Below are positions 1-64,000 of a stretch of DNA of 64,000 nucleotides, one piece after another. This stretch comes from an uncultured Gammaproteobacteria bacterium (lineage in GTDB: Bacteria > Patescibacteriota > Microgenomatia > Levybacterales > GWA1-39-11), in the NCBI GenBank assembly GCA_964427615.1, contig CAYRUR010000001.1:50425-114424 (forward strand). The letters are read 5' to 3'. The position numbers and the translations under genes are program-made. The stretch's first letter is position 1. Every line of letters starts with the position of its first letter. The notes under the pieces are model-generated. The model was not told the origin of the DNA, did not search any database, and saw only the letters and a program-made list of their open reading frames with translations.

Positions 1-36
1 TCTGAAAAAAACTTTGGCAATCTCTTTTTTTTAAGA

Positions 37-1020
37 GTGCTCATTACTATTGCTACCATCGGTCTTATTGCACTTATTACTCTTTTTCTCCCATCAGGAG
101 AGAAAGGCTATTCCCCTTTTGAAAAAATAGGAATTTTTCTTTTTTCTCTTACTCTTTTTACACAGTCATTTTTACTCAGTGTTAACGCCATTTTCCAAAA
201 GCATTTGCGCTACACATTACTGTTGATTCCGCAGAGTGTTGCTTTTGTGGCATTTCTCGTTGTGCTTGTGTTGGGAATCTTTTTTAAAAACACCTATCTA
301 CTTTTATCTGCCTACTTTATTTCAGGTGTTTTCTTTTGTCTGATAGCCTATCCTCTGGTTGTAAAGCAGTACCACATTTCTACACTTACTCATAATTTCG
401 TTTCGGTTTCGAAAAAACTTCTTATTTCTTCAGCTCCTTTAGGCATTATGCTTGCTTTTAACTTAGTCTACTTTCGCATCGATACCATTATTCTGGCTTT
501 GTATCATGAAAATACTGCAGTAGGAATCTATGGACTTTCATATAAATTTTTCGAATTTATAGTCGTTATCCCTACGTTTTTTGCCAACAGTATTTACCCA
601 GTGCTCCTGGCAAAACAGTCAAATCCTAAGGATTTTACCCAACACATCAAGTCCTATGCTTTTATCTTAGCAGGCGTTTCAGTGGTGTTTACCATAGCTG
701 TGCTTATTTTTGCTCCCTTTTTAGAGCTGATCCGTGAAGAGTTTGGTCAGTCAGTTCTGCCTTTGCAAATTCTTGCTTTTGCCTTCCCCCTCTTTTTTCT
801 AACAAGCCTTTTGCAGTGGGTGATGATTATTAACAATCAAAAGAAAAAACTACTCTTGATCTACTTTTTTTCGATGATTGTTAATGTTATTCTCAACCTT
901 ATCTTTATTCCCCAGTACAGCTACATTGCAGCTGCTATTACAACTGCCATTTCAGAACTGGTTGTGTTAGTATTAATACTGTTCTCGATTTTTGTATCGC
1001 TAAAAGCGAAATTTATTTGA
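37..1020 (+). CDS. Polytopic membrane protein, MOP-superfamily flippase-like (MurJ/Wzx-type C-terminal region). The ORF opens at the window edge, so it is probably 5'-truncated.
   Basis: About 10 hydrophobic helices throughout. The C-terminal pattern resembles polysaccharide-biosynthesis/MurJ C-terminal domains. The ORF runs to the window start. Confidence 0.45.
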   Translation: MLITIATIGLIALITLFLPSGEKGYSPFEKIGIFLFSLTLFTQSFLLSVNAIFQKHLRYTLLLIPQSVAFVAFLVVLVLGIFFKNTYLLLSAYFISGVFFCLIAYPLVVKQYHISTLTHNFVSVSKKLLISSAPLGIMLAFNLVYFRIDTIILALYHENTAVGIYGLSYKFFEFIVVIPTFFANSIYPVLLAKQSNPKDFTQHIKSYAFILAGVSVVFTIAVLIFAPFLELIREEFGQSVLPLQILAFAFPLFFLTSLLQWVMIINNQKKKLLLIYFFSMIVNVILNLIFIPQYSYIAAAITTAISELVVLVLILFSIFVSLKAKFI

Positions 1021-1036
1021 AACCAAATCATAAAGT

Positions 1037-1456
1037 ATGGAAATCATTTTTTACTCAGACGGAGGAGCACGAGGTAATCCAGGACCAGCAGCCTATGGGT
1101 TTTTAGTCTACCAAAAACCTGACGTGCTTTTGTACAAAGAAGGCAAGACATTAGGAAACAACACTAATAACGTGGCAGAATACACAGGAGTTTTGCAAGC
1201 ATTGACCTGGATAAAAAATAACATTAACACGCCTCTTGAGAAGATTACGGGCTATCTTGATTCAGAGTTGATTGTAAAACAACTCTCAGGAGAGTATCGG
1301 GTAAAAAATGACACGTTAAAAGAGCTCTTTGCAAACGTCAAACAACAAGAAGCTCACCTAGCTGTTCCTATCCGGTATATCCACGTTCCTCGTGCACAAA
1401 ACAAAGAAGCAGATGCCCTCGTAAATCAAGCATTGGATAACGCTCCTCACTTCTAG
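1037..1456 (+). CDS. rnhA: Ribonuclease HI
   Basis: N-terminal YSDGGARGNPGPAAYGF and TNNVAEYTGVLQAL match the RNase H type-1 DGSxxGNPGPGGYG / TNNRMEL motifs. Size is 139 aa. Confidence 0.85.
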   Translation: MEIIFYSDGGARGNPGPAAYGFLVYQKPDVLLYKEGKTLGNNTNNVAEYTGVLQALTWIKNNINTPLEKITGYLDSELIVKQLSGEYRVKNDTLKELFANVKQQEAHLAVPIRYIHVPRAQNKEADALVNQALDNAPHF

Positions 1457-1471
1457 ACAACGTGTCTGGCT

Positions 1472-4156
1472 TTGACTACAATTAAAACTACTATGCCTGC
1501 TCCATTAACGATTGAATCCATAGAAAAACAGAATTCTATCCTTCTGCTATATGGCAATAACAATCCGCTGATTACTTATTTTCTCCAGCAAAACAGCAAG
1601 CCTGATAAGATCATTTTAGTTTCCCCAGATAACATAGCTGCTCTTAAAACAGAGGATATTATTCAGATTGATCCTCAATCTGCTTATTTGGTTACTAAGC
1701 TTGAAGAACAGATCAATTACGCGCTTCTTTTTTTTACTGGTGAAAAAGACAAACCAGCTCTTGCTTCTTTACTGGAAAAACTAAAAAAAGACCGGGTAAA
1801 AACAGTCCTTATTATTCCGGTTGACCTTCTGCCTCAAGCAGCAGATATCCTCTCAGTAGCAAAAGAAGCAAAGAGTACCATCGTTATTTTAGGAGATATG
1901 TTTAATGCTCCTTCTTTTATAGATAACAACGCACTCTCAAACATCATGCAGCAAGCACTAGCTCAAAAAACAGTATACTTGACGGGAAATGACCTTTATC
2001 CCCTGTTTCCCATTTCATTTGCAGACGCCATTACAGGACTCAAGTACCTGCTCTACAGTTCACATACCAAAGCTTCTTCTTTTTACTTTTTTTACCAACA
2101 CCCTCAAACCATTATTTCTGCCGTACATTTGATAAAAAGAGTAGAGCCTGAATTAGAAGTAAAGCTAGAAGAAAAAAAAGAGCAAAGGACACCACGTATC
2201 ACCCGAGAAGAGGCAACTACACACCTTGCGCTAAGCAACCTAAAACCCACCTACCTTGATCACCTTTTTAAAGGATTTGAAAAAAGTATCCAAGAAATAG
2301 GACCAACAGTACAGAGTATTATCACTCCAGAAAAAAAACAGGAGAAAAGAGTATTACCCAACGCCATACAAAGCATTCCCCGTTTTCCGTTTTTAAAAAT
2401 AGGGGTTGTTGCTTTTTTGCTTTTTTTTATCCTTAACATGACTTTTTTTATCGGAGGCATTCTCTCAGCTCAACGTGCCCAAACTGCTTTACAAAAACAA
2501 AATACTACTCAAGCTATCACAGCACTTAACCAAGCCCAGATCTTACTGCGTTTATCCCTTCCTTTTATCTACCAAGTCTCATCTCTTCCTTTTCCTCATA
2601 CTATCCACACGGCGATTGAAGGAAAAACGTATGTGCTTTCTCTAGCAGAAGATATTCTTAACAACACAACGGAGCTTGTACAGGCAACAGAGCAGTATAC
2701 CCTTAAAAACCCACCGGCTCTTGAGGCGCTACTCTCACACCTCTCGCAAATTACATATATCTACTTTAAAACGGTTGAGTTAAGTAACTCTGGACAAGAT
2801 GTGCCTGATTTACTTTCGCAAAATGCTTCTCTTTTTGCTTTTTCATCTGTAGCACCTGACATCTTAGGCTACACCTCTGAAAAAAACTATCTACTGTTAT
2901 TTCAAAACAACGGAGAACTAAGACCTACCGGAGGATTTATCGGCTCAATTGGAGAACTAACCCTTAACAAAGGCAAAATAGAGCAGTTAAGCATCAAAGA
3001 CGTCTATGATGTAGATGGACAGCTAAAAACCCATGTGGAGCCTTCTTATGTGATAAGAAGGTATCTGCAACCCCACCTTTACTTGCGAGACAGCAACTTT
3101 TCACTTGATTTCCAAAATGCAGCTTCTACTTCTGCACTTCTTTACAAACTATCAACTGGTAAAGAAGTTGATGGCGTTATTGCCATTGATTATGAAGTAT
3201 TAAAAGAAATTATTGCCTCTATTGGTCCTCTTAACTTGGCTGATTATCAAAAAACCCTTACCAAAGACAACGCTTTTGATTTTATCCATAACACCATAGA
3301 AAGCACTTTTTTTCCTGGTTCAACCCAGAAGAAAGACTTGTTAACAGCAGTTATGAATCAAATTATTATCAAGCTTGAAACAGATAAAAATGCTGCTTCA
3401 AAACTCGTAACCCTTTTACCAAAACTGATGGAAGAAAAACATTTGCTCTTTGCTTTTAGAGATGAAAGTGTCCAAAGTCTTTTTACCACATTGGGATATG
3501 CAGGTACTTTCTCAGATACAAGAATGAAAGAAAAGGGAGTAGTACAAGACATCTTTGCTATCAACGAAGCCAATATTGGAGTAAATAAAGCAAATACCCA
3601 TATAAAACGCTCGGTAACCTACAATGCCTCTATCCAAAAAGAAGCTCTCGTTTCAGATGCTACTATTTCACTGGCCAACACTGGGCAACAGGAAAATTAC
3701 CAAGTCTACTTACGGATTATTACCCCTGAAAACAGCCAACTCCAATCAGTCACTATTGATGGAGTAGCACAAAAAATAACCCCTGCAATTACTGACCCTG
3801 CCGAGTATGAGTCGCCTCGATTTAAAAAACCCGTAGAACTAGAGCTTGATACAACCCATGCTACTACTTATACTGCGTATGGATTTATAACCACGGTTGC
3901 TAAAAACACTATCCAAAAAATAAGAGTGACTTACGCTTCACCGCTTACTGACTCTTCTTTCTCTCAATACTCACTGCTTGTTATTAAACAACCCGGAATT
4001 ACCAGTATGCCGTTTACATTACAACTCCATTATCCGCCAGAATTAAAAGTAGAGAATAGCACACACACTATTTTAGGAAGTAGTCAAGTAAGCCAACAGC
4101 AGGAGATTGTAAAGGATACTCTCTTTAAGTTCAGCTTTTCTAAAAGAGAGAACTAG
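1472..4156 (+). CDS. Large membrane-anchored extracytoplasmic protein, possibly DUF4012-like
   Basis: 894 aa with a single TM segment near residue 300 (IGVVAFLLFFILNMTFFIGGIL). Contains an NGELRPTGGFIGS motif as seen in DUF4012 proteins. No catalytic motif recognised. Confidence 0.4.
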   Translation: MTTIKTTMPAPLTIESIEKQNSILLLYGNNNPLITYFLQQNSKPDKIILVSPDNIAALKTEDIIQIDPQSAYLVTKLEEQINYALLFFTGEKDKPALASLLEKLKKDRVKTVLIIPVDLLPQAADILSVAKEAKSTIVILGDMFNAPSFIDNNALSNIMQQALAQKTVYLTGNDLYPLFPISFADAITGLKYLLYSSHTKASSFYFFYQHPQTIISAVHLIKRVEPELEVKLEEKKEQRTPRITREEATTHLALSNLKPTYLDHLFKGFEKSIQEIGPTVQSIITPEKKQEKRVLPNAIQSIPRFPFLKIGVVAFLLFFILNMTFFIGGILSAQRAQTALQKQNTTQAITALNQAQILLRLSLPFIYQVSSLPFPHTIHTAIEGKTYVLSLAEDILNNTTELVQATEQYTLKNPPALEALLSHLSQITYIYFKTVELSNSGQDVPDLLSQNASLFAFSSVAPDILGYTSEKNYLLLFQNNGELRPTGGFIGSIGELTLNKGKIEQLSIKDVYDVDGQLKTHVEPSYVIRRYLQPHLYLRDSNFSLDFQNAASTSALLYKLSTGKEVDGVIAIDYEVLKEIIASIGPLNLADYQKTLTKDNAFDFIHNTIESTFFPGSTQKKDLLTAVMNQIIIKLETDKNAASKLVTLLPKLMEEKHLLFAFRDESVQSLFTTLGYAGTFSDTRMKEKGVVQDIFAINEANIGVNKANTHIKRSVTYNASIQKEALVSDATISLANTGQQENYQVYLRIITPENSQLQSVTIDGVAQKITPAITDPAEYESPRFKKPVELELDTTHATTYTAYGFITTVAKNTIQKIRVTYASPLTDSSFSQYSLLVIKQPGITSMPFTLQLHYPPELKVENSTHTILGSSQVSQQQEIVKDTLFKFSFSKREN

Positions 4157-5163
4157 TCCGTAAACTCCTGCACAAACATCTTGCCATATACTCCCGCATC
4201 AACCACACCAATACCAACATTGTGGTAAAGAGAAGAAAGAATATTTTCCCGATGTCCTTTACTTTTCATCAACCCTTGCATAGCAATACGGGTATCAGGA
4301 GCAAGCGCCAAATTTTCTCCCGCAGCAATATAGGAAATACCTGCTGCTTCCAGACGATCAAAAGGTGAGTAGCCTTCTAAAGAGTAGTGAGAAAAATACT
4401 GCCGTTCGAGCATGTCAAACGCATAGGTACGAGCCACTTCTGCAAGCTCTTCATCAAACACTAATCGAGAAAGTCCTCTTTTTTCCCGCTCTTGATTTAT
4501 AAGCATTAGCATTGCTTGTTCTGCATTTTTGTCAACAGAAAGATCCTGAGCTTTAAAATGTAAATAGACTGTTTCCTCAGACTCTGGTTTTATGGTTAAA
4601 AAGTTAAGTGTCTCCTCAATAGCTCCTCCAAAAACCTGCTTTACATTTGTCTCAATGACTGATGTTCTAGCTATCAAAAACCCAGCAGCTGAAGAATTAA
4701 CCAGCTTTTCTTTCACTCCCTTGGCAATCGGAAAAGAGAGTAAAAGAGAAAAGAAAAAAGAGGCAAAAAATAAATAAGAAAGCACACCAAAAAAAGCTCC
4801 TCCTAAAAAATCAACTCTTCTGTCTAAAAAAAGAGGGGGTAGAACCTTATAAAACAATGAAAAAAGGATTTTAATAATGATCCAAGAAAGGCTTGCTACC
4901 AACAAAAAACTAAGTGCATCTGCCAACCCTTTTGACAGAGAAAAGGTTCCAGATAAAACTCCAGCTACATAACTATAAAAAGTAATGCCTATTAAAAAGG
5001 ATAAGACCACAGTGATAAAGTGCAAAACAGCAGAAAGTATCCCATTTGAGCCTTCTTCTAACACATAAAAAAAGAACAGTAGAAAAAAAACAATATCAAA
5101 GATATTTGCTGGAAGAGACAGAAAAAAATCTCTTACCTTTACCACTGATTCAAGAGGAGTCAT
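4153..5163 (-). CDS. Membrane protein with a C-terminal CAP/SCP (YkwD-like) domain
   Basis: N-terminal ~150 aa has 4 TM helices (CvpA-like architecture). The C-terminal part has SHYSLEGYSPFDRLEAAG...GENLA...GHRENIL, typical of bacterial YkwD/CAP domains. Confidence 0.65.
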   Translation of the reverse strand: MTPLESVVKVRDFFLSLPANIFDIVFFLLFFFYVLEEGSNGILSAVLHFITVVLSFLIGITFYSYVAGVLSGTFSLSKGLADALSFLLVASLSWIIIKILFSLFYKVLPPLFLDRRVDFLGGAFFGVLSYLFFASFFFSLLLSFPIAKGVKEKLVNSSAAGFLIARTSVIETNVKQVFGGAIEETLNFLTIKPESEETVYLHFKAQDLSVDKNAEQAMLMLINQEREKRGLSRLVFDEELAEVARTYAFDMLERQYFSHYSLEGYSPFDRLEAAGISYIAAGENLALAPDTRIAMQGLMKSKGHRENILSSLYHNVGIGVVDAGVYGKMFVQEFTD

Positions 5164-5223
5164 ACTATCTATGATATAATAATTGACACCTAAAATACAT
5201 TTATCAGTTCTTTAGATGAAGTT

Positions 5224-7407
5224 ATGAAAAAGGCAAAACGTATCCTCAATAAGTCCATTAAAATTGTATTTACCCCTAAAAAAATTCTCTTTTTAACACT
5301 GGTAGTAGGACTGATAGTAGGCAGTTATTTTTTTGTATTAAAAGACATTCCTGATGCTACTCAAATTGCCAAAAGCAACTATCCCCAATCCACTAAAATC
5401 TTGGATAGAAACGGAAAATTACTGTACACCATTTACGGCAATCGAAATCAGTCATTTGTACCTTTGACAAAAATTCCAAAGCATGTACAGCATGCCACCA
5501 TTGCTATTGAGGATAAAGATTTTTATCACCATGGTGCAATTGACATCCAAGGCATCGCCAGAGCAGCTTACTCGACACTCGTCAAACGGGATATTCAGGG
5601 TGGATCTACACTTACGCAGCAATTGGTTAAAAGCTCTCTATTAACACCAGAGCAAACGATTACTCGTAAAGTAAAAGAGATCATCCTTTCCTATATCGTA
5701 GAGGCTATTTATAGCAAAGATAAAGTCTTGGAGATGTACCTTAACCAAGTACCATATGGAGGAACTGCCTACGGCGTACAAGCAGCCAGTGAACTGTATT
5801 TTGGCAAATCAGTAGGATCACTCACTTTGGCAGAAAGTGCTTTTATAGCAGCACTTCCACAAGCACCCAGCGTCTTCTCTCCTTTTGGCTCTCATCCAGA
5901 ACTTGGTAAAAAACGGCAAGAAGAAGTCTTGACCAAAATGAGAGAGCAAGGTTATATCACTAAAAAAGAAGAGCAGGAAGCAAAAGAAGCAAAACTTACT
6001 TTTTCTCAAATCCAAAATAAAATTTTAGCCCCTCACTTTGTTTTTTATGTTAAAGACTTATTAGTACAAAAATATGGACAACGGTTAGTAGAAGAGGGAG
6101 GTCTGACTGTAAAAACCACCCTTGATTACTCCTTGCAGGAGTTTGCTGAGCAAGCAGTTGCTAGCGAAGTAGCTTCCCTTGCCAAAGCGCATGTTACCAA
6201 TGGAGCAGCCGTAGTTACTAATCCAGCCAGTGGAGAAATTTTAGCCATGGTTGGCAGTAAAAATTACTTTGACGCAGAACACGACGGCAATGTAAATGTA
6301 ACCATTGCCAAACGCCAACCGGGTTCATCTATCAAACCGATTAACTATGCAGTAGGACTTATAAAAGGCTATACTGCGGCCACTCCCTTTGTTGATACCA
6401 AAACGTGTTTTCCTAACCAAGGCGGACAAACATACTGTCCCCAGAACTATGATTTTAAGTTTCATGGAGTAGTACAAATGAGACAATCGCTGGCAAGCTC
6501 TTTAAATATTCCGGCTGTTAAAATGCTCAAACTCAATGGACTTGATGCCATGATTGCCACTTCCAGTGCTATGGGCATTGAAACGTTTACCAACCCTGAA
6601 AAATACGGACTTTCTCTAACCCTGGGTGGGGCAGAGGTAACTATGCTTGATATGGCTGAGGCATTTGGGGTCTTTGCCAACTCAGGATACCGTTCCGATA
6701 TCCACTCTATTTTAAAAGTAACAGATAAAAAAGGGGATATTCTTGAATCTTACGACCCACCTAAGAGCCCTATTTTTGGTAAAAAAGTACTCCCAGAAGG
6801 AGTAGCTTTTATCATCTCTGATATGCTCTCAGACAACAGCGCCCGCAGCCTTGCTTTTGGCACCAACTCTCCCTTACAAATTGGACAGTACAAAATTCCG
6901 GTTAAAACAGGAACTACTAATGACTACCGAGATAACTGGACTATTGGCTACACGCCAGAATACGTAGTAACTGTCTGGGTAGGCAACAACGATAACTCTG
7001 CTATGCAAGGTGTTGTCTCAGGTATTACAGGTGCTGCTCCTATCTGGCATGATATTATGCAACACTTAACTGAAAAAAACCCTCCTTCCCAAATTAAAAA
7101 ACCTGCTAATGTGGTTGGTGCCACCATCTGTGCCACCTCAGGACTTCTACCTCAGCCAGAAGGCTCACCGTATCGTTGTCCAACTCGATTTGAGTACTTT
7201 ATCAAAGGAACAGTTCCAAATAAAGTTGATTCAGGCAAAATGAAATTCTTTATAGATACAACCAACAACAGTGTCGTAAAAGAGAAAACGAGTGACAAAG
7301 TTATTGAAAGTGAAGAGGCAGTAGTTATGGATCCATTAGGGAGCACCTACTGTGTCACCTGCGCTGCTCCTGTAAAAGAAGAGGATAATGCTAATAAGCC
7401 TCAGTAG
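5224..7407 (+). CDS. Class A penicillin-binding protein (PBP1A; glycosyltransferase GT51 plus transpeptidase)
   Basis: N-terminal TM. GT51 motifs IEDKDFYHHGAIDIQGIARA and GGSTLTQQLVK. Transpeptidase SxxK (GSSIKP) and KTGTT motifs. Confidence 0.9.
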   Translation: MKKAKRILNKSIKIVFTPKKILFLTLVVGLIVGSYFFVLKDIPDATQIAKSNYPQSTKILDRNGKLLYTIYGNRNQSFVPLTKIPKHVQHATIAIEDKDFYHHGAIDIQGIARAAYSTLVKRDIQGGSTLTQQLVKSSLLTPEQTITRKVKEIILSYIVEAIYSKDKVLEMYLNQVPYGGTAYGVQAASELYFGKSVGSLTLAESAFIAALPQAPSVFSPFGSHPELGKKRQEEVLTKMREQGYITKKEEQEAKEAKLTFSQIQNKILAPHFVFYVKDLLVQKYGQRLVEEGGLTVKTTLDYSLQEFAEQAVASEVASLAKAHVTNGAAVVTNPASGEILAMVGSKNYFDAEHDGNVNVTIAKRQPGSSIKPINYAVGLIKGYTAATPFVDTKTCFPNQGGQTYCPQNYDFKFHGVVQMRQSLASSLNIPAVKMLKLNGLDAMIATSSAMGIETFTNPEKYGLSLTLGGAEVTMLDMAEAFGVFANSGYRSDIHSILKVTDKKGDILESYDPPKSPIFGKKVLPEGVAFIISDMLSDNSARSLAFGTNSPLQIGQYKIPVKTGTTNDYRDNWTIGYTPEYVVTVWVGNNDNSAMQGVVSGITGAAPIWHDIMQHLTEKNPPSQIKKPANVVGATICATSGLLPQPEGSPYRCPTRFEYFIKGTVPNKVDSGKMKFFIDTTNNSVVKEKTSDKVIESEEAVVMDPLGSTYCVTCAAPVKEEDNANKPQ

Positions 7408-8693
7408 ACTTCCTTTTCTAAATTCGTCCACGCAAGGCCCATTATTGTGGCAAATAAGAACTGTCCTTGCTGCAGGGTGAGCAAGAAGTGGTCAAAACAT
7501 CCAATGACAAGCATACTCACAAAAAGAAACATAACAACTCTATAAAATGCACGGATATGAGCATCATTTTCTACACTCATTAATCCATACAAACGCATGC
7601 CTGTCTTAAAAAGAAAGTAGAGAAAAAGCAGGAGTCCCAACACCCCTACCTGTACTAACACGAGTAAGAAGATGTTATGCACTGGCTGTAGAAAAGTAGC
7701 CGTAACTTCTTTTTGCAGAGTAGATTCATAATAGAAAAAGTTAAGCAAGCCTACGCCAAAAAGAAAGTGCGAAGAAATAATATCTAAAAATACGGCTATC
7801 AAATCAAACCGAAATAAGCTGTCTCGCAGCAATAAAGCACTATTGAAAAACCGATTAGCGTATATTCCAAAATAGAGGAGTAAACTACCTACAATAGGTA
7901 AAATAATCGGCATTCTCCTTTTTTTTATCAAAAAATAACCCAGACAGAAAAAAAATAACAGCACAACTACCCGAGAAAAAGTCAGTAACAAAGCACTTCC
8001 TGAGAGAAAAAGAATAAGCGTAAAAAAGACTTTATCAACCCTCTGCTTTACTAAAAAGAATTGAAATAAAGCAAAAGTAAAGGTTACAAAAAGAAAAAAC
8101 GCCAAAACATTAGGATGGGGAAATGAGGCGTAGGGCCGCAATAAAACGTGTTCACCAGTACTAAAAACAGCAATATGAGGTGTTGAAGCAGTAAAGACAC
8201 GTTCTCCTAAAAAATAAAAAATACCCCCTACATTTCTTTGTAGTGCAAATTGTACAAAAGCTAACAGAGAAGAAAAAAGAGCTCCCCAGGCAAGTATTTC
8301 GATAAAAGGAGTAATGTCTTTACGTTGAAAATACTGAGCTATATACCAACCAAAAAAGGAGAATTCAGCTACTTTGATAAGTCCATAGAATGCAGCCAAC
8401 GGTTGAAAAGCAAAAAAAGTAGAGAGCAAAAGAATACACAACCCAAAGATTACTAATTTTTTACTGGCAAAACGCACAATAAAGTCTTGAAGTATTGTCT
8501 TTTGATAGGCTCTTCTTAAAAAAAGACAGAAAAGAAAAAAAATAAGAATATCAGTTATGTAAACGGTAGGAGAAAGATAATCTACCCTGATTCCTTCGAC
8601 ATAAGAAAAAGAGGGCCAAAAGTGTTTTCCAAGCTGACTAATGAAAAAAAAGATGGTTAAAAAGAAGATTCCGCGTTCGAGTCTTGCAATCAC
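7401..8693 (-). CDS. Polytopic membrane protein, possibly O-antigen ligase/Wzy-like
   Basis: 430 aa with more than 10 predicted TM helices and a mid-protein periplasmic-type loop. The family call is weak. Confidence 0.35.
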   Translation of the reverse strand: MIARLERGIFFLTIFFFISQLGKHFWPSFSYVEGIRVDYLSPTVYITDILIFFLFCLFLRRAYQKTILQDFIVRFASKKLVIFGLCILLLSTFFAFQPLAAFYGLIKVAEFSFFGWYIAQYFQRKDITPFIEILAWGALFSSLLAFVQFALQRNVGGIFYFLGERVFTASTPHIAVFSTGEHVLLRPYASFPHPNVLAFFLFVTFTFALFQFFLVKQRVDKVFFTLILFLSGSALLLTFSRVVVLLFFFCLGYFLIKKRRMPIILPIVGSLLLYFGIYANRFFNSALLLRDSLFRFDLIAVFLDIISSHFLFGVGLLNFFYYESTLQKEVTATFLQPVHNIFLLVLVQVGVLGLLLFLYFLFKTGMRLYGLMSVENDAHIRAFYRVVMFLFVSMLVIGCFDHFLLTLQQGQFLFATIMGLAWTNLEKEVY

Positions 8694-9136
8694 TTTTTCT
8701 TAATGACTAATACTCTGTCTCTACCTTCACCCTCTGATTCAGTTACGACTTCGCTATCCTCTGCCAAACACATATGCACAAACCGTCTTTCCCAAGGCTT
8801 TAATCCTCTAATCGTTTTGCTTGTTGATCCTTCAACGACCTCGTCTCTTAATCTATTTGCCAGATCTTTTAAGTATTCTTCGCGCTCTTTGCGATAATCA
8901 CCAACCTCAACCACAATACGTTCAAAATCACCTAGTTTTTGAACAACCATGAGTGAGAGAATATGCTCAAAAGAAGTAAGCGTATTACCATGCTTTCCGA
9001 TAAGCAGGGCATTATCAGGAGTATTCAAAGAAAGAGCGTAGAACCCATCTTCTTCTTTTATCTCGATTTCTGCTTCAAAACCGATAGTAGCTAAAAGCTC
9101 TTCTGCTGTTGTACGAATTGTATCTATTTTATCCAT
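8690..9136 (-). CDS. jag: Jag/SpoIIIJ-associated RNA-binding protein (KH plus R3H domains)
   Basis: KH GxxG (LLIGKHGNTLTSFEHIL) and a C-terminal R3H-like RRFVHMCLAEDS...RVLVIKK. Lies immediately downstream of yidC. Start taken at the internal MDKIDTI ATG (9136) because the longer ORF overlaps yidC. Confidence 0.75.
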   Translation of the reverse strand: MDKIDTIRTTAEELLATIGFEAEIEIKEEDGFYALSLNTPDNALLIGKHGNTLTSFEHILSLMVVQKLGDFERIVVEVGDYRKEREEYLKDLANRLRDEVVEGSTSKTIRGLKPWERRFVHMCLAEDSEVVTESEGEGRDRVLVIKKK

Positions 9137-9941
9137 TTTTGCGAATTTTTTGTATCCAGGGCTCAAGACCTCCAGGCCCAGCCAACTGATATTGCTGCAG
9201 TATACCAAAAATTGTAAAAGTATTCCAGTACAAAGAAAGCCCAAAAGGAAGGGTGAAAGAGAAAAAGCCAATCATAACCGGAAATATAAATAGCGATTGT
9301 GCTTGAAATGCACTTTGAAAGTCCTCTTTTTTCTTCTTATCTTTCTTTTTATTCACGACAGGAAGCATCATCTTTGAAAGCACAAACTGAAAAAGTCCAG
9401 TTAGTACGGGGACTAAAACAATAAGAGGAAGAGTTGTGATTACTTGTGAAGGACTCTGCGAAAGTGAAATACCAAAAAAGCTACTGTCCCACACTTGCTG
9501 TATTCTTAAAAAATCAAAATATAACACATTGTTAATACTGCTTATTTTTTCGGGAGTGTTAGCAGCTACCACAGTGGTGAGTACATGATACAAACTCCAA
9601 ATAATAGGGATTTGAATCAGTACTGGCAAACATCCACTCACGGGATTTACCCCATGCTCTTTGTAAAGACGCATGATCTCTGCCTGTTGTTTACGCGCAT
9701 CTGATTTGTGTTTTTCGCGAACTTTGGCGATATGTGGTGCAACTGTCTGCATTTTAACCGCTGATTTTATCTGAGCTGAAACAAAAGGATAGACCAAAAG
9801 GCGGATAAATACCGTCATGACAATAATAGAAAAGCCTAAGGCATACGGAATATGTAATGACTGGAGAGCGTAGAAAAATAACACGAGTAAATTCGTGATG
9901 GGATTAAAAAAAAGTACCGCCAAAATATTTCCAATATCCAT
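9129..9941 (-). CDS. yidC: Membrane protein insertase YidC (short form)
   Basis: 270 aa with GCLPVLIQIPIIWSLYHVL and conserved YidC/Oxa1 TM pattern. Sits in rpmH-rnpA-yidC-jag synteny. Confidence 0.85.
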   Translation of the reverse strand: MDIGNILAVLFFNPITNLLVLFFYALQSLHIPYALGFSIIVMTVFIRLLVYPFVSAQIKSAVKMQTVAPHIAKVREKHKSDARKQQAEIMRLYKEHGVNPVSGCLPVLIQIPIIWSLYHVLTTVVAANTPEKISSINNVLYFDFLRIQQVWDSSFFGISLSQSPSQVITTLPLIVLVPVLTGLFQFVLSKMMLPVVNKKKDKKKKEDFQSAFQAQSLFIFPVMIGFFSFTLPFGLSLYWNTFTIFGILQQYQLAGPGGLEPWIQKIRKNG

Positions 9942-9944
9942 AAT

Positions 9945-10280
9945 TTATTCTCTCAGTAACACACCTGCTTTTTCAAGTGATCTTATCATTTCCTGCTGTA
10001 TATCATCAACTGTTACTTCATGCACCTGTTTTTTTAGAAAAAAAACAAGATTATAAGAGCCAACAGTATATTTTTTTAGTATTTCTTGTAAAGCATGAGC
10101 AGCTCTTCTTTTTAGTTTATTCCTGACTACAGCGCGTTTATCAACTTTTTTTCCTACTACAATTGCACACTGTGTTCTAAACAACGTATTCTTACTGTAA
10201 CGTAGAGTAAAAAGAGGTGTTGCGATTACATATTTGGGTAAACCCCGACGAAATGAGTAACGACTTTCTCTAGTAAGCAT
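9945..10280 (-). CDS. rnpA: Ribonuclease P protein component
   Basis: 111 aa basic protein (RRGLPKYVIATPLFTLRYSKN...VVGKKVDKRAVVRNKLKRR) located between rpmH and yidC. Confidence 0.85.
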   Translation of the reverse strand: MLTRESRYSFRRGLPKYVIATPLFTLRYSKNTLFRTQCAIVVGKKVDKRAVVRNKLKRRAAHALQEILKKYTVGSYNLVFFLKKQVHEVTVDDIQQEMIRSLEKAGVLLRE

Positions 10281-10286
10281 GCTTTT

Positions 10287-10427
10287 CTAGGCAACGGAAA
10301 GTCTTTTTCTTCCCTTAGCTCTTCGCGCTTTTAGTACCTTTCTTCCAGCAGCAGTAGCTAACCGATGCAAAAATCCATGCTTGCGAAGGTGCTTCTTTTT
10401 ACTGTTTTTTGTTAGTTTTTCAGCCAT
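10287..10427 (-). CDS. rpmH: 50S ribosomal protein L34
   Basis: Absent from the ORF track because it is too short. Manual translation of the minus strand gives [46 protein letters not shown] (46 aa), a canonical L34. Lies directly upstream of rnpA. Confidence 0.9.
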
Positions 10428-10489
10428 AGGATGTAATGATAGCAAATTAATAGGCAGAACTCAAGTACAAAAAGAGAGGTGAGAATATT

Positions 10490-11179
10490 TTATTGCCGGG
10501 AAGTTCTACGAGTAAGTATTTTTTCGACAATACAGAGCGTCACAAAGTACCAAATACCTCCTACCATACCGGCAATAACGTCACTTGCATAATGTACTCC
10601 CAGGTAGACTCTACTAAAGCTTACCAACAACACTAACGTACCAGCTCCTGCTAATACAACACCACTCACCAAACGATTACGAGTTGCACGTAAAATAAGA
10701 TACGCCACCAGGGCATAAAAAAGAACAGAGCTCATGGCATGACCAGAAGGGTAACTATACGTTTCTTCTAACACCATCCCTGCAAAAGGAGGGCGAGGAC
10801 GCTGGATAAGCAATTTCAGTAGGAGATTAAGCAAAACACCGCTTCCTACTACAAATGTTGCAAAAAGTGCTTCCCAAATTTGCCTTTTGTAAACAAGAAA
10901 AGCAAAAAATAAAACACCAAAAAAAACAATGAACTCTCTCCCAAAAAGGGTAATAAACAACATAATTTGAGTAAGAAAAGGCGTACGAACAGACGCTACC
11001 CAAGAAGAAACAACACTATCTACAAAAACAAATTCTCCTCGTGCAAAAAAAGCAGTCATCAAAATAAAAACAAAGAGAGAAAGTGTACTTATTCCAATTG
11101 CCATAATCATTTTTAGAGACAGCATTTTTTGGGCAATAACTAGGTGAGTTTTTGACGGAAGTTTTTTTCCTATTTTCAT
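10490..11179 (-). CDS. PAP2-family phosphatase (undecaprenyl-diphosphatase/BcrC-like)
   Basis: PAP2 motifs KLLIQRPRPPF, YSYPSGHAMSS and SRVYLGVHYASDV, with multiple TMs. Start placed at the MKIGKK ATG (11179) to avoid overlap with gap; the longer ORF reaches 11365. Confidence 0.8.
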   Translation of the reverse strand: MKIGKKLPSKTHLVIAQKMLSLKMIMAIGISTLSLFVFILMTAFFARGEFVFVDSVVSSWVASVRTPFLTQIMLFITLFGREFIVFFGVLFFAFLVYKRQIWEALFATFVVGSGVLLNLLLKLLIQRPRPPFAGMVLEETYSYPSGHAMSSVLFYALVAYLILRATRNRLVSGVVLAGAGTLVLLVSFSRVYLGVHYASDVIAGMVGGIWYFVTLCIVEKILTRRTSRQ

Positions 11180-11249
11180 AATACGTAAGATTATTATACG
11201 CAATGTACTATTGAATTTTAAAACCAAGTGTTTTATGCTAGGACTAATC

Positions 11250-12311
11250 ATGATTAACGTTGCCATAAATGGATACGGCAGAATCGGAAGAGTAGCACAC
11301 CGGATTATTATTGAAAAACACAGTGATGCTATTAACATTGTTGCCATTAATGCCGGAAGAAGCACTGATTTACAAGGTTGGATGTACCTCCTACAGTATG
11401 ATACTGTCTATGGACCTCTTCAAGGACATAATTTTAAGGTAAAAGAAATTGAAAACCCAGAGAACACTCCTGGAAAACCCATGGGATATCTGATAATTGA
11501 TGATCAAGAAATTCCTGTGTTCTCCGAAAAAGAGATCGCCAATCTTCCTTGGAAAGATTTAAAAGTAGATGCTGTTATTGAATCAACAGGTGCATTTTTA
11601 AAACACGAAGATCTTATTAAACACATGCATGCAGGAGCAAAATCAGTAGTTCTTTCTGCTCCTTACAAAGGAGATACACACATCCCAACGTATGTCTTAG
11701 GCGTAAATTTAGAAAAAACAAAAGGAGATGTTGAAACCATAGTCAGTAACGCTTCATGTACGACCAACTGCATAACACCTGTGGCTCAAATTATAGAACA
11801 GCACTTTGGCATTGAAAAAGCCATGATGACGACCATTCACGGGTATACATCAGATCAAAGAATTCATGATGGAGGGCACAAAGATTATCGACGAGCCAGA
11901 GCAGCAGCGCAAAATATTATTCCTACCTCAACAGGGGCTACCAAAGCTGCTTCGGAGGCAATTCCCAAATTAAAAGGCATCTTTGAAGGACTAGCTATTA
12001 GAGTTCCTGTACCTACTGGCTCTCTTTCTGATTTTACGTTTTTAGTAAAAAGAGATACTACTGTAGAAGAGATCAACCAAGTCCTTACAGATGCTTCCAA
12101 AGAAGAACGATTCAAAGGCATTTTTGCGGTGACCACAGACCCCATTGTCTCCTCAGACATCATCGGCAACTCACACTCATCTATTGCAGACCTTTCCTTA
12201 ACCCAAGTAGTAGGAGGAAATATGGTAAAAGTTATTGCTTGGTATGATAACGAGTATGGCTATACTAACCGACTCGTAGAAGAGACTCTTATTGTTGGTA
12301 ATAACCGCTAA
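11250..12311 (+). CDS. gap: Glyceraldehyde-3-phosphate dehydrogenase
   Basis: NGYGRIGR Rossmann motif and active-site SNASCTTNC. Start taken at MINVAINGYGRIGR. Confidence 0.95.
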   Translation: MINVAINGYGRIGRVAHRIIIEKHSDAINIVAINAGRSTDLQGWMYLLQYDTVYGPLQGHNFKVKEIENPENTPGKPMGYLIIDDQEIPVFSEKEIANLPWKDLKVDAVIESTGAFLKHEDLIKHMHAGAKSVVLSAPYKGDTHIPTYVLGVNLEKTKGDVETIVSNASCTTNCITPVAQIIEQHFGIEKAMMTTIHGYTSDQRIHDGGHKDYRRARAAAQNIIPTSTGATKAASEAIPKLKGIFEGLAIRVPVPTGSLSDFTFLVKRDTTVEEINQVLTDASKEERFKGIFAVTTDPIVSSDIIGNSHSSIADLSLTQVVGGNMVKVIAWYDNEYGYTNRLVEETLIVGNNR

Positions 12312-12316
12312 TCCCC

Positions 12317-12976
12317 ATGCAGCCATCTATTGAGCAGGAAATACACAATCAAAAGAAAAGAGGAGTGCTTTTAGTACTCACCGGTCCTACAGGAGCAGGA
12401 AAAGATGCTGTGTTGGAAAAACTACAAAGCAAAAATCCTTCTTTGGTGCGCATTGTAACCACTACAAGCCGTGAAAAAAGACCAGGAGAATCAGAAGGAA
12501 AGCCCTATCACTTTATTAATCGAGACCAATTTGAAAAAAAGATTGCTAATGGTGACTTTTTTGAGTGGGTAGAATTTCGCGGAAATCTATATGGAACAGA
12601 AAAAAAAGAACTGCATGAAGCACTCCAAAACGGACATGATGTAGCATGGAAAATAGAAGCAAAAGGAGTTAAAAACATCAAGCAAAAAGTAAAAGAGACC
12701 ATTCCTCGCTCAGTTTTTGTGTACCTCTCAGCCAACAGTATGCAAGTTCTGGAAAAAAGAGTACGAAAAGCTGAGGCAGAGCCCGATAAACGCTGGAATC
12801 CTTCTCTGGTCTCCTGGGAAATGGAACAATTTACTGATTCTGAGTATTTGGTAATCAATGAAGAAAATGAGCTGGAGAAAACAGTGGAAAAAGTACACGC
12901 AATTATGGAAGCTAAAAGACTGGAAACTACTACTCAGCGAGAAAAAGAAGGAAATGGTGTGATAGCAGGAGAGTAA
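12317..12976 (+). CDS. gmk: Guanylate kinase
   Basis: P-loop GPTGAGK, then TTTSREKRPGESEGKPYHFI and EFRGNLYGT, matching the Gmk SxTTRxPRPGE..G..Y.F / GNxYGT pattern. Confidence 0.75.
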   Translation: MQPSIEQEIHNQKKRGVLLVLTGPTGAGKDAVLEKLQSKNPSLVRIVTTTSREKRPGESEGKPYHFINRDQFEKKIANGDFFEWVEFRGNLYGTEKKELHEALQNGHDVAWKIEAKGVKNIKQKVKETIPRSVFVYLSANSMQVLEKRVRKAEAEPDKRWNPSLVSWEMEQFTDSEYLVINEENELEKTVEKVHAIMEAKRLETTTQREKEGNGVIAGE

Positions 12977-15300
12977 TTACAGCGATTTGCAGGTACCGTC
13001 CCTTTTATAAAATACATCTCCCTCCCAAAACAATGTTGCTTTACCACATCAGAAGGGATTTCTACTTTTTCCTGACTACCTTCTATTAACTGACTGATGA
13101 TATCGTGCCACATAGGAGCAGCACCCGTAATACCCGATGCTAAAGCCTGGCTCATAGGAGAGTTATCATTGTTACCTACCCAGGTCGCTACTACATAAGA
13201 AGGTGTGTAGCCAATTGTCCAGTTATCTCTTTTGTTATCACTAGTGCCTGTTTTGACTGATACTCGATGTTCTGGAATATGTAAAGGAGAGTTAGTACCA
13301 AACTCAATACTGCGAGCATTATTGTCAGCTAAGATATCTGAAATAATAAAAGAAACTCCAGGACTTAACACCTCTTTTTTCTTTCCTTCCTTCTTATACA
13401 GTAATTTTCCATGTGCATTTCTCACCTCCAAAATTGGATCAAGATCTACACGAGTACCATGATTGGCTAATGTCCCAAAAACTGTTGCCATATCAAGCAT
13501 AGTTGCTTCACCACTTCCTAGAGTAATAGCTAGACCATATTTGTTGGCATTTCCCCAACTAGACACTCCCATTTCCTTTCCCAGTTTTACCATTTTTTCA
13601 ACTCCATATTGTTGTGTGAGACGTACTGCTGGAATATTGAATGAATTGGCTAAAGCAATACGTAACGGAACTCTGCCATGAAACCTGCCATCATAATTCA
13701 CAGGGGCATACACAGATCCATCTGGATTTACAATAGAAAAAGGAGTATCATCCACCAAACTTGCTTCAGTCATACCTGACGAGAGAGCAAGAGCATAGGT
13801 AATAACTTTCACCGTTGATCCTGGTTGACGCAACGCCGTGGTTAAGTTTACATTTCCCTCGTGTTCTTCATCAAAATAATTTCTACTGCCAACCATGGCT
13901 AAGATATCTCCTGTTTTAGGATTCGTTACCACTGCTGCGCCATTATGTAAATTTAAGTGTTCGTTTGCCTCAACATGTTGAGTAACTTTTTCTTGTGTTT
14001 TCTCCTGTACTGATAGGTCAAGAGTAGTAATAACCTGTAATCCTCCGTGCTCTACCTCTGAAAGTCCATACTTTTCTACCAGTAAATTTTTAACATACAT
14101 CACAAAGTGAGGAGCTTTAAGCGGAATAGCAGGTTTTTGAAAAGTAAGCTCCTCAGCATAGGCTATTTTTGCTTGCTCTTGGCTAATGTACCCTTGTCTC
14201 ACCATCGCATCAAGCACATCTTTTTGCCGCACTTTCCACGTACCTTTCACCCCACTATATGGAGAGTAAATACTCGGAGCACGAGGGAGTCCTGCTAAAA
14301 ATGCTGCTTCAGCCAAAGTCAAATCCGAGACATCTTTACCAAAATAAACTTCGCTCGCCGACTGCACTCCCCAGGCTGTCCCTCCATAAGGAACATAATT
14401 AAAGTACATCTCAAGAATCTGATCTTTGGTATATACCCGTTCTGCCCAAAAAGCTAAGACTACTTCTTTGACCTTACGAATAATCGTAGGCTCTGGGGTG
14501 AGAAAAGCTGATTTAATAAGCTGTTGGGTAATCGTAGACCCTCCCTGAAAACCTTCTTGCTTGAGATCTACGAGAGCTGCCCGTGCAATCCCTCGAATAT
14601 CAAAGCCTGGGTGGGTATAGAAATCTTTGTCCTCAATCGCAATCGTTGCGTGTTGTAAGCTCTTGGGAATGTGCTGAAGTTTTACCACTGTTCTATTTTG
14701 ATTAGCGTAAATTTCATAGAGCAAGTTGCCATTTCTGTCATAGAGTTTAGTAGTCTGGGGGATATAGTTGAGAGACAAATTATCAGGATTGGGTAATTCA
14801 GTTACAAAAAAATAAAACAAAAGGGGAGCAAACACAAAAACAAAAGAAAGAAAAGAACCTAATAGGACATACTTTGCTTTATAAAAAAATGAAGGACGAT
14901 ATAAACCTTTTCTGCTAGGACGACCTCTTTTTTTCTTTTTTTTAAAAGAAAATATTCCCCCAATGAAAGCTAGACTTCTTCTTACCCCATCCACTATTTT
15001 TTTAGGTATCTGCATAATAAATAAAAGAAAAGAGGTACATGACGACGAAATTTTCTGCAATACCTGCAAGGTAATCACAAAACCCTTAGGTTTTCTTGTA
15101 GTAGAGACGTAGAGATCTTTTTTCCGAGCGATTCCTTTTTTCTTTTTTTTAAAAGGAAAAAAGAAGGCATAGAACTGAGAAATTGACAATTGAATTTGGT
15201 GATAAAAAAAAGAAATTTTTTGCAGAATGAAAATAATGGCATCACCAATTTTTATAAAAAAAAGTAATATGTAAAAAAAAAGATAGCGCAACACACTCAT
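12934..15300 (-). CDS. Second class A penicillin-binding protein (PBP1A paralog) with an unusual Lys-rich N-terminal extension
   Basis: IEDKDFYTHPGFDIRGIARA (GT51), GSTVKV (SxxK) and KTGTS. The N-terminal ~150 aa contains a duplicated FxFKKKKKG/R..RK segment. An alternative start is ATG 15015 (MQIPKK), just before the TM helix. Confidence 0.85.
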   Translation of the reverse strand: MSVLRYLFFYILLFFIKIGDAIIFILQKISFFYHQIQLSISQFYAFFFPFKKKKKGIARKKDLYVSTTRKPKGFVITLQVLQKISSSCTSFLLFIMQIPKKIVDGVRRSLAFIGGIFSFKKKKKRGRPSRKGLYRPSFFYKAKYVLLGSFLSFVFVFAPLLFYFFVTELPNPDNLSLNYIPQTTKLYDRNGNLLYEIYANQNRTVVKLQHIPKSLQHATIAIEDKDFYTHPGFDIRGIARAALVDLKQEGFQGGSTITQQLIKSAFLTPEPTIIRKVKEVVLAFWAERVYTKDQILEMYFNYVPYGGTAWGVQSASEVYFGKDVSDLTLAEAAFLAGLPRAPSIYSPYSGVKGTWKVRQKDVLDAMVRQGYISQEQAKIAYAEELTFQKPAIPLKAPHFVMYVKNLLVEKYGLSEVEHGGLQVITTLDLSVQEKTQEKVTQHVEANEHLNLHNGAAVVTNPKTGDILAMVGSRNYFDEEHEGNVNLTTALRQPGSTVKVITYALALSSGMTEASLVDDTPFSIVNPDGSVYAPVNYDGRFHGRVPLRIALANSFNIPAVRLTQQYGVEKMVKLGKEMGVSSWGNANKYGLAITLGSGEATMLDMATVFGTLANHGTRVDLDPILEVRNAHGKLLYKKEGKKKEVLSPGVSFIISDILADNNARSIEFGTNSPLHIPEHRVSVKTGTSDNKRDNWTIGYTPSYVVATWVGNNDNSPMSQALASGITGAAPMWHDIISQLIEGSQEKVEIPSDVVKQHCFGREMYFIKGTVPANRCNYSPAITPFPSFSR

Positions 15301-15452
15301 AGTACAAATCGGCAGGGGACAATTAAAGGGAATTGTAACACAAATAGAATAAAACTAAAAGCATAATTTATGCTATAACACGACTCAGAGTAATAGCATT
15401 TTTTTACTCACCTTTTCTTTTTTTTAGAACTCCGGTACAATGAACAGTATCC

Positions 15453-16454
15453 ATGAATGCACTCGTTATTGGATCAGCAAATATTGACCTTTTTTTAAAA
15501 ACGAAAAGCTCCTCTCATACTGAAATAAATCAAGAAAAGGTTACGCTTACCCTAGGAGATAAAATTCCTATAGATGTGAATAATATGTCTTTAGGCGGAA
15601 ATGGAGCGAATGTCTCAGTAGGACTGGCTAGGCTTGGCATACCTACTCAGTTTTTTACTTACTTAGGTAATGATATTCTCTCACTTGAGATTAAAGAAAA
15701 AATCAAGAAAGAAGGCGTGCAACTCATTACAGAAGAAGCACAAGAAAACAACACCTCTTTTTCTCTTATTTTCCAGTTTGATGATGACAGAATTATTTTT
15801 TCTCACCATCCAGTTCAAGACCATGACTTTACCTACCAACCAAGCGAAGCAATTGATTTTGTATACCTTACTTCTATTGGCAAAGAATGGAAAAAAGCCT
15901 ACCAAAAAGTGCTGCAGTTCATCCAAGCACACCATACCCATTTTGCTTTCTCTCCTGGATCTCAACAATTAGGTAACATGGATGATCTTTTTTTTGAGGT
16001 ACTAGCACATGCTGACAGTGTCTTTGTTAACAAAGAAGAAGCAGAGCGCATTTTAGCTCACCAACAGATTACTACTACCTCTATTGATCAAACTTTACAA
16101 GAGCTACAAAGGTTAGGTCCTAGTCTCGTCTCAGTTACTGATGGAGCCCGAGGAGCATATGCCAAACAAGGTAGCTCTGCCGCCTTGTTTATTGACGTAA
16201 TCCCCTTTATGGATCCGATTGAAAAAACAGGTGCAGGGGATGCCTATGCTTCAGGGTTTTCTGCTGCCTATTTGTATCAACTCCCAATTCCCCTCTGCAT
16301 GCAGTGGGGAATGCTGAATGCTCATGGCACTATGCAAGACATGGGAGCTCAAAATGGCATTTTTACCAAACAACAAATGGAAAAAATGATCACCGAAAAA
16401 GACATACCAGTTGCAACACCAATGCAAGAAGCACTATACTCAAAGAGCATATGA
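15453..16454 (+). CDS. PfkB-family carbohydrate kinase (ribokinase-like)
   Basis: C-terminal PfkB signature GAGDAYASGF and an N-terminal GG dipeptide region (LGGNGANV). Confidence 0.8.
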   Translation: MNALVIGSANIDLFLKTKSSSHTEINQEKVTLTLGDKIPIDVNNMSLGGNGANVSVGLARLGIPTQFFTYLGNDILSLEIKEKIKKEGVQLITEEAQENNTSFSLIFQFDDDRIIFSHHPVQDHDFTYQPSEAIDFVYLTSIGKEWKKAYQKVLQFIQAHHTHFAFSPGSQQLGNMDDLFFEVLAHADSVFVNKEEAERILAHQQITTTSIDQTLQELQRLGPSLVSVTDGARGAYAKQGSSAALFIDVIPFMDPIEKTGAGDAYASGFSAAYLYQLPIPLCMQWGMLNAHGTMQDMGAQNGIFTKQQMEKMITEKDIPVATPMQEALYSKSI

Positions 16455-17320
16455 TGACACTTACGCAAATACACCACAAAGCAAAGGAAGAAAAATGGGC
16501 TGTTCCTCACTTTAATTTTGCAAGCCTCTCTCAACTCAAAGGGATTATTGCCGGAGCAACTCAAGTAAAGGCGCCTATTTTAGCAGGAGCCTCTGAAGGA
16601 GAAAGGAAATTTATGGGACCTGCTCAAGTTGTAGCTCTCATTAGAAGTTACCGCGAAGAGATGGGAATTCCTATTTACTTAAATGCTGACCACTCACACA
16701 GCGTGGAATCAGCTCTAGAAGCCTTTGAAGCAGGATTTGACTCCATTCACATTGACCTATCAAAAAAACCATTTGCCGAAAACCTTGAAGGAACAAAACG
16801 GGTAGTAGATTACATTAAATCCAAAAATCCTGCCGTAGAAGTAGAAGCAGAGTTGGGGTATCTGGCAACTGATTCTTCAAAAGTATATGACACGGTCATT
16901 GAAATTCCAGAAGATAGTTACACAAAAGTAGAACAGGCTATCGAATTTGTAGAAAAAACAGGTATTGATCGTTTTGCCCCTGCCATTGGTAATATTCATG
17001 GTATCGCAGCTAATAAACCTAAAATTAAATTTGATCTTATCAAACAGCTGCAAGAGGCCTTACCAAAAGATCTGACCTTTGTGCTACACGGCGGCTCAGG
17101 TATTGCAGATGAAGATCTACGCAAAATAGTTGAGATGGGCTTTAATAACGTGCATATTTCTACAGAACTGCGTGTAGCTTACACTCAAGGTTTACGCAAT
17201 GCATTAGAGCAAAATGAACAAGATATTGCTCCCTATAACTATTTGCAAAAAGCAGCTGATGCAGTTACCGAAGTGGTAATTAAAAAACTGGAAACATACC
17301 ACACAGTCAACGTACTATAA
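16451..17320 (+). CDS. Class II fructose/tagatose-bisphosphate aldolase family protein
   Basis: YLNADHSHS and VLHGGSG motifs of the F_bP_aldolase (class II) family. Start at the ATGATGA overlap with the pfkB stop; the upstream 49 codons of the ORF overlap pfkB and are probably not translated. Confidence 0.7.
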   Translation: MMTLTQIHHKAKEEKWAVPHFNFASLSQLKGIIAGATQVKAPILAGASEGERKFMGPAQVVALIRSYREEMGIPIYLNADHSHSVESALEAFEAGFDSIHIDLSKKPFAENLEGTKRVVDYIKSKNPAVEVEAELGYLATDSSKVYDTVIEIPEDSYTKVEQAIEFVEKTGIDRFAPAIGNIHGIAANKPKIKFDLIKQLQEALPKDLTFVLHGGSGIADEDLRKIVEMGFNNVHISTELRVAYTQGLRNALEQNEQDIAPYNYLQKAADAVTEVVIKKLETYHTVNVL

Positions 17321-17325
17321 TCATC

Positions 17326-17775
17326 ATGAAAATTTACCTAGGAGCTGACCACCGAGGGTTTGAGCTAAAAAATCACATCAAAACAATTCTTACATCTCAG
17401 AATATATCCTACGAGGACCTAGGCAATACGGAATATGACCCACACGATGATTACCCAATATTTGCAGAGAGAGTCGCTAAAAAAGTAGCTGAAGAAAAAG
17501 AAGTGTTGGGGATTGTATTTTGCGGATCAGGAGCAGGAGTAGATATTACGGCTAATAAAATTGATGGTGTCCGTTCTGTACTTGCTATCTCACCAGAGCA
17601 GGTAGAAGCTGCCCGAAGAGATGATAAGGTGAATGTGCTTGCAATAGCCTCTGATTACACAGATACAGAGCAGGTGGAAAAAATAATTACCGCTTTTGCA
17701 AACACCCCTTATGAAGCAACTGCCAAACGAGAGAGAAGACTTGAACAAATTGAAACAATAGAATATGACAACTAA
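17326..17775 (+). CDS. rpiB: Ribose-5-phosphate isomerase B (RpiB/LacAB family)
   Basis: MKIYLGADHRGFELK and FCGSGAGVDITANK match RpiB motifs. Size is 149 aa. Confidence 0.8.
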   Translation: MKIYLGADHRGFELKNHIKTILTSQNISYEDLGNTEYDPHDDYPIFAERVAKKVAEEKEVLGIVFCGSGAGVDITANKIDGVRSVLAISPEQVEAARRDDKVNVLAIASDYTDTEQVEKIITAFANTPYEATAKRERRLEQIETIEYDN

Positions 17776-18403
17776 TAAGATCATCCCTGCAATTCTGGAA
17801 TACAGCGAAGAGGCAATAGAGAGAAAAATACAAGAAGCCCTTACTTTTGCCACACATCTGCATATAGATATTATTGATGAGTCATTTGCTGAAAAAACCA
17901 CACTTCCTAACCCTTCGCTATTTACCCCATTTAAAGATCTGGCGTTCTTAGAGCTACATATGATGGTAAAAGATCCAAAAAGTCTTTTAAAGGCCTATTC
18001 TGACGCGGGATTTAAGCGTTTTTTAGGGCACATTGAGACTCTTGCTGACCCTACCTCTTTTATTGAAGAAACACACGATTTTGAAAAAGAAGCTTTTATT
18101 GCCATTGACCTCCCTACCCCTATTGAAAAGGTCTACTTACCCCTCCTTCCAGACGGCATAACCATTATGGGAGTAAAAGCCGGTGCTTCAGGGCAACCTT
18201 TTACTGAAAGCATATATGAGAAAATCAGAACAGCCAAAAGACAATTTCCATACCTACCACTGGAAATTGATGGGGGAGTAAATAGTGCCACTATCCAAAA
18301 AGCACACCAGTGTGGAGCCTCTGCCTTTGTAGCCTCAAGTGCTATTTTTACAACCTCTTCTCCTACGGAAGCATTTAGGCAACTGCACCAACTATTAAGT
18401 TAA
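17765..18403 (+). CDS. Ribulose-phosphate 3-epimerase-like TIM-barrel protein (divergent)
   Basis: IIPAILEYS start and C-terminal LEIDGGVN...GASAFVASSAIF resemble RPE. The expected HxDxMDGxF motif is replaced by HIDIIDESFAE, so function is uncertain. Confidence 0.5.
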   Translation: MTTNKIIPAILEYSEEAIERKIQEALTFATHLHIDIIDESFAEKTTLPNPSLFTPFKDLAFLELHMMVKDPKSLLKAYSDAGFKRFLGHIETLADPTSFIEETHDFEKEAFIAIDLPTPIEKVYLPLLPDGITIMGVKAGASGQPFTESIYEKIRTAKRQFPYLPLEIDGGVNSATIQKAHQCGASAFVASSAIFTTSSPTEAFRQLHQLLS

Positions 18404-20727
18404 GAGAAAATATCTCTTAAAAATGGGTTCATCATAATAAGTACCTGCAAAAGTAAAACCATAATAATAGAGGCAAATAAAAATTTATTAATTGGGAAAA
18501 AAGTGCCTCGAGCCACAAAAACTATAATCATCTCACCTACTACCAAACTATTAAACAAAATTAATTGTGCCGTACTTACTGAAAAAAACTGCAAAGCCAA
18601 AACATATATTCCAATTAAAACAAGCGAGAATGGAATCGTGATGGCTGCAATAAGACGCATTCTGGAACCATTTAAAATATGTTCTGAAACATTACGAGGG
18701 GTGCGTGATAAGAGACCATTTTTACGTGAATCAGTAGCCAGAGCCAGAGCAGGAAGCCCATCAGAGATCAGGTTTACATATAAAATTTGAACGGGTAGAA
18801 GAGGAATGGGCAAACCAAGCAACACGCCTAGAAAAATCACCAAAAACTCAGAAGCATTAGAAGAAAACAAAAAAACAACTACACGGGTAATGTTATCAAA
18901 AATACCTCTTCCTTCCTCGACAGCTTTAATAACCGTGCTTAAATTATCATCGGTAATTACCATGTCTGCTGCTTCTTTGGCTACATCTGTGCCTGTGTCC
19001 CCCATAGCTACACCAATATGCGCCTCTGACAAAGCAAGCGCATCATTGACTCCATCTCCGGTAACCGCTACCACAAAACCAGCTTGACGATACAAACGTA
19101 CGAGACGTAGCTTGTCCTGAGGTCTCATCCTGGCAAAAACACGAACAGTTGGCAACATCCGTAAGAGTTCCTCATCTGTTTGCTTGGCCACATCTTCGGT
19201 AGTCAGCACTACCTCACCTGGTTCAATTAACCCAATCTCCTGTGCAATTTTCAGTGCCGTAACAGGACCATCACCGGTTACCATAACCACTCGAATACCA
19301 GCTTTGCGCGCTTGTTGCAGTGTTTTTTTTGCTTCTTCCCGAGGTGGATCGTAAATAGCCAGCAGTCCTAAAAAGATATAATCTGGCTCATCTCCATTTT
19401 TGTAAGCAAAAGCAACTACTCGTAACCCTTCAGCAGCAAGTTCTGCTACTTTTTTCTCTATTTTTTCACATTCCTTGTGAGAAATAAGTTTTAAAACACT
19501 CTCAGCTGCACCTCGTACAAAGTGGTACCGTTGACCATCCTGTTCCCACTCAACCTCTATCATTTTTTTCTCAGAATCAAACGGTTTTTCTCGAATAATC
19601 CTTCCTTCATCACGAAAGTGGTCTAAATCTCTTACCTCTCCTCTCACAAAAAGAAGAAAGGCACCATCTGTTTTGTCCCCTAGAGTATCAACTCCCTGCT
19701 CATTTTCTTTTAAAATCAAACTTGCAGTATTACCCAATACAGCTGCACGCAATAACAAAGGCTTATTTTTAAGATCTGGAATCCACTGTTTTTTTACAGT
19801 CATTCGGTTTTGGGTAAGCGTACCAGTCTTATCAGACAATACGACACTCGTTGAGCCAAGTGTTTCAATGGAATTCATCTTGCGTACAATGGCTTTACTT
19901 TTAGCCATACGATACGCTCCTACAGCAAGGGCAACGGTTACAACCAATGGTAATCCTTCAGGAATCACTGCGACAGCAAGACTTATCACTGTAATCAACA
20001 GATTTTCAATACTTCTTCCCTGTAAAAAGCCAATTGGTATTAAGATTACTGATAAGCCCAAAGCAATAAAAGCAAGTCGTTTACCTAAGGTATCCAGGTT
20101 TTGAGCAAGCGGAGTAGGAGGCCGTTTTATACCCTTCATTTCTGAGGCAATTTGCCCTAACTTTGTGTTCATACCTGTTGCCGTAACCTGCATATACCCT
20201 CGTCCTTGCAGGATAAAAGTACCTGAATAAATAGTGTCAGACTTCTTCCTTTCAACAGGCAAAGATTCTCCAGTAAGAACTGATTCATCTATCTGTAAAG
20301 GAATGTTTTCAAGCAGCATACCATCAGCTAGAATTCTATCTCCTTCACGCAGCACCACAATATCACCTGGCACCAACAAAGAAGCTTCTATTTCCTGCTC
20401 TTTACCCCCACGTACTACTTGTACAGAAGGAAGGATCAGCTTTTTTAGTTTTTCTAATGCTTTTTCTGCTCTATATTCCTGAACAAACCCAAAAAGACCA
20501 TTTAACATTACAACTAAAAAAATAAAACCTGCGTCCACAAATTCTTGTAAAGCAAGTGCAAAAAGAGCGGCAATAAATAAAATAAAGGTAATAACATTGG
20601 TATATTGAGCTAAAAGAAGCTGCATGAGTGAAACTTCTTTCTTTTGCTCAATGCTGTTTTTACCGTACTGCTCAAAGAGTTTTTTTACCTGGGAAGCAGA
20701 AAGGCCTGTGTATTTGGTGGAATTCAT
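18400..20727 (-). CDS. Cation-transporting P-type ATPase
   Basis: DKTGTLT phosphorylation motif, TGDG, GDGVNDALAL, and N- and C-terminal TM bundles. 775 aa. Confidence 0.85.
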   Translation of the reverse strand: MNSTKYTGLSASQVKKLFEQYGKNSIEQKKEVSLMQLLLAQYTNVITFILFIAALFALALQEFVDAGFIFLVVMLNGLFGFVQEYRAEKALEKLKKLILPSVQVVRGGKEQEIEASLLVPGDIVVLREGDRILADGMLLENIPLQIDESVLTGESLPVERKKSDTIYSGTFILQGRGYMQVTATGMNTKLGQIASEMKGIKRPPTPLAQNLDTLGKRLAFIALGLSVILIPIGFLQGRSIENLLITVISLAVAVIPEGLPLVVTVALAVGAYRMAKSKAIVRKMNSIETLGSTSVVLSDKTGTLTQNRMTVKKQWIPDLKNKPLLLRAAVLGNTASLILKENEQGVDTLGDKTDGAFLLFVRGEVRDLDHFRDEGRIIREKPFDSEKKMIEVEWEQDGQRYHFVRGAAESVLKLISHKECEKIEKKVAELAAEGLRVVAFAYKNGDEPDYIFLGLLAIYDPPREEAKKTLQQARKAGIRVVMVTGDGPVTALKIAQEIGLIEPGEVVLTTEDVAKQTDEELLRMLPTVRVFARMRPQDKLRLVRLYRQAGFVVAVTGDGVNDALALSEAHIGVAMGDTGTDVAKEAADMVITDDNLSTVIKAVEEGRGIFDNITRVVVFLFSSNASEFLVIFLGVLLGLPIPLLPVQILYVNLISDGLPALALATDSRKNGLLSRTPRNVSEHILNGSRMRLIAAITIPFSLVLIGIYVLALQFFSVSTAQLILFNSLVVGEMIIVFVARGTFFPINKFLFASIIMVLLLQVLIMMNPFLRDIFS

Positions 20728-20737
20728 ACCTATCTAC

Positions 20738-22216
20738 TCATCTTAGAGGATTTAGGACAAACTTTTCAATTACCGGGTGATTTTCAGGCGTGTTTTTAAC
20801 AAGCACAACTGCATAGTTATCCCAATACACAGGTACCCATGTTTTGCTTTGTCCAATCCAAGTTAAAAATTGCTGTGCCCAAGGCGTCATATCAGTATGA
20901 CTAAAGTAAATCGCATTAATACCATATTTTTCTGCTTCTTGTTCAAATACTCGCGGGTCTGTCTGCATTTTTTTATAATTGTCAAAAAAAGATGCAGGAT
21001 ACGCCTCAGGTCTACCATCAACAAATACTTTTTCTTCCGGGTACAAATAAAAGGTCAAAAAACTTCCCACATCAAAGTTATTAAAAAGAGGTCCTTTAAC
21101 CTGTTCTTTTGTAAACGCTACACTTTTTTCAAATTCTCTCACATAAGAAAATGCCGGTTGAGGCAAAAATAACAATTTAATTGTGGCAAAAAGAAGAACA
21201 AGAGAACTTATTCCTATAACCACAACCTTTGCTTGAGCAATCGTGGGAGTCGAAAAACGCTCAAAAAAACGTGAGTAAAGAAAACAAATATAGGGAAAAG
21301 AAATAAGTACAAAAAGAGGAAAATTACGAATCATCATAACAGAGGCCACGAGAGCAAAGAGAGTAGCCAACGTATAAAAGACATCTAACTTACGCAAGTT
21401 TACCACCAAGCCAAACAGCGCTAAAACGGCCAGTATCTCAAAAATTAAAATGCGGTAATTAAAGAAAAATGTATTTAAAAAGAAAATATTTTGATTTTCC
21501 ACAATCGAGTACCCATAATTATCAAATATATGCAGGGGGTAAAGTGCTCCCTGCCATCCTTGCGGATTTATAAAAAGAGTCAATAACAAACCTCCTAAAA
21601 GAAAAAACAAGCGTTTATCAACCTTTTTTCTAAACTGTACTAACTGATCAATACAGAGAAAACCGAATAGCCCAATACCTACTAAAAAGTAAATATGCAT
21701 GTTATTCCAGAGCATTTGGATAAAAAGTAGTGGTAAAAGGATCCAAAACTTTTTGTTTGTTTTATACAAATCAATCAAAAAAAGGTAGATAGATAAAAAA
21801 AGAAAACTAAACACCTCTGGTCGAGAATCAAATCGCTCACTAAACAACAAAACGTAGAGTATGGCAAAGCCAAACACCCAAAATGAGTGCGCTTTTTTAA
21901 AAGCAAGCCAAAGCACAAGCAAAAACGAAGCAGTAATTACCATAATTTTGGTAGCTAAAATAAGACCAAAACCTCCTGATACGTAGAGCGCATAAAAAAC
22001 AACCTCTGAAAGCCAGTGATGATTTACAAAAGGAAAATCAGGGTTAGTAAAAGAAAGTAAGTTAGTGCCAGGAATACACTTACATTCCCAGATAATTTCA
22101 CCCATTTTTATATGCCTACCAAGATCTTGCATGAGTGCTTTGTCAGGCTGAGAAAGCACTATGAGCAAAAACCCCACTAATAACGTACTTAAAAAGAGAG
22201 GGAGAAACCGTTTCAT
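20738..22216 (-). CDS. Polytopic membrane protein of unknown function
   Basis: 492 aa with more than 10 hydrophobic helices. Long uninterrupted ORF that overlaps the next gene by 4 nt. Confidence 0.5.
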   Translation of the reverse strand: MKRFLPLFLSTLLVGFLLIVLSQPDKALMQDLGRHIKMGEIIWECKCIPGTNLLSFTNPDFPFVNHHWLSEVVFYALYVSGGFGLILATKIMVITASFLLVLWLAFKKAHSFWVFGFAILYVLLFSERFDSRPEVFSFLFLSIYLFLIDLYKTNKKFWILLPLLFIQMLWNNMHIYFLVGIGLFGFLCIDQLVQFRKKVDKRLFFLLGGLLLTLFINPQGWQGALYPLHIFDNYGYSIVENQNIFFLNTFFFNYRILIFEILAVLALFGLVVNLRKLDVFYTLATLFALVASVMMIRNFPLFVLISFPYICFLYSRFFERFSTPTIAQAKVVVIGISSLVLLFATIKLLFLPQPAFSYVREFEKSVAFTKEQVKGPLFNNFDVGSFLTFYLYPEEKVFVDGRPEAYPASFFDNYKKMQTDPRVFEQEAEKYGINAIYFSHTDMTPWAQQFLTWIGQSKTWVPVYWDNYAVVLVKNTPENHPVIEKFVLNPLR

Positions 22217-23736
22217 GATTCAAAAACAATCTTAGGTCTATATTGTAAAGCTTCTAAAATATGGTGAGAAGCAACAGTCTCTGATCCTTCAAGATCAGCA
22301 ATGGTTCTGGCAACCTTCATCACCTTATGGTATGAGCGGGCAGATAAAGAAAATTGCACCAAAGCTTCTTTTAATACATCGAGAGCTTCTTTCGTAAACT
22401 CCCCATGCTCTTTAATATGTCTGCCTCCCATCTCACTATTCACAATAAGAGTGGTTCCTTTAAATCGTTCTTGTTGCCTGTTACGTGCTTTTTGTACTCT
22501 TTCGCGAATCGTTTTGGAGCTTTCTGCTAGAGTGTCATCGGTGATTTTATCAGGCTCAACTGCTGCCACATCAACATGGATATCAATTCTATCCAAAATT
22601 GGCCCTGAAAGCCGTTTTTGATAGCGCAAGATTTGGGAAGTAGAACATACACATTCTTTTGTTTTGTCTCCTAAATACCCACATGGACAGGGATTTAAGG
22701 CTGCAACCAGCATAAATCGCGCTGGAAATACTACTCGCTGTTTTGCACGAGAAACCACTACCTTTCCATCCTCCATAGGTTGTCTGAGGGTTTCAAGTAC
22801 ATACCGTGAGAATTCTGGAAACTCATCCAAGAAAAGAACACCTCTATGAGCAAGAGACACTTCTCCTGGCTTAGGAGTAGCTGATCCACCAATTAAGCCC
22901 GCATGAGAAGTCGTGTGATGTGGACTGCGAAATGGCCTCACATTAACAATTGCGTTTTCTCCAAGTAACCCTGAAATACTGTAAATTTTAGTTACTTCAA
23001 GCGCTTCAGAAAAAGTAAGCGCAGGTAAAATAGAAGGAATTGTTTTTGACAGTAGCGTTTTACCACTTCCAGGAGGACCTTTAAGTAAAATATTGTGCCC
23101 TCCAGCAACAGCTATTTCCACCGCACGTTTTACAAATTCCTGTCCCCGCACATCTTTCATATCATACTCGTAAAGAGGGTCTTGTAAATGTTGCTCGTAT
23201 TGAATAAAAGGAGTTGCTTCCATTTCTTTTTGGCCCGTTAAGTGGAAAAAAAGCTGTTTAAGGGTTGTAACCGGGTAAATACTGACCCCATCAACAATAG
23301 CTGCCTCCTGCGCATTACCTTCGGGTAAAAAGATACTATCAATCTTTTGTTCCTTGGCTAGTAACACTGCAGGTAGCACACCAGGGATAGAACGAAGACT
23401 TCCATCAAGGGATAACTCTCCTAAAAATAAGCTTTTGGAGAGATCTCCCTTTATTTGTCCACTAGCCGCCAATATGGAAATAGCTATGGGTAAATCAAAA
23501 GAGGAACCTTCTTTTGGCAGATCACCAGGGGCTAGATTAACCGTAATTTTGCGTGCTGGCAGATCAGCTCCCGTATTTTTTAAAGCAGAGCGTACCCGTT
23601 CACGCGATTCTTCTACTGCTTTATCTGGTAAGCCGACAATTGAAAAAGAGGGAAGACCTGAGAGAATATCTGTTTCTACTTCTATTAACACACCATCCAA
23701 CCCTACAATAGAAGCAGAGAAGACTTTGGCAAACAT
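22213..23736 (-). CDS. YifB/ComM-family Mg-chelatase-like AAA+ ATPase
   Basis: MFAKVFSASIVGLDGVLIEVETD start typical of ComM. Walker A GPPGSGKT, Walker B VLFLDEFPEF, and a C-terminal Mg_chelatase_C-like region. Start chosen at the MFAK ATG. Confidence 0.8.
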   Translation of the reverse strand: MFAKVFSASIVGLDGVLIEVETDILSGLPSFSIVGLPDKAVEESRERVRSALKNTGADLPARKITVNLAPGDLPKEGSSFDLPIAISILAASGQIKGDLSKSLFLGELSLDGSLRSIPGVLPAVLLAKEQKIDSIFLPEGNAQEAAIVDGVSIYPVTTLKQLFFHLTGQKEMEATPFIQYEQHLQDPLYEYDMKDVRGQEFVKRAVEIAVAGGHNILLKGPPGSGKTLLSKTIPSILPALTFSEALEVTKIYSISGLLGENAIVNVRPFRSPHHTTSHAGLIGGSATPKPGEVSLAHRGVLFLDEFPEFSRYVLETLRQPMEDGKVVVSRAKQRVVFPARFMLVAALNPCPCGYLGDKTKECVCSTSQILRYQKRLSGPILDRIDIHVDVAAVEPDKITDDTLAESSKTIRERVQKARNRQQERFKGTTLIVNSEMGGRHIKEHGEFTKEALDVLKEALVQFSLSARSYHKVMKVARTIADLEGSETVASHHILEALQYRPKIVFES

Positions 23737-23803
23737 ATATCTAGTATATGCACAAGTATGACAAAAATACAAAAAAAATTATGCTAAAATACGCTAACTC
23801 TCC

Positions 23804-25594
23804 ATGGACGATATAGAACTGGTAAAACAACGCATAGATATTGTAGACCTCCTTAGTAATTATATCCAACTAAAAAAAGCTGGCCGAAATTTTAAAGCCT
23901 TGTGTCCGTTTCACACAGAGAAATCACCCTCATTTGTTGTTTCCCCAGAGCGCCAAATTTGGCACTGTTTTGGCTGTAGCAAAGGAGGAGACATTTTTAC
24001 ATTTATAGAAGAGTATGAGAAAGCAGATTTTTCAGAAAGCTTAAAAATATTGGCAGAACGAGCAGGCGTAAAACTTTCTGCGCCAGTGTATAAAACCAAA
24101 CAAGAAGAGAAAAAAGCGCTCATTTACAACCTCAACGCACTTACGGCACAGTTTTACCACTATTTACTTACAGAACACACCGTAGGCAAACATGCTCTTG
24201 ATTACCTTACCCAACAACGTAAAATTCCTCTTCCGCTTATCAAAAAACTCCAATTAGGGTTTGCTCCGGAAAATAACACGGCCCTTTACCGTTATCTGCT
24301 TAAAAAGAAGGGATATAAAGAGCAGGACTTGCTTGATGCAGGACTTATCTCCAGAGAAAAAAGTGGAAGACTCTCAGACTTTTTTAGAAATAGGATTATC
24401 TTTCCCATTCAGGATATCAGAGGTAATTATATTGCTTTTTCCGGTAGAGCATTAACTGATGCTGTCATGCCTAAATACATTAATACTAGGGAAACAGATG
24501 CATATAAAAAAAGTGAGAGCTTGTATGGTATTTACTTTGCCAAAGATGCTATTCGTACAGAAAACAAAGTACTTTTGGTAGAAGGAGAGTTTGATGTTAT
24601 TTCTGCTTTTAAAGAAGGTATTCAATATGCAGTAGCTGTCAAAGGTACTGCTCTGACTGAAGAGCAAATAAAATTGCTGAAAAGATATGTAGAAAAAATT
24701 CTTATCTGCTTTGATACTGATCCTGCAGGTACTGCAGCTCAAAAGAGATCTATTAGCTTGATTGAAAAAGAAGGACTGTTAGCAAGTGTGATCCTGCCAC
24801 CTGAAGGTAAAGATCCCGATGAACTCCTGCGTGAAAATCCTGGATTATTTAAACAAGCGCTTAAGAAAAGCATTCATATCTATGACTTCATTATCTCCTC
24901 AGCGCTCACTCAAAATACTCCAAATACGGTTGAAGGCAAACGCGCTATTTTGGAAAACACACTCCCTTTTTTATCTGTTATTCAAAATGAAGTCGTAAAA
25001 GAGCACTATTTAAAAAAGCTTGCTGAAAGCCTACATACCTCTTTGGAATCCATCCGCACTGAAGCCGAAAAAATGAAAAAACCCACCCCCTCCATCAAAA
25101 GAGCAGAAAAGAAAGAAGAAAAAATAAGCAGAGAAGAGATGGTTGAAAAGTATCTCCTTTCACTTTTGCTCCAGTACCAACATCCTAAAGAAATTCTCTC
25201 CTCCCTTGATCCCACTCTTCTGGATTCACTCTTCTCCATTCCAGCAATACATCGTATTGTAAAGCAACTGACTACTTATGCTGCAAACCAAGATACCATT
25301 TCCATAGAAGTATTTGCCAAAACGCTGCCCACAGAACTACTTCCTATGTTTGATACTAGCTTTTTAGCTCCTATTCCTCATTTTGCAAGTACAGAAGAGT
25401 ACAAAAAAGAGATTGAAACAAAAATCCAGGAAACCAAAACAAATACCATTAGAAAAAAATTAAAAGAGTTGAATGAAAAAATAAAAGAAAAAGAACAGGC
25501 AGGAGATGATGAAACACTCCAAAAATTGCAAACCACATATGACACTCTGACCAAATTACTCCAGGAGGACTCTTATCAATCTCTTGTTGAATAA
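23804..25594 (+). CDS. dnaG: DNA primase
   Basis: CHC2 zinc finger CPFHTEKSPSFVVSPERQIWHCFGCSKGGD and a TOPRIM region EGEFDVISAFKEGI...DTDPAG. Confidence 0.9.
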   Translation: MDDIELVKQRIDIVDLLSNYIQLKKAGRNFKALCPFHTEKSPSFVVSPERQIWHCFGCSKGGDIFTFIEEYEKADFSESLKILAERAGVKLSAPVYKTKQEEKKALIYNLNALTAQFYHYLLTEHTVGKHALDYLTQQRKIPLPLIKKLQLGFAPENNTALYRYLLKKKGYKEQDLLDAGLISREKSGRLSDFFRNRIIFPIQDIRGNYIAFSGRALTDAVMPKYINTRETDAYKKSESLYGIYFAKDAIRTENKVLLVEGEFDVISAFKEGIQYAVAVKGTALTEEQIKLLKRYVEKILICFDTDPAGTAAQKRSISLIEKEGLLASVILPPEGKDPDELLRENPGLFKQALKKSIHIYDFIISSALTQNTPNTVEGKRAILENTLPFLSVIQNEVVKEHYLKKLAESLHTSLESIRTEAEKMKKPTPSIKRAEKKEEKISREEMVEKYLLSLLLQYQHPKEILSSLDPTLLDSLFSIPAIHRIVKQLTTYAANQDTISIEVFAKTLPTELLPMFDTSFLAPIPHFASTEEYKKEIETKIQETKTNTIRKKLKELNEKIKEKEQAGDDETLQKLQTTYDTLTKLLQEDSYQSLVE

Positions 25595-25621
25595 CAAATC
25601 TAAAAAAGATACAATACACCT

Positions 25622-26713
25622 ATGTCTTCCAAACCTGCAGTAAAAAATGAGAAGGTGGAAGAGCTTCTTGCTGTGGCAAAAAAGAGAGGATACATCTCTC
25701 AAGACGAAATTTTAGAAGCTTTTCCAAAACCAGAGAATCATATCGAGGCTTTAGATTACCTCTATGATCAGCTTATCTCAAAAAGTATTGATATTTTTGA
25801 GACAGTTGAAGAAGATGGTGATAACCAAAAGCCAATTGAGGATCTGGAAAGAGAGCTTGAAGCCCTCAATATCATTCAGGGTGGAGCAGTTACTGATCCA
25901 GTACGCATGTATTTAAAAGAGATTGGTAGAATTCCCCTGCTTACTTTTGAACAAGAAGTAGATCTGGCAAAGCGACTTGAGGCAGGAGATGAATCAGCCA
26001 GAAAAAAGTTAGTGGAATCTAACTTAAGACTCGTTGTGTCTATTGCTAAAAAGTATGTCGGAAGAGGTATGAGCCTTTTGGACCTCATTCAAGAAGGAAA
26101 TCAAGGACTTATCCGTGCTGTTGAAAAATACGACTGGAAAAAAGGATTCAAATTCTCAACGTATGCTACTTGGTGGATCAGACAAGCTATTACTCGAGCT
26201 ATCGCAGATCAGGCCAGAACTATCCGCATTCCGGTACACATGGTAGAAAATATTAACCGCTTTATGCGTGCACAGCGCAAGCTCATGCAAGAGTTAGGCA
26301 GACAACCCACACCTGAGGAAATTGCCCAAGTTTTGGAGATAGAACCTGACAAAGCACGGGAAATCATTAAAATTTCTCAACAACCAACAAGCCTTGATAC
26401 TCCAGTAGGGGATGAGGAAGACAGCTATCTAGGAGACTTTATCTATGATATTACCGCTCCAACGCTGTTTGATACCGCCTCACGCGGACTCTTAAAAGAA
26501 CAGCTGAATCAAGTCCTTTCAACGCTTTCTGACAGAGAAAAAAGAGTAGTTGAGGAGCGCTTTGGCTTAAGAGATGGCAAACCTAAAACGCTTGAGGAAG
26601 TAGGAAAGATGTTTGCTGTAACCCGTGAGAGAATCAGACAAATTGAAGCAAAAGCTTTGAGAAAGCTTCGTCATCCTTCACGCGGTAATAAACTGCGTGA
26701 TTACATAGAGTAA
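25622..26713 (+). CDS. rpoD: RNA polymerase sigma factor RpoD (primary sigma-70)
   Basis: Region 2 [28 protein letters not shown], region 3 and region 4 [31 protein letters not shown]. Confidence 0.9.
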
Positions 26714-26754
26714 CCTCTTCACTTTTTCATTTTTCACCTTATAATAAAGCTGCT

Positions 26755-27765
26755 ATGTCTGAAAGATTATCTGCCGTGCCAGCTGAGGTTAGAGAAGAAA
26801 GTATAGACCATCAAGTAGAAGAAGATGCTACTCCAATAGACACACTTCTACCTTCGCCAGAAAATTTCACTCCTATAGACCCCTTTGATATTTACCTACA
26901 AGAGATTGGTTCTATCCCTTTGTTAACAGAAGAGGAGGAAATGATACATGCAAGAAGGCTAGAAGAAGCAAAAAAGGTTCTTAATAGTCCTGCTGCTAAA
27001 GACTTAGAAGTAGAGGAAATAAAAAGACTAGAGACACAAAAAAGAGAAGCACAAACACGTCTTATGGAAGCAAATTCAAAACTTGTAGTATGGGTAGCAA
27101 AAAAATTTCAAGGAAGAGGACTAGACATTTTGGATTTAACACAAGCGGGAAATATGGGATTGATGAAAGCTATTAATAAGTTCAAATTAAGCGAAGGTAA
27201 AAGATTAACAACATTTGCAGTCTATTACATCAGAGGAGCTGTTCAGAGAGCAATTGCTGAAAGTTCGCGCAATGTTAGATTACCAGTTCATATGCATGAC
27301 CGTCTTATTCGAGTAGGAAAAATAGAACAACAATTAAGAGACGAGTTTGGGAGAGAAGCAACTCTGGAAGAAATTGCTGAAAGGATGGATTTATCAGTAG
27401 CACAAGTCAAAAAGGTTTTATATCTCAGAAAAAACAACAACACAACTAGTATTCATGAGAAAAATAGAGAAAGAGAAAACGAAGAAATAGGAAACCTTAT
27501 TTTGGATAATGATAAAGGAGTGGATCCTGAAGAACAAGCAATTACTGCTTCACTAAGAGAACATGTACAAAGTTTTCTTTCACAACTGTCGGATAAAGAA
27601 AGAAGAGTAATGGAACTTCGATATGGCATAAGAGACAACATACCAAGAACCCTTGATGAGGTAGGAAAAGAGATTGGAGCTTCAAAAGAATGGGTAAGAC
27701 AGATAGAAAAAAGAGTCTCTCAAAAATTTAGAGAAGAATTATCTCATCTAAAAGACTTTCTCTAA
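26755..27765 (+). CDS. Second sigma-70-family sigma factor (RpoD-like paralog)
   Basis: TFAVYYIRGAVQRAIAESSRNVRLPVHM (region 2.4/3.0) and region 4 RTLDEVGKEIGASKEWVRQIEKR. Directly downstream of rpoD. Confidence 0.8.
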   Translation: MSERLSAVPAEVREESIDHQVEEDATPIDTLLPSPENFTPIDPFDIYLQEIGSIPLLTEEEEMIHARRLEEAKKVLNSPAAKDLEVEEIKRLETQKREAQTRLMEANSKLVVWVAKKFQGRGLDILDLTQAGNMGLMKAINKFKLSEGKRLTTFAVYYIRGAVQRAIAESSRNVRLPVHMHDRLIRVGKIEQQLRDEFGREATLEEIAERMDLSVAQVKKVLYLRKNNNTTSIHEKNRERENEEIGNLILDNDKGVDPEEQAITASLREHVQSFLSQLSDKERRVMELRYGIRDNIPRTLDEVGKEIGASKEWVRQIEKRVSQKFREELSHLKDFL

Positions 27766-27844
27766 CTCCTTTGCATATCAAGCTCAATATTGTATAATCG
27801 AAAGCGTATTCCGCGGTAGCTCAACGGTAGAGCAGGAAGCTGTA

Positions 27845-28412
27845 GCACTTTAAAAGAATTCTTTATCTGGCTATACTAAAAGTATGGCAGAAAAGAGAAC
27901 GTATGCTGACCGCCGAGAGTATTTAATTATGGCTGTTGCTCGAAGAAGAAAAAAACTTCGGGAAAAAGCTGTTGAATACAAAGGCGGAAAATGTATGATT
28001 TGTGGATATTCTCGCTGCCAAGCAGCGTTAGATTTTCATCACCTGGATGCCAATGAAAAAGAGTTTGGTATCTCGAAAGATGGAATAACAAGATCTTGGA
28101 AAAAAGTTCAAAAAGAGCTAGATAAATGTGTGCTCATTTGTTCTAACTGCCACAGAGAAGTACATGCAGGCATATTGCAGCCCTCTGCAGTAATGCAGAG
28201 TGGAAACATGGGGTGAATTCAGGGAAGCCCGCATCTTCAAAGAAGGGTAATCCTGAGCCAAGCTCGATAAATTGACAATAAAGTAATCGAGAAGGTGCAG
28301 AGACTAAGAGTGAGGAGTCATACCAATAAGCTCTATAAGCGCCCCATACCCTTAATATATGTATTAAGGGTAATGAGATAGTCCACACTTCTGGAAACAG
28401 AAGATAAAAGTG
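27845..28412 (+). mobile_element. Group I self-splicing intron inserted in the tRNA anticodon loop
   Basis: Conserved group I core elements are present: R-like GTGCAGAGACTAA (28296-28308) and S-like GAGATAGTCC (28375-28384), with P7 pairing GACTA/TAGTC. There is a terminal G before exon 2. The intron encodes an HNH ORF in a 5' peripheral region. Confidence 0.7.
27884..28216 (+). CDS. HNH homing endonuclease encoded within the tRNA group I intron
   Basis: 110 aa with CMICGYSRCQAALDFHHLDANEKEF...CSNCHREVH, i.e. an HNH motif (HH..N..CxxCH) with zinc-binding cysteines. Confidence 0.75.
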   Translation: MAEKRTYADRREYLIMAVARRRKKLREKAVEYKGGKCMICGYSRCQAALDFHHLDANEKEFGISKDGITRSWKKVQKELDKCVLICSNCHREVHAGILQPSAVMQSGNMG

Positions 28413-28438
28413 TAACTTCAAGGTTCTAGGTTCGAATC

Positions 28439-30127
28439 CTAGCCGCGGAGCACAGAAGGATTTTGAGACCACAAATCTTCTAAGTTAGTTGTATTATCAA
28501 CCTTTTCCGCAGGTTCTAACCGTGCAGAAATTGTAATTACTTTTTCTTTTGTTTCAGAAATATATTCCAGTGGTCTTTGAATCTGAGGAATAAGAATTTT
28601 GTCCCTAATTTTTAGGTTCGCACCAAGACCTGCAAATATTTCCCGTTTTGTTTGTCTGTCACCATTCTTAAACCAGTAACGGGCATAACATGCAAATTCA
28701 AACGTCTTTTCTGACAGCTCAACCCATTTACTAATTCTGTCTCCTGTATCTCCCAACTTTTCCTCAAGTCTTTGCTTTTCCCTCATCAATACCTCCTTTT
28801 GTGATCTAAATTCTTCATCACTGAGAAGGTTACCATTTGAATTGTGAGGAGATATCTTTAATTTAATAAGGTTATCAATACGCTTCGTAACATCACTGTA
28901 TGCCTCCTGTAACGCTCCTAGAGAAGCATTTCTGTCCTCAACCTCTCTATCATATAGCTCATTAATATACTTGATTGCCCAAGCCTTAAATTTCTCGGAT
29001 ATTTGAATGATAGAGAGTATCTCATCAATTTGTTTCTCAAGCTCTTCTTCTCGTATGCTACCTTGAGAACAATTAGAATCAACACGCTTTGTACAATGAT
29101 AATAAATATAATGAAGCAGGGTAGGATTATTCATCTCCTCAATTTTTACTTCACACTTAGGACAGACATCTTTATTTTGTGATGCAAATTTTTGCTTACA
29201 ATGAGGACAGATAATCTGGTACTTTTCTTCTGCGGTAATAGCAGCTCCACACTCACCACACTTCATAAGACCTCTATACAGAAATTCATAAGTTCTTGCT
29301 CTTGGACTTCCTTTTCTGCCAAGTAGCATTTGGACTCTCTGAAATTCTTCACGAGTAATCATTGGCTGATGTTTTCCTTTATGCCAAACTCCACTACCAA
29401 CGGGATATTCAAATTCCCCATAATAAAATGGATCAGTAAAAATTTTATAGATAAAACTTCTCGTCATTGGTTTTCCTCCTATACTTTTATGCTTGGGAGT
29501 TCTGTAGCCCATCTCGTCATTCAACATTCTAAGAATCTGAGGTGGAGTGTAGGTCCCCGTGAGCATCATATCCCATGCCTTCCTAATGAGAGGGAATCTC
29601 ACTGGATCAACTTTAATGGTCTTATTGCCTTTCTCAGCGTATTTATCATTCATATATCCAGGTTTTGCACCTGAAGGAAGCCATCCTTTTTCTGCTTTTT
29701 CCCGTAGTCCCCGCTTTACATTCTTTGAAAGATCATCAATAAACTTTTGAGCCATCCCAAATTCAACATACATCATAAATGAATTTTCACTTGCTTGATT
29801 GTACTCATTGGCAGGAGTACGCACCTCAATTCCTTTTTCTTTTATCATCCATATAACAGAACCTCCATCAACAGGATTCCTAGCCAAACGATCAACTTTC
29901 CAGCACAAAACGCCATCTATTCCCCCCTCGTACAAATAATTCATCATTTCGTTAAAAACGGGCCTTCCAGGGGCTTTTGCTGACCGTGACTCAGTATATA
30001 CCTTCACCACAGCGATATTGAGTCTTTTAGCCAACTCTTGAAGTTCTTTTATCTGAGAATCAATGGAGAGAACTTGTCTATCCTCTGACTCAGAGCTCTT
30101 TCTTGCATAAATGACATACTTTTTCAT
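28439..30127 (-). CDS. Large serine recombinase (integrase) with intact catalytic, recombinase and zinc-ribbon domains
   Basis: N-terminal resolvase domain [19 protein letters not shown]...[16 protein letters not shown], a recombinase domain, and zinc ribbon CGECGAA...CPHCKQKF...CPKCEVK with coiled coil. The 3' end overlaps the tRNA 3' exon by 12 nt. Confidence 0.85.
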
Positions 30128-30177
30128 AATCTTATTTTTATTTTGACCCGTCGCTTTTCCTAAGTCAACGGCCCTAC

Positions 30178-30741
30178 TTAACCCTTAATATTTTCATGAA
30201 TCCACCTGATATCACTTTCATCTAAGAGAGAGAAACGCTCTCTATCAAAATCCCAGTCGCTATTTTGATAACGTTCTTCTGATGAACCACCACCAGAAAC
30301 CTTATTCTTATCCTTATAGGAAACTATAGTATTACCACTACTTTTGCCTGAATCCTGTTGCATTGATGCATTATTTTGTTGCACCCTCGCATCATTAAAT
30401 TGCATACCTGAATTAGCTGACTGCACCTCTGCAATATCACTTACTAATACCCTATACCAACCATCCCCAATTTTACTCAAAACTCCCTTCTTTATTAGGC
30501 TATTGCGTGTTCTACAAACCTTTGAAGGTGACCAATGAAGAATGTTAGAAATATCGTAATCTGTAGCCTCAACTGTCATATATGTCTCTGTGTGTTTTTT
30601 ATCCCAATCATACAAAGCAAGACATAGATCAAATAAACGAAATTCTTGGTCTGTAAATTCCATTTCCTTTGCAATGACATGCCTGTTTCTTTTAACTTTT
30701 TGGTACGTTGTGTTTAGCCTTCTCTCAATAGGTCTTTTCAT
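30178..30741 (-). CDS. Hypothetical protein, possibly DNA-binding, carried by the integrative element
   Basis: 187 aa with a basic N-terminus, a putative winged-helix-like segment ([19 protein letters not shown]) and a low-complexity Q/N/S-rich C-terminus. Function unknown. Confidence 0.45.
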
Positions 30742-31311
30742 CTTTTATGCGATACTGTTTATAAATAAAAGCAAAAAAGTTCAAGAATCTTTTCGCAACT
30801 AATTGTGCCTCTTTTTCAGTAATATCTTCTCCATATTCTTCTTTCCATATTTTTTGAAACTCACTAATTGCACTTTTACTCAGCATGTTTCCTCCAATGA
30901 TCGGTTTTCAACAAAAATAATCTTTTTGAAAGTTTTAATAGTACCCAGAAGTATTCTTCATGTACAAATTGGGAATTTTTGCTGAAGTCACTTACATGCT
31001 CAATACATTTACCATAGAGAGAAAACTGAGAGTAGAGGGTGAAACTATTACGTCTTATACTGTGAAACTGTATGTCTTTTTGGGTAAGTAAGATTGGGAA
31101 GGTCTTTTTATCCTTGGTCGCAGAAAGGTTTTGTTTTGAGATTTCGTCTTTCATATACATATCCACACTCACATTTGTGCGGATGTGTACCGACCTTTCA
31201 ATCTCAGTACCTATGAAGGTATAGCGCCACTATACAAAATGCAATTTAGATTGTCAATACAGGTAAAACGTGTTATCTGAAGACACAAAATATACATCTA
31301 TATCACAGGTG

Positions 31312-31533
31312 TTACAAAGAGAGTAGTTCTGATAAGGAAATCTTTAGTGCTTCTGCAATTTTATGAACGGTATATATTGGCGGGTTACTCTCGCCTCTTT
31401 CAATCCTACCCATGTATGTTCTGTGAATTTCAGCATCATCCGCAAGATCTTCTTGGGAAATGTTCTGCTTCTTTCTCAGTTCCCTTATCCTTTCTCCGAA
31501 TCTTTTTAAAAATACATCCTTTGACTGCTTCAT
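31312..31533 (-). CDS. XRE-family helix-turn-helix transcriptional regulator (Cro/CI-like)
   Basis: QNISQEDLADDAEIHRTYMGRIERGESNPPIYTVHKIAEALKISLSELL is a canonical HTH_XRE. Confidence 0.8.
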   Translation of the reverse strand: MKQSKDVFLKRFGERIRELRKKQNISQEDLADDAEIHRTYMGRIERGESNPPIYTVHKIAEALKISLSELLSL

Positions 31534-31578
31534 GTTGAAATCGTATTCAAATGAACACTTGCAGTCTACACACGGAGA

Positions 31579-31788
31579 GTGTACAATACTCTCAACATTA
31601 TGATTTTTTCAAAGAAAAAGTGCCCAAGATGCAACAGCATAAACCTGAATAAAGTAAAGCCTAGTTTGTGGAAAAAATGGCAAAACGCATCAATGAACGT
31701 AATGTTCTTTCCATTTAGCTTATTAAGAAAACAAGTAAAGACTTTAAATGTGTGTCGCGATTGTGGGTTCTCTTGGGAAGATAGGTAA
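31579..31788 (+). CDS. Small zinc-ribbon protein
   Basis: 69 aa with CPRCNS...CRDCGF, two CxxC pairs. Divergent from the XRE gene across a 45-bp gap. Confidence 0.4.
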   Translation: MYNTLNIMIFSKKKCPRCNSINLNKVKPSLWKKWQNASMNVMFFPFSLLRKQVKTLNVCRDCGFSWEDR

Positions 31789-32071
31789 GTATGGGGAAAT
31801 ATAAGAGAGATTTTGAAAATTTTTACTATATCTTTTTACTAACTACGATACCTCAAAATCAACTTCAAAAATAGAATTTTAAATAGGGGGCATACTTTTG
31901 TAGAAGTAAAGAGACATACACGCTTACTCCCTTATAAACATGTTTTTCAACCTAATAAACTCTTATTTTGAATATCTTCCACTATATAATTGTTCATAAA
32001 ATCAGGTTATCTTGATATATCAAAGAGAACCTGCATACACACATTACTTTATCATTCAGATAATAAAGTAG

Positions 32072-33541
32072 TTGACAACTCTTTATCACTGGATTAATAT
32101 AGAGCTGATGGATAATCAAACTCACGAAAAAGTATATACTTACCTTCGGAATCAACTTGCACAGGCTGAAAAAAGACTTCAGGCATACACTGTAGATAGA
32201 GAAGGAAAACCATATTTGAAGCGAAGTGCAGCACTTGTACTTGAAAAGTATGTAAAAAACTTTTCTCAGAGTGGAAAGGAACCAAGATGGGTTGCTGTTC
32301 CAGGATTAAGAGGAGTGGGTAAAACCACATTGCTAGCACAAATATATACAGAATTAAGTTGTCCTCCTGGATATAAACTATATATTTCGCTAGATGAGGC
32401 GAGTCGTGTCCTTGGTGTAAGCTTAACAGACATACTTACAGTACACGAGGAATTGTTAGGAAAGCTCTATGAAGAACTTGATAAACCAGTATTCCTGTTT
32501 ATTGACGAAGTTCAATACGAAAAAAATTGGGGATTAGTTCTGAAGAGTATATATGACAGAAGTAAAAAAATATTTATCTTCTGTACAGGATCATCTGCTG
32601 TATCTTTACAAACAAACCCAGACGTATCAAGAAGAATTGTATTTGAAAAACTTTACCCACTTTCCTTTGTTGAATACATGCTTCTTAAACATCGTAAAAA
32701 GCCTATTACTGGCCTTGGAAAACAATTAAGAGACGCGCTAATTGCATCTTCTAGTGGAGAGGAAGTATATAAAAGACTTCTTAACTATCAGAATGATGTT
32801 AATAAGTACTGGATAGGAGTAGGAAGACTTGAAATTCAAAAGTACTTCAAATACGGCTCATTACCTTTTACCTTTCAGTTTACACAGGAACCCTTGATAT
32901 ACCAACAAATTGAACAGACCTTAACCAATATTCTTAACAAAGATATTCCTCAGTTAAGTAAATTTGAATCTGACACAATCACAAAAATGTATCAAATTCT
33001 TTACACAATCTCTGGTTCAAGTGTAACAAGCCTAAACTCCTTATCAAAAACTTTTAAAATATCAATTGTAACAATGGCAGAAATACTTGAGGTTTTTGAG
33101 AAATCAGAGATGTTACTTAGAATATACCCAAATGGATCACATTTTGGGCAAGTAAAAAAACCTTCAAAATATCTTTTTATCTCACCAGCATATAGGAGTA
33201 TGTTTTTCAACCTTATAGGTAGCACTTTTTCATACGATAATTACAAAGGGTTTCTTTTGGAAGATGTCGTTGGATTGTATCTCTATCGCACTTTGGGTTT
33301 AAGGTTTGGAACAAGCCTTACTTATGATAGTGCAGAGGGAGGAGCAGATTTTATTATAAGCTTTGATGATAAAAAAATAGTAGCTGAGATAGGTTATGGA
33401 AAAAAGGACTTTCAACAAGTAAAGACAACAATGAAGAGAGTTGGGGGTACATATGGCTTATCAATCTCTTCAACCCGACTTGCATTTGATAAAGACCAGA
33501 ATGTAATCTCAGTACCACTTGGCTACTTTTTACTAATATAA
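32072..33541 (+). CDS. AAA+ superfamily ATPase of the COG1373 / AAA_14-DUF4143 type
   Basis: Walker A VPGLRGVGKTTLL, Walker B FLFIDEVQY, and a C-terminal DUF4143-like region. 489 aa. Confidence 0.65.
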   Translation: MTTLYHWINIELMDNQTHEKVYTYLRNQLAQAEKRLQAYTVDREGKPYLKRSAALVLEKYVKNFSQSGKEPRWVAVPGLRGVGKTTLLAQIYTELSCPPGYKLYISLDEASRVLGVSLTDILTVHEELLGKLYEELDKPVFLFIDEVQYEKNWGLVLKSIYDRSKKIFIFCTGSSAVSLQTNPDVSRRIVFEKLYPLSFVEYMLLKHRKKPITGLGKQLRDALIASSSGEEVYKRLLNYQNDVNKYWIGVGRLEIQKYFKYGSLPFTFQFTQEPLIYQQIEQTLTNILNKDIPQLSKFESDTITKMYQILYTISGSSVTSLNSLSKTFKISIVTMAEILEVFEKSEMLLRIYPNGSHFGQVKKPSKYLFISPAYRSMFFNLIGSTFSYDNYKGFLLEDVVGLYLYRTLGLRFGTSLTYDSAEGGADFIISFDDKKIVAEIGYGKKDFQQVKTTMKRVGGTYGLSISSTRLAFDKDQNVISVPLGYFLLI

Positions 33542-33705
33542 CTAATCTTATGCAATAAGTTGGAGATTAATTTCATATCCTAACTCTGCTACTATTTTTA
33601 TGGGTCACACGTTTGTTCATTGCATGCTTCTGAGAACTAAGAAGAAATAATGAGCTATTTAAGAGCAGAGAAATGGAATTAAAGTAATCATAAGGTTATT
33701 TTGTT

Positions 33706-34659
33706 TTGAATAATTCTACTTGTAGAGGATATTCCTTCATGCCAAGACATAACAAAAAACATCACAAAATCCCAAAAACATATCTTGAAAGATTCACTGA
33801 TTCTGAAGGGTTTGTATGGATTGCAGATAGAAATCTCAATCTCTATCCCCAGAAACCAATAAACACTCTTACTGAAAATGATTATTACACAATACGGTTT
33901 AGAACAGGCGGTGGAACCCTTAATGTTGAAACAAAATTTTTAGGAGGAATAGAGACAAGATATTCAAAAATATATAAGCAAAAACTTGAAGGACAACAGC
34001 CCATATCTCAAGAGGACAAAGCAAAACTTTCAATATTTGTTGCCTCTATGTTGGAACGTCAACCAATGACACGACAGTCTCTTGAGAAGTTTTTCTCAGA
34101 AATTGAAGAACATATAACTCACATGAGAGGTTTACCAGACCATGTTAAGGAAAAAATGGCATCGGTTCCCGTGCTCTCTGGAAGTGGTCCATCATTCTCT
34201 GCGGATGAATTACTTGAAGCTGGGAAAGATGTCAGTTCACTTCACTCATCTCTTATACCCGACACTGTTGTTGATATTGCACCTATCATTTTTGATATGA
34301 AATGGGCATTTATGGTAAAACCAGAAAAATCAGAGCCTTTTATAACTTCCGATAATCCTTGTGTAATGGTTGACCCAGTGGGAGAAGCAGAATTCGGAAG
34401 GGGAACGTTTGGCGCAGCTCCAGGGTTTGTAAAAAAACATATAGAACTTACTCTGCCATTATCCAAGAATATGGCTCTCTTATGTGGATGGAAACTGGAG
34501 CATGACTGTTTTTACATAACAGTACCAGAAGGGCAGGTCAAAAACATAAATTTAAGGACAAAACGACACGCAGATTATGTTATTGGACACGATAAGAAAA
34601 TGCTCGAAGAAATGATAGAGAGAGTGAAAGCTTTTGAGAGAAAAACAGGCTCAAAATGA
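33706..34659 (+). CDS. DUF4238-like protein (a family reported as an antiphage gene)
   Basis: N-terminal NKKHHKIPKTYLERF resembles the conserved HH.P..YL..F start of DUF4238. 317 aa. The probable true start is the MPRHNKK ATG at 33739. Confidence 0.45.
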   Translation: MNNSTCRGYSFMPRHNKKHHKIPKTYLERFTDSEGFVWIADRNLNLYPQKPINTLTENDYYTIRFRTGGGTLNVETKFLGGIETRYSKIYKQKLEGQQPISQEDKAKLSIFVASMLERQPMTRQSLEKFFSEIEEHITHMRGLPDHVKEKMASVPVLSGSGPSFSADELLEAGKDVSSLHSSLIPDTVVDIAPIIFDMKWAFMVKPEKSEPFITSDNPCVMVDPVGEAEFGRGTFGAAPGFVKKHIELTLPLSKNMALLCGWKLEHDCFYITVPEGQVKNINLRTKRHADYVIGHDKKMLEEMIERVKAFERKTGSK

Positions 34660-34771
34660 TATATAGAAATTTCTTATATTGTCCTACATGCGGAACCAAC
34701 TATTTAGATTCAGAATTCTAGTACCCCACATGAGGCAGTAGAAACTCTGGTATACTTTTTGTGAAAATATA

Positions 34772-35464
34772 ATGAATAAGTCAGTAATCTACGCACGAGC
34801 ATTTGGAAAGCTCTACAAGCTATTTGATATTGTACTGAGAAACGATGAATCAATATACTTATACTTTCCAAGAAGAAAAGGCTACATTATAAAGAATAAG
34901 CAGGATATAGACCTTGGTGGCCAACAGAGCAAAACTTTTACCTTTAACAAGAATGTTCATGATAGAGTTACTAATCCATATGTGTCATTTCATCCAGGTA
35001 AAGGAGTAATACATGTGAATGCATTTAATGAAGAGAAAAAGATAGTACCTTTTCTTAAAGATAGAATGAGTCATTCTTTTAATGAGATATTAGATTCACA
35101 AACGTTTTTTCCTATACTAACAGTCCTTATCCCACCTGACATATTCAGCTTTGACAGTTTTGATGTACCACACAAGAATAATCTTATAGCTAACATTCCA
35201 CCTAATTTTCCCAAGGCTCTTTCAGTTGACTTAATAATCCATGAAAAGGGTGGTTATGTTGATAAGACTGAGCTGCCTTATGCAAGATTAAGAGATTTAG
35301 CTTTTATGGCTCATCTAAAAGATATACATACAAATAAAATCTCTTATACATTAGTTTTTAACAATGTTGAGGTGAGTGGTGAAGAGCTTTCAAGAGAAGT
35401 AATTACAATTATATGGAACAAGGAGATGCCGTTTTCTTTCTGTCTGAAGCCTCTTAAGGATTAG
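34772..35464 (+). CDS. Hypothetical protein
   Basis: 230 aa uninterrupted ORF with no recognised motif. Its stop overlaps the stop of the convergent recombinase fragment by 4 nt. Confidence 0.4.
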   Translation: MNKSVIYARAFGKLYKLFDIVLRNDESIYLYFPRRKGYIIKNKQDIDLGGQQSKTFTFNKNVHDRVTNPYVSFHPGKGVIHVNAFNEEKKIVPFLKDRMSHSFNEILDSQTFFPILTVLIPPDIFSFDSFDVPHKNNLIANIPPNFPKALSVDLIIHEKGGYVDKTELPYARLRDLAFMAHLKDIHTNKISYTLVFNNVEVSGEELSREVITIIWNKEMPFSFCLKPLKD

Positions 35465-36816
35465 GAAACAGACAAATAATAGGTTCTGATTGAGTCCATC
35501 AGGCGGAGCCAGAGTTCTCTTATCCGAACCAAGTCCATGTCTATGCAGGCTTGGAAGGCTTCGGTATAAGTGATATCAATGATTTTTTTGTTCTTAATCC
35601 AGATTTTTTGGATAAACCACTTCAGGAATTGTTTCCTCTCATTTTTGGTAAACGATTTATACAGTGCTGGTAAATCTTTTAGGGTGTTTATAATGGTATC
35701 TATCTTTTGCTCGTCTAAATTAGCGGATGGCCTTTTCAGTTTAGCAATTTTACCTTCAACTGCTTTCAGCTCTTCTCGTAATGGCACATATTTTGGTTCA
35801 ATTCGTTCTTTAGGAACCAGTTCTGATATTAACTGATCCTCCAGCTTATCCTTTTTCTTTTCGATAATTCTTTTACGATCTTCCAAGGCTTTAATTTGAC
35901 CTTGAATATCTTTACCTTGGGATCTCATGACATCCTCAAGCTCTGTCCGCAAAGCTCGTAAGAATCGTTCTCCAAATTTAATACCAGCAATATGGTCTTC
36001 GAGTTGTTTATGAACATCTTCCATGGGAGCATAAGGTTGAGTACATTTTATCTTTCTGTTTTTTGGCCCCATACATCGGTAATAACGGATTATTAACCCA
36101 CTTGGTTTTTTGTGCTCCTCACCGCTCATTAAAGTAGTGCATTCTTTACAAAAGACCATACCAGCCAGGAAAAAATTATGTTTTCTGGTTCTATCAGCGC
36201 CTTTATTGTGTTCTGCAAGCATAGCTTTTGCCTTATTTATATCATCCATCTCTACTACTTTAGGGTGGTGCCCTGGGTAAACCTTGCCCAAATATAAAAC
36301 TTTCCCTGCATATCTGACATCAGTAAGGATCGTATGAATTAAGCTATGACTTACTCTTTTACCATTAGGAGAGCGGAATCCTTCTTGATATAATTCTTCC
36401 TCTAACGTATAGACCGAAGGTGAAAGCCGGTTGTTAAACCTTCTAAAAATCTCTTTGATAAAATACTCTCGCTCCTTGTCAATTTTCCAGGGTACGCCTT
36501 TTTGAAATGAGTTAATATAGCCAATTCGTGCTTGTCCTGGTTGGAATCCTTTTTCAGCAAGAGCGATCATGGTACGCCTTGTTTTCTCACCAGTTATTTC
36601 TCGTTGGAGTTGATTAGCACCAGCCATCACCAAATCAACAAATTTTCCTACTGGATCATCTCCAAAGTTTGGTTGTTGCGTAGCAATAAGCTCGATATTA
36701 TGTTTTTTGAGAAGTGCTTTAACAGCTAAGTGATCTTGAGCATTTCTGGCAAACCGATCTGTTTCTTCCAGGAGAACGATATTTACATCCTTATCTGTAG
36801 GATATAATCGGGTTGT
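35461..36816 (-). pseudogene. 5'-truncated large serine recombinase that has lost its N-terminal catalytic region
   Basis: The ORF track shows a recombinase domain plus zinc ribbon from MVMAGANQ onwards. Manual upstream translation in the same frame gives TDKDVNIVLLEETDRFARNAQDHLAVKALLKKHNIELIATQQ (the C-terminal half of the resolvase catalytic domain; compare VDRLARN in the intact copy). The frame then hits a stop at 36817-36819 with no Ser-containing YxRxS motif upstream. An IS481-type transposase gene follows. Confidence 0.7.
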
Positions 36817-36835
36817 TTACACTTTTGGGAGGTGA

Positions 36836-37650
36836 AGACCTATCACAATTCATAAGAATACTCGATTAACCCCACATTTGCGAAAGGAGATATTTGAAAA
36901 GTATCATGTAGAGCGGATACGAGTAACTGAACTGGCTCGGCTGTATCATGTTTCACGAGTAACGATTTACAAAGTTTTGAAACGAGCTCGTCAGCAAGAG
37001 CTGTACCAACGCTCAAGTACTAATCTGCGTTATCGTAGTCTGGAGTATGGACTCAAGCGCTTAGCCAAGATCGAACAAAAACTTGAAGAAAAGCTAAAAA
37101 CACAGGCCAAACGTTATAACAAAGCCTATCCTGGTGAGATGCTCCATGTGGATACTTGTTCTCTGCCTCATCTACGGGGTGAGTCTCGTTTTACGCCTCA
37201 GGAATGTTTGCATATAGCCATTGATGATTTCTCTCGAGAGCTCTATGCAGCTATTCTGCCTGATAAAACAAGTGCTTCTAGTGCTTTGTTTTTAAAACAA
37301 GTTCTTGCTGAGTGTCCTTACACCATTGAACAAGTATACTCAGATAACGGGGTTGAATACAAAGGAAATCCTGATAAGCATGCATTTATGCAAGCTTGTG
37401 CAGAGCATGGCATTACCCAACGGTTTACCAGAGTCAGGACACCACGCACGAATGGAAAAGCAGAACGAGTGATCAGAACTATCTTTCAGATGTGGCATGA
37501 TAAGCATGAATTTACCAGTCGAGCTCAGCGGAAAGTGCTGTTAGTGCGTTTTGTCAATTATTGCAACACAGTTTGGGTTAAATCTTGTTGGATACGCAAC
37601 TGACGGATTCTATTTGCTAATTTTTTATCCTCTCGTTTTAACCTCCTCCT
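36836..37650 (+). mobile_element. IS481-family insertion sequence (boundaries approximate)
   Basis: Transposase ORF flanked on the left by the broken recombinase frame. Terminal inverted repeats could not be defined confidently by eye. Confidence 0.4.
36878..37603 (+). CDS. IS481-family DDE transposase (HTH plus rve integrase-core domain)
   Basis: N-terminal HTH RVTELARLYHVSRVTIYKVLKR, DDE core with HVDT..., SDNGVEY and TNGKAERVIRT. The apparent start is TTG at 36878; the frame is open from 36836. Confidence 0.8.
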   Translation: MRKEIFEKYHVERIRVTELARLYHVSRVTIYKVLKRARQQELYQRSSTNLRYRSLEYGLKRLAKIEQKLEEKLKTQAKRYNKAYPGEMLHVDTCSLPHLRGESRFTPQECLHIAIDDFSRELYAAILPDKTSASSALFLKQVLAECPYTIEQVYSDNGVEYKGNPDKHAFMQACAEHGITQRFTRVRTPRTNGKAERVIRTIFQMWHDKHEFTSRAQRKVLLVRFVNYCNTVWVKSCWIRN

Positions 37651-37809
37651 TTTTATGCGCTTCTTTCCCTCCTTCGATTCCATGTTTTTTAGTCTCGCAA
37701 GGAAGCAAATGGGTTACCATTAGCGCAAAGACAAGGAAAAGAGCTAAATGTATTGACTTTAGGATCTATTCTCGATACGCTTTTATATAGACCAGGCGCT
37801 AAGACAAAT

Positions 37810-38004
37810 ATGAAATTTCAAGTTCTCAACAAACATGACAATCCGAAAAGAAAGGAGCTTCTTAAAAAGGAACTACAGCTTTTTAAGGATCATCTCCAGA
37901 CACTTGCATGGCAATCTCACACCATTTTGAGTGGATTAAAAGAAGTACAGCAACGAAAACAAATAGAAGAAAAGATTAGACAGTTACAAACTCAACCAAA
38001 ATAA
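37810..38004 (+). CDS. Small coiled-coil protein immediately upstream of the MoxR-like ATPase
   Basis: MKFQVLNKHDNPKRKELLKKELQLFKDHLQTLAWQ...IEEKIRQLQTQPK. Ends 6 nt before the ATPase start. Uncertain whether it is expressed. Confidence 0.35.
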   Translation: MKFQVLNKHDNPKRKELLKKELQLFKDHLQTLAWQSHTILSGLKEVQQRKQIEEKIRQLQTQPK

Positions 38005-38010
38005 AAATGT

Positions 38011-39732
38011 ATGTCACAACCAACAGAGCCCCATATAGAAGATAATGTTAGAGGACTGGATCAGCGTGCCGAAAAACAACTTGTAAGACGAGAAATTTCT
38101 GAAGGTGTTAGTGAGTATTTTGATACTAAAGCAGAAGCTCGCACAGCAGCAGAGCATACACGAGGTGCTATTGGTCAGGATTTAAGATATGCCGAGGGAT
38201 TAAGAGATACGGGTGGGTCTACTGCTGAAACGGGCATCAGACGAATTAAGGATATTGCAGATCAGGTTGATACAGATACAGCAGCGTTTGAAGCAAAAGC
38301 AGATCGGTTGAGTTCTCCATACGTTATTTCTCCCCAGTTAGCAAAAGAACATAAAGTTGCAAGATTTCTTAAAAAACCACATTTACTTGAAGGTGAACCT
38401 GGAACAGGGAAAACCTCGCTTGCTTACGCCGTTGCAGGTGACGAAGGTTTGCCCTTAATTCATTGCCGAGGGAAAAGTACGCTAACTGCTCAATCAGTTA
38501 TGTATGAGGTAGATTATGTTGGGAGATTAAATGATGCCATGCTTGCACAAAATATCCCCGATGTATTACGAGGACAGACACAACAATGGGTCAAGTATTT
38601 AGAGTCTGGTGGGGATCCTAATGCAGCAGAATTCCAAAGTTTTATGGTTGGTTTTGAACACTCAGCAAAGTTATTAAATTTAGAAAAAGTATCAGATGTT
38701 AGAAGATACTTAAAATACGGTGAATTAGGAGAGGCTATTATCAGAGGAGCACAGGGTGAAAAAGTAGTTTTACTCTTTGATGAAATTGATAAGGCAAAGC
38801 GAGAATTCCCCAATGATTTACTTGATGAATTAGAACATCTAACTATACGAATCAGAGAAACAGGTGAGGAAATAAGCGCACCGAGAGAAAATGTTTTTGT
38901 TCTAATCACCTCAAATCATGAACGAGACTTACCAGAACCATTTTTAAGAAGATGCGTTTATAGTTATATAGATTTTCCTGATGCTGAACAAATGACAGAA
39001 ATTGTGAGGGCACATACTCCGGATATCAATGAGAGACTTCTTGAGAGCGCTGCAAGAAGATTTTACGAGATACGAGGACGAGCTGACTTACAGAAAAAAC
39101 CGTCTACATCAGAAATGTTAGATTGGGTACGAGTTCTCCAAGAGTTTGGAGTGGAAGAAGTAACTGACGAGACCCCATTTGCTGAAACACTACTTAAATA
39201 TAAGGAGGATCAAGATAAGTTAGGTGTCAGAGGGCGAAGAGAAGAAAAACTAATACAATCTGGTTTACCAGAATCAGTTGTCGCAGCACTCAATGGGGAT
39301 AAAGTAGTTCGCTTAAGAGCTGCCTCGTATTATGACCGAAATCCAAGCCCACAAGCATTAGTAAAATTAGCAAACGCTGGGTATCGGTTTACAACCGCAA
39401 AATCTGAAGACAGAAATGGCAGACCGTTTAATATACACGCCGATAATGTAAGACGAGTTGATGACTTAACATTTACTATTCTACCTTACGAAAAAACCAA
39501 GGATGGTACTATTACAAGCCCAAGTGATTTATACGAAATTTTAGAAGGAGCAGAAGCTATTGAATCAACAATGGAAGTGACAGATACACCAATAGAACTT
39601 GCTTCTATAGAAGATGGCAATGAGTATTTTATAAAAGGCAAAGATGCCCAAGGAAGAACAGTCTATCGAATGTCAGATGGGCGATTTGTCTACGAACAAC
39701 AAGTAGGGCAACATGCCAGCGAAAACTATTAA
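38011..39732 (+). CDS. MoxR-like (AAA_5) AAA+ ATPase with N- and C-terminal extensions
   Basis: Walker A LLEGEPGTGKTSLAYAVA, Walker B VVLLFDEIDKA, sensor region VFVLITSNHERDLPEPFLRRC. About 200 aa of unrecognised C-terminal sequence. Confidence 0.75.
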   Translation: MSQPTEPHIEDNVRGLDQRAEKQLVRREISEGVSEYFDTKAEARTAAEHTRGAIGQDLRYAEGLRDTGGSTAETGIRRIKDIADQVDTDTAAFEAKADRLSSPYVISPQLAKEHKVARFLKKPHLLEGEPGTGKTSLAYAVAGDEGLPLIHCRGKSTLTAQSVMYEVDYVGRLNDAMLAQNIPDVLRGQTQQWVKYLESGGDPNAAEFQSFMVGFEHSAKLLNLEKVSDVRRYLKYGELGEAIIRGAQGEKVVLLFDEIDKAKREFPNDLLDELEHLTIRIRETGEEISAPRENVFVLITSNHERDLPEPFLRRCVYSYIDFPDAEQMTEIVRAHTPDINERLLESAARRFYEIRGRADLQKKPSTSEMLDWVRVLQEFGVEEVTDETPFAETLLKYKEDQDKLGVRGRREEKLIQSGLPESVVAALNGDKVVRLRAASYYDRNPSPQALVKLANAGYRFTTAKSEDRNGRPFNIHADNVRRVDDLTFTILPYEKTKDGTITSPSDLYEILEGAEAIESTMEVTDTPIELASIEDGNEYFIKGKDAQGRTVYRMSDGRFVYEQQVGQHASENY

Positions 39733-39735
39733 CTT

Positions 39736-41307
39736 ATGTATGAAGGCGCAGAAACAAGTCCACAACCGCAACCACCTCATATCCCAGAACTATCTTCCCA
39801 GCAAGAAGGCGGACATGATTTCCAATATGACCCCGAAGCCCAAAGTATTCTTGTCCGTTCTGTAGATAGGTCAGGGACAATTAAGGAACAAAAACATCCC
39901 TTTCAAGAACTTCTTTACTCTCTGCGAAATGAAGGTGTTCAAGCTACAACTAGCGAATGGCTTGATCTTCAACGTTGTTTAGCAGAAGGCCAAGTACAAA
40001 GTCTTGATGACTTATATGTCATTGCCCGGAGCTTGCTGGTAAAAGATGTCTCAGGATTTCCATCATTTGATACTGTGTTCGGAAGAGTTTTTTATGGCGT
40101 TGAACCACCAAAGCCAAAAAATGAAGATGAATGGAGTGATGAATATGAAGAACCAGAAGAAGAGCCTCAACAAGAACGAGATCAAGATGAGGCAGAAGAT
40201 GAAGCCACAGAAGAACCTATTCAAAAGGAAAAAGAAGATATAGAAGAAGTGGTAGAAGCAACTACAAAAACTTCGGAAGATGTTCATGGTGGTGATGAGG
40301 CGACCAAAGACATAGAAGATTCTCCAAATGCTGCAAATGAAGGCAAGCAACTTGATAACCATGGTGCTGAAAAAGGAAAGAGTAAAGAAAATCAAAAGAA
40401 AAAAGGCGAAGGTGGAGGCCAACAGCAACAAAATGCTCAGGGTGGAGGTAATCAACAAGAAAAAGGACAAGGAGGCGGTGACAAAAATACTGAAGGAGAA
40501 GGTGGCGATGGTGAAAAAGAAAATGATGCCGGTGGAGGTAAAAGGTTAGAAAAAGCAGAAGGTGTAGTAAAGGAAGGAAAAGGTGGGTTTTCTGCTCGTG
40601 AACGAGTCATGGAGCGAAGGTATGATGGCTATGACAAAGACAAGATCTTAGGATATGAACAATTTAGCCAAGTTCTTGCAAAACTTACTACTATTATGCG
40701 TGATGCAACTACAATTAGGACATCACGATTAGATCAGCTTGCTACTGCTCGGAGTATTGCACAGCATGGCGGCGTACCAGAATTTGTTTGGGAAGAAGAA
40801 GCAGAGGAAAAGCCAAAAGTTGTTGTATTATTTGACGTTGGAGGAAGTACTGATGAATTCCGTCCTATTATGGAAAAACTTTTCGCCGCTGCAAAAGATA
40901 CTATTGATGAACTTGATGTTTATTATTTTCATAATGCTATCTACGGCGATGTTTGGCCACAGAAAGATGGTAACTGGGGGGAGCACTTTATTCCAATGCG
41001 AGAAATACTAAAAAGAGATGAAAACACCAGGGTTATAATTGTAGGTGATGCTTGGATGGCAGAAGGTGAGCTACATGGTGGAGGTTCTTATTATGATGAA
41101 CAAGAAAGTTCAGAAACCGGATACGATAACTTCAGAAAAATACAACGAACATTTCCTCATACTGTCTGGGTAAATCCGATTTTAGAAAGAGATCATGAGC
41201 AATGGGATAATTCAGGAACAATTGCAGACATTAAAGGTATTTTCCCAATGTATGATTTAACTCTACGAGGTTTAGAAAATGCAGTTAGACGTTTAATGGA
41301 AGAATAA
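39736..41307 (+). CDS. vWA-domain protein (partner of the MoxR ATPase) with a long acidic/Gly-rich disordered linker
   Basis: C-terminal VVVLFDVGGSTDEF (MIDAS-like DxGxS/T) ... IIVGDAWM. The central ~170 aa is E/D/K/G/Q low complexity (EDEWSDEYEEPEEEPQQ...GGGQQQQNAQGGGNQQEKGQGGG). Confidence 0.65.
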   Translation: MYEGAETSPQPQPPHIPELSSQQEGGHDFQYDPEAQSILVRSVDRSGTIKEQKHPFQELLYSLRNEGVQATTSEWLDLQRCLAEGQVQSLDDLYVIARSLLVKDVSGFPSFDTVFGRVFYGVEPPKPKNEDEWSDEYEEPEEEPQQERDQDEAEDEATEEPIQKEKEDIEEVVEATTKTSEDVHGGDEATKDIEDSPNAANEGKQLDNHGAEKGKSKENQKKKGEGGGQQQQNAQGGGNQQEKGQGGGDKNTEGEGGDGEKENDAGGGKRLEKAEGVVKEGKGGFSARERVMERRYDGYDKDKILGYEQFSQVLAKLTTIMRDATTIRTSRLDQLATARSIAQHGGVPEFVWEEEAEEKPKVVVLFDVGGSTDEFRPIMEKLFAAAKDTIDELDVYYFHNAIYGDVWPQKDGNWGEHFIPMREILKRDENTRVIIVGDAWMAEGELHGGGSYYDEQESSETGYDNFRKIQRTFPHTVWVNPILERDHEQWDNSGTIADIKGIFPMYDLTLRGLENAVRRLMEE

Positions 41308-41318
41308 TCCCTCAGCTT

Positions 41319-41546
41319 TTATAAAGCTATTGCAGGAGCTTGAGAACTCTCTGTTTTTGCCCTATAATCGCTTATGGTACGGATAATATCCCAGAGGGGG
41401 AGCCATAGTTGATTATCATTGTACGATAATATCGTATCAAATGGTTTTTGAGCTTGAAATTGCACGTTTTTACCCTCTAATTTCAGGTTCTGAAGTGTAA
41501 GCCTTATTAACTGCCGTCTTTCTTCAACTTCTGAACTTTCAAACAA
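41319..41546 (-). CDS. Small hypothetical protein, last gene of the minus-strand four-gene cluster
   Basis: 75 aa ORF with no motif. Confidence 0.3.
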   Translation of the reverse strand: MFESSEVEERRQLIRLTLQNLKLEGKNVQFQAQKPFDTILSYNDNQLWLPLWDIIRTISDYRAKTESSQAPAIAL

Positions 41547-41652
41547 TTCATACGCTTTATTTGCCAGTTCTAGTAGGTATTTAGCCGTGATGTAGTAGTT
41601 ATCCTCTGCTTCCTGTAATAATGCCAGTATGGTATCTATATCCGCAATCTGT

Positions 41653-42129
41653 TCACAGAACGACTGATAAATCTGTCATGGTCGCTTTCAGTAATACACC
41701 TGTAGCTATATCATATTGGGGTGTTTGCATGCCCTTTATTATGTTTAGCTGTTGTTCCAGTATCTGTATTTGAAGCTCCGTCATATACGCCTCACATTCT
41801 TCTTTTTGTCTTTCCCAGTCTGATTTTTTGATAGTTACAGGCGGGTCATATCTTTCAAAATTAACTAAATCAACTTCAGGTGGTTCGTATATCGGTAGCT
41901 CTGGCATTTTGATAGTCTGCAAAATGTCTAAAGCAGGAAACTTGTAAGCTGTGATCGTCTTCAAAACTTCTGCCATGTTTGAGTTTGCTATCTCGGCTAA
42001 AGTAGTCCCTAGTTTGGTAAATTGCTCATGATTTGCTTCTACAATCGGTTTTAATGCTTCTGCTCGTTCTTCAACAGACATCTTATCCAAATCGTAGAGA
42101 GTTACTTTTTTATCAGATAATTTCGGCAT
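41653..42129 (-). CDS. Hypothetical protein, third gene of the minus-strand cluster
   Basis: 158 aa, acidic, with coiled-coil-like segments. No motif recognised. Confidence 0.4.
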   Translation of the reverse strand: MPKLSDKKVTLYDLDKMSVEERAEALKPIVEANHEQFTKLGTTLAEIANSNMAEVLKTITAYKFPALDILQTIKMPELPIYEPPEVDLVNFERYDPPVTIKKSDWERQKEECEAYMTELQIQILEQQLNIIKGMQTPQYDIATGVLLKATMTDLSVVL

Positions 42130-42155
42130 ATGTCATTACATCTTCAAAAAACGGT

Positions 42156-43154
42156 CTATAAAAACCGTTCAGTTATGGGCAATAAATGTTTTCGTATTGG
42201 CACTGGAAACATGTGTAAAAACTTATTCCACTTTTCAACTTTGTTTTCTGGAAACTCTGCAAACATCGGGTCTTTTTGAAGCATTTTCTGTTCATATGGT
42301 AATAAGCGACACAGTCTAAATGGTATTTTGCCTTGAGCTATTTCTTCTTTCGTCCAATTATCTTTTACTCCAATTGCCCCAGTACCCTTACGCACCATTA
42401 CAATCACTTTCTCATCGGGGTCTTTACTAAAATCAGGGTGTACATCAATGACTTCAGCCTTGTCGTAGGTCGCTTTGTATATTTTTACCAATCGTGTCAT
42501 TACTTCAAAGTATGCAAGGGTCTTATTTACAAGCTTCATTACATCGTCTGTTTTATACACCTTAGTAGGACTAGGAATACGTACCTCATCATCATATAAA
42601 CAGTAATCAGAGTGAAAAACTGCGTTTCTCAAGTCTTTATCAAAAATACTTACTAATGGCTCAATGTTTTTTTCCAAACCTTGGATTTTTGCCATTTCCT
42701 TTATTTTGTTTAACTTTTCAGAAGCGAACATTGGTCTAGTCTTGCCACTTTTCCCGAGCTTTATATCTGGAAAGCAAAACGCAGAGTATCTGTTGCCCGA
42801 AATAACCCTCAGTAAATTACACAGCAAGTCGTATGGATAAGCGGCTTCTAATATTAAGCCGTAGAGGACAAGGAATAAATGCAACTGCTCGGTGTTGTAG
42901 CAAACTTTGTACTTCAGCTTATTAAAGGTTTCAAAAATATCTTGAGTTGTTTCAAATGCGTCCCAACCCGCATCATGCATTCCCTTTATATTTATTAGTG
43001 TGCAAATAAACTCAAAATCGGATTGTTCCTGTGCCTTGGCAAAGAGCGGGTCTAAAGCATTGAAGTAATCAACCAAAGCTTGTGCGTATGTGGGGTTAGT
43101 GTCCTTTGGAACATTGTGTGCTATCCATAATCCATTTTCGTCTCGTTTTATCAT
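42156..43154 (-). CDS. Hypothetical protein with a HEPN-like Rx4H motif
   Basis: 332 aa. Contains DLRNAVFHSDY (R-x4-H) in a predicted helical context. Separated from the upstream TIGR02391-like gene by 4 nt. Confidence 0.45.
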   Translation of the reverse strand: MIKRDENGLWIAHNVPKDTNPTYAQALVDYFNALDPLFAKAQEQSDFEFICTLINIKGMHDAGWDAFETTQDIFETFNKLKYKVCYNTEQLHLFLVLYGLILEAAYPYDLLCNLLRVISGNRYSAFCFPDIKLGKSGKTRPMFASEKLNKIKEMAKIQGLEKNIEPLVSIFDKDLRNAVFHSDYCLYDDEVRIPSPTKVYKTDDVMKLVNKTLAYFEVMTRLVKIYKATYDKAEVIDVHPDFSKDPDEKVIVMVRKGTGAIGVKDNWTKEEIAQGKIPFRLCRLLPYEQKMLQKDPMFAEFPENKVEKWNKFLHMFPVPIRKHLLPITERFL

Positions 43155-43157
43155 AGG

Positions 43158-43931
43158 TCATATAGTAGTTTTTATTTCTGCTTGGTCTAATAGGTTCATA
43201 GCAAGGCTACTTAAAGATAGGTATTCGTAGGCTCTTTGAGGGTCATCTATCTTTGCGTCAGAAGTGTGGCTTTTTTCGTTTCTGAACATATCAATAGCCA
43301 TTGTTAAAAACTTTACTCCTTCATTGAAGTCATGGTCTACATTACTGGCAACAGCACCTTTAATATGTAACTTAGTGTTTCCAAAAGCCTTAGAGCCTGT
43401 TTCATATCCCGTCAAATCTCTTAATCTATCTCTAACAATCTTAAATCCTTTTTCTACAGCCTCTGGGTATTCTGCTTTTTCAAATAAGCTCTGGCATTTT
43501 GCAAAAATCTCTGGGTGTAAAACAGAAAGGTCGTGTTTTAATTGCGAAACAATTTTTTTAGGAGTTTTACCCATAAACTCTTGATACTCTGGCTCATTTT
43601 GTATTTTCAGAAAGTAATCATCAAAAGCAGGTAACAACTCAATATGATAAGAACCATCGTCTGGCTCGTTCAATCCATACATAGCTCCAGCTTCTCTTAT
43701 GCGATTTCCTACTTTAAGAGTGATAATCACTTTTTCTTCCTGCTCTAGCTTTGCAAATAGTAGGCTAAGTTCATCGCCTTTATATTTATTATTGAGGTTC
43801 CGTGTGGCGTGTATTTTCAAAGATTGTCCCGATGGTGTAATTTCTCTTACATCCTCAAGCCTATTTAGTAAAAAATAAAGTTTCTGCTTGCCGTTCATCA
43901 TATAGTCATTACATTTTCGTAAAATGAGCAA
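43158..43931 (-). CDS. Protein with a C-terminal TIGR02391/Abi_C-like (HEPN-superfamily) domain
   Basis: C-terminal AVEKGFKIVRDRLRDLTGYETGSKAFG...LHIKGA...NEGVKFLTMAIDMFRNEKSHT (R-x4-H) resembles the TIGR02391/Abi_C consensus AV.KAF..VE.RLRELSG...KAFG...FRNP.AH. An alternative start is ATG 43901. Confidence 0.55.
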   Translation of the reverse strand: MLILRKCNDYMMNGKQKLYFLLNRLEDVREITPSGQSLKIHATRNLNNKYKGDELSLLFAKLEQEEKVIITLKVGNRIREAGAMYGLNEPDDGSYHIELLPAFDDYFLKIQNEPEYQEFMGKTPKKIVSQLKHDLSVLHPEIFAKCQSLFEKAEYPEAVEKGFKIVRDRLRDLTGYETGSKAFGNTKLHIKGAVASNVDHDFNEGVKFLTMAIDMFRNEKSHTSDAKIDDPQRAYEYLSLSSLAMNLLDQAEIKTTI

Positions 43932-44118
43932 GCTCTATTTTATCATTGTTTAGCAATAAGTAGGAGTATTAAGTGTAAGCGGATTGGATTTCAAAAGTTT
44001 CAAAGACCGTTTTTATGTTCTGTAAGCTAAACCCGAACTCTATTTCTCGGTTACGGAACACATCAGCTAGTGGAGCCAAATAGAACAAACTACATTTTAT
44101 TCATGATATACTTTAGGT

Positions 44119-44427
44119 ATGTCTAAAAACCCTATTATTAATGCTTTGAGTGCTTCAGGGTATATCATCCTCGTTGTTTCTGTTATCACCTTTATATCTC
44201 AAACCCAGAAGAACAAGCCTGATACTTTTTTGGCTCCAATTATATTTTTATCACTACTTACTCTTTCTGTTACCGTAATGGCATGTCTGTTTTTTTATCA
44301 ACCTTTGCAGCTGTTTATATCGGAAAAGAAAAAAGAGGCAGTAGATTTATTTGTTAAGACAGTGGCTATATTTGCAGGATTGACACTTATTGCTTTAGCT
44401 TTACTTCTTACAGGGGTTATCAAGTAA
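44119..44427 (+). CDS. Small membrane protein (3 TM helices)
   Basis: 102 aa, entirely hydrophobic helices. Confidence 0.4.
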   Translation: MSKNPIINALSASGYIILVVSVITFISQTQKNKPDTFLAPIIFLSLLTLSVTVMACLFFYQPLQLFISEKKKEAVDLFVKTVAIFAGLTLIALALLLTGVIK

Positions 44428-44590
44428 TACTAGAAAATAAATTCGAACATTGACTAGCCCTCGAGCCAATTCATTCTTAATGAGAGATTGCATTCCTATT
44501 GATAAGTTTATTCTGACAATCTTTCCTCATTTCTTTTAAAAAACGTCTTGACTTAAAGAAATACATACACAATTCTAGATCTTCTGTAGT

Positions 44591-44635
44591 AATGAACTCC
44601 CCCGCGGCAAGCTGACGGGGTAGTTCATTCTTTTT
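44591..44635 (+). terminator. Rho-independent terminator-like hairpin
   Basis: AATGAACTCCCC ... GGGGTAGTTCATT (12-bp stem with a 1-nt bulge) followed by CTTTTT. Confidence 0.45.
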
Positions 44636-44691
44636 AAAAAATCAACTAAAATCCTTACAAAAAAATTACTGTGGGTTGATACAATCACGAC

Positions 44692-45342
44692 ATGAAAAGC
44701 TGGATCATTTTGGCTATTTTTTCAATTATCCTTTTACTTTTCGATCCATCGTTAGCGATAGCTCAATCCAATGCAGAAAGCAGCAACCATACTGCTCGTG
44801 AAGAAATGGAAGGAAAAGGTATATGGGAAAAACTACAGTCAAAACAACTAGAATGCAAGAACTTAACCGAGCATAATTTTGAAATATTAGGAGAATACTT
44901 TATGGGTCAATCTATTGACAATACTCAAAGACATGAAGCTATGAACAAAATGATGACCAGTATGATGGGAGAAGAAGGCGAAAGACAGATGCATGTTACT
45001 CTGGGCGAAAGGTATAGTAGCTGCGATACTGCTGCTACATATCCTCAAAATGGGTGGGGTTTTATGCCAATGATGTGGATGAGAGAAGGAGGTGGAAATT
45101 CAATGATGGGTTATGATGGTTGGGATCACATGATGGGCTGGAGTTTTGGCATTTTAGGATGGTTTTCTATGTTGATTTTTTGGATACTTCTTATTCTAGG
45201 AGTTATTGCTCTAATTAGATATCTAACCAGATCAGAGTCAAGTAGAGAAAGCACCTCATCTCTTAACATTCTCAAAGAACGATATGCTCGAGGAGAAATT
45301 AATAAAAAAGAATTTGAAGAAAAAAAGAAAGATCTACTTTAG
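44692..45342 (+). CDS. Secreted or membrane Met-rich protein with a C-terminal SHOCT domain
   Basis: Signal peptide MKSWIILAIFSIILLLFDPSLAIAQS. Met-rich block MPMMWMREGGGNSMMGYDGWDHMMGW, a TM helix, and C-terminal SHOCT-like LNILKERYARGEINKKEFEEKKKDLL. Confidence 0.6.
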   Translation: MKSWIILAIFSIILLLFDPSLAIAQSNAESSNHTAREEMEGKGIWEKLQSKQLECKNLTEHNFEILGEYFMGQSIDNTQRHEAMNKMMTSMMGEEGERQMHVTLGERYSSCDTAATYPQNGWGFMPMMWMREGGGNSMMGYDGWDHMMGWSFGILGWFSMLIFWILLILGVIALIRYLTRSESSRESTSSLNILKERYARGEINKKEFEEKKKDLL

Positions 45343-45607
45343 TAATTTTATTTACTTTTTGATGAGTTTTAGACATTCTAATTAAGTATCCTTGAATAAA
45401 GACTGCTTCTTTACAAAACTATAAAAACGATATTTACTCTTTAATTGAAAAAGGCACATAAATAACTGTTTCGGTAAGATGTAACAATCACACCCAATAA
45501 TTCTCCTTTTAAGACAAAATTTCCTTACTTTTTTATTTCACGAGTTATACATGATGTTTAAGAGCACGACGTATAAACGGTGCCATAAAAAGGGAGGTGA
45601 TAAACAC

Positions 45608-45895
45608 ATGCGTATTTTAAGTATAAAAAAGGTCATTCTCTCCGTTGCAGTAGCGGTAGTAGCACTTAGTTCTTTGTTTATGACACCATCAGCGTTTGCT
45701 GGTTACGACTATGGAAATAACTGGAATTGGAATCGCTACGATAACTATAACCACTACGGACGCGATAGAGATGATTGCTACAGAAATAACCGATATGACT
45801 ATTACCGCAATAGAGATCGGTTCTCCAGAGTTTACTATAAAGCCGTTTACAGTTCCTTTTATGGAAATAACGGCTACGGGTACTGGGGGTACTGA
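45608..45895 (+). CDS. Small secreted Tyr/Asn/Arg/Asp-rich low-complexity protein
   Basis: Signal peptide MRILSIKKVILSVAVAVVALSSLFMTPSAFA, then YDYGNNWNWNRYDNYNHYGRDRDDCYRNNRYDYYRNRDR...GNNGYGYWGY. The longer ORF starts at 45551. Confidence 0.5.
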   Translation: MRILSIKKVILSVAVAVVALSSLFMTPSAFAGYDYGNNWNWNRYDNYNHYGRDRDDCYRNNRYDYYRNRDRFSRVYYKAVYSSFYGNNGYGYWGY

Positions 45896-46227
45896 TAGTA
45901 GCAAATTCCAGCCGACAGCTTAAAAACTGTTGAACCAAAGAGTAACGTACCATTCTATTTCTAGAAAACGTTTCTCGCAATTTAGAGGGGCTTTACTGTC
46001 CCTCTAAATTATGGGGAATACATATAACTCAAGTAATTGTTCTTAAAAACCCTCAAGAAGTAGAGTAATTTTTAGAAAATGTTACATAAAATAGTTTTTC
46101 ATTATTTAATGTAACGAAGCGATTACGTATAAATCTTTTCCTTACTAATAATTAATATCTCTTTTTTAGAAGAAATTGCTTTCATCATATATATTTATAT
46201 TAGTAGTAATAGTAGAGGGTGTTAATA

Positions 46228-46419
46228 TGTGTATAAACGGTGAAGAAAAGGTTCAAAAAATATGTGGATAACTCCGGCATAACTTTGGGGAAATAATGTT
46301 AATAAAAATGAACCTCTTTTTATTATGTTAATATCTGGCTCGTATTCTACAAAAACAAACATCTTTTACACATTTGCCAATTGCCCTGATCCCCAACATA
46401 TCCACATGAGTTATCCCCA
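46228..46419. promoter_or_regulatory. Cluster of DnaA-box-like 9-mers in an AT-rich intergenic region
   Basis: TGTGtATAA (46228-46236), perfect TGTGGATAA (46263-46271), aTATCCACA (46398-46406) and TTATCCcCA (46411-46419), preceded by a very AT-rich tract at 46141-46215. Confidence 0.4.
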
Positions 46420-46483
46420 TTTTGGGATACCTTTAAAAAGGTACTTTCTAAACTAATTCCTATCTGTTTCTCATAAAAATCTT

Positions 46484-47743
46484 ATGCTTTTGCAGTATAC
46501 AAAAGGTATGAAAGAAAGTAGTGAAGGTAGAAGTCCTCTGGGTATGCAAACGCGATTGACTAGAAGGCAATTGTTGGTAGGCGCGGGAGCATCACTTCTT
46601 ACATCTTGTATAAAAGCACCTGAAAAGAAACCGAATGAAACACTACTCTCCAGGGCTCCTTCTACAGGAGATTCTTTTGTAACAGAACAAGCTTCCTTTT
46701 CACCGTCCCTAAATCTTTTAGAATGTGATCCTGTACATATGAGAGAAGCAAGAGAAGCCTTTATTGTTGGTTATGAGAACTGGAAAAGACAATTTTTATC
46801 ATCAGCAGGCAAAGAACAGCTGAGGGTGATTTCTAATGAAGAAGAAGGAACCTTCTCAGAGTTTATGGGACACGGCATGCTTTTTTCAGCTTACAGGGAT
46901 GATAAACCTACTTTTGAAGGACTTTGGAAGTATGCGCAGCAGCACACAAATACTGATGGACTGATGAGTTGGAACGTTGATGCTTTAGGTAGCCCTAACA
47001 GTAACAGTTCTGCAGCAGACGCAGATATTGATATCGCACAGGCTTTATTGGTTGCAGATAAAAGGTGGGGTGGATATAGTGACGAGGCTGGCGAACTTAT
47101 TACTACTATTATGGATCATGATGTAGAACCAGATACTTTTATATTGAAAGGCGGAAATGATTGGGGGGGAAGCAGCGGCACAAATTCTTCCTATTACTCA
47201 CCTCTTTCCTATGAGGAATTTGCAGTACATACAGGAGACACAAGGTGGAAAAATGTCGCACAAAAAAGTTGGGAGGTAATTGATGCAGTTAAGGAAGCAA
47301 GACATACCAGAACAGGTCTTCCTCCAGATTGGACACTTCCCAACGGAGAACCACTTTTATCAGTAGGACCCACAACTCATTATTATGGATATGAAGCAAT
47401 ACGGGTACCCTTACGGCAAGCAGAAGCAGCTCTTGTGTCAAGAGACGACGCTGTACGAGTTCATGCTGTAAAACAAATGATGAAAGTAAACGCTTTCTTT
47501 GAAACTATTGATCCTGACTATATGAAAGACGGATACGATATTCGTACCGGTAAGACAGTGGGAAAATATTATGAGGTTCCTGCATTTATCTCAACAACTG
47601 CAGTTGCCTCACTTGTCTCTTCCAGAGAAGAGTATCGTCAAAGGCTGCATGAGAAGACGATAAGACAGGTAAGTAAGCAGGTCTATAATGAGACTATCCG
47701 ATTGCGTGCTCTACTCCTACTCAGTGGATTGATGAAAGAATAA
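46484..47743 (+). CDS. Glycoside hydrolase family 8 (endoglucanase/chitosanase-type) lipoprotein
   Basis: AADADIDIAQALLVADKRW closely matches the GH8 PROSITE signature A-[ST]-D-[AG]-D-x2-[IM]-A-x-[SA]-[LIVM]-[LIVMG]-x-A-x3-[FW]. The N-terminus has a twin-Arg-like TRRQLLVGAGASLLTSC with a lipobox-like Cys. Confidence 0.7.
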   Translation: MLLQYTKGMKESSEGRSPLGMQTRLTRRQLLVGAGASLLTSCIKAPEKKPNETLLSRAPSTGDSFVTEQASFSPSLNLLECDPVHMREAREAFIVGYENWKRQFLSSAGKEQLRVISNEEEGTFSEFMGHGMLFSAYRDDKPTFEGLWKYAQQHTNTDGLMSWNVDALGSPNSNSSAADADIDIAQALLVADKRWGGYSDEAGELITTIMDHDVEPDTFILKGGNDWGGSSGTNSSYYSPLSYEEFAVHTGDTRWKNVAQKSWEVIDAVKEARHTRTGLPPDWTLPNGEPLLSVGPTTHYYGYEAIRVPLRQAEAALVSRDDAVRVHAVKQMMKVNAFFETIDPDYMKDGYDIRTGKTVGKYYEVPAFISTTAVASLVSSREEYRQRLHEKTIRQVSKQVYNETIRLRALLLLSGLMKE

Positions 47744-47763
47744 AAAGAGGATACAATAAGAGC

Positions 47764-48420
47764 ATGAAGCCTATGGTTTGTATTTTTGCTCATCCTGATG
47801 ATGAATCTTTTGGTCCCGGTGGTTCAATTGCTTCTTTTGCCAAAGAGCGCGATGTATACCTGATTTGCGTGACGAGTGGAGATGCTCAGGAACAATTTAA
47901 TCATTCAGATATAAGTGATTTAGGAAAGGCAAGAAAACAAGAACTCATACGTGCAGCTTCTATTTTAGGAGTAAAAAAGGTTGATTTTCTAGGGTACCAG
48001 GACGGAACACTTTCCAATAACCTTTATCATGAAATTGCAGAGAAAATACAGCAAAAAATAGAAGAGTATCAACCAGACACACTGCTTACGTTTGAGCCAA
48101 GAGGAGTATCAGGGCATATTGATCATATTGCGGTCTCCATGATAACTACCTATGTGTTTTACAAACTCCCATATCTTAAAAAACTTCTCTATTTTTGCGA
48201 AACCAAAAAAATGGAAAGGGAGATGCGTGAGTACTTTATTTATGTTCCTCCTGGGTATGAATCAAAAGACATTGGTTTGACAATTGATACTACTGAAATG
48301 TGGGAAACAAAAATAACTGCGATGAAAGAACACCAATCCCAGCAAAAAGATGTTGACTGGATGCTACACATTTTGGCTAAATACCCTAAAGAAGAACATT
48401 TTCTGGTGCTGGAGAAGTAA
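47764..48420 (+). CDS. PIG-L/LmbE-family N-acetylglucosaminyl deacetylase
   Basis: FAHPDDESFGPGGSIA and a downstream HxxH region (GHIDHIAVS). Confidence 0.75.
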   Translation: MKPMVCIFAHPDDESFGPGGSIASFAKERDVYLICVTSGDAQEQFNHSDISDLGKARKQELIRAASILGVKKVDFLGYQDGTLSNNLYHEIAEKIQQKIEEYQPDTLLTFEPRGVSGHIDHIAVSMITTYVFYKLPYLKKLLYFCETKKMEREMREYFIYVPPGYESKDIGLTIDTTEMWETKITAMKEHQSQQKDVDWMLHILAKYPKEEHFLVLEK

Positions 48421-48430
48421 TATAAAAGTT

Positions 48431-49210
48431 TTAGATATTTTGTTCAAGTGTATCTTCTACTGTATATGGTCCTACTCGGGTTCTTTTAATAGAAAGAGCC
48501 AAAGCTCCTACTCCCAATCTTTCCCCTAAGTAATGGCAAAGAGATCTGATATAGGTCCCACTGGAGCAATGTATGTGAAAAGTAATAACAGGAAGTAGTG
48601 TTTCAGGTGGATAGAGAGAAAAAAAAGATTGCCATCTCTCCTTTATTTCTTTTTGCCGAAACTCTCCTTCAACTCGGTCTATTTGAGGAAAAATGCGGTC
48701 TTTGAGTTCTGAAAGGGTAATGGTCTTAGTATCAAGCATTTTAAGATCAAATATCTCTACTACCTTTGTTGGAATTACTATTTCTTTTAGTTTTTTTTTC
48801 CTTGCCCAGTAAAAAAGAGGTTTTCCATTAACTCGCGCTGAAGAGTAGGCAGGATAGGCTTGTTCCTGTTTTCCTTCCAGTAAGGGGAGGAGATAGGAAA
48901 GCTCTTCTTTCCAGTTGGAAGAAGGAGTTTTAATCTGAGGATCATCAAGTATTCCTAATGTATCATGGGTGTCTGTTTGGAGACCAAAAATAGCTTCAAA
49001 TAGATACTCTTTTTCAAGTCGTTCATAGTCTTTGCGTTTTTTATTCTCATCTCCTACAAGCACCAGAAGAACACCCTCAGCCATAGGGTCAAGTCTACCT
49101 GCATAGCCTAACTTTTGCTCCTGATAGGAAGGATTTTCTTTTTGAAATTGTTGAATAAGTTGCAGGGGAGTAATGCTTACTGGCTTATAAAGAGGTAGTA
49201 CTTTTTTCAT
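48431..49210 (-). CDS. truB: tRNA pseudouridine(55) synthase
   Basis: GYAGRLDPMAEGVLLVLVGDENKK matches the TruB GHxGTLDPxAxGVL...G..TK motif. Confidence 0.85.
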   Translation of the reverse strand: MKKVLPLYKPVSITPLQLIQQFQKENPSYQEQKLGYAGRLDPMAEGVLLVLVGDENKKRKDYERLEKEYLFEAIFGLQTDTHDTLGILDDPQIKTPSSNWKEELSYLLPLLEGKQEQAYPAYSSARVNGKPLFYWARKKKLKEIVIPTKVVEIFDLKMLDTKTITLSELKDRIFPQIDRVEGEFRQKEIKERWQSFFSLYPPETLLPVITFHIHCSSGTYIRSLCHYLGERLGVGALALSIKRTRVGPYTVEDTLEQNI

Positions 49211-49225
49211 AGCTTCTGATTATAC

Positions 49226-49262
49226 AAAAAGAAGAGGGTTTTTTGCCCCCTTCTTCTGTTTT
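49226..49262 (-). terminator. Intrinsic terminator of the sod gene
   Basis: On the minus-strand transcript, AGAAGGGGG-caaaaaa-CCCTCTTCT forms a stem and is followed by TTTTTGT. Confidence 0.5.
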
Positions 49263-49273
49263 TAAGAATAGTG

Positions 49274-49894
49274 TTATTTATTCTTTAATTCTTCAAAACG
49301 ATTACTGATAGCTTGCCAATTAAGGACTTGCCACCAGGCATCAATATATTCAGGACGCCTGTTTTGATACTTTAGGTAATAGGCATGCTCCCATACATCA
49401 AGACCCATAATGGGTTGTTTACCCTCCATTAAAGGAGAGTCTTGATTGGGAGTGGTGGTAATGGATAATGAACCATTATCAAGTACTAACCATGCCCAAC
49501 CGCTTCCAAATACGGTTGTTGCCGCTTGAGAAAATTTTTCCTTAAAAGACGCAAAATCACCAAAAGTGCTATCTAAAGCGCTAGCAAGTTCTCCTGTTGC
49601 TTCTCCACCTCCATTTGGTTGCATAATCTCCCAAAACATGGAGTGATTTGCATGTCCTCCTCCGTTGTTACGTACGGCGGTTCTGATATTCTCAGGGATT
49701 TGATCCAAGGATGACAGAATCTTTTCAATAGGCATTGCTGCCAGGTCTTCATGTCCTTGGAGAGCAGCATTGAGCTTATCTACATATGCTTGGTGATGTT
49801 TGTCATGGTGAAGATGCATGGTTTGCTCGTCAATATAAGGTTCCAGAGCATTATAAGCGTAGGGTAAATCTGGTACTCTAAACATAATATTCAC
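49274..49894 (-). CDS. Fe/Mn superoxide dismutase
   Basis: [32 protein letters not shown] and DVWEHAYYL metal-ligand motifs. Confidence 0.9.
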
Positions 49895-50001
49895 CTCCTT
49901 TCCTTATTAAGTATACATGAATAAGGAGTTTTATTTCACAAGCTAAGAAGGTAGATTTTAGTATCTACCTTCTTATACTAGTCTCGTTTTACGGACCATC
50001 G

Positions 50002-50283
50002 TTATATTCCTCGTGGTCCCAGAACCATTCTTCCAATCCAGATTAGGAGTATAGCTCCCAGCGTGGCTACAAGAATGCTGTAGAGATTAAATCCGGTTAC
50101 CCCAGGAGCGCCAAAAAGATTGGCTACAAAACCTCCTACAACTGCTCCCACGATACCAAAAAGAATATCCATGAGAGCTCCTTGAGAGCTATTTGTTTTC
50201 ATAACTACTGAGGCTAGCCATCCAGCTATAAGTCCTAGTAGTATCCATAATAGAAAATTCATATGTTCACCTCCTTTCAGCAA
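50002..50283 (-). CDS. GlsB/YeaQ/YmgE-family stress-response membrane protein
   Basis: 93 aa with LLGLIAGWLAS...GALMDILFGIVGAVVGGFV, typical of the transglycosylase-associated protein family. Confidence 0.7.
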   Translation of the reverse strand: MLKGGEHMNFLLWILLGLIAGWLASVVMKTNSSQGALMDILFGIVGAVVGGFVANLFGAPGVTGFNLYSILVATLGAILLIWIGRMVLGPRGI

Positions 50284-50378
50284 TTTATTCTGACATGATT
50301 ATCTTAGGTTGAATTGTTGAAAGTGTAATAATAACAACGTAAGAAAGGAGTAAGAGATACAGAACAGAACACACTTTA

Positions 50379-51470
50379 TTGATTTTAGCGGTTATAATAG
50401 GAGCCAACATGGATCAGGAGAAGGTTGCAGGTTTGGATATTAAAACACTCGCGTTGCTACCTCCTGTCGTAATTACTACCTGGGGAGGAACTGTTTTATT
50501 TTTGAATAATACAGCCGAAAAGTTGTTGAATACTTCTGATGGTAAAGGAAAGTCAACAAGGTCCCTTTTTCATGTCTCTAAGGAGGTAGAGAAAAAAATT
50601 ATTACTCAAAAGGAGAGCGTTATTACATTTGAGCACAAAACAAAAAAACACACTCATTACTTAAAAGTAACCACAAAACCTTTGTTGAAAGAAAAAAAAC
50701 TGCTGCTTATTGTACAGGATGTTACTGAGAGAAAACAGGAAGAGGAATATAGAGATTTCTTTGTTGGTATTGTAAGTCACGAATTAAAAACGCCTCTTGC
50801 TAGTATCAAGGCTTATGCTGAGTTACTAGAAATGAAAAACAAGCAAATTTTAGATGAGAAATCGTTAGGATATTTGAAACGTATTCATGGACTTATTTAC
50901 ACCCAAACACGACTTATTAATGAGTTGCTAGATCTTACTAAAATAAAAGCTGGAACCATGCAATATACTTTTGAAAAAGTTTCCTTGGATGATCTGTTGA
51001 AAGATACTGTTGAGGAAATTCAGCAAACTACTTTGACTCACCATATTACTTTAAGAGGAAAAAGTGGTGTATCTCTTACTATGGATAAAGTAAAAATAAA
51101 AGAAGTATTGTCTAATTTAATTATAAATGCTATTAAATATGCTCCTGAGAAAGATGAAGTTGTGGTGGAGGTATTAGAAAATGAAAAAGAGGTCACAGTG
51201 CGCGTTATTGATCAGGGAATAGGTATTGCTCCAGAACACCAAAAACAGATATTTGATCCTTATTTTCAAGGAAGGCAACGCAAAAAAAAGAAATCATCTA
51301 CAGGATTGGGGGTAGGGCTTTATATTTGTGCTGAAATTATCAAAAATCACCGAGGGACAATTTGGGTGGAGAGTCATCCAGGAAAAGGGTCTACTTTTTC
51401 TTTCAACCTGCCTAAATCTATAACTGTGAGAGAAAAGAGACAAAAAGAGGCACAAACAGCTAGTCTTTGA
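50379..51470 (+). CDS. Sensor histidine kinase (PAS-like, HisKA and HATPase_c)
   Basis: H-box VSHELKTPLASIKAYAELL, N-box LIINAIKYAP, and G-boxes DQGIGI / GLGVGLYIC. Confidence 0.8.
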   Translation: MILAVIIGANMDQEKVAGLDIKTLALLPPVVITTWGGTVLFLNNTAEKLLNTSDGKGKSTRSLFHVSKEVEKKIITQKESVITFEHKTKKHTHYLKVTTKPLLKEKKLLLIVQDVTERKQEEEYRDFFVGIVSHELKTPLASIKAYAELLEMKNKQILDEKSLGYLKRIHGLIYTQTRLINELLDLTKIKAGTMQYTFEKVSLDDLLKDTVEEIQQTTLTHHITLRGKSGVSLTMDKVKIKEVLSNLIINAIKYAPEKDEVVVEVLENEKEVTVRVIDQGIGIAPEHQKQIFDPYFQGRQRKKKKSSTGLGVGLYICAEIIKNHRGTIWVESHPGKGSTFSFNLPKSITVREKRQKEAQTASL

Positions 51471-52131
51471 TCATGTACCCAAATCCTCTCACAGAGTGTA
51501 TGAGCTTCTTGTCATAATGGGAGTCAATTTTCTTACGCAAGTACCCCACATATACATCAACAACGCGACTTTCAATATCAGATGAATATGCCCATACTCG
51601 ATTCAGTATCATCTCACGGGTCAACACGCGTCCTTTATTACTCAAAAGGTACTGCAGCAACTGGAACTCTGTTTGCGTAAGATTAATGAGTTTATTAGCT
51701 CTTTTTACCTCAAGTGTTTCATTGTTGAGTTCTAAATCACCTGCCAGGAGTTTTGATTCATGATTCTCTCCTTGTCTCAGGCGTGCTTTAATGCGAGCGA
51801 TAAGCTCTTCTCCTGCAAAAGGCTTAGTCATGTAATCATCAGCACCAATATCAAGTCCTTTTACGATATCTGAGACACTATCTCGAGCAGTAAGAATAAT
51901 AATAGGAAGGTCAGGATAGATTTTTTTAATTTCTGCACAAATTGCTTCTCCGCTAATATCGGGTAGACCCAGATCTAGTACTACCAGATCTGGCTGTGTT
52001 TTTTTAATGGCTTTTAGCGCTTTGACACCATCGGCAAATGCTTGAACAGTAAATCCGTTATCAAGCAAAAGCTCCTTTAAGTAATCTCGAAGATCTTGAT
52101 CATCCTCAAGCACAAATATAGTGTGAAGCAT
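51460..52131 (-). CDS. OmpR-family response regulator
   Basis: Receiver domain ILVLEDDQDL...DLVVLDLGLPD...IIILTARD and a C-terminal winged-helix trans_reg_C (VDVYVGYLRKKI). Overlaps the kinase gene 3' end convergently. Confidence 0.85.
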   Translation of the reverse strand: MLHTIFVLEDDQDLRDYLKELLLDNGFTVQAFADGVKALKAIKKTQPDLVVLDLGLPDISGEAICAEIKKIYPDLPIIILTARDSVSDIVKGLDIGADDYMTKPFAGEELIARIKARLRQGENHESKLLAGDLELNNETLEVKRANKLINLTQTEFQLLQYLLSNKGRVLTREMILNRVWAYSSDIESRVVDVYVGYLRKKIDSHYDKKLIHSVRGFGYMIKD

Positions 52132-52275
52132 ATGCTCTATTATATACCATCGTCAAGTATTATAAATCCCCTCTAGCATGTCCTTACCAATTTCTTACGA
52201 TTTTATGGTTACACTTTCATCAAAAAGAGCCAAAATAGCTTATGAAAAATGCCAATAGAGAAGGAGGTGATACAT

Positions 52276-52434
52276 ATGGCAGGTAAAGGTAGAGGCTGGC
52301 ACGGAGATCCAGAAGGACACAAGCGGGCTGGAAGAAAAGGTGGCAAAGCTCCTCATAAAACAAGAGGATTAGCTGCTGCGTCTCCAGAAACAAGACAGCG
52401 AGTAGCCAGAAAAGGCGGAAAAGCTTCTCACTAA
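52276..52434 (+). CDS. KGG-repeat general stress protein (YciG-like)
   Basis: GRGWHGDPEGHKRAGRKGGKAPH...ARKGGKASH contains repeated KGG motifs in a small basic protein. The longer ORF starts at 52249. Confidence 0.55.
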   Translation: MAGKGRGWHGDPEGHKRAGRKGGKAPHKTRGLAAASPETRQRVARKGGKASH

Positions 52435-52588
52435 CGGTGAGGTAAATACAAGGTAGGTAGTAGTTAACGAAAAACGTACAACTATCTATCTTGTGCTGTG
52501 TTATTTATTTTCAAACATTATTATAAAAACGCTTTTAGGTAAAGAGGAATCAGGGTATTAAGGGCGCGAGAAAAAAGTATGCTTCTTT

Positions 52589-53599
52589 TTGTATTCATGC
52601 TATAATCATGAAAATATGCATCGGCTCATTGCCTATATTGTAAACCACCAAGTTATCTTACTCTTTGTACTCGTTCTTTTTAGCTGGTTTTTATTCACGA
52701 TAAGAGATATTCTCATTGGTCTTTTTATCTCTTATATTGTGATGGCTACATTGCTTCCTTCTGTTCAGTTTTTGAAGCAAAAAGGGGTTCCTAACTCATT
52801 TGCGGTTATTGCTGTCTATAGTGCTGCTTTACTCGTGCTTTTTTTGCTGATATTTCCGCTTATCCCTTTTTTGGTAGAGCAGGTGCAGGCGCTCTTTCTT
52901 AACTTGCCTAATTATCTTAATACCTCCGCAAGTGTTTTTGGATTTGAACTAGATGTCAATCAACTACGAGAACTTATCTCCTCCCAACTAGAAGTAATAG
53001 GAGGTAATATTCTGGCACTTACTACCACTCTGATTGAAGTGGTGTTCGCGTTTTTAACTATTTTTATTATTGGACTGTACTTACTGTTAACTCATGATCA
53101 AATTCTTAAAAGCATTGTTTCTTTCTTCTTTCCTAAAAATGAAAAACAAGCATTTGAGGTTATTAGTCGAGTAGATGCCAAAATGGGAGCTTGGCTTAGA
53201 GGTCAAATAGCCCTTTCTTTGATTATTGGAGTACTCACGTGGTTGGCTCTCACTATTTTAGGTGTTAACTACGCACTTCCACTGGCGCTTATTGCTGGCA
53301 TTCTGGAGATTGTACCCACCATTGGACCTATTATTGCAGCTATCCCAGCAATTATTGTTGCTTTAGGTGTTTCGTTACCTTCTGCGCTTCTGGTAGCCGG
53401 TGTATACTTAGGAATTCAACTTTTTGAGAGCAACGTCTTGGTGCCCAAAATCATGAATAAAGCAGTAGGTCTTAATCCAGTAGCAGTCATTTTGGCTGTT
53501 ACTATTGGAGGAAAGTTATTGGGAATCTTAGGTGCATTACTTGCTGTTCCTTTCCTTTCTTTGATCATCGTTGTGTATAGTAACATAAAAGAGTCTTGA
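52589..53599 (+). CDS. AI-2E family transporter (UPF0118/PerM)
   Basis: 336 aa with 8 TM helices and a characteristic central loop with W-rich segment. Topology typical of the AI-2E family. Confidence 0.65.
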   Translation: MYSCYNHENMHRLIAYIVNHQVILLFVLVLFSWFLFTIRDILIGLFISYIVMATLLPSVQFLKQKGVPNSFAVIAVYSAALLVLFLLIFPLIPFLVEQVQALFLNLPNYLNTSASVFGFELDVNQLRELISSQLEVIGGNILALTTTLIEVVFAFLTIFIIGLYLLLTHDQILKSIVSFFFPKNEKQAFEVISRVDAKMGAWLRGQIALSLIIGVLTWLALTILGVNYALPLALIAGILEIVPTIGPIIAAIPAIIVALGVSLPSALLVAGVYLGIQLFESNVLVPKIMNKAVGLNPVAVILAVTIGGKLLGILGALLAVPFLSLIIVVYSNIKES

Positions 53600-53632
53600 A
53601 GCCCTCTACTTTCCTCAGTACAATACAGACAC

Positions 53633-55006
53633 ATGAAAATACAAAACTTTGATGAAGCATTGAATTACCTTTTTAATGCGATACCTCAGGGTAGCCAGCA
53701 GCAGTTCCCAGGAGAGTTAGGGCTAAAGCGTGCAAAACAACTGCTTATGCTTTTGGATTCTCCTCAAGAGAAGATGAAAGTTATTCATATTGCTGGAACT
53801 TCAGGTAAGGGCTCCACAGCTTATCTTACGAGTGCTTTATTAGTTGGTATGGGTAAAAAAGTGGGACTGCATCTTTCTCCCCATATTCTTGACATCCGTG
53901 AACGGGCACAAATTAATAATGAATTAGTATCAAAAAAAGTCTTTGTACAGTACCTTAATGAAATTATTCCTGCTGTGGAAAAGCTAACACAAACCTCTTT
54001 TGGTAAACCTACCTACTTTGAAATTCTAGTAGCTCTAGCATTTTATATCTTTTATAAAGAAAAAGTTGAGTACGCAGTGATTGAAACAGGTATGGGAGGG
54101 TTACTAGACGGTACCAATATTGTTCAAAATCCTAATAAAGTTGCGGTTATTACCCGTATTGGTATGGATCATACTGCCATCTTGGGTAACACACTTGCTG
54201 CTATTACTAAGCAAAAGGCAGGGATCATCCAGACCAAAAATACCGTTTTTGCTATTCAGCAGTCTCCTGCAGTATTACATGTTTTAAAACAAACAGTAAA
54301 AGAAAAAGGAGGAGCATTAATGGTAGTAGAGTCAAAAAAACACTACAAACATGTTTCTTTCAGTGAGCAAGGCACTTTCTTTGATTTCTCTTTTGAAGGT
54401 TCGAGTTTTAAAAAGTTACATCTTTCTTTAATTGGTGCCTATCAGGCTGAGAATGCTGCACTTGCTTTGGCGACAGTTTTGCATATAAGCAAAAGAGATA
54501 ATCTTACTATTACAGAACCAACCATTCGGGACGCACTTGAACAGGTACATATTCCAGCACGAACTGATTTACGCTCTTATCACACGAAAAAAATCATACT
54601 TGATGGGGCACATAATCCTCAAAAAGTGTCTGGCCTTGTAACTACACTTAAAACGCTTTATCCAGATAAAAAAATGACATTTGTTATTGCGTTTAAAAAA
54701 GGAAAAGAATATAAAAAAATGCTTTCTCTGCTAACTCCTTTAGCAGAAAAGATTATTATCACTGGTTTTTTTAGTGAAAAACAGGACCTGGTTCATTTAT
54801 CAGAAGACCCAGAGAAATTAAAAAAGATACTTTTTTCCCTGGGGTTTGTAAATGTTGTAGTTGCTGATTCTATTCCAAAAGCTATAGACCAAGCAGAAAA
54901 AAGCTCCTCAGAGATTGTTATTTTTACGGGGTCTTTGTATTTTTGTGCTGAGGTATATCAATTTCTTCCTTCTATTGTCTATTCTTCACAACAGGGGTCT
55001 TTGTAG
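53633..55006 (+). CDS. Mur-ligase-family folylpolyglutamate synthase/dihydrofolate synthase-like protein
   Basis: HIAGTSGKGSTAYLTSALL (Mur ligase P-loop) plus the central and C-terminal Mur ligase domains. Confidence 0.7.
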   Translation: MKIQNFDEALNYLFNAIPQGSQQQFPGELGLKRAKQLLMLLDSPQEKMKVIHIAGTSGKGSTAYLTSALLVGMGKKVGLHLSPHILDIRERAQINNELVSKKVFVQYLNEIIPAVEKLTQTSFGKPTYFEILVALAFYIFYKEKVEYAVIETGMGGLLDGTNIVQNPNKVAVITRIGMDHTAILGNTLAAITKQKAGIIQTKNTVFAIQQSPAVLHVLKQTVKEKGGALMVVESKKHYKHVSFSEQGTFFDFSFEGSSFKKLHLSLIGAYQAENAALALATVLHISKRDNLTITEPTIRDALEQVHIPARTDLRSYHTKKIILDGAHNPQKVSGLVTTLKTLYPDKKMTFVIAFKKGKEYKKMLSLLTPLAEKIIITGFFSEKQDLVHLSEDPEKLKKILFSLGFVNVVVADSIPKAIDQAEKSSSEIVIFTGSLYFCAEVYQFLPSIVYSSQQGSL

Positions 55007-55116
55007 CCACAATTACGGCAGATTGAATCACGAGATCCGGGCATGGCACTAATAGTCTCTTCACAGCGAGGACATGTTCTTAGTGGAATATCAAATTGAC
55101 TTCTGTCATCTTGCAT
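54980..55116 (-). CDS. Small zinc-ribbon protein (speculative)
   Basis: Manual translation gives MQDDRSQFDIPLRTCPRCEETISAMPGSRDSICRNCGYKDPCCEE, with two CxxC pairs. Overlaps the folC 3' end by about 27 nt. Not in the ORF track. Confidence 0.25.
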
Positions 55117-55148
55117 ATAAAAAGTATAGCATAATATATTTTTAGCAC

Positions 55149-57332
55149 TTGACTTTATCGAGTGCTTATTTTATTCTATATACAGCTATGAATGGTGGTG
55201 GAATAGAAGAACTTCTAAAACCTGTAACACCTGAAGAGGCATTAAAAAAGTTTACAATAAGCCTCACAGATCTTGCACGAAGCGGAAAAATTGATCCAGT
55301 TATTGGTAGAGAAAGCGAGATAAGACGGGTCATGCAGATTTTAGCCCGTAGAACCAAAAATAACCCTATTTTGCTAGGAGATCCAGGAGTCGGAAAAACA
55401 GCGATTGTTGAAGGATTGGCACAGAAAATAGTAGATGGAGAAGTGCCTACACCCCTTAAAGACAAAGAGCTCTTATCTTTGGATTTTGCACAATTGCTTG
55501 CTGGAGCAAAGTTTCGGGGAGAGTTTGAAGAGCGACTGAAAGCAGTTGTTAGGGCTATTGAGGAAGCAAGCGGTAAGTATATTGTCTTTATTGATGAATT
55601 GCATACGATTGTGGGTGGGGGCTCCGCTGAAGGAGCTGTAGATGCAGGTAATATGTTAAAGCCAGCTTTGGCACGAGGAACCCTGAAGATGATTGGGGCA
55701 ACTACTGTGCAAGAGTATCGCAAATACATTGAAAAAGACCAGGCTTTGGCACGACGTTTTCAACCAGTATCAGTTGATGAGCCAAGTCTTGAGGATACGA
55801 TCTCTATCTTGCGAGGTATAAAAGAGCGCTATGAATTACATCACGGCATTAGAATTACGGATAACGCTTTAATCGCTGCTGCCAAACTTTCTACTCAGTA
55901 TATACCCCAGCGTTTTTTGCCTGACAAGGCAATTGATTTAATTGATGAAGCAGCCTCAGCTATTAAAATAGAAACAGAAAGTATGCCTACAGAGCTTGAG
56001 GAGTTGAAGCGCAAAATTACTCAAATAGAGATAGAACTAGCAGCACTCAAAAAAGAAAACACTCCAGTCTCAGAGAACAAAAAAGAGCAGAATAAAAAAG
56101 AGCTCGAGGAGTTGAAAGAAAAAGCAAGCAAACTTGAGAAAAGCTGGGAGAAGCAAAAAGAGGTAATCCAAAAAATACAGGAAGGACGCTCAAAGTTAGA
56201 TTTGTTAAAAACAGAACTAGATAGAGCAGAACGGGAAGTAAATCTTGAGAAGGCAGCAGAAATTAAATACGGCAAAATACCAGAACTTGAAAGGCAGCTG
56301 CAAACTCATTTAGAATCGTGGGAGAAAATTCCTGAAGAAGAACGTATTTTGCGAGAGGAAGTAGATGAAGAAGACGTGGCAAAAGTAGTGGCTCGCTGGA
56401 CTGGTATACCCGTTACCCGTATTCTTTCAACAGAGGCAGAACGTCTTCTCCACTTGGAAGAAGAACTCAATAAGCGAGTAATAGGACAGGAAGAAGCATT
56501 AAGGTCTTTGGCTCGCGTTATTCGTCGTTCTCGTTCTGGATTGGCTGAAAAGAATAAACCTATTGGTGCTTTTCTCTTCTTGGGTCCTACCGGCGTGGGG
56601 AAAACTGAAACCGCCAAATCTTTGGCTCAAATTCTTTTTAATGATGAGCATGCCATGGTAAGAATTGATATGGGAGAGTATCAAGAAGCCCATACGGTAG
56701 CTCGTCTTATCGGTGCTCCTCCCGGCTATATTGGATATGATGAAGGAGGACAGCTAACTGAGGCAGTCAGAAGAAAGCCTTACACTGTGATCTTATTTGA
56801 TGAGATAGAAAAAGCTCATCCTCAGGTTTTTAATCTCTTTTTACAGTTGCTTGATGAAGGAAAGTTAACAGACAGTAAAGGTGTAGTGGTTGATTTTAAA
56901 AACACCATTATCATTATGACCTCAAATCTAGGAAGTGAAATTATTAAAGAATACGCTCACGATGATAAAAAATTAAATGAAAAGATGATGGAAGTATTGC
57001 ATACTGTCTTTAAACCTGAATTTATCAATAGGCTTTCAGGAATTGTTATCTATGATCCTTTGAATATGCAGGATATTCGCCAAATTGCTCGTTTGCAACT
57101 GAAAGAAGTAAAAAAGCGGGTTGCAGAACTAGGGATTACTTTGCACATCTCAGATGGTTTAGTAGATTACTTTGCGCAAAGAGGGTATGATGAGGCTTTT
57201 GGAGCACGCCCATTGAAGCGTTTGATAGAAGAAAAATTGGTGGATGAAATAGCCCTCAAGACCATTGAGGGAAAGGTAAAGGCAGGAGATGTTATCAATC
57301 CTTCCATAAAAGAAGAAGAACTTATTATTTAA
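55149..57332 (+). CDS. clpB: ClpB-type AAA+ disaggregase lacking most of the N-terminal domain
   Basis: Two AAA modules (GDPGVGKT ... [12 protein letters not shown]), a long coiled-coil middle domain between them, and the C-terminal small domain. Only about 40 aa precede the conserved [14 protein letters not shown] motif. Confidence 0.85.
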
Positions 57333-57347
57333 CGCCTCTTTTTTCTT

Positions 57348-57388
57348 TCTCCTACTTGACAAAAAGTTATCCACATTCGTATACTCAA
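57348..57388 (+). promoter_or_regulatory. dnaA promoter with an embedded DnaA box
   Basis: TTGACA (57348-57353), 17-bp spacer containing a perfect TTATCCACA (57367-57375), then GTATACT as the -10. Confidence 0.5.
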
Positions 57389-57469
57389 GCTGCTACGAAG
57401 GGCACAGCTGCCCACTGATTAAAGACCTTAACGCTTCGACTGCCAGGTGAGGTTTCTCTGCTTTGTTAT

Positions 57470-58807
57470 ATGGACACATTATGGAAATTAGTACTCGATG
57501 AAATAGAAGTTGAAGTTTCAAAACCCATTTTTCACACCTTTTTCAAAGGAACGGAGTTGGTCTCAATTCAGGATGAAGAAGTGGTTGTCTCAGCTCCTAC
57601 CCATATGACTGCCGATTATATTGAGAAGCGTTATGCCCCGCTTATTCAAAGAATTCTGGAAAAAAAGCTAGAACACTCTATTACCCTTTCCTTTGTTACT
57701 GCAGCTAAAAAAGAAAACCAAAAAAAAGAAAATTCAGGTCCTTTGTTTGCCAAAGAGGTTTTAATGTCTAAAAGAAGTAGATCTAGACCCTCTCGTATTC
57801 GTCCTGACTATACATTTGATACCTTCGCCGTATCTGAGAGTAATCAACTGGGCTATACTGCTGCGTTAACAGTGGCCAATAATCCGGGCATTAACTACAA
57901 CCCACTCTATTTGTACGGTACGGTAGGAGTAGGAAAAACCCATTTAATGCATGCGATTGCCAATCATATTTATGACAAAGATGATATTCAGGTTTTATAT
58001 TTGACGACTGAGGAGTTTACAAATGAAGTAGTAGAGGCAATCCGCGATAAGACTACCACTCAGTTGCGTAAGAAATTCAGAAACATCAACTTGCTCTTGC
58101 TTGATGATATCCAATTTTTAAGCGGAAAAGAGCGGGTGCAGGAGGAGCTGTTTCATACATTCAACACCTTGATAGACAAAGGGAATCAGATCGTATTTTC
58201 CTCTGATCGTCCTCCCCATGAAATTCAAAAAATAGAAGCGCGTCTTGCTTCTCGCTTTGAAGGAGGACTGACGATTGACATTGCGCCACCGGATTTTGAG
58301 TTAAGAACGGCAATTCTCCTTATCAAAAGTAAAAAATATAATGTAGAGCTTTCATTAGATTTGGCCAAAATTGCTGCTGAAAAAATTATGGATACGAGAG
58401 CTTTGGAAGGATTTTTGCTGCGTCTCTCATCTGAGGTGATGCGAGGCAATACCATAGATGAAGCGCTTATTTTAACTATCTTAGGTAAGCAAAAAGAAGC
58501 AAATAAAGTGTTGCGTCCGGATGATGTGATTAATACGATTTGTGATTTTTTCAGTATCAAGCCCACCCAGCTCAAAGGCACCAAACGAGATGCCATTTTA
58601 GTGCGCCCCCGACACATGTGTATGTATCTTTTGAAAGAAGAAGCAGGTCTGACGTTTGTGGAGATCGGTAATTTACTTGGAGGACGGGATCACACAACAG
58701 TCATGCACGGAGTCGAAAAAGTAAAAACGCTTCTTTCAAAAGAGGAAAAAGTAAAAGGTGAAATGTTGTCTATCAAAAAGAAAATAAGCGAAGAGTTTAT
58801 GCATTAG
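57470..58807 (+). CDS. dnaA: Chromosomal replication initiator DnaA
   Basis: AAA+ LYLYGTVGVGKTHLMHAIAN, sensor motifs, and C-terminal DNA-binding domain ...GGRDHTTVMHGVEKVK. Confidence 0.95.
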   Translation: MDTLWKLVLDEIEVEVSKPIFHTFFKGTELVSIQDEEVVVSAPTHMTADYIEKRYAPLIQRILEKKLEHSITLSFVTAAKKENQKKENSGPLFAKEVLMSKRSRSRPSRIRPDYTFDTFAVSESNQLGYTAALTVANNPGINYNPLYLYGTVGVGKTHLMHAIANHIYDKDDIQVLYLTTEEFTNEVVEAIRDKTTTQLRKKFRNINLLLLDDIQFLSGKERVQEELFHTFNTLIDKGNQIVFSSDRPPHEIQKIEARLASRFEGGLTIDIAPPDFELRTAILLIKSKKYNVELSLDLAKIAAEKIMDTRALEGFLLRLSSEVMRGNTIDEALILTILGKQKEANKVLRPDDVINTICDFFSIKPTQLKGTKRDAILVRPRHMCMYLLKEEAGLTFVEIGNLLGGRDHTTVMHGVEKVKTLLSKEEKVKGEMLSIKKKISEEFMH

Positions 58808-58857
58808 GAGTTCTGTTGCGTTTTGTAAGACAGCAGGCTATACTACTTGAATACACG

Positions 58858-59958
58858 ATGAAAATTGAGTTTTTAACTGAAAACATAGAGAAGTTTCTTC
58901 CCATGTTGGTAAAAATAGTCCCCTCACATGCACAAGTCCCTGTTCTTTCTCATTTATTGCTGGAGACAGATGGTGCACATTTTTATATTTCTGCCACAGA
59001 CTTGGAAATAGGTATGAAAGTAAAAATTCCAGCCAAAATAGAGGAAGAGGGTGCTATCACCGTTTCAGGAAAGCATTTTGCCGAGGTTATTAGTTCTCTT
59101 TCTAAAGGGAAAGTAAAACTTGAAACAGAGCAGGAAAATGTCGTGCTATCCTCATCTGATGGAAAAATGGTTTTTCAGACCATTCCTAAAGAAGAATTCC
59201 CAGAGCTATTCGCTGAGAAAGGTGAGAAAATACGCACCTTTACCCAAAAAGAAATAAAGGATATTTTTGCACGTCTTCCTTTTGCAGCTTCTATTGATGA
59301 ATCACGTCCTCAGTTAACTGGTGTATATATCAATCAAAAAGATGATCATACTGATTTTGTAGCTACAGATGGATTTAGGTTGAGTCTTAAAAGAATAAAA
59401 GAAAAAGGTATGCTTGATGAGGATAAAGGACTTATTTTATCGGCAAAATTAATGAATGAGGTACTTTCTTTGAAAGAGGAACAAGTAGAAATGTATGTGT
59501 ATGAGGCTGGAAATCAGGTGCTTTTTGAAACGCCCAATGTTATTGTTATTGGACGGCTTATTCACGGTGATTTTCCTCAATATGAGCGGGTTATTCCAGA
59601 AGAAAACAAAACAAAAGTGACGGTGGCCAAAGACGAATTTGCACAAGCCTTACGTCTTTCTTCAGTATTTGCCAAAGAAAGTGCCAATATTGTAAAACTA
59701 GTAATTTCTGGTGGGAAAATACTTTTTCTGACCCGCTCCTCGGGCATTGGAGAAGGAGAAATTACGGTAGATGCTAAGCAAGAAGGAGAAGATAACGAGA
59801 TTTCTTTTAACGTAAAGTATCTGAATGATTTACTGAGAAACGTGGATGCAAAACAAATTACCATGGAAATAAATAGTCCTCTAGAATCAGCTCTTTTTAA
59901 AGTAGACAATGATCCAGACTTCTTACACGTCATCATGCCTGTACGGGTGCAGGAGTAG
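58858..59958 (+). CDS. dnaN: DNA polymerase III beta sliding clamp
   Basis: MKIEFLTENIEKFL...LSHLLLETDGAHFYISATDLE shows the DnaN pattern with a three-domain length. The longer ORF starts at 58816. Confidence 0.85.
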   Translation: MKIEFLTENIEKFLPMLVKIVPSHAQVPVLSHLLLETDGAHFYISATDLEIGMKVKIPAKIEEEGAITVSGKHFAEVISSLSKGKVKLETEQENVVLSSSDGKMVFQTIPKEEFPELFAEKGEKIRTFTQKEIKDIFARLPFAASIDESRPQLTGVYINQKDDHTDFVATDGFRLSLKRIKEKGMLDEDKGLILSAKLMNEVLSLKEEQVEMYVYEAGNQVLFETPNVIVIGRLIHGDFPQYERVIPEENKTKVTVAKDEFAQALRLSSVFAKESANIVKLVISGGKILFLTRSSGIGEGEITVDAKQEGEDNEISFNVKYLNDLLRNVDAKQITMEINSPLESALFKVDNDPDFLHVIMPVRVQE

Positions 59959-59961
59959 GGA

Positions 59962-60711
59962 TTAAGGAGTATTCGTGTAATTGATAGTGTGAGTTGCAGG
60001 GTCTACCCCATTACTTCTAATCCAATCAGTAACTTCTTTTTTTATCTCTTCCAGATCTTTTGTTTTATTTTTTACCTGTACCTCAAGGGTTAAACGCCCT
60101 GTGTAATTGATACTATAGTCAGCAGTAGTATGGGGGGTAACATCAAACAATGGGTAGTACTTATTGATACGTTCTTCTTGTTGTTCATTTAACAGTTGCG
60201 GTGCAGATTCAGCAGATTCGGATGAAGTAGTAAAAGACCATGTTTTGATTATTTTTTGTGTGGTATTGTCAGTAACAGAAAATGTATAGGTTGTATTTGG
60301 ACTAAATCCTCCTAGTACTCTTACTTCTACTTTTTCTGTTGGATAAGTGTTAATCACTTTTAGTGAGTGGTTTTCCGGTAGAGCAGGGTTTATGGACAAA
60401 GTAAATGCGCTCTCTGAGAGAATAGGGGTGTTAGTAGCAAATGAAATAATGATCTCACCATTGGAAACGTTCTGTTGCTTATCTTGCGGAAAAGTAGATA
60501 TAACCTCAAATGACTTTTGTTGAGGAGGTTGTGTTATTGAGGGTGTAGCTTTTGGAGAGGTATCAGTAGAGATGGGTTCTTTTTTATTAGAGAATAACAA
60601 CAGGAGGCCAATAGTAAAAAGCATCAAAAGAACTACTACTGCAATAATAATTTTCTTTTTATGCAGTTGTAAAAATGATGGTTGAGGTGTTATTGGTTGA
60701 ATGTTTTCCAT
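59962..60711 (-). CDS. Membrane-anchored extracellular protein of unknown function
   Basis: N-terminal TM IIIAVVVLLMLFTIGLLLLF, then a Thr/Ser/Pro-rich extracellular region and beta-rich domains. Confidence 0.45.
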   Translation of the reverse strand: MENIQPITPQPSFLQLHKKKIIIAVVVLLMLFTIGLLLLFSNKKEPISTDTSPKATPSITQPPQQKSFEVISTFPQDKQQNVSNGEIIISFATNTPILSESAFTLSINPALPENHSLKVINTYPTEKVEVRVLGGFSPNTTYTFSVTDNTTQKIIKTWSFTTSSESAESAPQLLNEQQEERINKYYPLFDVTPHTTADYSINYTGRLTLEVQVKNKTKDLEEIKKEVTDWIRSNGVDPATHTINYTNTP

Positions 60712-60713
60712 GG

Positions 60714-61397
60714 TTATTGTTTTACCCGGTAAAAGTGTTGATAAAGTTCAACTAAGCGTACTTTGTCATCTGTAACTCTACAATCACTATCTCCATTTGA
60801 TTCTACTGCCTCGAAACGAATATCGTCAAGTTGTCGTTTGACAAACAAAATATGTCCTGGATAACCAAGATTTACTCCGATATCTCCTGGTTGCAATTTT
60901 TCCGTGTTTGGAATTTTGACAAACGTAATACCTCCAAAAGTATAACTATTTTCAGTTACTGCTCCAGCATAACCTTGTTTAAAGGTATCGGTTGTGCCAG
61001 TAATTAATGAAGTTACTATTCCTATAAATCCCAGACATTGAGTACATCCATCTGCAAAGCTTCCTTGTCTACGTTGTTCAAATGTTCTGATTTGTTCTTC
61101 TGAATATCCGGAAGAGAGGAGCTGATCATGCAAACAATTATTTAAACCTACTCTTGCGTGGGTATACCCTGCAGAACATTTGTCATATGCAAGTTTTGTA
61201 GCAATTGCAGCTTTTAAAATGTCACTATTAACTCCATCAAGGGCGGGTGGAAGAACTGCTGGATCTCCGACACTAGTTCTGACTGTCTCACTTTTTTGCG
61301 TAGCAGCCAGGGCAGGACTTACTAGATTGAAAAGTAAGATAACTGGCATGATGATAGTGAATATGTAATTGTACTTTCTCATTGTTCTTGTAACCAT
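60714..61397 (-). CDS. Secreted CHAP-domain-like amidase/peptidase
   Basis: Signal/TM at the N-terminus. CTQCLGFIGIV ... GDIGVNLGYPGHILFV fits the Cys...His CHAP arrangement. Confidence 0.45.
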   Translation of the reverse strand: MVTRTMRKYNYIFTIIMPVILLFNLVSPALAATQKSETVRTSVGDPAVLPPALDGVNSDILKAAIATKLAYDKCSAGYTHARVGLNNCLHDQLLSSGYSEEQIRTFEQRRQGSFADGCTQCLGFIGIVTSLITGTTDTFKQGYAGAVTENSYTFGGITFVKIPNTEKLQPGDIGVNLGYPGHILFVKRQLDDIRFEAVESNGDSDCRVTDDKVRLVELYQHFYRVKQ

Positions 61398-61957
61398 TGT
61401 TCTGCTCGTTCTTGGATAAAGGCTCTATCTCCCCAATTGATATACATGTTTTCAGGTTTTGCTCCGTGCTCTTTAAGAATAGTGTAAATGATATTAACTG
61501 CTTCTAAAAAGGTACTGCGCTCTTCTGCATATTGAGCGTGAGTAGCAGGAATTGTGTAGTCAATACCACCTATGTATACAGGTAGTACCCATGGTCTTGT
61601 TTCAAGTCCATTAGTTGAAATAATAATGTCTACTATTCTTCCTGTTGAAAGCGTGTATGGTCTTTTGATGGGCAGATAGGGTAACACTTTTTTGATTTCT
61701 GCAGTAGAGGCCTCTACTTTATCTTCGTTTGTATTTACACCCCCTCCTTGTGATGAGGGGATAGTGGGAATGGTTCTAGTGCTTGGAGGTGGGGTAACTT
61801 CTTTTAAGAATTCTCTTCTGAAATAAGGAGAAGAAGTAGGAGTTGGAGTGAGGTTGGGTTTTTCTGATGTATTTTGCGAGCGAAATAAACTAGAGATGAT
61901 GTAGAAAAAGAGAAAGAATATAGAAATAAAAATGATGATATAGATTGTCTTTTTCAT
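61379..61957 (-). CDS. Secreted or membrane-anchored hypothetical protein
   Basis: N-terminal TM, a Pro/Thr-rich linker, and a C-terminal globular region. No motif recognised. Confidence 0.4.
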   Translation of the reverse strand: MKKTIYIIIFISIFFLFFYIISSLFRSQNTSEKPNLTPTPTSSPYFRREFLKEVTPPPSTRTIPTIPSSQGGGVNTNEDKVEASTAEIKKVLPYLPIKRPYTLSTGRIVDIIISTNGLETRPWVLPVYIGGIDYTIPATHAQYAEERSTFLEAVNIIYTILKEHGAKPENMYINWGDRAFIQERAEQWLQEQ

Positions 61958-61963
61958 TGTGTA

Positions 61964-63961
61964 TTACTGAGCAAATCTACTAACTCCTAGCATAGCTGAT
62001 GCTGCTCCAAGTCTTCTATCTAGTGTAGGGTCGCAAGCGGTAAAATCAGCACAGAAAATGATGAACATTTGCTCATGCTTTCTATCATACAGGTTCATAA
62101 CGTACGTGTCATCTTCTCCTGTAAATTCTGGAGGGCAGTAGGCATAAGGAGTAGGATATCGAGGGTTACAGTTAGCATTACCCCCACCGTTATAGTAGGA
62201 AAAAGACTTTACGAGTGCTGCAAAATCAGCTGGTACTTCGCCTCCATTTTTCCCTTTGAGATGATTTCCAGCATAAATAGCTGAGTCAAGTAAAGTTCTA
62301 AAGCCACATCCTCCTCCTGGCAGAGGAATGGGCTTGCCCGGTCCAGCTCCTTGACTGCAGCCTCCACTGATGACGATATCTGGTTCATTTTGACCAATTG
62401 TTCTGCCACTGACTAAAGATTTATCAGGTCCCATATTTCCTTCCCGGTAATGTAGTCCTGCAAGTACTTGCCAGGGTACTCCTGTAGCTTCTGAAGCTTG
62501 CTGGTACACCTCTACATTCGAAGGATGGGTTTTATAAAGGAGTTCTGCAACTTCTTTTTGAGCGGCATCAGCTTTTTCAGTCGATTCAGTTGCAGGTAGG
62601 AAAGAAAGGCCTGTTGCTGATCTGCCTATGCCAGCAGCTCGTGCTTCCAGGTAATTATCAATTACTGTATTATCTTCTGTAGGTTTGAGTACAATATGCA
62701 GGGTGTAGCGTCTGGTACCACTCAATTGGTTAAAGCCAGCGTTGTATACCCCTGCGATGAGATTAACAACTTTTTGTCTGTTATAGTAACTGGAACTCCA
62801 ACTCTCCATACGATCAGCAATAGAAATGACTCCATTGTTATCCACATAGGTCTTAAATTTTTTTACCACAAGATAGGTGCCAATAGCATCATCTTTGAAT
62901 AAAATACCTGCGAGCTCATGCGATCTTCTATCCCCTGCTATGTACCCGTTGACGATCATATCTATAGTTACATCAGAGGGAAATTTGCCTCCTTCAAAAG
63001 TGATTGCTTTGCTTCTGGTATCGCGTGTTTTTGACTGATCAATTACCCGTTGTCCAATAGATTGAATAGAGGTACTGGCAGGATACATCTTCTCAATTGC
63101 TTCTTTTAGGTTCTCAATTTCATCACGAGGGTGATTACCATACCCTACTTGCCATTCTCTGCCAAAGTAAGGACAGGGAGAATTGGGGTCAAAATCGCTG
63201 TCATTGCAGTTGTCCATATACGTATTAAAGTGATCCTCAATCCAAGCCCACATACTTGCCAGGCCTACCAGCCCTGCGTCAGAATCAATCATCTCTGCTG
63301 CTTTGACTGCATGAGGCATAAAGTATGTTTTGTAGCGCGCTAGTTCATCAGGGGTCATAGCAGTGGGAGTGGTAGGAGCAGGAAAGCCATAGCGTTGGAA
63401 TAAGGTTTGAGGAAAGGTATTTTTGGCACTAGCTGATCCTTCTGCGCCCTCCGGTTGGAGGCTATTGAGCTTCCAGATAATATTGGAAGCATTGACGGTG
63501 TGCGGTTCTGTAGCAGAGACAAATGTGGCATTGGAAGGAATAGGATCAATAATCGTAATATCATCATTACCGGTATAGGTGATGTGAGCCACATACTCAA
63601 TATTTTGCCCATTATCTATTTTGTTTGGTCCCGTAAGCGAGATCGTCAGCCCGGGAATACTATCTGCAGTGTCTTCTTGGTCATAGTCTCCAGTAATAAA
63701 AAGAATAAGTATGATTAGAAATAAAAATAGAAAAAGTAAAAAGATAATGCCTCCAATAATGAGAATTGGAGCCCATACCTCACTCGTTGCAGCAGCTGTT
63801 CCAGCAGTCCTTGCTGCTGTAAAGGCAGTACGTGCTCTTTTTAGTTTGTTAGCAAGATTTCTGCCTCTTCGGAGTGTGTCGTATCCTGATTTGATTCTTT
63901 CGCCTGTTTGCTGCCTTCTTTGATTTCGTTCTTCTTGTAGTTCTTGATCTTGATTATCCAT
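61964..63961 (-). CDS. Large membrane-anchored extracellular protein, possibly cell-wall hydrolase-related
   Basis: 665 aa with a basic N-terminus, one TM, and a long extracellular region with Cys pairs and a Gly-rich C-terminal segment. Function unknown. Confidence 0.4.
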   Translation of the reverse strand: MDNQDQELQEERNQRRQQTGERIKSGYDTLRRGRNLANKLKRARTAFTAARTAGTAAATSEVWAPILIIGGIIFLLFLFLFLIILILFITGDYDQEDTADSIPGLTISLTGPNKIDNGQNIEYVAHITYTGNDDITIIDPIPSNATFVSATEPHTVNASNIIWKLNSLQPEGAEGSASAKNTFPQTLFQRYGFPAPTTPTAMTPDELARYKTYFMPHAVKAAEMIDSDAGLVGLASMWAWIEDHFNTYMDNCNDSDFDPNSPCPYFGREWQVGYGNHPRDEIENLKEAIEKMYPASTSIQSIGQRVIDQSKTRDTRSKAITFEGGKFPSDVTIDMIVNGYIAGDRRSHELAGILFKDDAIGTYLVVKKFKTYVDNNGVISIADRMESWSSSYYNRQKVVNLIAGVYNAGFNQLSGTRRYTLHIVLKPTEDNTVIDNYLEARAAGIGRSATGLSFLPATESTEKADAAQKEVAELLYKTHPSNVEVYQQASEATGVPWQVLAGLHYREGNMGPDKSLVSGRTIGQNEPDIVISGGCSQGAGPGKPIPLPGGGCGFRTLLDSAIYAGNHLKGKNGGEVPADFAALVKSFSYYNGGGNANCNPRYPTPYAYCPPEFTGEDDTYVMNLYDRKHEQMFIIFCADFTACDPTLDRRLGAASAMLGVSRFAQ

Positions 63962-64000
63962 AATCTACATCTTAGGCAGAAGGATTGGGAGTTGGTGTAT

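Follow-up and report, generated by a model that had tools for sequence, protein, structure and literature searches.

Group I introns of subgroup IA that interrupt the tRNA-Asn(GUU) genes of Patescibacteria between positions 35 and 36 have been described by Nakagawa et al. (mSystems 2026, PMC13011429; preprint 10.1101/2025.07.03.662931). That paper cites Williams 2020 (bioRxiv 10.1101/2020.01.27.920355) for a prior listing of the site as 'Asn.4Ug'. Introns at 35/36 in tRNA-Asn and in tRNA-Asp, taken from two Patescibacteria genomes, self-splice in vitro at the exact site, and mutation of the omega-G to C blocks exon ligation (PMC13011429). In the same survey, 25 of the 28 introns at 35/36 were assigned to IA, as were nearly all of the Patescibacteria tRNA introns, and HNH (PF01844) proteins are encoded by four of the tRNA-Asn introns. 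The HNH-bearing IA introns at 35/36 were found in Patescibacteria only and their horizontal transfer was considered to be probably infrequent (PMC13011429).

The cyanobacterial tRNA-fMet intron, with I-Ssp6803I, and the tRNA-Arg(CCU) introns, with LAGLIDADG enzymes, resemble the locus described here in being anticodon-loop group I introns with a homing endonuclease gene, of which the presumed target is the intron-less tRNA gene (PMC13011429). They differ from it in the endonuclease, which is PD-(D/E)XK or LAGLIDADG rather than HNH, in their site, which is 33/34 or 36/37 rather than 35/36, and in their subgroup, which is mostly IC rather than IA. Free-standing homing endonucleases are encoded in phage tRNA clusters, for example the GIY-YIG enzyme SegB of T4 (PMC2330249) and F-TflI, -II and -IV of T5 (Akulenko et al. 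2004, as cited in PMC2330249). The closest phage relatives of the HNH protein described here are likewise free-standing in phage tRNA arrays, whereas its own gene lies in an intron that interrupts the tRNA gene, and SegB is of another nuclease family. Phage group I introns with HNH nicking endonucleases are also known, such as I-HmuI of SPO1, I-TwoI of Twort and I-BasI. By description, they share with this locus the association of a group I intron with an HNH-family homing endonuclease, but their host genes are protein-coding and their enzymes are larger and have multiple domains.

The 64-kb stretch of DNA that was analysed (the window) very probably contains a tRNA-Asn(GUU) gene of a Patescibacteria-type bacterium that is split at 35/36 by a self-splicing group I intron, most likely of subgroup IA, with an HNH homing-endonuclease gene in its P1 loop (Table 1). 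The best named relatives of the RpoD are from Patescibacteria and Levybacteria. Splicing of this copy is predicted from its homology with the experimentally tested relatives. The copy shares with the introns of PMC13011429 the host tRNA, the insertion site, the rule of a U before the intron and a G at its end, the 2-nt ambiguity, the ARAGORN miscalls, the host phylum, and the extra element between P7 and P3', and it has an HNH gene as in the four published examples. The differences are that the window copy is on a draft (MAG-type) contig while the paper used complete genomes only, which touches nothing essential, and that the HNH-bearing form was found here outside the Patescibacteria as well, in a set of at least 569 species representatives. 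The locus is a further example of an arrangement that was described and shown to splice in 2025-2026, not a discovery. The original prediction had considered it unusual for this kind of genome, which is not the case, the arrangement being published and experimentally validated in Patescibacteria, in some instances with HNH (PMC13011429).

Table 1. Positions of the tRNA-Asn(GUU) gene, its intron and the intron elements in the window
Feature	Position	Strand	Basis and remarks
Whole tRNA-Asn(GUU) gene including intron	27810-28450	+	ARAGORN with intron search, sequence
5' exon, 34 nt, TCCGCGGTAGCTCAACGGTAGAGCAGGAAGCTGT	27810-27843	+	ARAGORN, 80 related loci, sequence; homologues without intron align up to 27843
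P1, 5' strand GCUGU/AG (5 exon nt and 2 intron nt)	27839-27845	+	Pairs with 28175-28181
Group I intron, 569 nt, between tRNA positions 35 and 36	27844-28412	+	Rfam RF00028, ARAGORN, boundaries set by comparison with 80 related loci plus 26 alleles lacking the intron
HNH (His-Me finger) endonuclease ORF, 110 aa, in P1 loop	27884-28216	+	ORF list, motif, profiles
P1, 3' strand, UU and internal guide sequence GCAGC (28177-28181)	28175-28181	+	Alignment, covariation
P2 hairpin, 7 bp, GUAA (GNRA) tetraloop	28183-28200	+	7/7 pairs change on both sides; 91% of cells paired
P3, 5' strand ATGGGGTG	28208-28215	+	Pairs with 28340-28347; compensatory changes in 5/8 pairs
P4-P5 domain: P4 28219-28224/28251-28256, P5 28227-28230/28245-28248	28219-28256	+	Compensatory changes in 7/10 pairs; 90% paired
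P6 (28257-28259/28294-28296) and P6a (28263-28268/28286-28291)	28257-28296	+	Compensatory changes in 8/9 pairs; 93-98% paired
P7, 5' strand GAGACUA, bulged A28301	28300-28306	+	Six P7 pairs invariant in 74 introns
P7-to-P3' insertion (P7.1/P7.2 region), 33 nt	28307-28339	+	Insertion relative to Rfam model
P3, 3' strand CGCCCCAT	28340-28347	+	Covariation across 74 introns
P8 hairpin, 10 bp	28348-28371	+	Compensatory changes in 10/10 pairs; proximal 4 pairs well aligned
P7, 3' strand UAGUCC	28379-28384	+	Invariant pairing in 74 introns
P9 hairpin, 6 bp, GAAA tetraloop	28388-28403	+	Rfam alignment, sequence; MAFFT alignment poor here
Terminal G of intron (omega-G), directly before U36	28412	+	G precedes TAA in 81/81 loci
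3' exon, 38 nt, TAACTTCAAGGTTCTAGGTTCGAATCCTAGCCGCGGAG	28413-28450	+	ARAGORN, alignment to intron-less homologues, sequence

ARAGORN in its default mode identified no tRNAs in the whole window. With the intron search, it identified one cloverleaf, a tRNA-Asn(GTT) at 27810-28451 with a 569-nt intron, and the removal of 27844-28412 generates a single cloverleaf with the anticodon GUU. The two tRNA halves that had been noticed about 570 nt apart do belong together, and this split gene is the only asparagine tRNA gene found in the window. The limits had been placed at 27811 and 28450; the latter is correct, being the discriminator G73, but the true start is one base earlier, and the length of the spliced tRNA, counted to the discriminator, is 34 + 38 = 72 nt instead of 73. 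The 5' exon contains the acceptor strand and D arm, the anticodon stem GGAAG and the loop bases C32, U33, G34 and U35, the last of which is directly before the 5' splice site. The 3' exon contains U36, A37 and A38, the anticodon stem CTTCA, the variable loop, the T arm, the acceptor strand and G73. The acceptor end has U1-A72, and the sole mismatch of the tRNA, G27-A43, is common to 26 intron-less alleles, which were retrieved with that anticodon arm. CCA is not encoded (...GGAG/CAC at the gene end), as in many of the related loci, and must therefore be added to the 72-nt tRNA after transcription. A recombinase gene overlaps the final 12 nt of the tRNA. The neighbouring island was examined for an att repeat, but no long direct copy of the tRNA 3' end was found, just the 5-nt GGAGC being in common.

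The intervening sequence was matched by the Rfam model Intron_gpI (RF00028) at 28114-28404, from model position 1 to 253, end to end, with a score of 100.5 bits (E 7.4e-25) against a gathering score of 50. This bears out the proposed group I intron. The Rfam scan of the 64 kb gave no match other than Intron_gpI. The core elements that had been likened to R and S are present as the P7-forming motifs GCAGAGACTA at 28297-28306 and GATAGTCC at 28377-28384, and all of the core helices from P3 to P8, including the P3/P7 pseudoknot, pair in the window. Covariation was assessed using a MAFFT alignment of 74 introns and a hand-placed structure. Changes on both sides are seen for 42 of 56 pairs and support P2 to P6a and P8. 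Paired cells make up 84%, compared with 67% in shuffles, none of the 500 shuffles reaching the observed value, and 33-45% in slid controls. The G28302-C28383 pair of P7 is presumably the guanosine-binding pair. A single 5-bp hairpin (28307-28311/28330-28334) can be folded within the P7-to-P3' insertion; among the relatives this insertion occurs as three length and sequence variants, and many show two clear hairpins. Extra helices in this location (P7.1/P7.2) are a hallmark of subgroup IA, to which the intron most likely belongs.

The GCAGC guide is invariant across the 74 aligned introns and is also coding sequence, falling in the L-Q-P codons that are conserved at the C-terminus of the HNH protein. 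U27843, which is U35 of the exon, and G28177 form the U.G wobble of the 5' splice site. Pairing between the first base of the intron and the base just 5' of the guide is seen in 76 of 80 loci (A:U 35, G:C 35, G:U 5, U:A 1), whereas shuffling of the 80 loci gives a mean of 58 and a maximum of 65. The guide is 300-350 nt from the 5' splice site in 77 of the 80 loci and adjoins it in three introns that have no ORF. Two other candidate guides in the first 70 nt of the intron, the GCAG in ATGGCAGAA at the start of the ORF and GGCU at approximately 27870, were rejected, since the second codon varies among homologues. GCAGC, which is found further 3', is invariant and covaries with intron position +1. 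For P10, pairing of the 3' exon with bases 5' of the guide is weak and none is convincing; the anticodon stem is assumed to align the exons, as it does in the Anabaena tRNA-Leu intron (Zaug et al. 1993, as cited in PMC13011429).

The intron encodes a protein of 110 aa with the motif CxxC...HH...N..CxxCH, as was originally observed. The guide, P2 and P3 (5' strand) are also encoded by the last 40 nt of the ORF, whose TGA stop takes in the last two bases of that strand of P3 as well as base 1 of J3/4. One RNA could thus not be folded as the ribozyme while a ribosome is completing the ORF. By Pfam profile, the assignment to HNH is supported by the family rather than by the window protein itself, which scores 17.4 bits with Pfam HNH (PF01844), under the curated cut-off of 21.4; 13 of 20 close homologues match the model at E <= 0.01, the best at 1.8e-05. 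Residues C37, C40, H53, C86, N88, C89, H90 and H94 are invariant in 20 homologues and represent the catalytic H...N...H and two CxxC zinc pairs. Profiles align weakly (E 0.01-0.02) with McrA (6GHC) and with a group II intron maturase over its HNH domain (6ME0). A gap-free 90-codon core is found in 69 of the 80 species-level relatives and, judging from dN/dS values of 0.04-0.24 (dN 0.1-0.3, with dS saturated), this core is under purifying selection.

In the proposed mechanism, GCUGU/AG would pair with UUGCAGC and so place the U35.G wobble at the 5' splice site. Cleavage after U35 would come from an external guanosine seated at the G-C pair of P7, the terminal G28412 would next take the guanosine site, and U35 would be joined to U36. 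This would restore the anticodon GUU in a 72-nt tRNA, with CCA added after transcription. The HNH protein would nick or cut tRNA-Asn genes that lack the intron, close to the anticodon loop, and repair would copy in the intron together with its HNH gene. The protein is seen as a putative homing nuclease aimed at the tRNA-Asn gene, and this targeting is supported by its closest phage homologues being free-standing beside tRNA-Asn. The indirect evidence touching upon homing also includes intron polymorphism in syntenic loci and purifying selection.

It is conceivable, but unlikely, that the HNH protein is no longer a homing nuclease, or not only that, and has been kept as a maturase-like folding aid or for a host function. 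Such a role would account for conservation that is unusually strong and long-lasting: in the general model of the homing cycle, fixed homing endonuclease genes are usually expected to decay, whereas here the core has remained gap-free with low dN against saturated dS. The overlap of the ORF with the guide sequence, P2 and P3 would also fit this role, as would the fact that a group II intron maturase, in its HNH domain, is the best PDB profile match. However, the invariance of the catalytic His, Asn and His and of both CxxC pairs suggests that nuclease function has been retained. Introns of this class mostly lack an ORF and yet self-splice in vitro (PMC13011429), and the free-standing phage homologues beside uninterrupted tRNA-Asn have no intron to help. 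In addition, intron-less alleles coexist in nature, therefore targets for continued homing exist.

That the split gene is a dead relic, with a nonfunctional ribozyme or tRNA and with Asn decoded via another tRNA-Asn gene, is very improbable. All of the positions that are invariant in the 74 introns are intact, including the GCAGC guide, P7, J8/7 and omega-G, every helix pairs, the Rfam match is full length, and the tRNA has no mismatch besides the one that it has in common with the intron-less alleles. The loss of the encoded CCA and the recombinase gene overlapping the end of the tRNA could be taken as signs of decay, but many relatives are also without an encoded CCA. The inspection covered 64 kb of the genome and a further tRNA-Asn copy could be present beyond it, although intron-bearing and intron-less copies of the same anticodon rarely coexist (PMC13011429).

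The boundaries of the intron are consistent across the related loci. The reading CUGU/intron...G/UAA fits all 80 of them, and a U before the 5' splice site and a G before the 3' splice site, as first noted for the end of this intron, are present in 81 of 81 loci. The 26 intron-less metagenomic tRNA-Asn genes, most with exon identities of 94-97%, read CTGTTAA, and their alignment breaks exactly at 27843/28413. Several of these alleles share the dnaG-rpoD-tRNA-Asn neighbourhood, making the presence or absence of the intron a polymorphism in syntenic loci. U1-A72 and G73, which were originally taken to favour Asn, are in the window and all 80 relatives. Bacterial tRNA-Asn has U1-A72 and G73, while bacterial tRNA-Thr has G1-C72 and A or U at 73 (E. 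coli reference). On the strength of this sequence comparison, the choice between Asn and Thr is settled in favour of tRNA-Asn(GUU), its intron being at 35/36, as had been favoured. A tRNA-Thr(UGU) with its intron two bases further 5', at 33/34 (CU/...G/UGUAA), would in the window also have a U before the intron and a G at its end, would also fold as a cloverleaf and is called by ARAGORN in 25 of the 80 related loci, but may be considered already refuted, since this cut would end the intron in A or T in many relatives (L006 ...gataaa/TG; L034 ...ggggcaat) where the Asn cut works in all 81 loci, the bacterial tRNA-Asn pattern of U1-A72 and G73 is in every locus, homologues without the intron read CTGTTAA, and the sequenced products of in vitro splicing gave 35/36 (PMC13011429). 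The same 2-nt ambiguity, and the Thr miscall by ARAGORN and tFind, are explained in that paper. ARAGORN calls of His, Ser and Tyr (L018, L030, L071 and L080) are due to choice of the wrong 3' partner; all four fit CTGT/...G/TAA.

Acidobacteriota, Elusimicrobiota and Bipolaricaulota are among the phyla in which the HNH-bearing form was found, and the carriers outside of the Patescibacteria include Blastocatellia (one on a 5.5-Mb chromosome), Elusimicrobia, Acetothermia and Aerophobetes. HNH homologues number roughly 1,700 or more, besides the phage and IMG/VR sequences. Among phages, the homologues closest to the window HNH protein have 56-64% identity, are free-standing genes in phage tRNA arrays, and adjoin tRNA-Asn far above chance expectation. 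More distant homologues are within the tRNA regions of T5-like phages. No intron was found in the phage tRNA-Asn beside the HNH homologue in 12 INPHARED loci, and one was found in this position in 1 of 20 IMG/VR loci scanned with Rfam (L121).

The idea that the intron HNH is one of a widespread clade of tRNA-Asn gene-specific nucleases, with free-standing and intron-embedded states, is put forward tentatively and is given a little less than an even chance. The free-standing state may be that seen in many unrelated phage families, beside tRNA-Asn in their tRNA arrays, and also in a few Patescibacteria, directly upstream of a tRNA-Asn with an ORF-less intron. The embedded state may be that of hundreds of bacterial species in several phyla, with the gene in the P1 loop of the tRNA-Asn intron. 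These loci would in that case record a free-standing homing endonuclease gene entering a pre-existing intron at its own target. Bonocora and Shub are said to have proposed such a pathway, in which a free-standing endonuclease gene invades an intron at its target. Active movement of the tRNA intron between phyla would also follow, at odds with the published inference that tRNA introns of bacteria are mostly without endonucleases and are rarely transferred.

For annotation, a split gene such as this is missed by standard finders, as by ARAGORN at its default settings here, or is called Thr. Genomes then seem to be without tRNA-Asn and their completeness estimates are lowered, a point already made in PMC13011429. 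The locus itself is one more example. The comparison suggests that the endonuclease-bearing form is much commoner, and has a wider spread over phyla, than was apparent from the published survey, which used complete genomes, and that the intron nuclease is related to phage genes beside tRNA-Asn. If confirmed, this would allow tests of how introns and homing endonucleases become associated and would offer a candidate nuclease whose target, a tRNA gene, is defined.

In its default mode ARAGORN found no tRNA across the 64-kb window, and with intron search it returned a single cloverleaf, a tRNA-Asn(GTT) with an intron of 569 nt. The two tRNA halves around an intervening sequence ending in G, as described in the original prediction, are indeed present 569 nt apart, and the intron-aware search agrees with them. 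The predicted cloverleaf stands, with its start at 27810 rather than 27811 and a spliced length of 72 nt up to G73 rather than 73 nt; the gene has no encoded CCA. The group I assignment is confirmed by an Rfam scan of the window, in which Intron_gpI was the sole family (100.5 bits against a cut-off of 50, E 7.4e-25, full model covered).

Features of the window and of related loci (L-numbers) discussed in the text
Feature	Position	Strand	Remarks
Second sigma-70 paralogue	26755-27765		336 aa, regions 1.2-4
tRNA 5' half TCCGCGGTAGCTCAACGGTAGAGCAGGAAGCTGT	27810-27843	+	sequence reading
HNH ORF	27884-28216	+	110 aa
Intron_gpI match	28114-28404		Rfam
Internal guide GCAGC	28177-28181		invariant
tRNA 3' half TAACTTCAAGGTTCTAGGTTCGAATCCTAGCCGCGGAG	28413-28450	+	sequence reading
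Apparent integrated element	28439-41405		~13 kb
Large serine recombinase gene	28439-30127	minus	Resolvase + Recombinase + Zn_ribbon_recom
Small regulator-like ORF	31312-31533		cargo
Second recombinase	35461-36633		cargo, without catalytic domain
rve transposase	36878-37603		cargo
Free-standing HNH and ORF-less intron	L053:1224-1805		
Free-standing HNH and ORF-less intron	L078:1501-2155		
Free-standing HNH and ORF-less intron	L081:1501-2131		
Unannotated tRNA, loop CTGTTAA (Asn)	L110:1334-1405		Bacteroides phage DAC15
Unannotated tRNA-Asn	L112:1516-1590		Erwinia phage Kaldavass
Unannotated group I intron	L114:4-232 (= L120); LC768485.1 ~2040-2270	minus (LC768485.1)	phiKp_21, Rfam 98.3 bits
'tRNA-Val-GTT'	L117:1709-1780		Acinetobacter phage Aci05

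From the window by itself, cuts giving Asn and Thr are both formally possible; on comparative grounds the tRNA is Asn. Homologues of the HNH protein number at least 1,707 in the protein collection, and 569 stretches encoding a relative were identified in GTDB species-representative genomes. In all of the best 80 of these, the ORF is inside or adjoins a split tRNA. ARAGORN labels these tRNAs as Asn, Thr, His, Ser or Tyr. When the junctions were re-read, every locus fitted CTGT/intron...G/TAA, with U1-A72 and G73. The Thr cut was rejected, as in many loci the intron would then finish in A or T. Metagenomes scanned with the spliced anticodon and T arm gave 26 uninterrupted genes, 25 of them tRNA-Asn(GTT) according to ARAGORN, the exception (L102) running off its contig end. 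These are mostly 94-97% identical to the window exons, with the alignment breaking exactly at 27843/28413, and several share the dnaG-rpoD-tRNA-Asn neighbourhood. Lineages with that neighbourhood thus differ in whether they have the intron. Both the junctions and the intron-less genes uphold the original preference for Asn-GUU.

For the intron itself, 74 cores were aligned, the helices placed on the window sequence and the pairs counted. Paired cells made up 84%, against 67% in shuffles and 33-45% with the partners slid; 42 of the 56 pairs have changes on both sides, and none of 500 shuffles matched the observed pairing values. Compensatory changes back P2 (with a GNRA loop), P3, P4, P5, P6, P6a and the base of P8, and P7 is invariant. 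A P9 with a GAAA loop is seen in the window, in a region misaligned across the cores and so outside the pair count. Intron base 1 pairs with the base 5' of the guide in 76 of 80 loci, A:U and G:C being equally frequent. The P1 strands are 300-350 nt apart in 77 of 80 loci, which places the ORF in the P1 loop. Its final codons (L-Q-P-S-A-V-M-Q-S-G-N-M-G-stop) double as the guide, P2 and the P3 5' strand, accounting for the conserved C-terminus of the HNH protein. With this overlap, translation of the ORF end and ribozyme folding would exclude each other on any one RNA molecule. In L002, L004, L007, L010 and other relatives, the frame has no stop at the end of the P3 5' strand and continues through the ribozyme core, giving products of 130-156 aa; these ORFs bear the unrelated pipeline names Elf1, MCM and McrA. 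A 33-nt element lies between P7 and P3', in the place of P7.1/P7.2 of subgroup IA introns, and the intron is probably a member of that subgroup. Structure, splice-site rules, conservation and presence/absence polymorphism are all evident from the present comparison, and the window's own copy presumably splices.

The arrangement had been thought unusual, but the class is already published with experimental support (Nakagawa et al., mSystems 2026; PMC13011429), and this locus is a further example of it, sharing the 35/36 site, the 2-nt Asn/Thr shift and the HNH gene. The rest of the original observation and interpretation, including Asn, is correct. According to that paper, these genes escape standard tools or are called Thr through the same 2-nt shift, homologues self-splice in vitro exactly at 35/36, and changing omega-G to C makes a splicing intermediate accumulate. 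The authors place almost every Patescibacteria tRNA intron in subgroup IA, report HNH (PF01844) proteins encoded by four tRNA-Asn introns, and infer that horizontal transfer has been limited. The site is credited there to Williams 2020 as 'Asn.4Ug'.

Near the tRNA are dnaG, rpoD, a gene for a ComM-like ATPase and a further sigma-70 paralogue. Among named sequences, the RpoD is closest to 'Patescibacteria group bacterium' (88-90% identity), with Levybacteria/Microgenomates at ~77%; these relatives and the neighbouring genes show that the window comes from the chromosome of a Patescibacteria (CPR) bacterium. The sigma-70 paralogue is between rpoD and tRNA-Asn. Because rpoD directly precedes tRNA-Asn in the related loci L095 and L105 (gap ~80-120 nt), the paralogue seems to have been inserted, or to have arisen by duplication, in the window's lineage.

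Directly at the tRNA 3' end there appears to be an integrated element, whose serine recombinase gene overlaps the final 12 nt of the tRNA. At its right boundary, homologues of window 41400-41654 are found just after tRNA-Asn in L091 (intron-less) and L011 (intron-bearing). GGAGC is present at both junctions, as ...GCGGAGC/AC at the tRNA and as ...GGGGGAGCCA at 41399-41405, and the tRNA's own CCA has apparently been shifted to the element's distal end. Further cargo comprises a Crp-like HTH gene, AAA_14/DUF4143, DUF4238, and an AAA ATPase with a VWA-domain protein. Serine-recombinase homologues adjoin tRNA-Asn in L020, L022, L033, L045, L050, L059, L063, L077, L080, L102 and L105.

The survey of Nakagawa et al. 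(PMC13011429), of complete genomes only, had HNH-bearing 35/36 IA introns in Patescibacteria only, whereas among the best 80 of the 569 matches several further phyla are represented. These include Blastocatellia/Pyrinomonadaceae, in contigs of 2.9 and 5.5 Mb, as well as Elusimicrobia, Acetothermia and Aerophobetes. A contig deposited as Limisphaerales also has the intron and groups with Patescibacteria-type sequences; in clustering by HNH similarity, most of the included non-Patescibacteria sequences are in one group. Some MAG labels are unreliable, and taxon counts from deposited labels therefore need care. L005, L011 and L072, deposited as 'uncultured Gammaproteobacteria', have an rpoD by tRNA-Asn with ~70-74% protein identity to that of the window, and their labels are probably wrong.

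The 110-aa ORF with an HNH motif was correctly recognised within the intron, as neither the two CxxC pairs nor the H, N and H residues vary among homologues. Its own Pfam HNH score falls short of the cut-off (17.4 against 21.4 bits), and the profile matches 13 of 20 close homologues. Against solved structures, the family profile weakly matches the HNH domain of a group II intron maturase and McrA (E 0.01-0.02). A gap-free core of 90 codons is kept in 69 of 80 loci. Relative to the window, dN is 0.1-0.3 with dS saturated (dN/dS 0.04-0.24 where computable), hence the gene is maintained by selection.

In L053, L078 and L081, a free-standing HNH gene is upstream of a tRNA-Asn with an ORF-less intron of 206-244 nt at 35/36. 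The gene in L078 is intact, ends 13 nt before the tRNA-Asn gene, and lacks the C-terminal L-Q-P motif that is guide-encoding in the intron-borne form. Such loci may represent a step between a free-standing and an intron-embedded gene.

HNH homologues are also contained in 554 phage records. Of 14 INPHARED loci sampled, the nine with at least 56% identity (56-64%) all have a free-standing gene in a tRNA array, ~110 nt or less from tRNA-Asn(GTT), which is unannotated in two. These nine (L108-L116: CR3, Bastille, DAC15, VH1_2019, Kaldavass, BCU4, phiKp_21, fHe-Yen9-04 and XbC2) span Herelleviridae, Vequintavirinae, Straboviridae, Crassvirales and several jumbo phages. No tRNA-Asn adjoins the homologue in the three loci at 46-53% identity or the two T5-like loci. 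The feature annotated in Aci05 was confirmed by neither ARAGORN nor Rfam. There are tRNAs within 1.2 kb of the homologue in 69 of 80 IMG/VR loci, and in 39 of these the closest one is tRNA-Asn, where 11.9 would be expected and 20,000 simulation runs never gave more than 23, a significance somewhat overstated as the contigs are partly related. An Rfam scan of 20 IMG/VR loci showed the intron-embedded form in L121 only. The intron in the Klebsiella jumbo phage phiKp_21 is in the tRNA array, upstream of the tRNA-Asn/HNH pair by a few hundred bases; its core closely resembles those of the tRNA-Asn introns, and the tRNA that it interrupts has CAU in the anticodon region (...GACGACTCAT/...). Phage tRNA clusters with endonuclease genes have been described in general (SegB, PMC2330249; PMC6409571), and PMC2330249 also cites the T5 F-Tfl enzymes; a literature search found no report tying this HNH clade to tRNA-Asn or the Patescibacteria intron.

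The phage link and the spread across phyla are the aspects that deserve further work. The intron HNH may derive from a free-standing phage-type gene, and its product would cleave intron-less tRNA-Asn genes and so drive homing.

What the first reader, a model, noticed from the sequence alone, without database searches (positions are those of the whole stretch)
28411..30127. Large serine recombinase gene whose 3' end overlaps the tRNA 3' exon, suggesting an integrative element inserted at the tRNA
The last four codons and stop of the 562-aa serine recombinase (catalytic domain, recombinase domain, zinc ribbon and coiled coil) overlap the T-arm/acceptor of the tRNA. Integrase genes that abut a tRNA 3' end are the classic signature of an integrated element using the tRNA as attB, although that is typical of tyrosine integrases; a large serine recombinase here is less common. 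Downstream cargo lacks core genes until about 44 kb.
Basis: partly seen in the sequence, partly recalled or inferred. Interest (0 to 1): 0.55.

Follow-up and report, generated by a model that had tools for sequence, protein, structure and literature searches.

The report
Serine-integrase elements stacked at tRNA-Asn
The recombinase is the integrase of a 7-kb mobile element inserted at the last bases of an intron-containing tRNA-Asn gene in a Patescibacteria genome, and it is the newest of three such elements stacked at that site; the family is common in these bacteria, and its own reading frame crosses the recombination site.

Summary
A 562-aa large serine recombinase (LSR1, 28439-30127, minus strand) ends inside the 3' exon of a tRNA-Asn(GUU) gene that is split by a group I intron.

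There is no repeat of the tRNA 3' end, and none is expected for a serine recombinase. Comparisons with about 100 related loci place the host/element junction at the last bases of the tRNA (shared core GAGC, tRNA positions 71-73 plus one).

The element's other end is a 27-nt "P arm" at 35482-35508. It matches the tRNA arm with 5 extra bases between two shared motifs, which is the known attP/attB spacing rule for these enzymes. Element E1 is therefore about 7.06 kb (28451-35508) and carries candidate anti-phage defence genes.

Beyond E1 lie two older elements of distantly related LSR families. E2 has its recombinase cut by an IS. E3 retains only a C-terminal remnant, and a relative (L022) carries an E3-type recombinase fused directly to tRNA-Asn.

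Because the LSR reading frame spans attP, integration replaces a 12-25-aa tail with tRNA-encoded codons. Of the 120 closest homologues, 75% have tRNA-encoded ends. Unoccupied tRNA-Asn sites exist in other species. No excised form was observed, and the island's right end was not found.

The parts
27810..27843 (+). tRNA-Asn(GUU) 5' exon (positions 1-35, ends ...CTGT)
   Evidence: The spliced sequence is called tRNA-Asn(gtt) by ARAGORN and aligns to the intact tRNA-Asn of L006.
27844..28412 (+). Group I intron (569 nt) between anticodon nucleotides 35 and 36; contains the HNH homing-endonuclease-like ORF 27884-28216
   Evidence: Rfam RF00028, 100.5 bits. HNH: PHROG E=2.8e-31; Pfam match weak.
28413..28450 (+). 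tRNA-Asn 3' exon; the B arm of the left junction is GGTTCGAATCCTAGCCGCGGAG (28429-28450)
28445..28451 (.). J1 = attL of element E1. GCGGAGC is the core shared with J2. The crossover is inferred within GAGC (28448-28451).
   Evidence: Junction comparisons. Cores: GCGGAGC (window), GGAGCAA (L033), GAGCA (L006), GGAGC (L003).
28439..30127 (-). LSR1, an intact 562-aa large serine recombinase (integrase of E1); its last 3 codons and stop are encoded by the tRNA
   Evidence: PHROG integrase E=2e-70.
28451..35508 (.). Element E1 (about 7.06 kb), the newest and tRNA-proximal element
   Evidence: Bounded by J1 and J2. GC is 0.33-0.35 in its cargo and 0.39-0.41 in E2.
30178..30741 (-). E1 backbone: 187-aa HTH protein in the position of the HTH_36/DnaD_N-like gene of related elements; weak match to replication initiator O
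   Evidence: The position is conserved in L003, L006, L009, L012 and L031.
31312..31533 (-). E1 backbone: Cro/C1-type HTH repressor
   Evidence: Pfam HTH_3 E=2e-16; PHROG repressor.
32072..33541 (+). E1 cargo: AAA_14/DUF4143 ATPase, PADLOC candidate defence protein PDC-S01
   Evidence: E=3.7e-31.
33706..34659 (+). E1 cargo: DUF4238 protein (PADLOC DUF4238-Pers)
34772..35464 (+). E1 far-end ORF (230 aa, no family match), convergent with the P arm
35482..35508 (+). J2: P arm of E1 (GGTTCTGATTGAGTCCATCAGGCGGAG), joined to the 3' end of LSR2 (a P1-o-P2' hybrid junction). Its antisense encodes the tail ...LRLMDSIRTYYLSVS* (35461-35508).
   Evidence: A PWM built only from P arms of other loci scores it 25.8 bits; the next hit in the window scores 9.9. 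The inner 15 nt are identical to the attR arm of L034. Tail motif.
35461..36804 (-). LSR2, the recombinase of the older element E2. It is a distant family (23% identity to LSR1) and lacks residues 1 to about 63, including the catalytic serine.
36878..37603 (+). IS transposase (rve) that truncates LSR2
35509..41402 (.). Element E2 (about 5.9 kb including the IS); carries an AAA ATPase (38011-39732) and a VWA protein (39736-41307)
41376..41402 (+). J3: P-type arm of E2 (GGTACGGATAATATCCCAGAGGGGGAG), joined to the 3' end of the LSR3 remnant
   Evidence: Homology with L022 begins exactly at GGAG|CC.
41319..41780 (-). LSR3 remnant: the C-terminal ~90-130 codons of a third LSR family, plus a tail borrowed from E2's P arm. 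Homologues are fused directly to tRNA-Asn in L019, L020 and L022.
41781..47000 (.). Remaining low-GC accessory DNA (includes Hypoth_Ymh 43158-43931 and SHOCT 44692-45342); the island's right boundary was not located

Best explanation
LSR1 is the integrase of a ~7.06-kb integrative element, E1 (28451-35508), inserted by serine-recombinase site-specific recombination at the extreme 3' end of the host tRNA-Asn(GUU) gene.

The crossover lies within GAGC, which is tRNA positions 71-73 plus the next base. The whole tRNA body therefore stays host-derived and presumably functional. No long repeat is made.

The attP site sits inside the 3' end of the LSR reading frame. In the free form the protein would end ...NPSVL-RLMDSIRTYYLSVS* (574 aa). 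After integration the tail-coding P arm is carried to the far end of the element, and the gene instead reads into the antisense of the tRNA acceptor stem (...NPSVLRG*, 562 aa).

The left arm of attP copies the tRNA arm (GGTTCGAA...TCC...GGAG) with 5 extra bases between the two motifs. This is how these enzymes tell attP from attB.

New elements insert at the tRNA and push older ones outward. The window thus holds a stack: tRNA | E1 (intact) | E2 (recombinase cut by an IS) | E3 (recombinase remnant) | further accessory DNA. The cargo is candidate anti-phage defence.

Shown: the junction architecture, the conservation of the site, unoccupied sites in other species, and the stacked structure. Inferred: the exact crossover dinucleotide (probably GA), the order of insertion, present-day activity, and any function of the tail.
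For: (1) Site conservation. LSR1 homologues at 59-67% identity are fused to tRNA-Asn(GTT) by 13-42 nt in L003/5, L006/7 and L033, and in 12 further metagenome loci. They are fused to intron-containing tRNAs in L009, L079, L085 and L100. Of the 120 closest proteins, 90 have C-termini that are antisense translations of a tRNA acceptor or T arm.

(2) The tRNA is a host gene. L027 has the intron-containing tRNA-Asn directly against rpoD-dnaG with no LSR. About 10 of 16 species-representative tRNA-Asn genes have no ORF running into them.

(3) Breakpoint. Window J3 and L022 are about 79% identical to the right of GGAG|CC and unrelated to the left, where L022 has the tRNA and the window has a P arm.

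(4) Single-element cases show both predicted junctions. L033 has attL tRNA...TGCGGAG|CAAGGATAGATTTT, and 7.6 kb away a free P arm GGTTCTAACGTTGTCCACGAGGTGGAG|CAAAATTT preceded by a stop codon. L034 (8.65 kb), L108 (8.8 kb) and L101 are similar.

(5) A PWM built from 15 P arms of other loci singles out 35482-35508 in the window: 25.8 bits against 9.9 for the next hit, and above all 20 shuffles.

(6) All P arms span 27 nt from GGTTC to GGAG, against 22 nt in the tRNA. This matches the 5-bp ZD-motif shift between attP and attB described in PMC3783163.

(7) Body and tail are decoupled. LSR2 bodies of the window, L003 and L006 are about 25% identical, but their tails are 80-90% identical, including 18 of 18 nt. 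P0007/P0010 and P0069/P0109 are 87% identical up to ...LL and then switch between the tail and tRNA forms. In L133 the tail-form LSR has tRNA-Asn 1.74 kb beyond it and a canonical P arm at its far end.

(8) Backbone and cargo. The Cro/C1, DUF5659 and HTH_36 backbone recurs next to the LSR while the cargo varies between loci. GC content steps at J2 and J3.
Against: No excised circle, empty site or junction polymorphism was found for this species. Only three contigs carry the neighbouring sigma-factor gene: the two read show the same recombinase and adjacent genes, and the third was grouped with them and not displayed. No whole-contig locus is circular, and IMG/VR has no matching junction.

The right half of attB (the sequence 3' of the tRNA) is not conserved between hosts, which is unusual for LSRs. 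No clear dyad partner of the P' arm was found.

About 30 of 80 more distant family members have the tail form with no tRNA or second LSR within 10 kb. So the tail form is often something other than a tandem hybrid. L031 and L109 have arm combinations that the simple model does not predict.

The island's right-hand junction was not found. No recombination directionality factor was identified.
Confidence: 0.77

Rival explanations
1. The whole region from 28.4 to about 44-47 kb is a single large integrated element mobilised by LSR1. The other recombinase-like ORFs are cargo or accessory recombinases, as with the multi-recombinase systems CcrAB or TnpX.
For: The whole region is accessory and mostly low in GC. 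A second LSR recurs 5-7 kb from the first in L003 and L006.
Against: LSR2 lacks its catalytic serine region and is cut by an IS, and LSR3 is a fragment. J2 is a high-scoring P arm exactly at the end of LSR2. Related single elements are 7.6-8.8 kb and end at a free P arm. LSR3-type genes sit directly on tRNA-Asn in L019, L020 and L022. The second LSRs of the window, L003 and L006 are only about 25% identical to each other.
Confidence: 0.08
2. Classical tRNA-island model. The crossover lies inside the tRNA (anticodon or T loop). The element carries a replacement tRNA 3' end that overlaps its integrase gene, and the displaced host 3' end lies at attR as a direct repeat.
For: This is the usual pattern for tRNA-associated islands. 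J2 and J3 show some resemblance to a tRNA 3' end (GGTTC...GGAGCCA).
Against: There is no copy of the tRNA 3' segment in 64 kb, even allowing 12 mismatches in 38 nt. The J2-type arms do not fold as T arms and are 5 nt longer, and they are conserved between genomes as arms rather than as decaying tRNA ends. The L022/window breakpoint lies at GGAG|CC, not inside the tRNA. The 5' and 3' strands of the acceptor stem covary between hosts: CCGCGGA, CCGGGGA.
Confidence: 0.04
3. The recombinase and its neighbours are now a fixed, immobile fossil or a domesticated gene, inherited vertically at a conserved position downstream of dnaG-rpoD.
For: The homologues lie in the same chromosomal neighbourhood in several genomes. 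No excised form or same-species polymorphism was seen.
Against: The neighbourhood is conserved because the host tRNA-Asn lies there, whether or not an LSR is present (L027). Cargo differs completely between genomes. Subfamilies sit at other tRNAs: His, Ser, Gln, Gly. Stacking shows repeated insertion. LSR1 is full length with all invariant residues. Loss of activity in this particular copy cannot be excluded.
Confidence: 0.1
4. The intron-containing tRNA-Asn is itself cargo of the element, and the true attachment site lies upstream of the tRNA.
For: Mobile elements often carry tRNAs. The intron with its HNH gene is itself mobile DNA.
Against: The same intron-containing tRNA-Asn occurs without any LSR in L015, L016 and L027. 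The tRNA stays next to host genes (SIMPL, DsbB, rpoD) in occupied genomes, on the side away from the element. No other tRNA-Asn was found in the window.
Confidence: 0.02

Closest known systems
Large serine integrases of temperate phages and ICEs (A118/LI, phiC31, Bxb1, TP901-1, SPbeta SprA)
   Same: The domain architecture is the same: resolvase catalytic domain, recombinase domain and zinc ribbon. The att sites are short with only a few shared bases. The shared distal motif sits 5 bp further from the crossover in the attP-type arm than in the attB-type arm (rule from PMC3783163).
   Different: The characterised examples target protein-coding genes or intergenic sites (own knowledge). The large LSR survey PMC10083194 analysed only protein-coding targets, and its main text never mentions tRNA. 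Here the target is the last bases of a tRNA gene, which is left intact. attP lies inside the integrase's own 3' coding end. The elements are 5-9 kb with no phage structural or conjugation genes. Sequence similarity to solved LSRs is low (best E=1e-11, N-terminal domain only).
tRNA-targeting genomic islands with tyrosine integrases (P4-like integrases, ICEKp1 at tRNA-Asn and others)
   Same: The integrase gene abuts the 3' end of a tRNA. The tRNA stays functional. The same tRNA serves as a hotspot, and islands stack in tandem there (own knowledge; tRNA-Asn islands are mentioned in PMC13023037).
   Different: The enzyme class and chemistry differ. Tyrosine-integrase islands duplicate 15-50 nt of the tRNA 3' end as direct repeats. 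Here no repeat exists, and only 4-7 nt are shared between junctions.
SCCmec/SCC elements (CcrAB serine recombinases) at the 3' end of rlmH (orfX)
   Same: Serine recombinases insert elements at the extreme 3' end of a conserved housekeeping gene without inactivating it. Composite tandem arrays build up at the one site (own knowledge).
   Different: The target is a protein-coding gene, the recombinases act as a pair encoded in the middle of the element, and the hosts are staphylococci. In the elements described here a single LSR sits at the element's edge and its reading frame crosses the junction.
Elements whose attP lies inside one of their own genes: SSV1-type integrases (int is split on integration) and integration-dependent immunity of mycobacteriophages (attP inside the repressor gene)
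   Same: Integration rewrites the 3' end of an element gene, so the integrated and free forms encode different proteins (own knowledge).
   Different: Those systems use tyrosine integrases, and in the mycobacteriophages the gene affected is the repressor. Here the serine integrase gene itself is affected, and only its last 12-25 residues change. Whether that has any regulatory effect is unknown.

Membership tests
Large serine recombinase (LSR) / serine integrase | N-terminal resolvase-type catalytic domain with a serine nucleophile | tested here: met
   Pfam PF00239 E=2.6e-25. Aligns to PDB 3g13 and 3bvp (TP901-1), with S11 in the YxRxS motif. Y7, R9, K10 and S11 are invariant in 24 family members.
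Large serine recombinase (LSR) / serine integrase | C-terminal recombinase domain (PF07508) followed by a zinc-ribbon domain with Cys ligands | tested here: met
   PF07508 E=7.6e-9 and PF13408 E=1.2e-7. Weak match to the A118 integrase C-terminal domain, 4kis/6dnw. C290, C293, C307, C310, C322, C325, C345 and C353 are invariant.
Large serine recombinase (LSR) / serine integrase | Coiled-coil motif inserted in the zinc-ribbon domain | not tested
   Residues ~380-470 are rich in heptad-like sequence by eye. No coiled-coil prediction or structure model was run.
Large serine recombinase (LSR) / serine integrase | Short att sites with identity limited to a small core around a 2-bp crossover, and no long direct repeats | tested here: met
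   No repeat of the tRNA end. Junction pairs share 5-7 nt, and the intersection of those cores is the 4-nt GAGC. The exact dinucleotide is not determined.
Large serine recombinase (LSR) / serine integrase | Distal (ZD) motif 5 bp closer to the crossover in attB than in attP half-sites (PMC3783163) | tested here: met
   From GGTTC to GGAG is 22 nt in the tRNA arm and 27 nt in the 20 distinct P arms collected, five of which have a G-to-C or G-to-A change in GGAG. Shown for the left arms only. The right arms (P', B') were not resolved.
Large serine recombinase (LSR) / serine integrase | Recombination directionality factor for excision | not tested
   Candidate small ORFs exist in E1 (30725-30886, 30876-31172, 31579-31788), but none has a family match.
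Site-specific integrative element (genomic island) | The same target site is occupied in independent genomes by related integrases with a conserved backbone and variable cargo | tested here: met
Site-specific integrative element (genomic island) | Unoccupied target sites exist | tested here: met
   About 10 of 16 species-representative tRNA-Asn genes with the same 3' end have no ORF running into them, and L027 has the same intron and rpoD linkage. No empty site was found within the window's own species.
Site-specific integrative element (genomic island) | Both junctions are identifiable, and attP and attB can be reconstructed | tested here: met
   E1: J1 at 28450 and J2 at 35508. The reconstructed attP gives an open 574-aa ORF. 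Single-element relatives: L033, L034, L108.
Site-specific integrative element (genomic island) | An excised circular form, or a polymorphism for presence and absence | tested here: inconclusive
   No circular contigs among the whole-contig loci and no IMG/VR junction. Raw reads could not be searched. Near-identical LSR bodies in different tail states (87% identity) are indirect support.
tRNA-Asn(GUU) with group I intron | Cloverleaf with a GUU anticodon after removal of an intron that matches the group I model | tested here: met
   Splicing itself is not testable here.

The most novel reading that the evidence does not exclude
Because the recombinase gene straddles attP, every integration or excision rewrites the enzyme's own C-terminus: a conserved 12-25-aa D-x-V-R-T tail in the free form, and 2-10 tRNA-encoded residues in the integrated form. 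This switch would act as a built-in sensor of the element's state that sets directionality, stability or expression. It would be a serine-integrase counterpart of integration-dependent immunity. In the same reading, the P arm is an evolved mimic of the tRNA T-arm and acceptor with a 5-bp spacer, which lets several unrelated LSR families share one universal landing site in Patescibacteria.
Probability: 0.25. Interest if true: 0.75.

Novelty: new variant of a known kind. Interest (0 to 1): 0.58.

Why it matters
Serine integrases are the main tools for inserting large DNA fragments. Their natural targets have been catalogued almost entirely among protein-coding genes.

This work describes an abundant family (thousands of members) in Patescibacteria, a poorly studied and genetically hard-to-manipulate group. 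The family lands on the last bases of a universal gene, tRNA-Asn, without damaging it. The att sites could be read from comparative data alone: a B arm, a P arm and a 4-nt core.

That has three consequences. It gives concrete attP and attB sequences to test as an integration system for Patescibacteria. It is a natural example of the 5-bp attP/attB spacing rule, with a tRNA as the template. And it shows how small defence-gene cassettes accumulate by repeated insertion at one site in very small genomes.

If the C-terminal tail swap proves to be regulatory, it would be a new way for a serine integrase to sense whether it is integrated.

Tried and rejected
None was found at up to 3 mismatches in 20 nt, 12 in 38, 7 in 25, 3 in 16 or 1 in 12.

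(2) An inverted-repeat partner of the LSR-proximal P' arm at element ends. Nothing rose above noise in the window, L003, L006 or L009.

(3) The idea that unoccupied sites keep a genomic CCA while occupied ones read GAG-CA. I dropped this when L019, L020 and L022, which read 'CCA' or 'CCC', turned out to be occupied by LSR3-family elements whose P' arm begins CCA or CCC.

(4) Reading J2 as a decayed, displaced tRNA 3' end. I rejected this because the arm does not fold as a T arm, is 5 nt longer, and is conserved as such in about 20 loci.

(5) The tandem-hybrid explanation for all tail-form LSRs. It fails for the more distant members, which have no tRNA or second LSR within 10 kb. It holds for the close relatives: the window, L003, L006 and L133.

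(6) Looking for free phage or plasmid forms. IMG/VR gave no hit with the single protein and only two near-full-length hits with the family alignment. There was no junction-pattern hit and there were no circular contigs.

(7) A same-species empty site via the exact sigma-factor protein. Only three contigs carry it; the two read show the same recombinase and adjacent genes, and the third was grouped with them and not displayed.

(8) A PWM scan for the island's right-hand junction. Nothing was found right of J3.

(9) Literature searches for LSR integration into tRNA genes, or for LSR elements in Patescibacteria. No description was found.
Full report
**1. What is at the coordinates**

The minus-strand ORF 28439-30127 encodes a 562-aa protein with Pfam Resolvase (E=2.6e-25), Recombinase and Zn_ribbon_recom domains. 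It also matches a PHROG integrase family (E=2e-70). Its N-terminal domain aligns with solved LSR catalytic domains, and S11 sits in the YxRxS motif.

ARAGORN reports no tRNA anywhere in the window. Rfam finds a group I intron at about 28114-28404 (100.5 bits). Reading the flanks gives a 5' exon (27810-27843), a 569-nt intron (27844-28412) and a 3' exon (28413-28450). The intron carries an HNH ORF at 27884-28216 (PHROG E=3e-31). The spliced 72-mer is called tRNA-Asn(GTT) by ARAGORN and is nearly identical to an intact tRNA-Asn from another genome.

The recombinase stop codon (28439-28441) lies in the T stem. Codons G562, R561 and L560 are the antisense of acceptor positions 65-73.

**2. The configuration is a family trait, not chance**

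The protein has thousands of homologues, mostly from Patescibacteria/Microgenomates such as Daviesbacteria, Levybacteria and Shapirobacteria.

- In L003/5, L006/7 and L033, and in twelve other metagenome loci, the homologue overlaps tRNA-Asn(GTT) by 13-42 nt.
- In L009, L079, L085 and L100 it abuts a group I intron, as it does here.
- Of the 120 closest proteins, 55 stop at the acceptor-stem codons (...LL[P/R][R/G/D]*). Another 35 read on into 'xDSN(H/L/Q)EP', the antisense of GGTTCGAATCC. That is 75% in a tRNA-fused state.
- More distant subfamilies are fused to tRNA-His, Ser(CGA), Gln or Gly.

**3. The tRNA is a host gene, and empty sites exist**

The occupied loci all lie downstream of dnaG-rpoD. 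L027 shows the same intron-containing tRNA-Asn directly against rpoD-dnaG with no recombinase.

I checked 16 species-representative genomes whose tRNA-Asn has the same 3' end:

- About ten have no antisense ORF running into the tRNA.
- Three (L019, L020, L022) carry a different LSR family there.
- Two or three are ambiguous.

Next to the LSR, the related elements share a backbone of a Cro/C1 repressor, DUF5659 and an HTH_36/DnaD_N-like protein. Their cargo differs completely: SLFN/AlbA, LexA-like, nSTAND NTPases, OLD-like ATPase plus helicase, restriction-modification, and others.

**4. Where the junction is**

Four other lines of evidence locate the junction.

(a) *LSR3 comparison.* At about 41.4 kb the window has the C-terminal remnant of a third LSR. 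Its homologue in L022 is fused directly to tRNA-Asn and ends ...NYNDNQPGLRG*, with the stop inside the tRNA. The two sequences are about 79% identical to the right of GGAG|CC and unrelated to the left, where L022 has the tRNA and the window has a different arm. The breakpoint is therefore at the very end of the tRNA, not in its loops.

(b) *A second class of C-terminus.* In this class the ORF continues after ...LL(R/P)x into a tail, (M/W/V)D.(V/F)RT(Y/W).... The DNA that encodes this tail is a conserved 27-nt arm, GGTTC(G/T)AAC...GT(C/T)CA...GGAG.

(c) *Single-element relatives.* These have the arm free-standing at the far end of the element.

| Locus | Left junction | Far end |
|---|---|---|
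| L033 | tRNA...TGCGGAG\|CAAGGATAGATTTT | 7.6 kb away, GGTTCTAACGTTGTCCACGAGGTGGAG\|CAAAATTT, with a stop codon where an LSR body would be |
| L034 | LSR ends ...LLRG* | free arm 8.65 kb away |
| L108 | tRNA-type end | free arm 8.8 kb away |
| L101 | tRNA-Asn | free arm present |

. This is the expected attL = B-o-P' and attR = P-o-B'.

(d) *Shared cores.* The cores of the junction pairs are GCGGAGC (window), GGAGCAA (L033), GAGCA (L006) and GGAGC (L003). Their intersection is GAGC.

**5. The right end of the window's element**

A weight matrix built only from 15 P arms of other loci gives 25.8 bits for 35482-35508 (GGTTCTGATTGAGTCCATCAGGCGGAG). The next best hit in the window scores 9.9. The maximum over 20 shuffles was 22.2 and the mean was 9.8. 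The inner 15 nt of this arm are identical to the attR arm of L034.

Joining this arm to the LSR1 side of J1 gives an open 574-aa frame ending ...[22 protein letters not shown], like the tails of P0007, P0055 and P0091. E1 is therefore 28451-35508, about 7.06 kb.

Its contents are:

- LSR1
- an HTH protein with a weak match to replication initiator O
- two small ORFs
- a Cro/C1 repressor
- a zinc-ribbon ORF
- an AAA_14/DUF4143 ATPase matching the PADLOC candidate system PDC-S01 (E=4e-31)
- a DUF4238 protein (PADLOC DUF4238-Pers)
- a 230-aa ORF

. It has no phage structural genes and no conjugation genes.

**6. The P arm follows the serine-integrase rule**

In the tRNA (B) arm, GGTTCGAA-TCC...GGAG spans 22 nt. 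In every P arm the same motifs span 27 nt, with five extra bases between GGTTCGAA and TCC. For example, L031 reads GGTTCGAA-CAGCG-TCCATTGCCCGGAG against the tRNA's GGTTCGAA-TCCTAGCCGCGGAG.

Rutherford et al. (PMC3783163) showed that LSR attB half-sites carry the zinc-ribbon-domain motif 5 bp closer to the crossover than attP half-sites do. That difference is what lets the enzyme tell the sites apart. The match here was obtained for the left arms only. I could not define the right arms, and the sequence 3' of the tRNA is not conserved between hosts.

A TCC/GGA dyad suggests that the central dinucleotide is GA (tRNA 71-72). This is a weak inference.

**7. The island is a stack**

At J2 the P arm of E1 is fused in frame to LSR2 (35461 to about 36804). 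LSR2 is only 23% identical to LSR1. It lacks residues 1 to about 63, including the catalytic serine, and it ends 74 nt from an rve transposase gene.

At J3 (41376-41402) a further P-type arm is fused to the LSR3 remnant.

The order is tRNA | E1 (intact) | E2 (broken by the IS) | E3 (remnant). Decay increases with distance from the tRNA. This fits repeated insertion at the tRNA, though insertion into an existing attR would give the same map. GC content steps at about 35-36, 41-42 and 47 kb.

Three observations support the idea that the tails at J2 and J3 belong to the neighbouring element rather than to LSR2 or LSR3:

- The LSR2 bodies of the window, L003 and L006 are about 25% identical, but their tails are 80-90% identical, including 18 of 18 nt.
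- LSR pairs that are 87% identical (P0007/P0010 and P0069/P0109) switch between the tail and tRNA forms exactly after ...LL.
- In L133 the tail-form LSR has tRNA-Asn 1.74 kb beyond it, a degenerate arm beside it and a canonical arm at its own far end.

I did not find the right end of the stack. Core genes (PIG-L, TruB, SOD... DnaA) start at about 47.7 kb.

**8. What does not fit**

- About 30 of 80 more distant family members (40-55% identity) have long conserved tails and no tRNA or second LSR within 10 kb. One of them, L052, lies in an ICE-like region. They may be elements in the free state or elements that use other sites. I found no circular contigs and almost nothing in IMG/VR.
- L031 has a P-type arm beside its LSR although core genes follow it. 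L109 has two nearly identical P arms 1.2 kb apart.
- A small group (P0042 and relatives) has another conserved 45-aa tail.
- No excised form, and no same-species polymorphism, was seen for E1. Present-day activity is therefore inferred only from the intact gene.

**9. Comparison with what is known, and verdict**

The enzyme meets the tested defining features of a large serine integrase (see the membership table). The system works like a phage or ICE serine-integrase module. Its choice of target resembles tyrosine-integrase tRNA islands. Its build-up at the 3' end of a housekeeping gene resembles SCC elements at rlmH.

Three things are not described in the literature I could search. These are an LSR family dedicated to the terminal bases of tRNA genes, an attP embedded in the integrase's own 3' coding end so that the protein's tail changes with integration state, and the abundance of such small defence-carrying elements in Patescibacteria.

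I rate it a new variant of a known kind, of moderate-to-good interest. The expected att repeat and the single-element reading are both wrong.

Noticed in passing
window 27844-28412 (intron), 27884-28216 (HNH ORF): A 569-nt group I intron with an HNH endonuclease ORF splits tRNA-Asn(GUU) between anticodon nucleotides 35 and 36, which hides the gene from ARAGORN. Similar introns lie in tRNA-Asn genes of L009, L015, L016, L027, L079, L085 and L100. So the intron is widespread in this lineage and occurs with or without the recombinase.
   Followed up: partly
window 25622-26713 and 26755-27765: Two sigma-70 family genes lie in tandem downstream of dnaG. The second lacks region 1.1. Related genomes (L003, L006, L009, L027) show only one sigma gene at this position.
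   Followed up: no
window 36878-37603: An rve-family IS transposase sits immediately upstream of the truncated LSR2. No terminal inverted repeats were found in 36550-38100, so the ends of the IS are undefined.
   Followed up: partly
window 38011-41307: An AAA ATPase (573 aa, weak IetA/TRIP13-like P-loop hits in PADLOC) is paired with a VWA/CoxE-like protein (523 aa) in element E2. This may be a two-gene defence or stress module of unknown type.
   Followed up: partly
L031 11681-11707 and 3772-3798; L109 3113-3139 and 4350-4376: These loci have a P-type arm beside the LSR where core-like genes or only a 1.2-kb segment follow, plus a second P arm elsewhere. The simple attL/attR model does not predict this. 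Possible causes are LSR-less mini-elements or later rearrangements.
   Followed up: partly
L133 11722-13460: A 1.74-kb segment with four small ORFs and no recombinase lies between tRNA-Asn and a tail-form LSR. It is bounded by a tRNA arm on one side and a degenerate P arm on the other. It may be an integrase-less, cis-mobilisable element.
   Followed up: partly
L043, L071, L075, L077, L086, L092, L095: More distant members of the same LSR family (41-53% identity) are fused in the same way to tRNA-His(GTG), tRNA-Ser(CGA), tRNA-Gln(TTG) or tRNA-Gly(TCC). The family has therefore switched tRNA targets.
   Followed up: no
L012 10001-21821: P0042 (606 aa) carries a different conserved 45-aa C-terminal extension, shared with P0051, P0101 and P0119, and has no tRNA. 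It is followed by a Qat-like defence cluster (KAP NTPase, QatB, TatD), a restriction-modification pair and a tyrosine integrase.
   Followed up: no
L029 about 7038-7202 (oriented with the tRNA on +): A resolvase-type N-terminus starts 145 nt 3' of tRNA-Asn and reads away from it. This is the opposite orientation to every other case.
   Followed up: no
L027 677-1794: In this relative the tRNA-Asn is convergent with rpoD, with 5 nt between the tRNA end and the rpoD stop. In the window and in L003/L006 it is co-directional. There has been an inversion around this site between lineages.
   Followed up: no
L064 7110-7227; L135 69-186: Rfam LOOT RNA matches (82-92 bits) lie within a few kb of the LSR elements in two loci.
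   Followed up: no
window 57470-58807: dnaA lies about 10 kb to the right of the island's approximate end, so the tRNA-Asn insertion hotspot is close to the probable replication origin region.
   Followed up: no

Follow-up and report, generated by a model that had tools for sequence, protein, structure and literature searches.

A DUF4238 gene and its neighbours as probable mosaic cargo of a large-serine-recombinase element at tRNA-Asn

The element at tRNA-Asn

We analysed a stretch of 64,000 nucleotides (hereafter the window) from a bacterial host, probably one of the Patescibacteria (CPR), and focused on a group of genes at positions 31312-35464 and the features that flank it. Two sequencing runs gave independent assemblies of the same DNA. 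The features are as follows.

27810-28452, plus strand: tRNA-Asn(GUU) gene, the integration site, identified with Rfam Intron_gpI and ARAGORN (5' exon 27810-27843, intron 27844-28412, 3' exon 28413-28452)
28439-30127, minus strand: intact large serine recombinase, 562 aa, with Resolvase, Recombinase and Zn_ribbon_recom domains
30178-30741, minus strand: backbone protein, 187 aa, with weak winged-helix or replication-initiator-like matches
30725-30886, minus strand: backbone protein, 53 aa, kept in related elements (homologues in L083 and L082)
31312-31533, minus strand: XRE-family HTH regulator, 73 aa (Pfam HTH_3, 2.1e-16), divergent from the plus-strand array
31579-31788, plus strand: small Cys4 (zinc-ribbon-like) putative ORF, 69 aa, with CPRC...CRDC (CxxC...CxxC) in its translation
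32108-33541, plus strand: standalone AAA_14-DUF4143 protein, 477 aa (Pfam AAA_14 and DUF4143; PADLOC candidate class PDC-S01)
33739-34659, plus strand: standalone DUF4238 protein, 306 aa (PF14022, 9.2e-39)
34772-35464, plus strand: uncharacterised all-beta protein of a small orphan family, 230 aa, recognised by its homologues
35461-36816, minus strand: second serine recombinase, a remnant with only Recombinase and Zn_ribbon_recom domains, the catalytic N-terminus missing
36878-37603, plus strand: IS-type transposase with an rve integrase core (Pfam rve 2.7e-11, rve_3 5e-8), abutting the truncated recombinase

The tRNA-Asn gene is interrupted by an intron that scored 100.5 bits against Rfam Intron_gpI, and ARAGORN folded the exons, once joined, into tRNA-Asn(gtt). 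This group I intron is 569 nt long and contains an HNH-like ORF, an observation that is possibly worth following up in its own right. In a related locus (L005), rpoD is followed by an intact orthologous tRNA-Asn, and setting the two side by side bounds a variable island of ~15.6 kb in the window (about 28453-44100). The island in L005 is much shorter (3.6 kb) and, although its tRNA-Asn is intact, the locus is not an empty site.

All three domains of a large serine recombinase were found in the 562-aa protein that abuts tRNA-Asn, with its final codons overlapping the 3' acceptor strand of the tRNA. The protein aligned with the recombinase of a sister element (L083, described below) at 593 bits. 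Like known large-serine-recombinase elements and prophages, the element has a complete recombinase at its edge, followed by an XRE repressor from which a gene array diverges, and it lacks long att direct repeats, which a 2-bp crossover would not be expected to leave. It differs from them in three respects. First, the 3' end of the recombinase gene overlaps the 3' end of the tRNA gene; an integrase gene overlapping a tRNA 3' end is more typical of tyrosine-integrase islands. Second, phage structural genes are absent from the element. Third, its neighbours are a decayed recombinase and a fragment of an IS, which points to tandem accretion. The decayed recombinase aligned with residues 64-420 of the intact one, and a search for its missing N-terminus beyond the IS did not find it.

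For the 187-aa protein, a Pfam HTH_Crp_2 match was sub-threshold and the PHROG matches, to a transcriptional regulator and a replication initiator O-like family, were weak (~2e-4 to 9e-4). Homologues of the 53-aa protein occur in L082 (5.5e-12) and, in the matching position, in L083 (9.5e-6). The XRE regulator has homologues in L083, L006 and L076. It also matched the PADLOC Control_protein model (2.3e-20); despite this likeness, we rejected a role as a restriction-modification (R-M) control (C) protein because the element has neither a methyltransferase nor a restriction gene. The Cys4 ORF, for which a second ATG at 31600 is possible, had no homologue in any of the loci compared.

A search for att sites gave neither a direct copy of the 3' end of the tRNA nor any other convincing boundary repeat, so the right-hand end of the element is not fixed. 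The 230-aa gene may therefore be part of either the intact element or its decayed neighbour.

The cargo proteins and their families

A first-pass annotation, made from the DNA alone, had described five ORFs at 31312-35464 just inside a putative integrative element: a divergent XRE/zinc-ribbon pair, an AAA_14-DUF4143 ATPase, a DUF4238-like protein and an unknown 230-aa protein. All five ORFs are present, HMM searches confirmed the XRE, AAA_14/DUF4143 and DUF4238 assignments, and the placement within an integrative element is likewise correct. The divergent pair held up for the XRE half; for the zinc-ribbon half, every Pfam zinc-ribbon match was sub-threshold. The three large genes (ATPase, DUF4238 and 230-aa) each have conserved homologues elsewhere, so they are real genes rather than chance ORFs. 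GC content drops to 0.33-0.34 over the module.

The ORF of the DUF4238 protein opens at 33706, and the ATG at 33739 gives the 306-aa product. It matched PF14022 over its full length (134 bits against a cut-off of 27; model positions 1-280 of 281). The nearest known counterpart comes from the P2 prophage hotspot of E. coli (Rousset et al. 2022; DUF4238-Pers; pro483 gp11), where a single DUF4238 gene gave strong resistance to T7 (PMC9122126); the first-pass annotation was thus right to cite DUF4238 as a single-gene antiphage determinant. In the P2-like phage pro483, the gene sits in the hotspot between gpA and the portal gene, and its product matched the PADLOC DUF4238-Pers model from end to end (1.5e-219, positions 1-309). 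In contrast, the window protein matched that model only partially (E 7.3e-8, 30 bits, positions 187-283 of 309). Aligning the two proteins with hhalign nevertheless gave full-length homology (probability 98.8%, 24% identity). Both are single-domain proteins of ~300 aa that cover PF14022 end to end, both share the motifs HH..P..YL..FT (N-terminal), E..L...E, FITSDNP, PG[FL]..KD and N..RH, and both are variable cargo of a mobile element without a conserved partner gene. They differ in sequence, as the low identity and partial DUF4238-Pers match indicate, and in setting, a CPR-like host and a serine-recombinase element here against E. coli and a P2 prophage there.

An AlphaFold model of the window protein (pLDDT 90) matched no PDB structure (best E 0.57, TM ~0.1), and its sequence matched no PDB sequence. 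The sole informative match, in BFVD, was a protein of phage Smp131 (E 2.7e-10), which is itself uncharacterised. Invariant His, Glu, Asp, Asn and Arg residues, together with a fold that has no solved relative, suggest that DUF4238 is an enzyme.

The ATPase ORF opens at 32072, and we place its true start at the ATG at 32108, which yields 477 aa, the length of nearly all of the closest homologues. Its AAA_14 match was strong (1.8e-25) and its DUF4143 match (1.1e-6) barely above the Pfam cut-off, at 28.9 bits against 28.1. It also matched the PADLOC model PDLC04787 of class PDC-S01 (3.7e-31) across model positions 14-358 of 412 (~84%). We identified more than 1264 homologues; across 120 of them conservation is 90% or higher for GxRGxGKTT, FxDE, TGSSA, RR and the C-terminal ED...GADF...E(x5)K, and all of these are in the window protein. 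Thus, the Walker A, Walker B and PD-(D/E)XK-type residues are intact and a PD-(D/E)XK nuclease domain is predicted; DUF4143 has been classed as PD-(D/E)XK (PMC3424549). The protein resembles PDC-S01 (COG1373-type) proteins in its two domains, its strong model match, its conserved Walker A/B and nuclease-type residues and its standalone gene, and differs from them in how narrowly its DUF4143 domain clears the cut-off. The genes of homologues with 67-75% identity stand alone, and what surrounds them differs from locus to locus. A 29-nt inverted repeat over the ATPase stop codon was considered as a conserved regulatory hairpin and rejected, since it is absent from homologous loci.

The 230-aa protein matched nothing in Pfam, PADLOC, PHROG or phage genomes, and a profile of its family (42 members) matched neither Pfam nor PDB sequences. 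Its structure model (pLDDT 77) gave only generic beta-sandwich matches (TM ~0.2). We found five close homologues and 70 representative clusters, with near-invariant residues D25, S27, P69, S72, H74, H81, D97 and H157. The family recurs in L076 and L006 with the same recombinase and XRE types, where it adjoins LexA-like, FtsK-like and PIF1-helicase genes.

Linkage and exchange of the cargo genes

The proximity of the three large genes raised the question of whether they form one undescribed anti-phage system under XRE control, a multi-gene variant that the first-pass annotation had proposed. The genes are adjacent and share strand and order, they lie downstream of a divergent XRE resembling R-M control proteins, and two of the three come from defence-associated families. 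We surveyed 60 other DUF4238 loci with flanks of up to 8 kb (shorter at contig ends), searching for the ATPase with phmmer and with an HMM built from 120 homologues. Neither an ATPase homologue nor a 230-aa relative was near DUF4238 in any of the 60. Starting from the ATPase (three homologues, seven loci), the trio did not co-occur either, and starting from the 230-aa protein (five loci) neither the ATPase nor DUF4238 was nearby. Altogether, ~75 related loci reached from all three starting genes contained no instance of the three together.

Common to the window and a sister element (L083-85) are the recombinase, the 53-aa protein, the XRE regulator and DUF4238 (60% identity). A Ser/Thr kinase occupies the position of the ATPase in the sister element, and genes for 141-aa and 227-aa proteins replace the 230-aa gene. 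Since the sister element swaps both neighbours of DUF4238 and the trio is not linked elsewhere, the module is mosaic cargo. The three genes are unlinked, and cargo has been exchanged modularly between the sister elements.

Spacing within the module points the same way. Intergenic gaps are 320, 198 and 112 nt, a promoter-like site (TTGACA-17-TAATAT) lies directly 5' of the ATPase gene, and from the spacing we infer that the genes of the plus-strand array are probably transcribed separately. In addition, both annotated families have been described as single-gene systems (PMC9122126; PMC12988326). The missing conserved synteny largely refutes a three-gene system, which we regard as extremely unlikely; of the proposal, the DUF4238 and DUF4143 HMM matches stand as significant, and the co-occurrence of the trio outside this locus does not.

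A second possibility is a modular two-gene system in which DUF4238 would be the constant effector and its upstream partner would vary, being the AAA_14 ATPase in the window, the Ser/Thr kinase in L083, and DUF5677 in L013 and L014. In 18 of 61 loci, DUF4238 is preceded on its own strand by a gene that overlaps it or ends within 60 nt of it, and the kinase of L083 is 8 nt away. The partners are heterogeneous, as would be expected for swappable sensor modules; however, kinship among the tight upstream partners is limited to a single pair, and in most loci (43 of 61) no upstream gene is so tightly coupled. The ATPase and DUF4238 genes of the window are separated by the 198-nt gap, and the ATPase clade is solitary elsewhere. 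The E. coli prototype, moreover, works as a single gene (PMC9122126). We consider such a system very unlikely.

With no conserved partner and only heterogeneous tightly coupled ones, DUF4238 behaves as a lone gene. Its most frequent neighbours are serine recombinases, found beside it in 8 of 59 loci (a raw count); they are the only family shared with the window that recurs there, and no other neighbour family reached a higher count. DUF4238 is cargo of a serine-recombinase element in the window, L083, L016, L019, L010 and L043. The overlap of the recombinase with the 3' end of a tRNA, seen in the window, recurs in L019 and L010.

Roles of the cargo and what it means

Taken together, we favour as likely the explanation that 31312-35464 holds independently acquired cargo of a large-serine-recombinase element at tRNA-Asn and no three-gene system. 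The element would have inserted at the 3' end of tRNA-Asn, downstream of dnaG-rpoD. Its backbone would consist of the recombinase, the 187-aa and 53-aa proteins and the XRE repressor, all on the minus strand, with a divergent plus-strand array of genes that were presumably acquired one by one. By analogy with the E. coli P2 prophage hotspot, DUF4238 may act as a single-gene anti-phage effector, and the ATPase may work alone as an ATP-dependent nucleic-acid sensor and nuclease. The 230-aa all-beta protein, with its conserved His and Asp residues, travels with similar elements elsewhere. A defence role is plausible for two of the genes on grounds of remote homology: for DUF4238, the 24% identity to the P2-prophage protein that blocks T7, and for the ATPase, its membership of a candidate class. 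Any defence activity, and the biochemical mechanism behind it, would be an extrapolation from these families.

The genes could instead serve the element, through maintenance or addiction, exclusion of competitors, or replication and partition, rather than host immunity, in which case the family names would say nothing about phage defence in this lineage. All of the genes are on an integrative element, and the genes that the 230-aa family adjoins in L076 and L006 would suit such a role. AAA_14-DUF4143 genes are extremely abundant, and PDC-S01 itself is a guilt-by-embedding candidate (PMC12988326); of the candidates assayed in E. coli B, four protected against T7, T5 or T4, and the one PDC-S01 representative was not one of them (PMC12881386). 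DUF4238 homologues, on the other hand, also occur away from recombinases, beside R-M, AbiE and other defence genes. A Type I R-M operon precedes the nearest relative for which there is genomic context (64% identity), and neighbours of the family include AbiE, methyltransferases, PD-T4-3-like proteins, SoFic, PIN and DUF5677. One member of the family has measured anti-phage activity (PMC9122126), and addiction and defence roles can coexist. We therefore judge service to the element alone to be unlikely. A bolder proposal, that a Patescibacteria-centred DUF4238 clade supplies the shared effector of a modular two-component immune or exclusion system, with the swappable upstream partners named above, spread via serine-recombinase elements, with the His/Asp-rich 230-aa family as a new accessory enzyme, strikes us as very doubtful.

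Returning to independently acquired cargo as the favoured explanation, we conclude that this locus holds no new three-gene system, which removes a false lead. DUF4238 and the ATPase are further members of already known families, and in that sense the result is ordinary; current understanding would change only if the genes prove defensive. To our knowledge, the immune repertoire and mobile elements of CPR-type bacteria are little characterised. The window and the sister element provide a clean natural case of cargo exchange at a fixed slot, and they flag a small orphan family, that of the 230-aa protein, as travelling with such elements. Finally, DUF4238 and PDC-S01, two defence-linked single-gene families, appear to enter ultra-small CPR-type bacteria on serine-recombinase elements, as cargo that can be swapped.

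The five ORFs of the module

All five ORFs that the first-pass annotation described within 31312-35464 are present, and a Pfam search bore out its calls for the XRE regulator, the ATPase and the DUF4238 protein. The ATPase matched AAA_14 at 1.8e-25 and DUF4143 at 28.9 bits against a cut-off of 28.1, and its neighbor, with 9.2e-39 against PF14022 and alignment to positions 1-280 of the 281 in the model, is a member of the Pfam DUF4238 family. The 230-aa protein, previously called uncharacterised, indeed had no Pfam, PADLOC or PHROG match. The zinc-ribbon call stood only in part: the 69-aa ORF carries a CxxC...CxxC pattern, but every zinc-ribbon Pfam match fell below threshold. Because homologues of this ORF were also absent from every locus fetched for comparison, we treat it as a putative gene only. 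The XRE protein resembles the control proteins of restriction-modification (R-M) systems, although R-M genes were not found here. The gaps preceding the ATPase, DUF4238 and 230-aa genes are 320, 198 and 112 nt, respectively, and a promoter-like site lies directly 5' of the ATPase gene.

Genes of the module (true starts of the ATPase and DUF4238 genes set from homologue lengths)
31312-31533, minus: XRE gene, HTH_3 at 2.1e-16
31579-31788, plus: putative Cys4 ORF, 69 aa
ATG at 32108, plus: AAA_14-DUF4143 ATPase, 477 aa
ATG at 33739, plus: DUF4238 protein, 306 aa

Co-occurrence of the ATPase, DUF4238 and 230-aa genes

It had been proposed that the ATPase, DUF4238 and 230-aa genes form a multi-gene antiphage variant. 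We looked for co-occurrence starting from each gene and found none. Our DUF4238 survey comprised 56 loci from species-representative genomes and four metagenome loci, for which we requested flanks of up to 8 kb and took shorter ones at contig ends. Neither phmmer nor a 120-homologue HMM detected an ATPase homologue in any of the 60 loci, and relatives of the 230-aa protein were absent as well. Homologues of the ATPase at 75%, 72% and 67% identity were solitary among unrelated neighbors, with no DUF4238 gene beside any of the three. Likewise, neither an ATPase nor a DUF4238 gene was found beside the five 230-aa relatives with readable context.

We also clustered all neighbors of 59 DUF4238 genes out to 5 kb. 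Only one recurrent family, the serine recombinases (8 of 59 loci), was common to these loci and the window. Large-serine-recombinase elements like the window's carrier are repeatedly seen beside DUF4238. The other recurrent families, namely ABC-type ATPases (6 loci), an uncharacterised downstream partner restricted to one subclade (4 loci) and a further family (3 loci), were all absent from the window. The most direct evidence against a three-gene unit is a sister of the window's integrative element, L083-85. The two share the recombinase (593 bits), a 53-aa protein, the XRE gene (9.8e-17) and DUF4238 (60% identity). The slot filled by the ATPase in the window is taken in L083-85 by a 617-aa Ser/Thr kinase, and genes of 141 and 227 aa stand in place of the 230-aa gene.

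A different reading is that DUF4238 acts with interchangeable upstream partners. In 18 of the 61 loci DUF4238 has a tightly coupled upstream gene, and the set of partners is heterogeneous. At L083 5139-7924 in the sister element, the kinase gene stops 8 nt before DUF4238, a spacing that suggests translational coupling there; in the window the gap is 198 nt. Given that gap, and given that both families occur solo elsewhere, we consider exchangeable partnership improbable. The trio was not found together in any of the other loci examined, the outcome that the first-pass annotation had named as refuting its proposal, and we conclude that the three genes are independent cargo. The first-pass annotation was right in its observations and only partly right in its interpretation.

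The individual cargo genes

A DUF4238 gene from a P2 hotspot confers strong resistance to T7 on its own (PMC9122126), in line with the single-gene antiphage role that the first-pass annotation had cited for the family. The window protein is a remote relative of this validated system: PADLOC gave only a partial 30-bit match to the dedicated model, DUF4238-Pers. PADLOC placed the ATPase in the candidate class PDC-S01 at 3.7e-31. In the P2-like phage pro483, a DUF4238 gene matching DUF4238-Pers at 1.5e-219 lies between gpA and the portal gene. The hhalign alignment of the window clade with the pro483 protein spans 268 columns at 24% identity (probability 98.8%), and the two have motifs in common. 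A confident AlphaFold model of the window protein (pLDDT 90) matched one protein from phage Smp131, itself uncharacterised (E 2.7e-10, TM 0.53), and neither this model nor the sequence found a relative among solved structures. Seven positions are invariant across 40 sequences (H9, E64, E72, R107, E236, N271 and R273) and T203-S204-D205 nearly so, a pattern of conservation that suggests an enzyme.

The surroundings of DUF4238 relatives have a defence-island flavor. A relative at 64% identity lies 3' of a Type I R-M operon and a helicase gene, and a raw census of other neighbors included AbiE, methyltransferases, PD-T4-3-like GIY-YIG proteins, SoFic, PIN and DUF5677. In one DUF4238 subclade a gene of 266-304 aa is conserved downstream, where it overlaps DUF4238 or follows it by at most 9 nt. 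This gene is unrelated to the window's 230-aa gene, and the two members scanned (L016 and L019) had no Pfam match. Together with DUF4238 it may constitute a true two-gene variant.

The downstream gene of the DUF4238 subclade, by locus
L016: 8920-9816
L019: 8889-9689
L026: 502-1416
L036: 8913-9779

The ATPase belongs to a very large family (more than 1264 matches at 1e-10). Conservation is at least 90% at Walker A (GxRGxGKTT), Walker B (FxDE), TGSSA, an RR pair and a C-terminal ED...GADF...E(x5)K. DUF4143 belongs to the PD-(D/E)XK nuclease superfamily (PMC3424549; PMC12988326), and the best inference is that the protein would be a self-contained ATP-dependent nuclease. Its role in defence is a candidate one, based on guilt by embedding: the protein is a member of PDC-S01, a class itself unvalidated, and one PDC-S01 representative assayed in E. 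coli B was outside the four candidates protective against T7, T5 or T4 (PMC12881386). We also observed a 29-nt inverted repeat (arms 33373-33401 and 33571-33599, 86% complementary, RNA fold z-score -4.2). Its first arm falls within the ATPase coding sequence, at the conserved nuclease motif ...KIVAEIGYG..., and its second lies 30 nt beyond the stop codon. No conserved counterpart follows homologous ATPase genes. The repeat may be either a local hairpin of terminator-like type or a scar of recombination from another AAA_14 gene.

The 230-aa family comprises single-domain proteins of roughly this length in about 70 clusters, and D25, S27, P69, S72, H74, H81, D97 and H157 are nearly invariant in it. 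Its fold is predicted to be all-beta (pLDDT 77), and searches of Pfam, the PDB and known folds returned no match. One relative (L076) is accompanied by a recombinase of the same type plus an XRE-like gene, and another (L006) by XRE. In L005, a related genome whose RpoD is 62% identical, the stretch 9847-10693 has a homologue at 45% identity about 80 nt downstream of an intact tRNA-Asn. A recombinase gene is absent from its vicinity, so this chromosomal hotspot carries the 230-aa gene there in a different arrangement. These recurrences indicate that the 230-aa gene travels with such elements independently of the ATPase and DUF4238.

The tRNA-Asn locus and its integrative element

The window DNA was recovered in two assemblies from two runs and is part of a 330-kb NCBI contig. 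We infer a CPR host from the cargo genes, whose closest named homologues come from Patescibacteria (Levybacteria, Buchananbacteria, Woesebacteria, Curtissbacteria and Roizmanbacteria). The module does sit within an integrative element, as had been suggested, with an intact large serine recombinase beside it at a tRNA gene, and dnaG and two sigma-70 genes upstream. The tRNA gene, directly left of the element, was missed by ARAGORN because a group I intron (Rfam, 100.5 bits) splits it; once exons 27810-27843 and 28413-28452 were joined, a canonical tRNA-Asn(GUU) was detected. The 569-nt intron (27844-28412) is inserted in the anticodon loop after U35 and ends in G. In L005 the tRNA-Asn in the same place is unsplit, and a shallow literature search found no published report of a group I intron in a bacterial tRNA-Asn.

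Features of the tRNA-Asn locus, element and island
27810-28452: intron-split tRNA-Asn(GUU), from Rfam and joined exons
27884-28216: HNH-like ORF, 110 aa, within the intron
28439-30127, minus: intact large serine recombinase (Resolvase, Recombinase, Zn_ribbon_recom)
35461-36816: second serine recombinase, right of the 230-aa gene, truncated (lacks residues 1-63, including the catalytic serine)
36878-37603: rve-type IS transposase or fragment
38011-41307: MoxR-like AAA ATPase (573 aa), then VWA_CoxE protein (523 aa), inside the variable island
41653-43931, minus: three consecutive island genes of 158 aa, 332 aa (neither with a family match) and 257 aa (Hypoth_Ymh, PF09509)

The 3' end of the recombinase gene lies inside the tRNA-Asn 3' acceptor strand (overlap 28439-28452), and the same overlap occurs in L019 (tRNA-Asn, 3714-3788) and L010 (tRNA-Arg, 3978-4054). 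These overlaps suggest that such recombinases target tRNA 3' ends, with the element supplying the end of the tRNA. No tRNA was detectable adjoining the sister element L083. Synteny with L005 is restored only at 44107-44424, so we take approximately 28453 to 44100 as a variable island, about 15.6 kb in the window versus 3.6 kb in L005. GC content falls to 0.33-0.34 across the module. A search for att repeats found none, and the right end of the intact element was therefore not placed. The truncated recombinase, whose frame is open up to 36816 and which adjoins the IS transposase, looks like a decayed remnant of an earlier element, left by tandem accretion at the same site. Farther into the island, the MoxR-like/VWA_CoxE pair matched no defined PADLOC system, and a periodic repeat of 30 nt, apparently purine-rich and of low complexity, lies within the VWA gene at 40367-40562. 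The Hypoth_Ymh domain is often found in abortive-infection-like contexts.

Taken together, we conclude that the passenger genes of this region form a mosaic, each standing alone on an integrative element; two come from defence-associated families and the third is an orphan.
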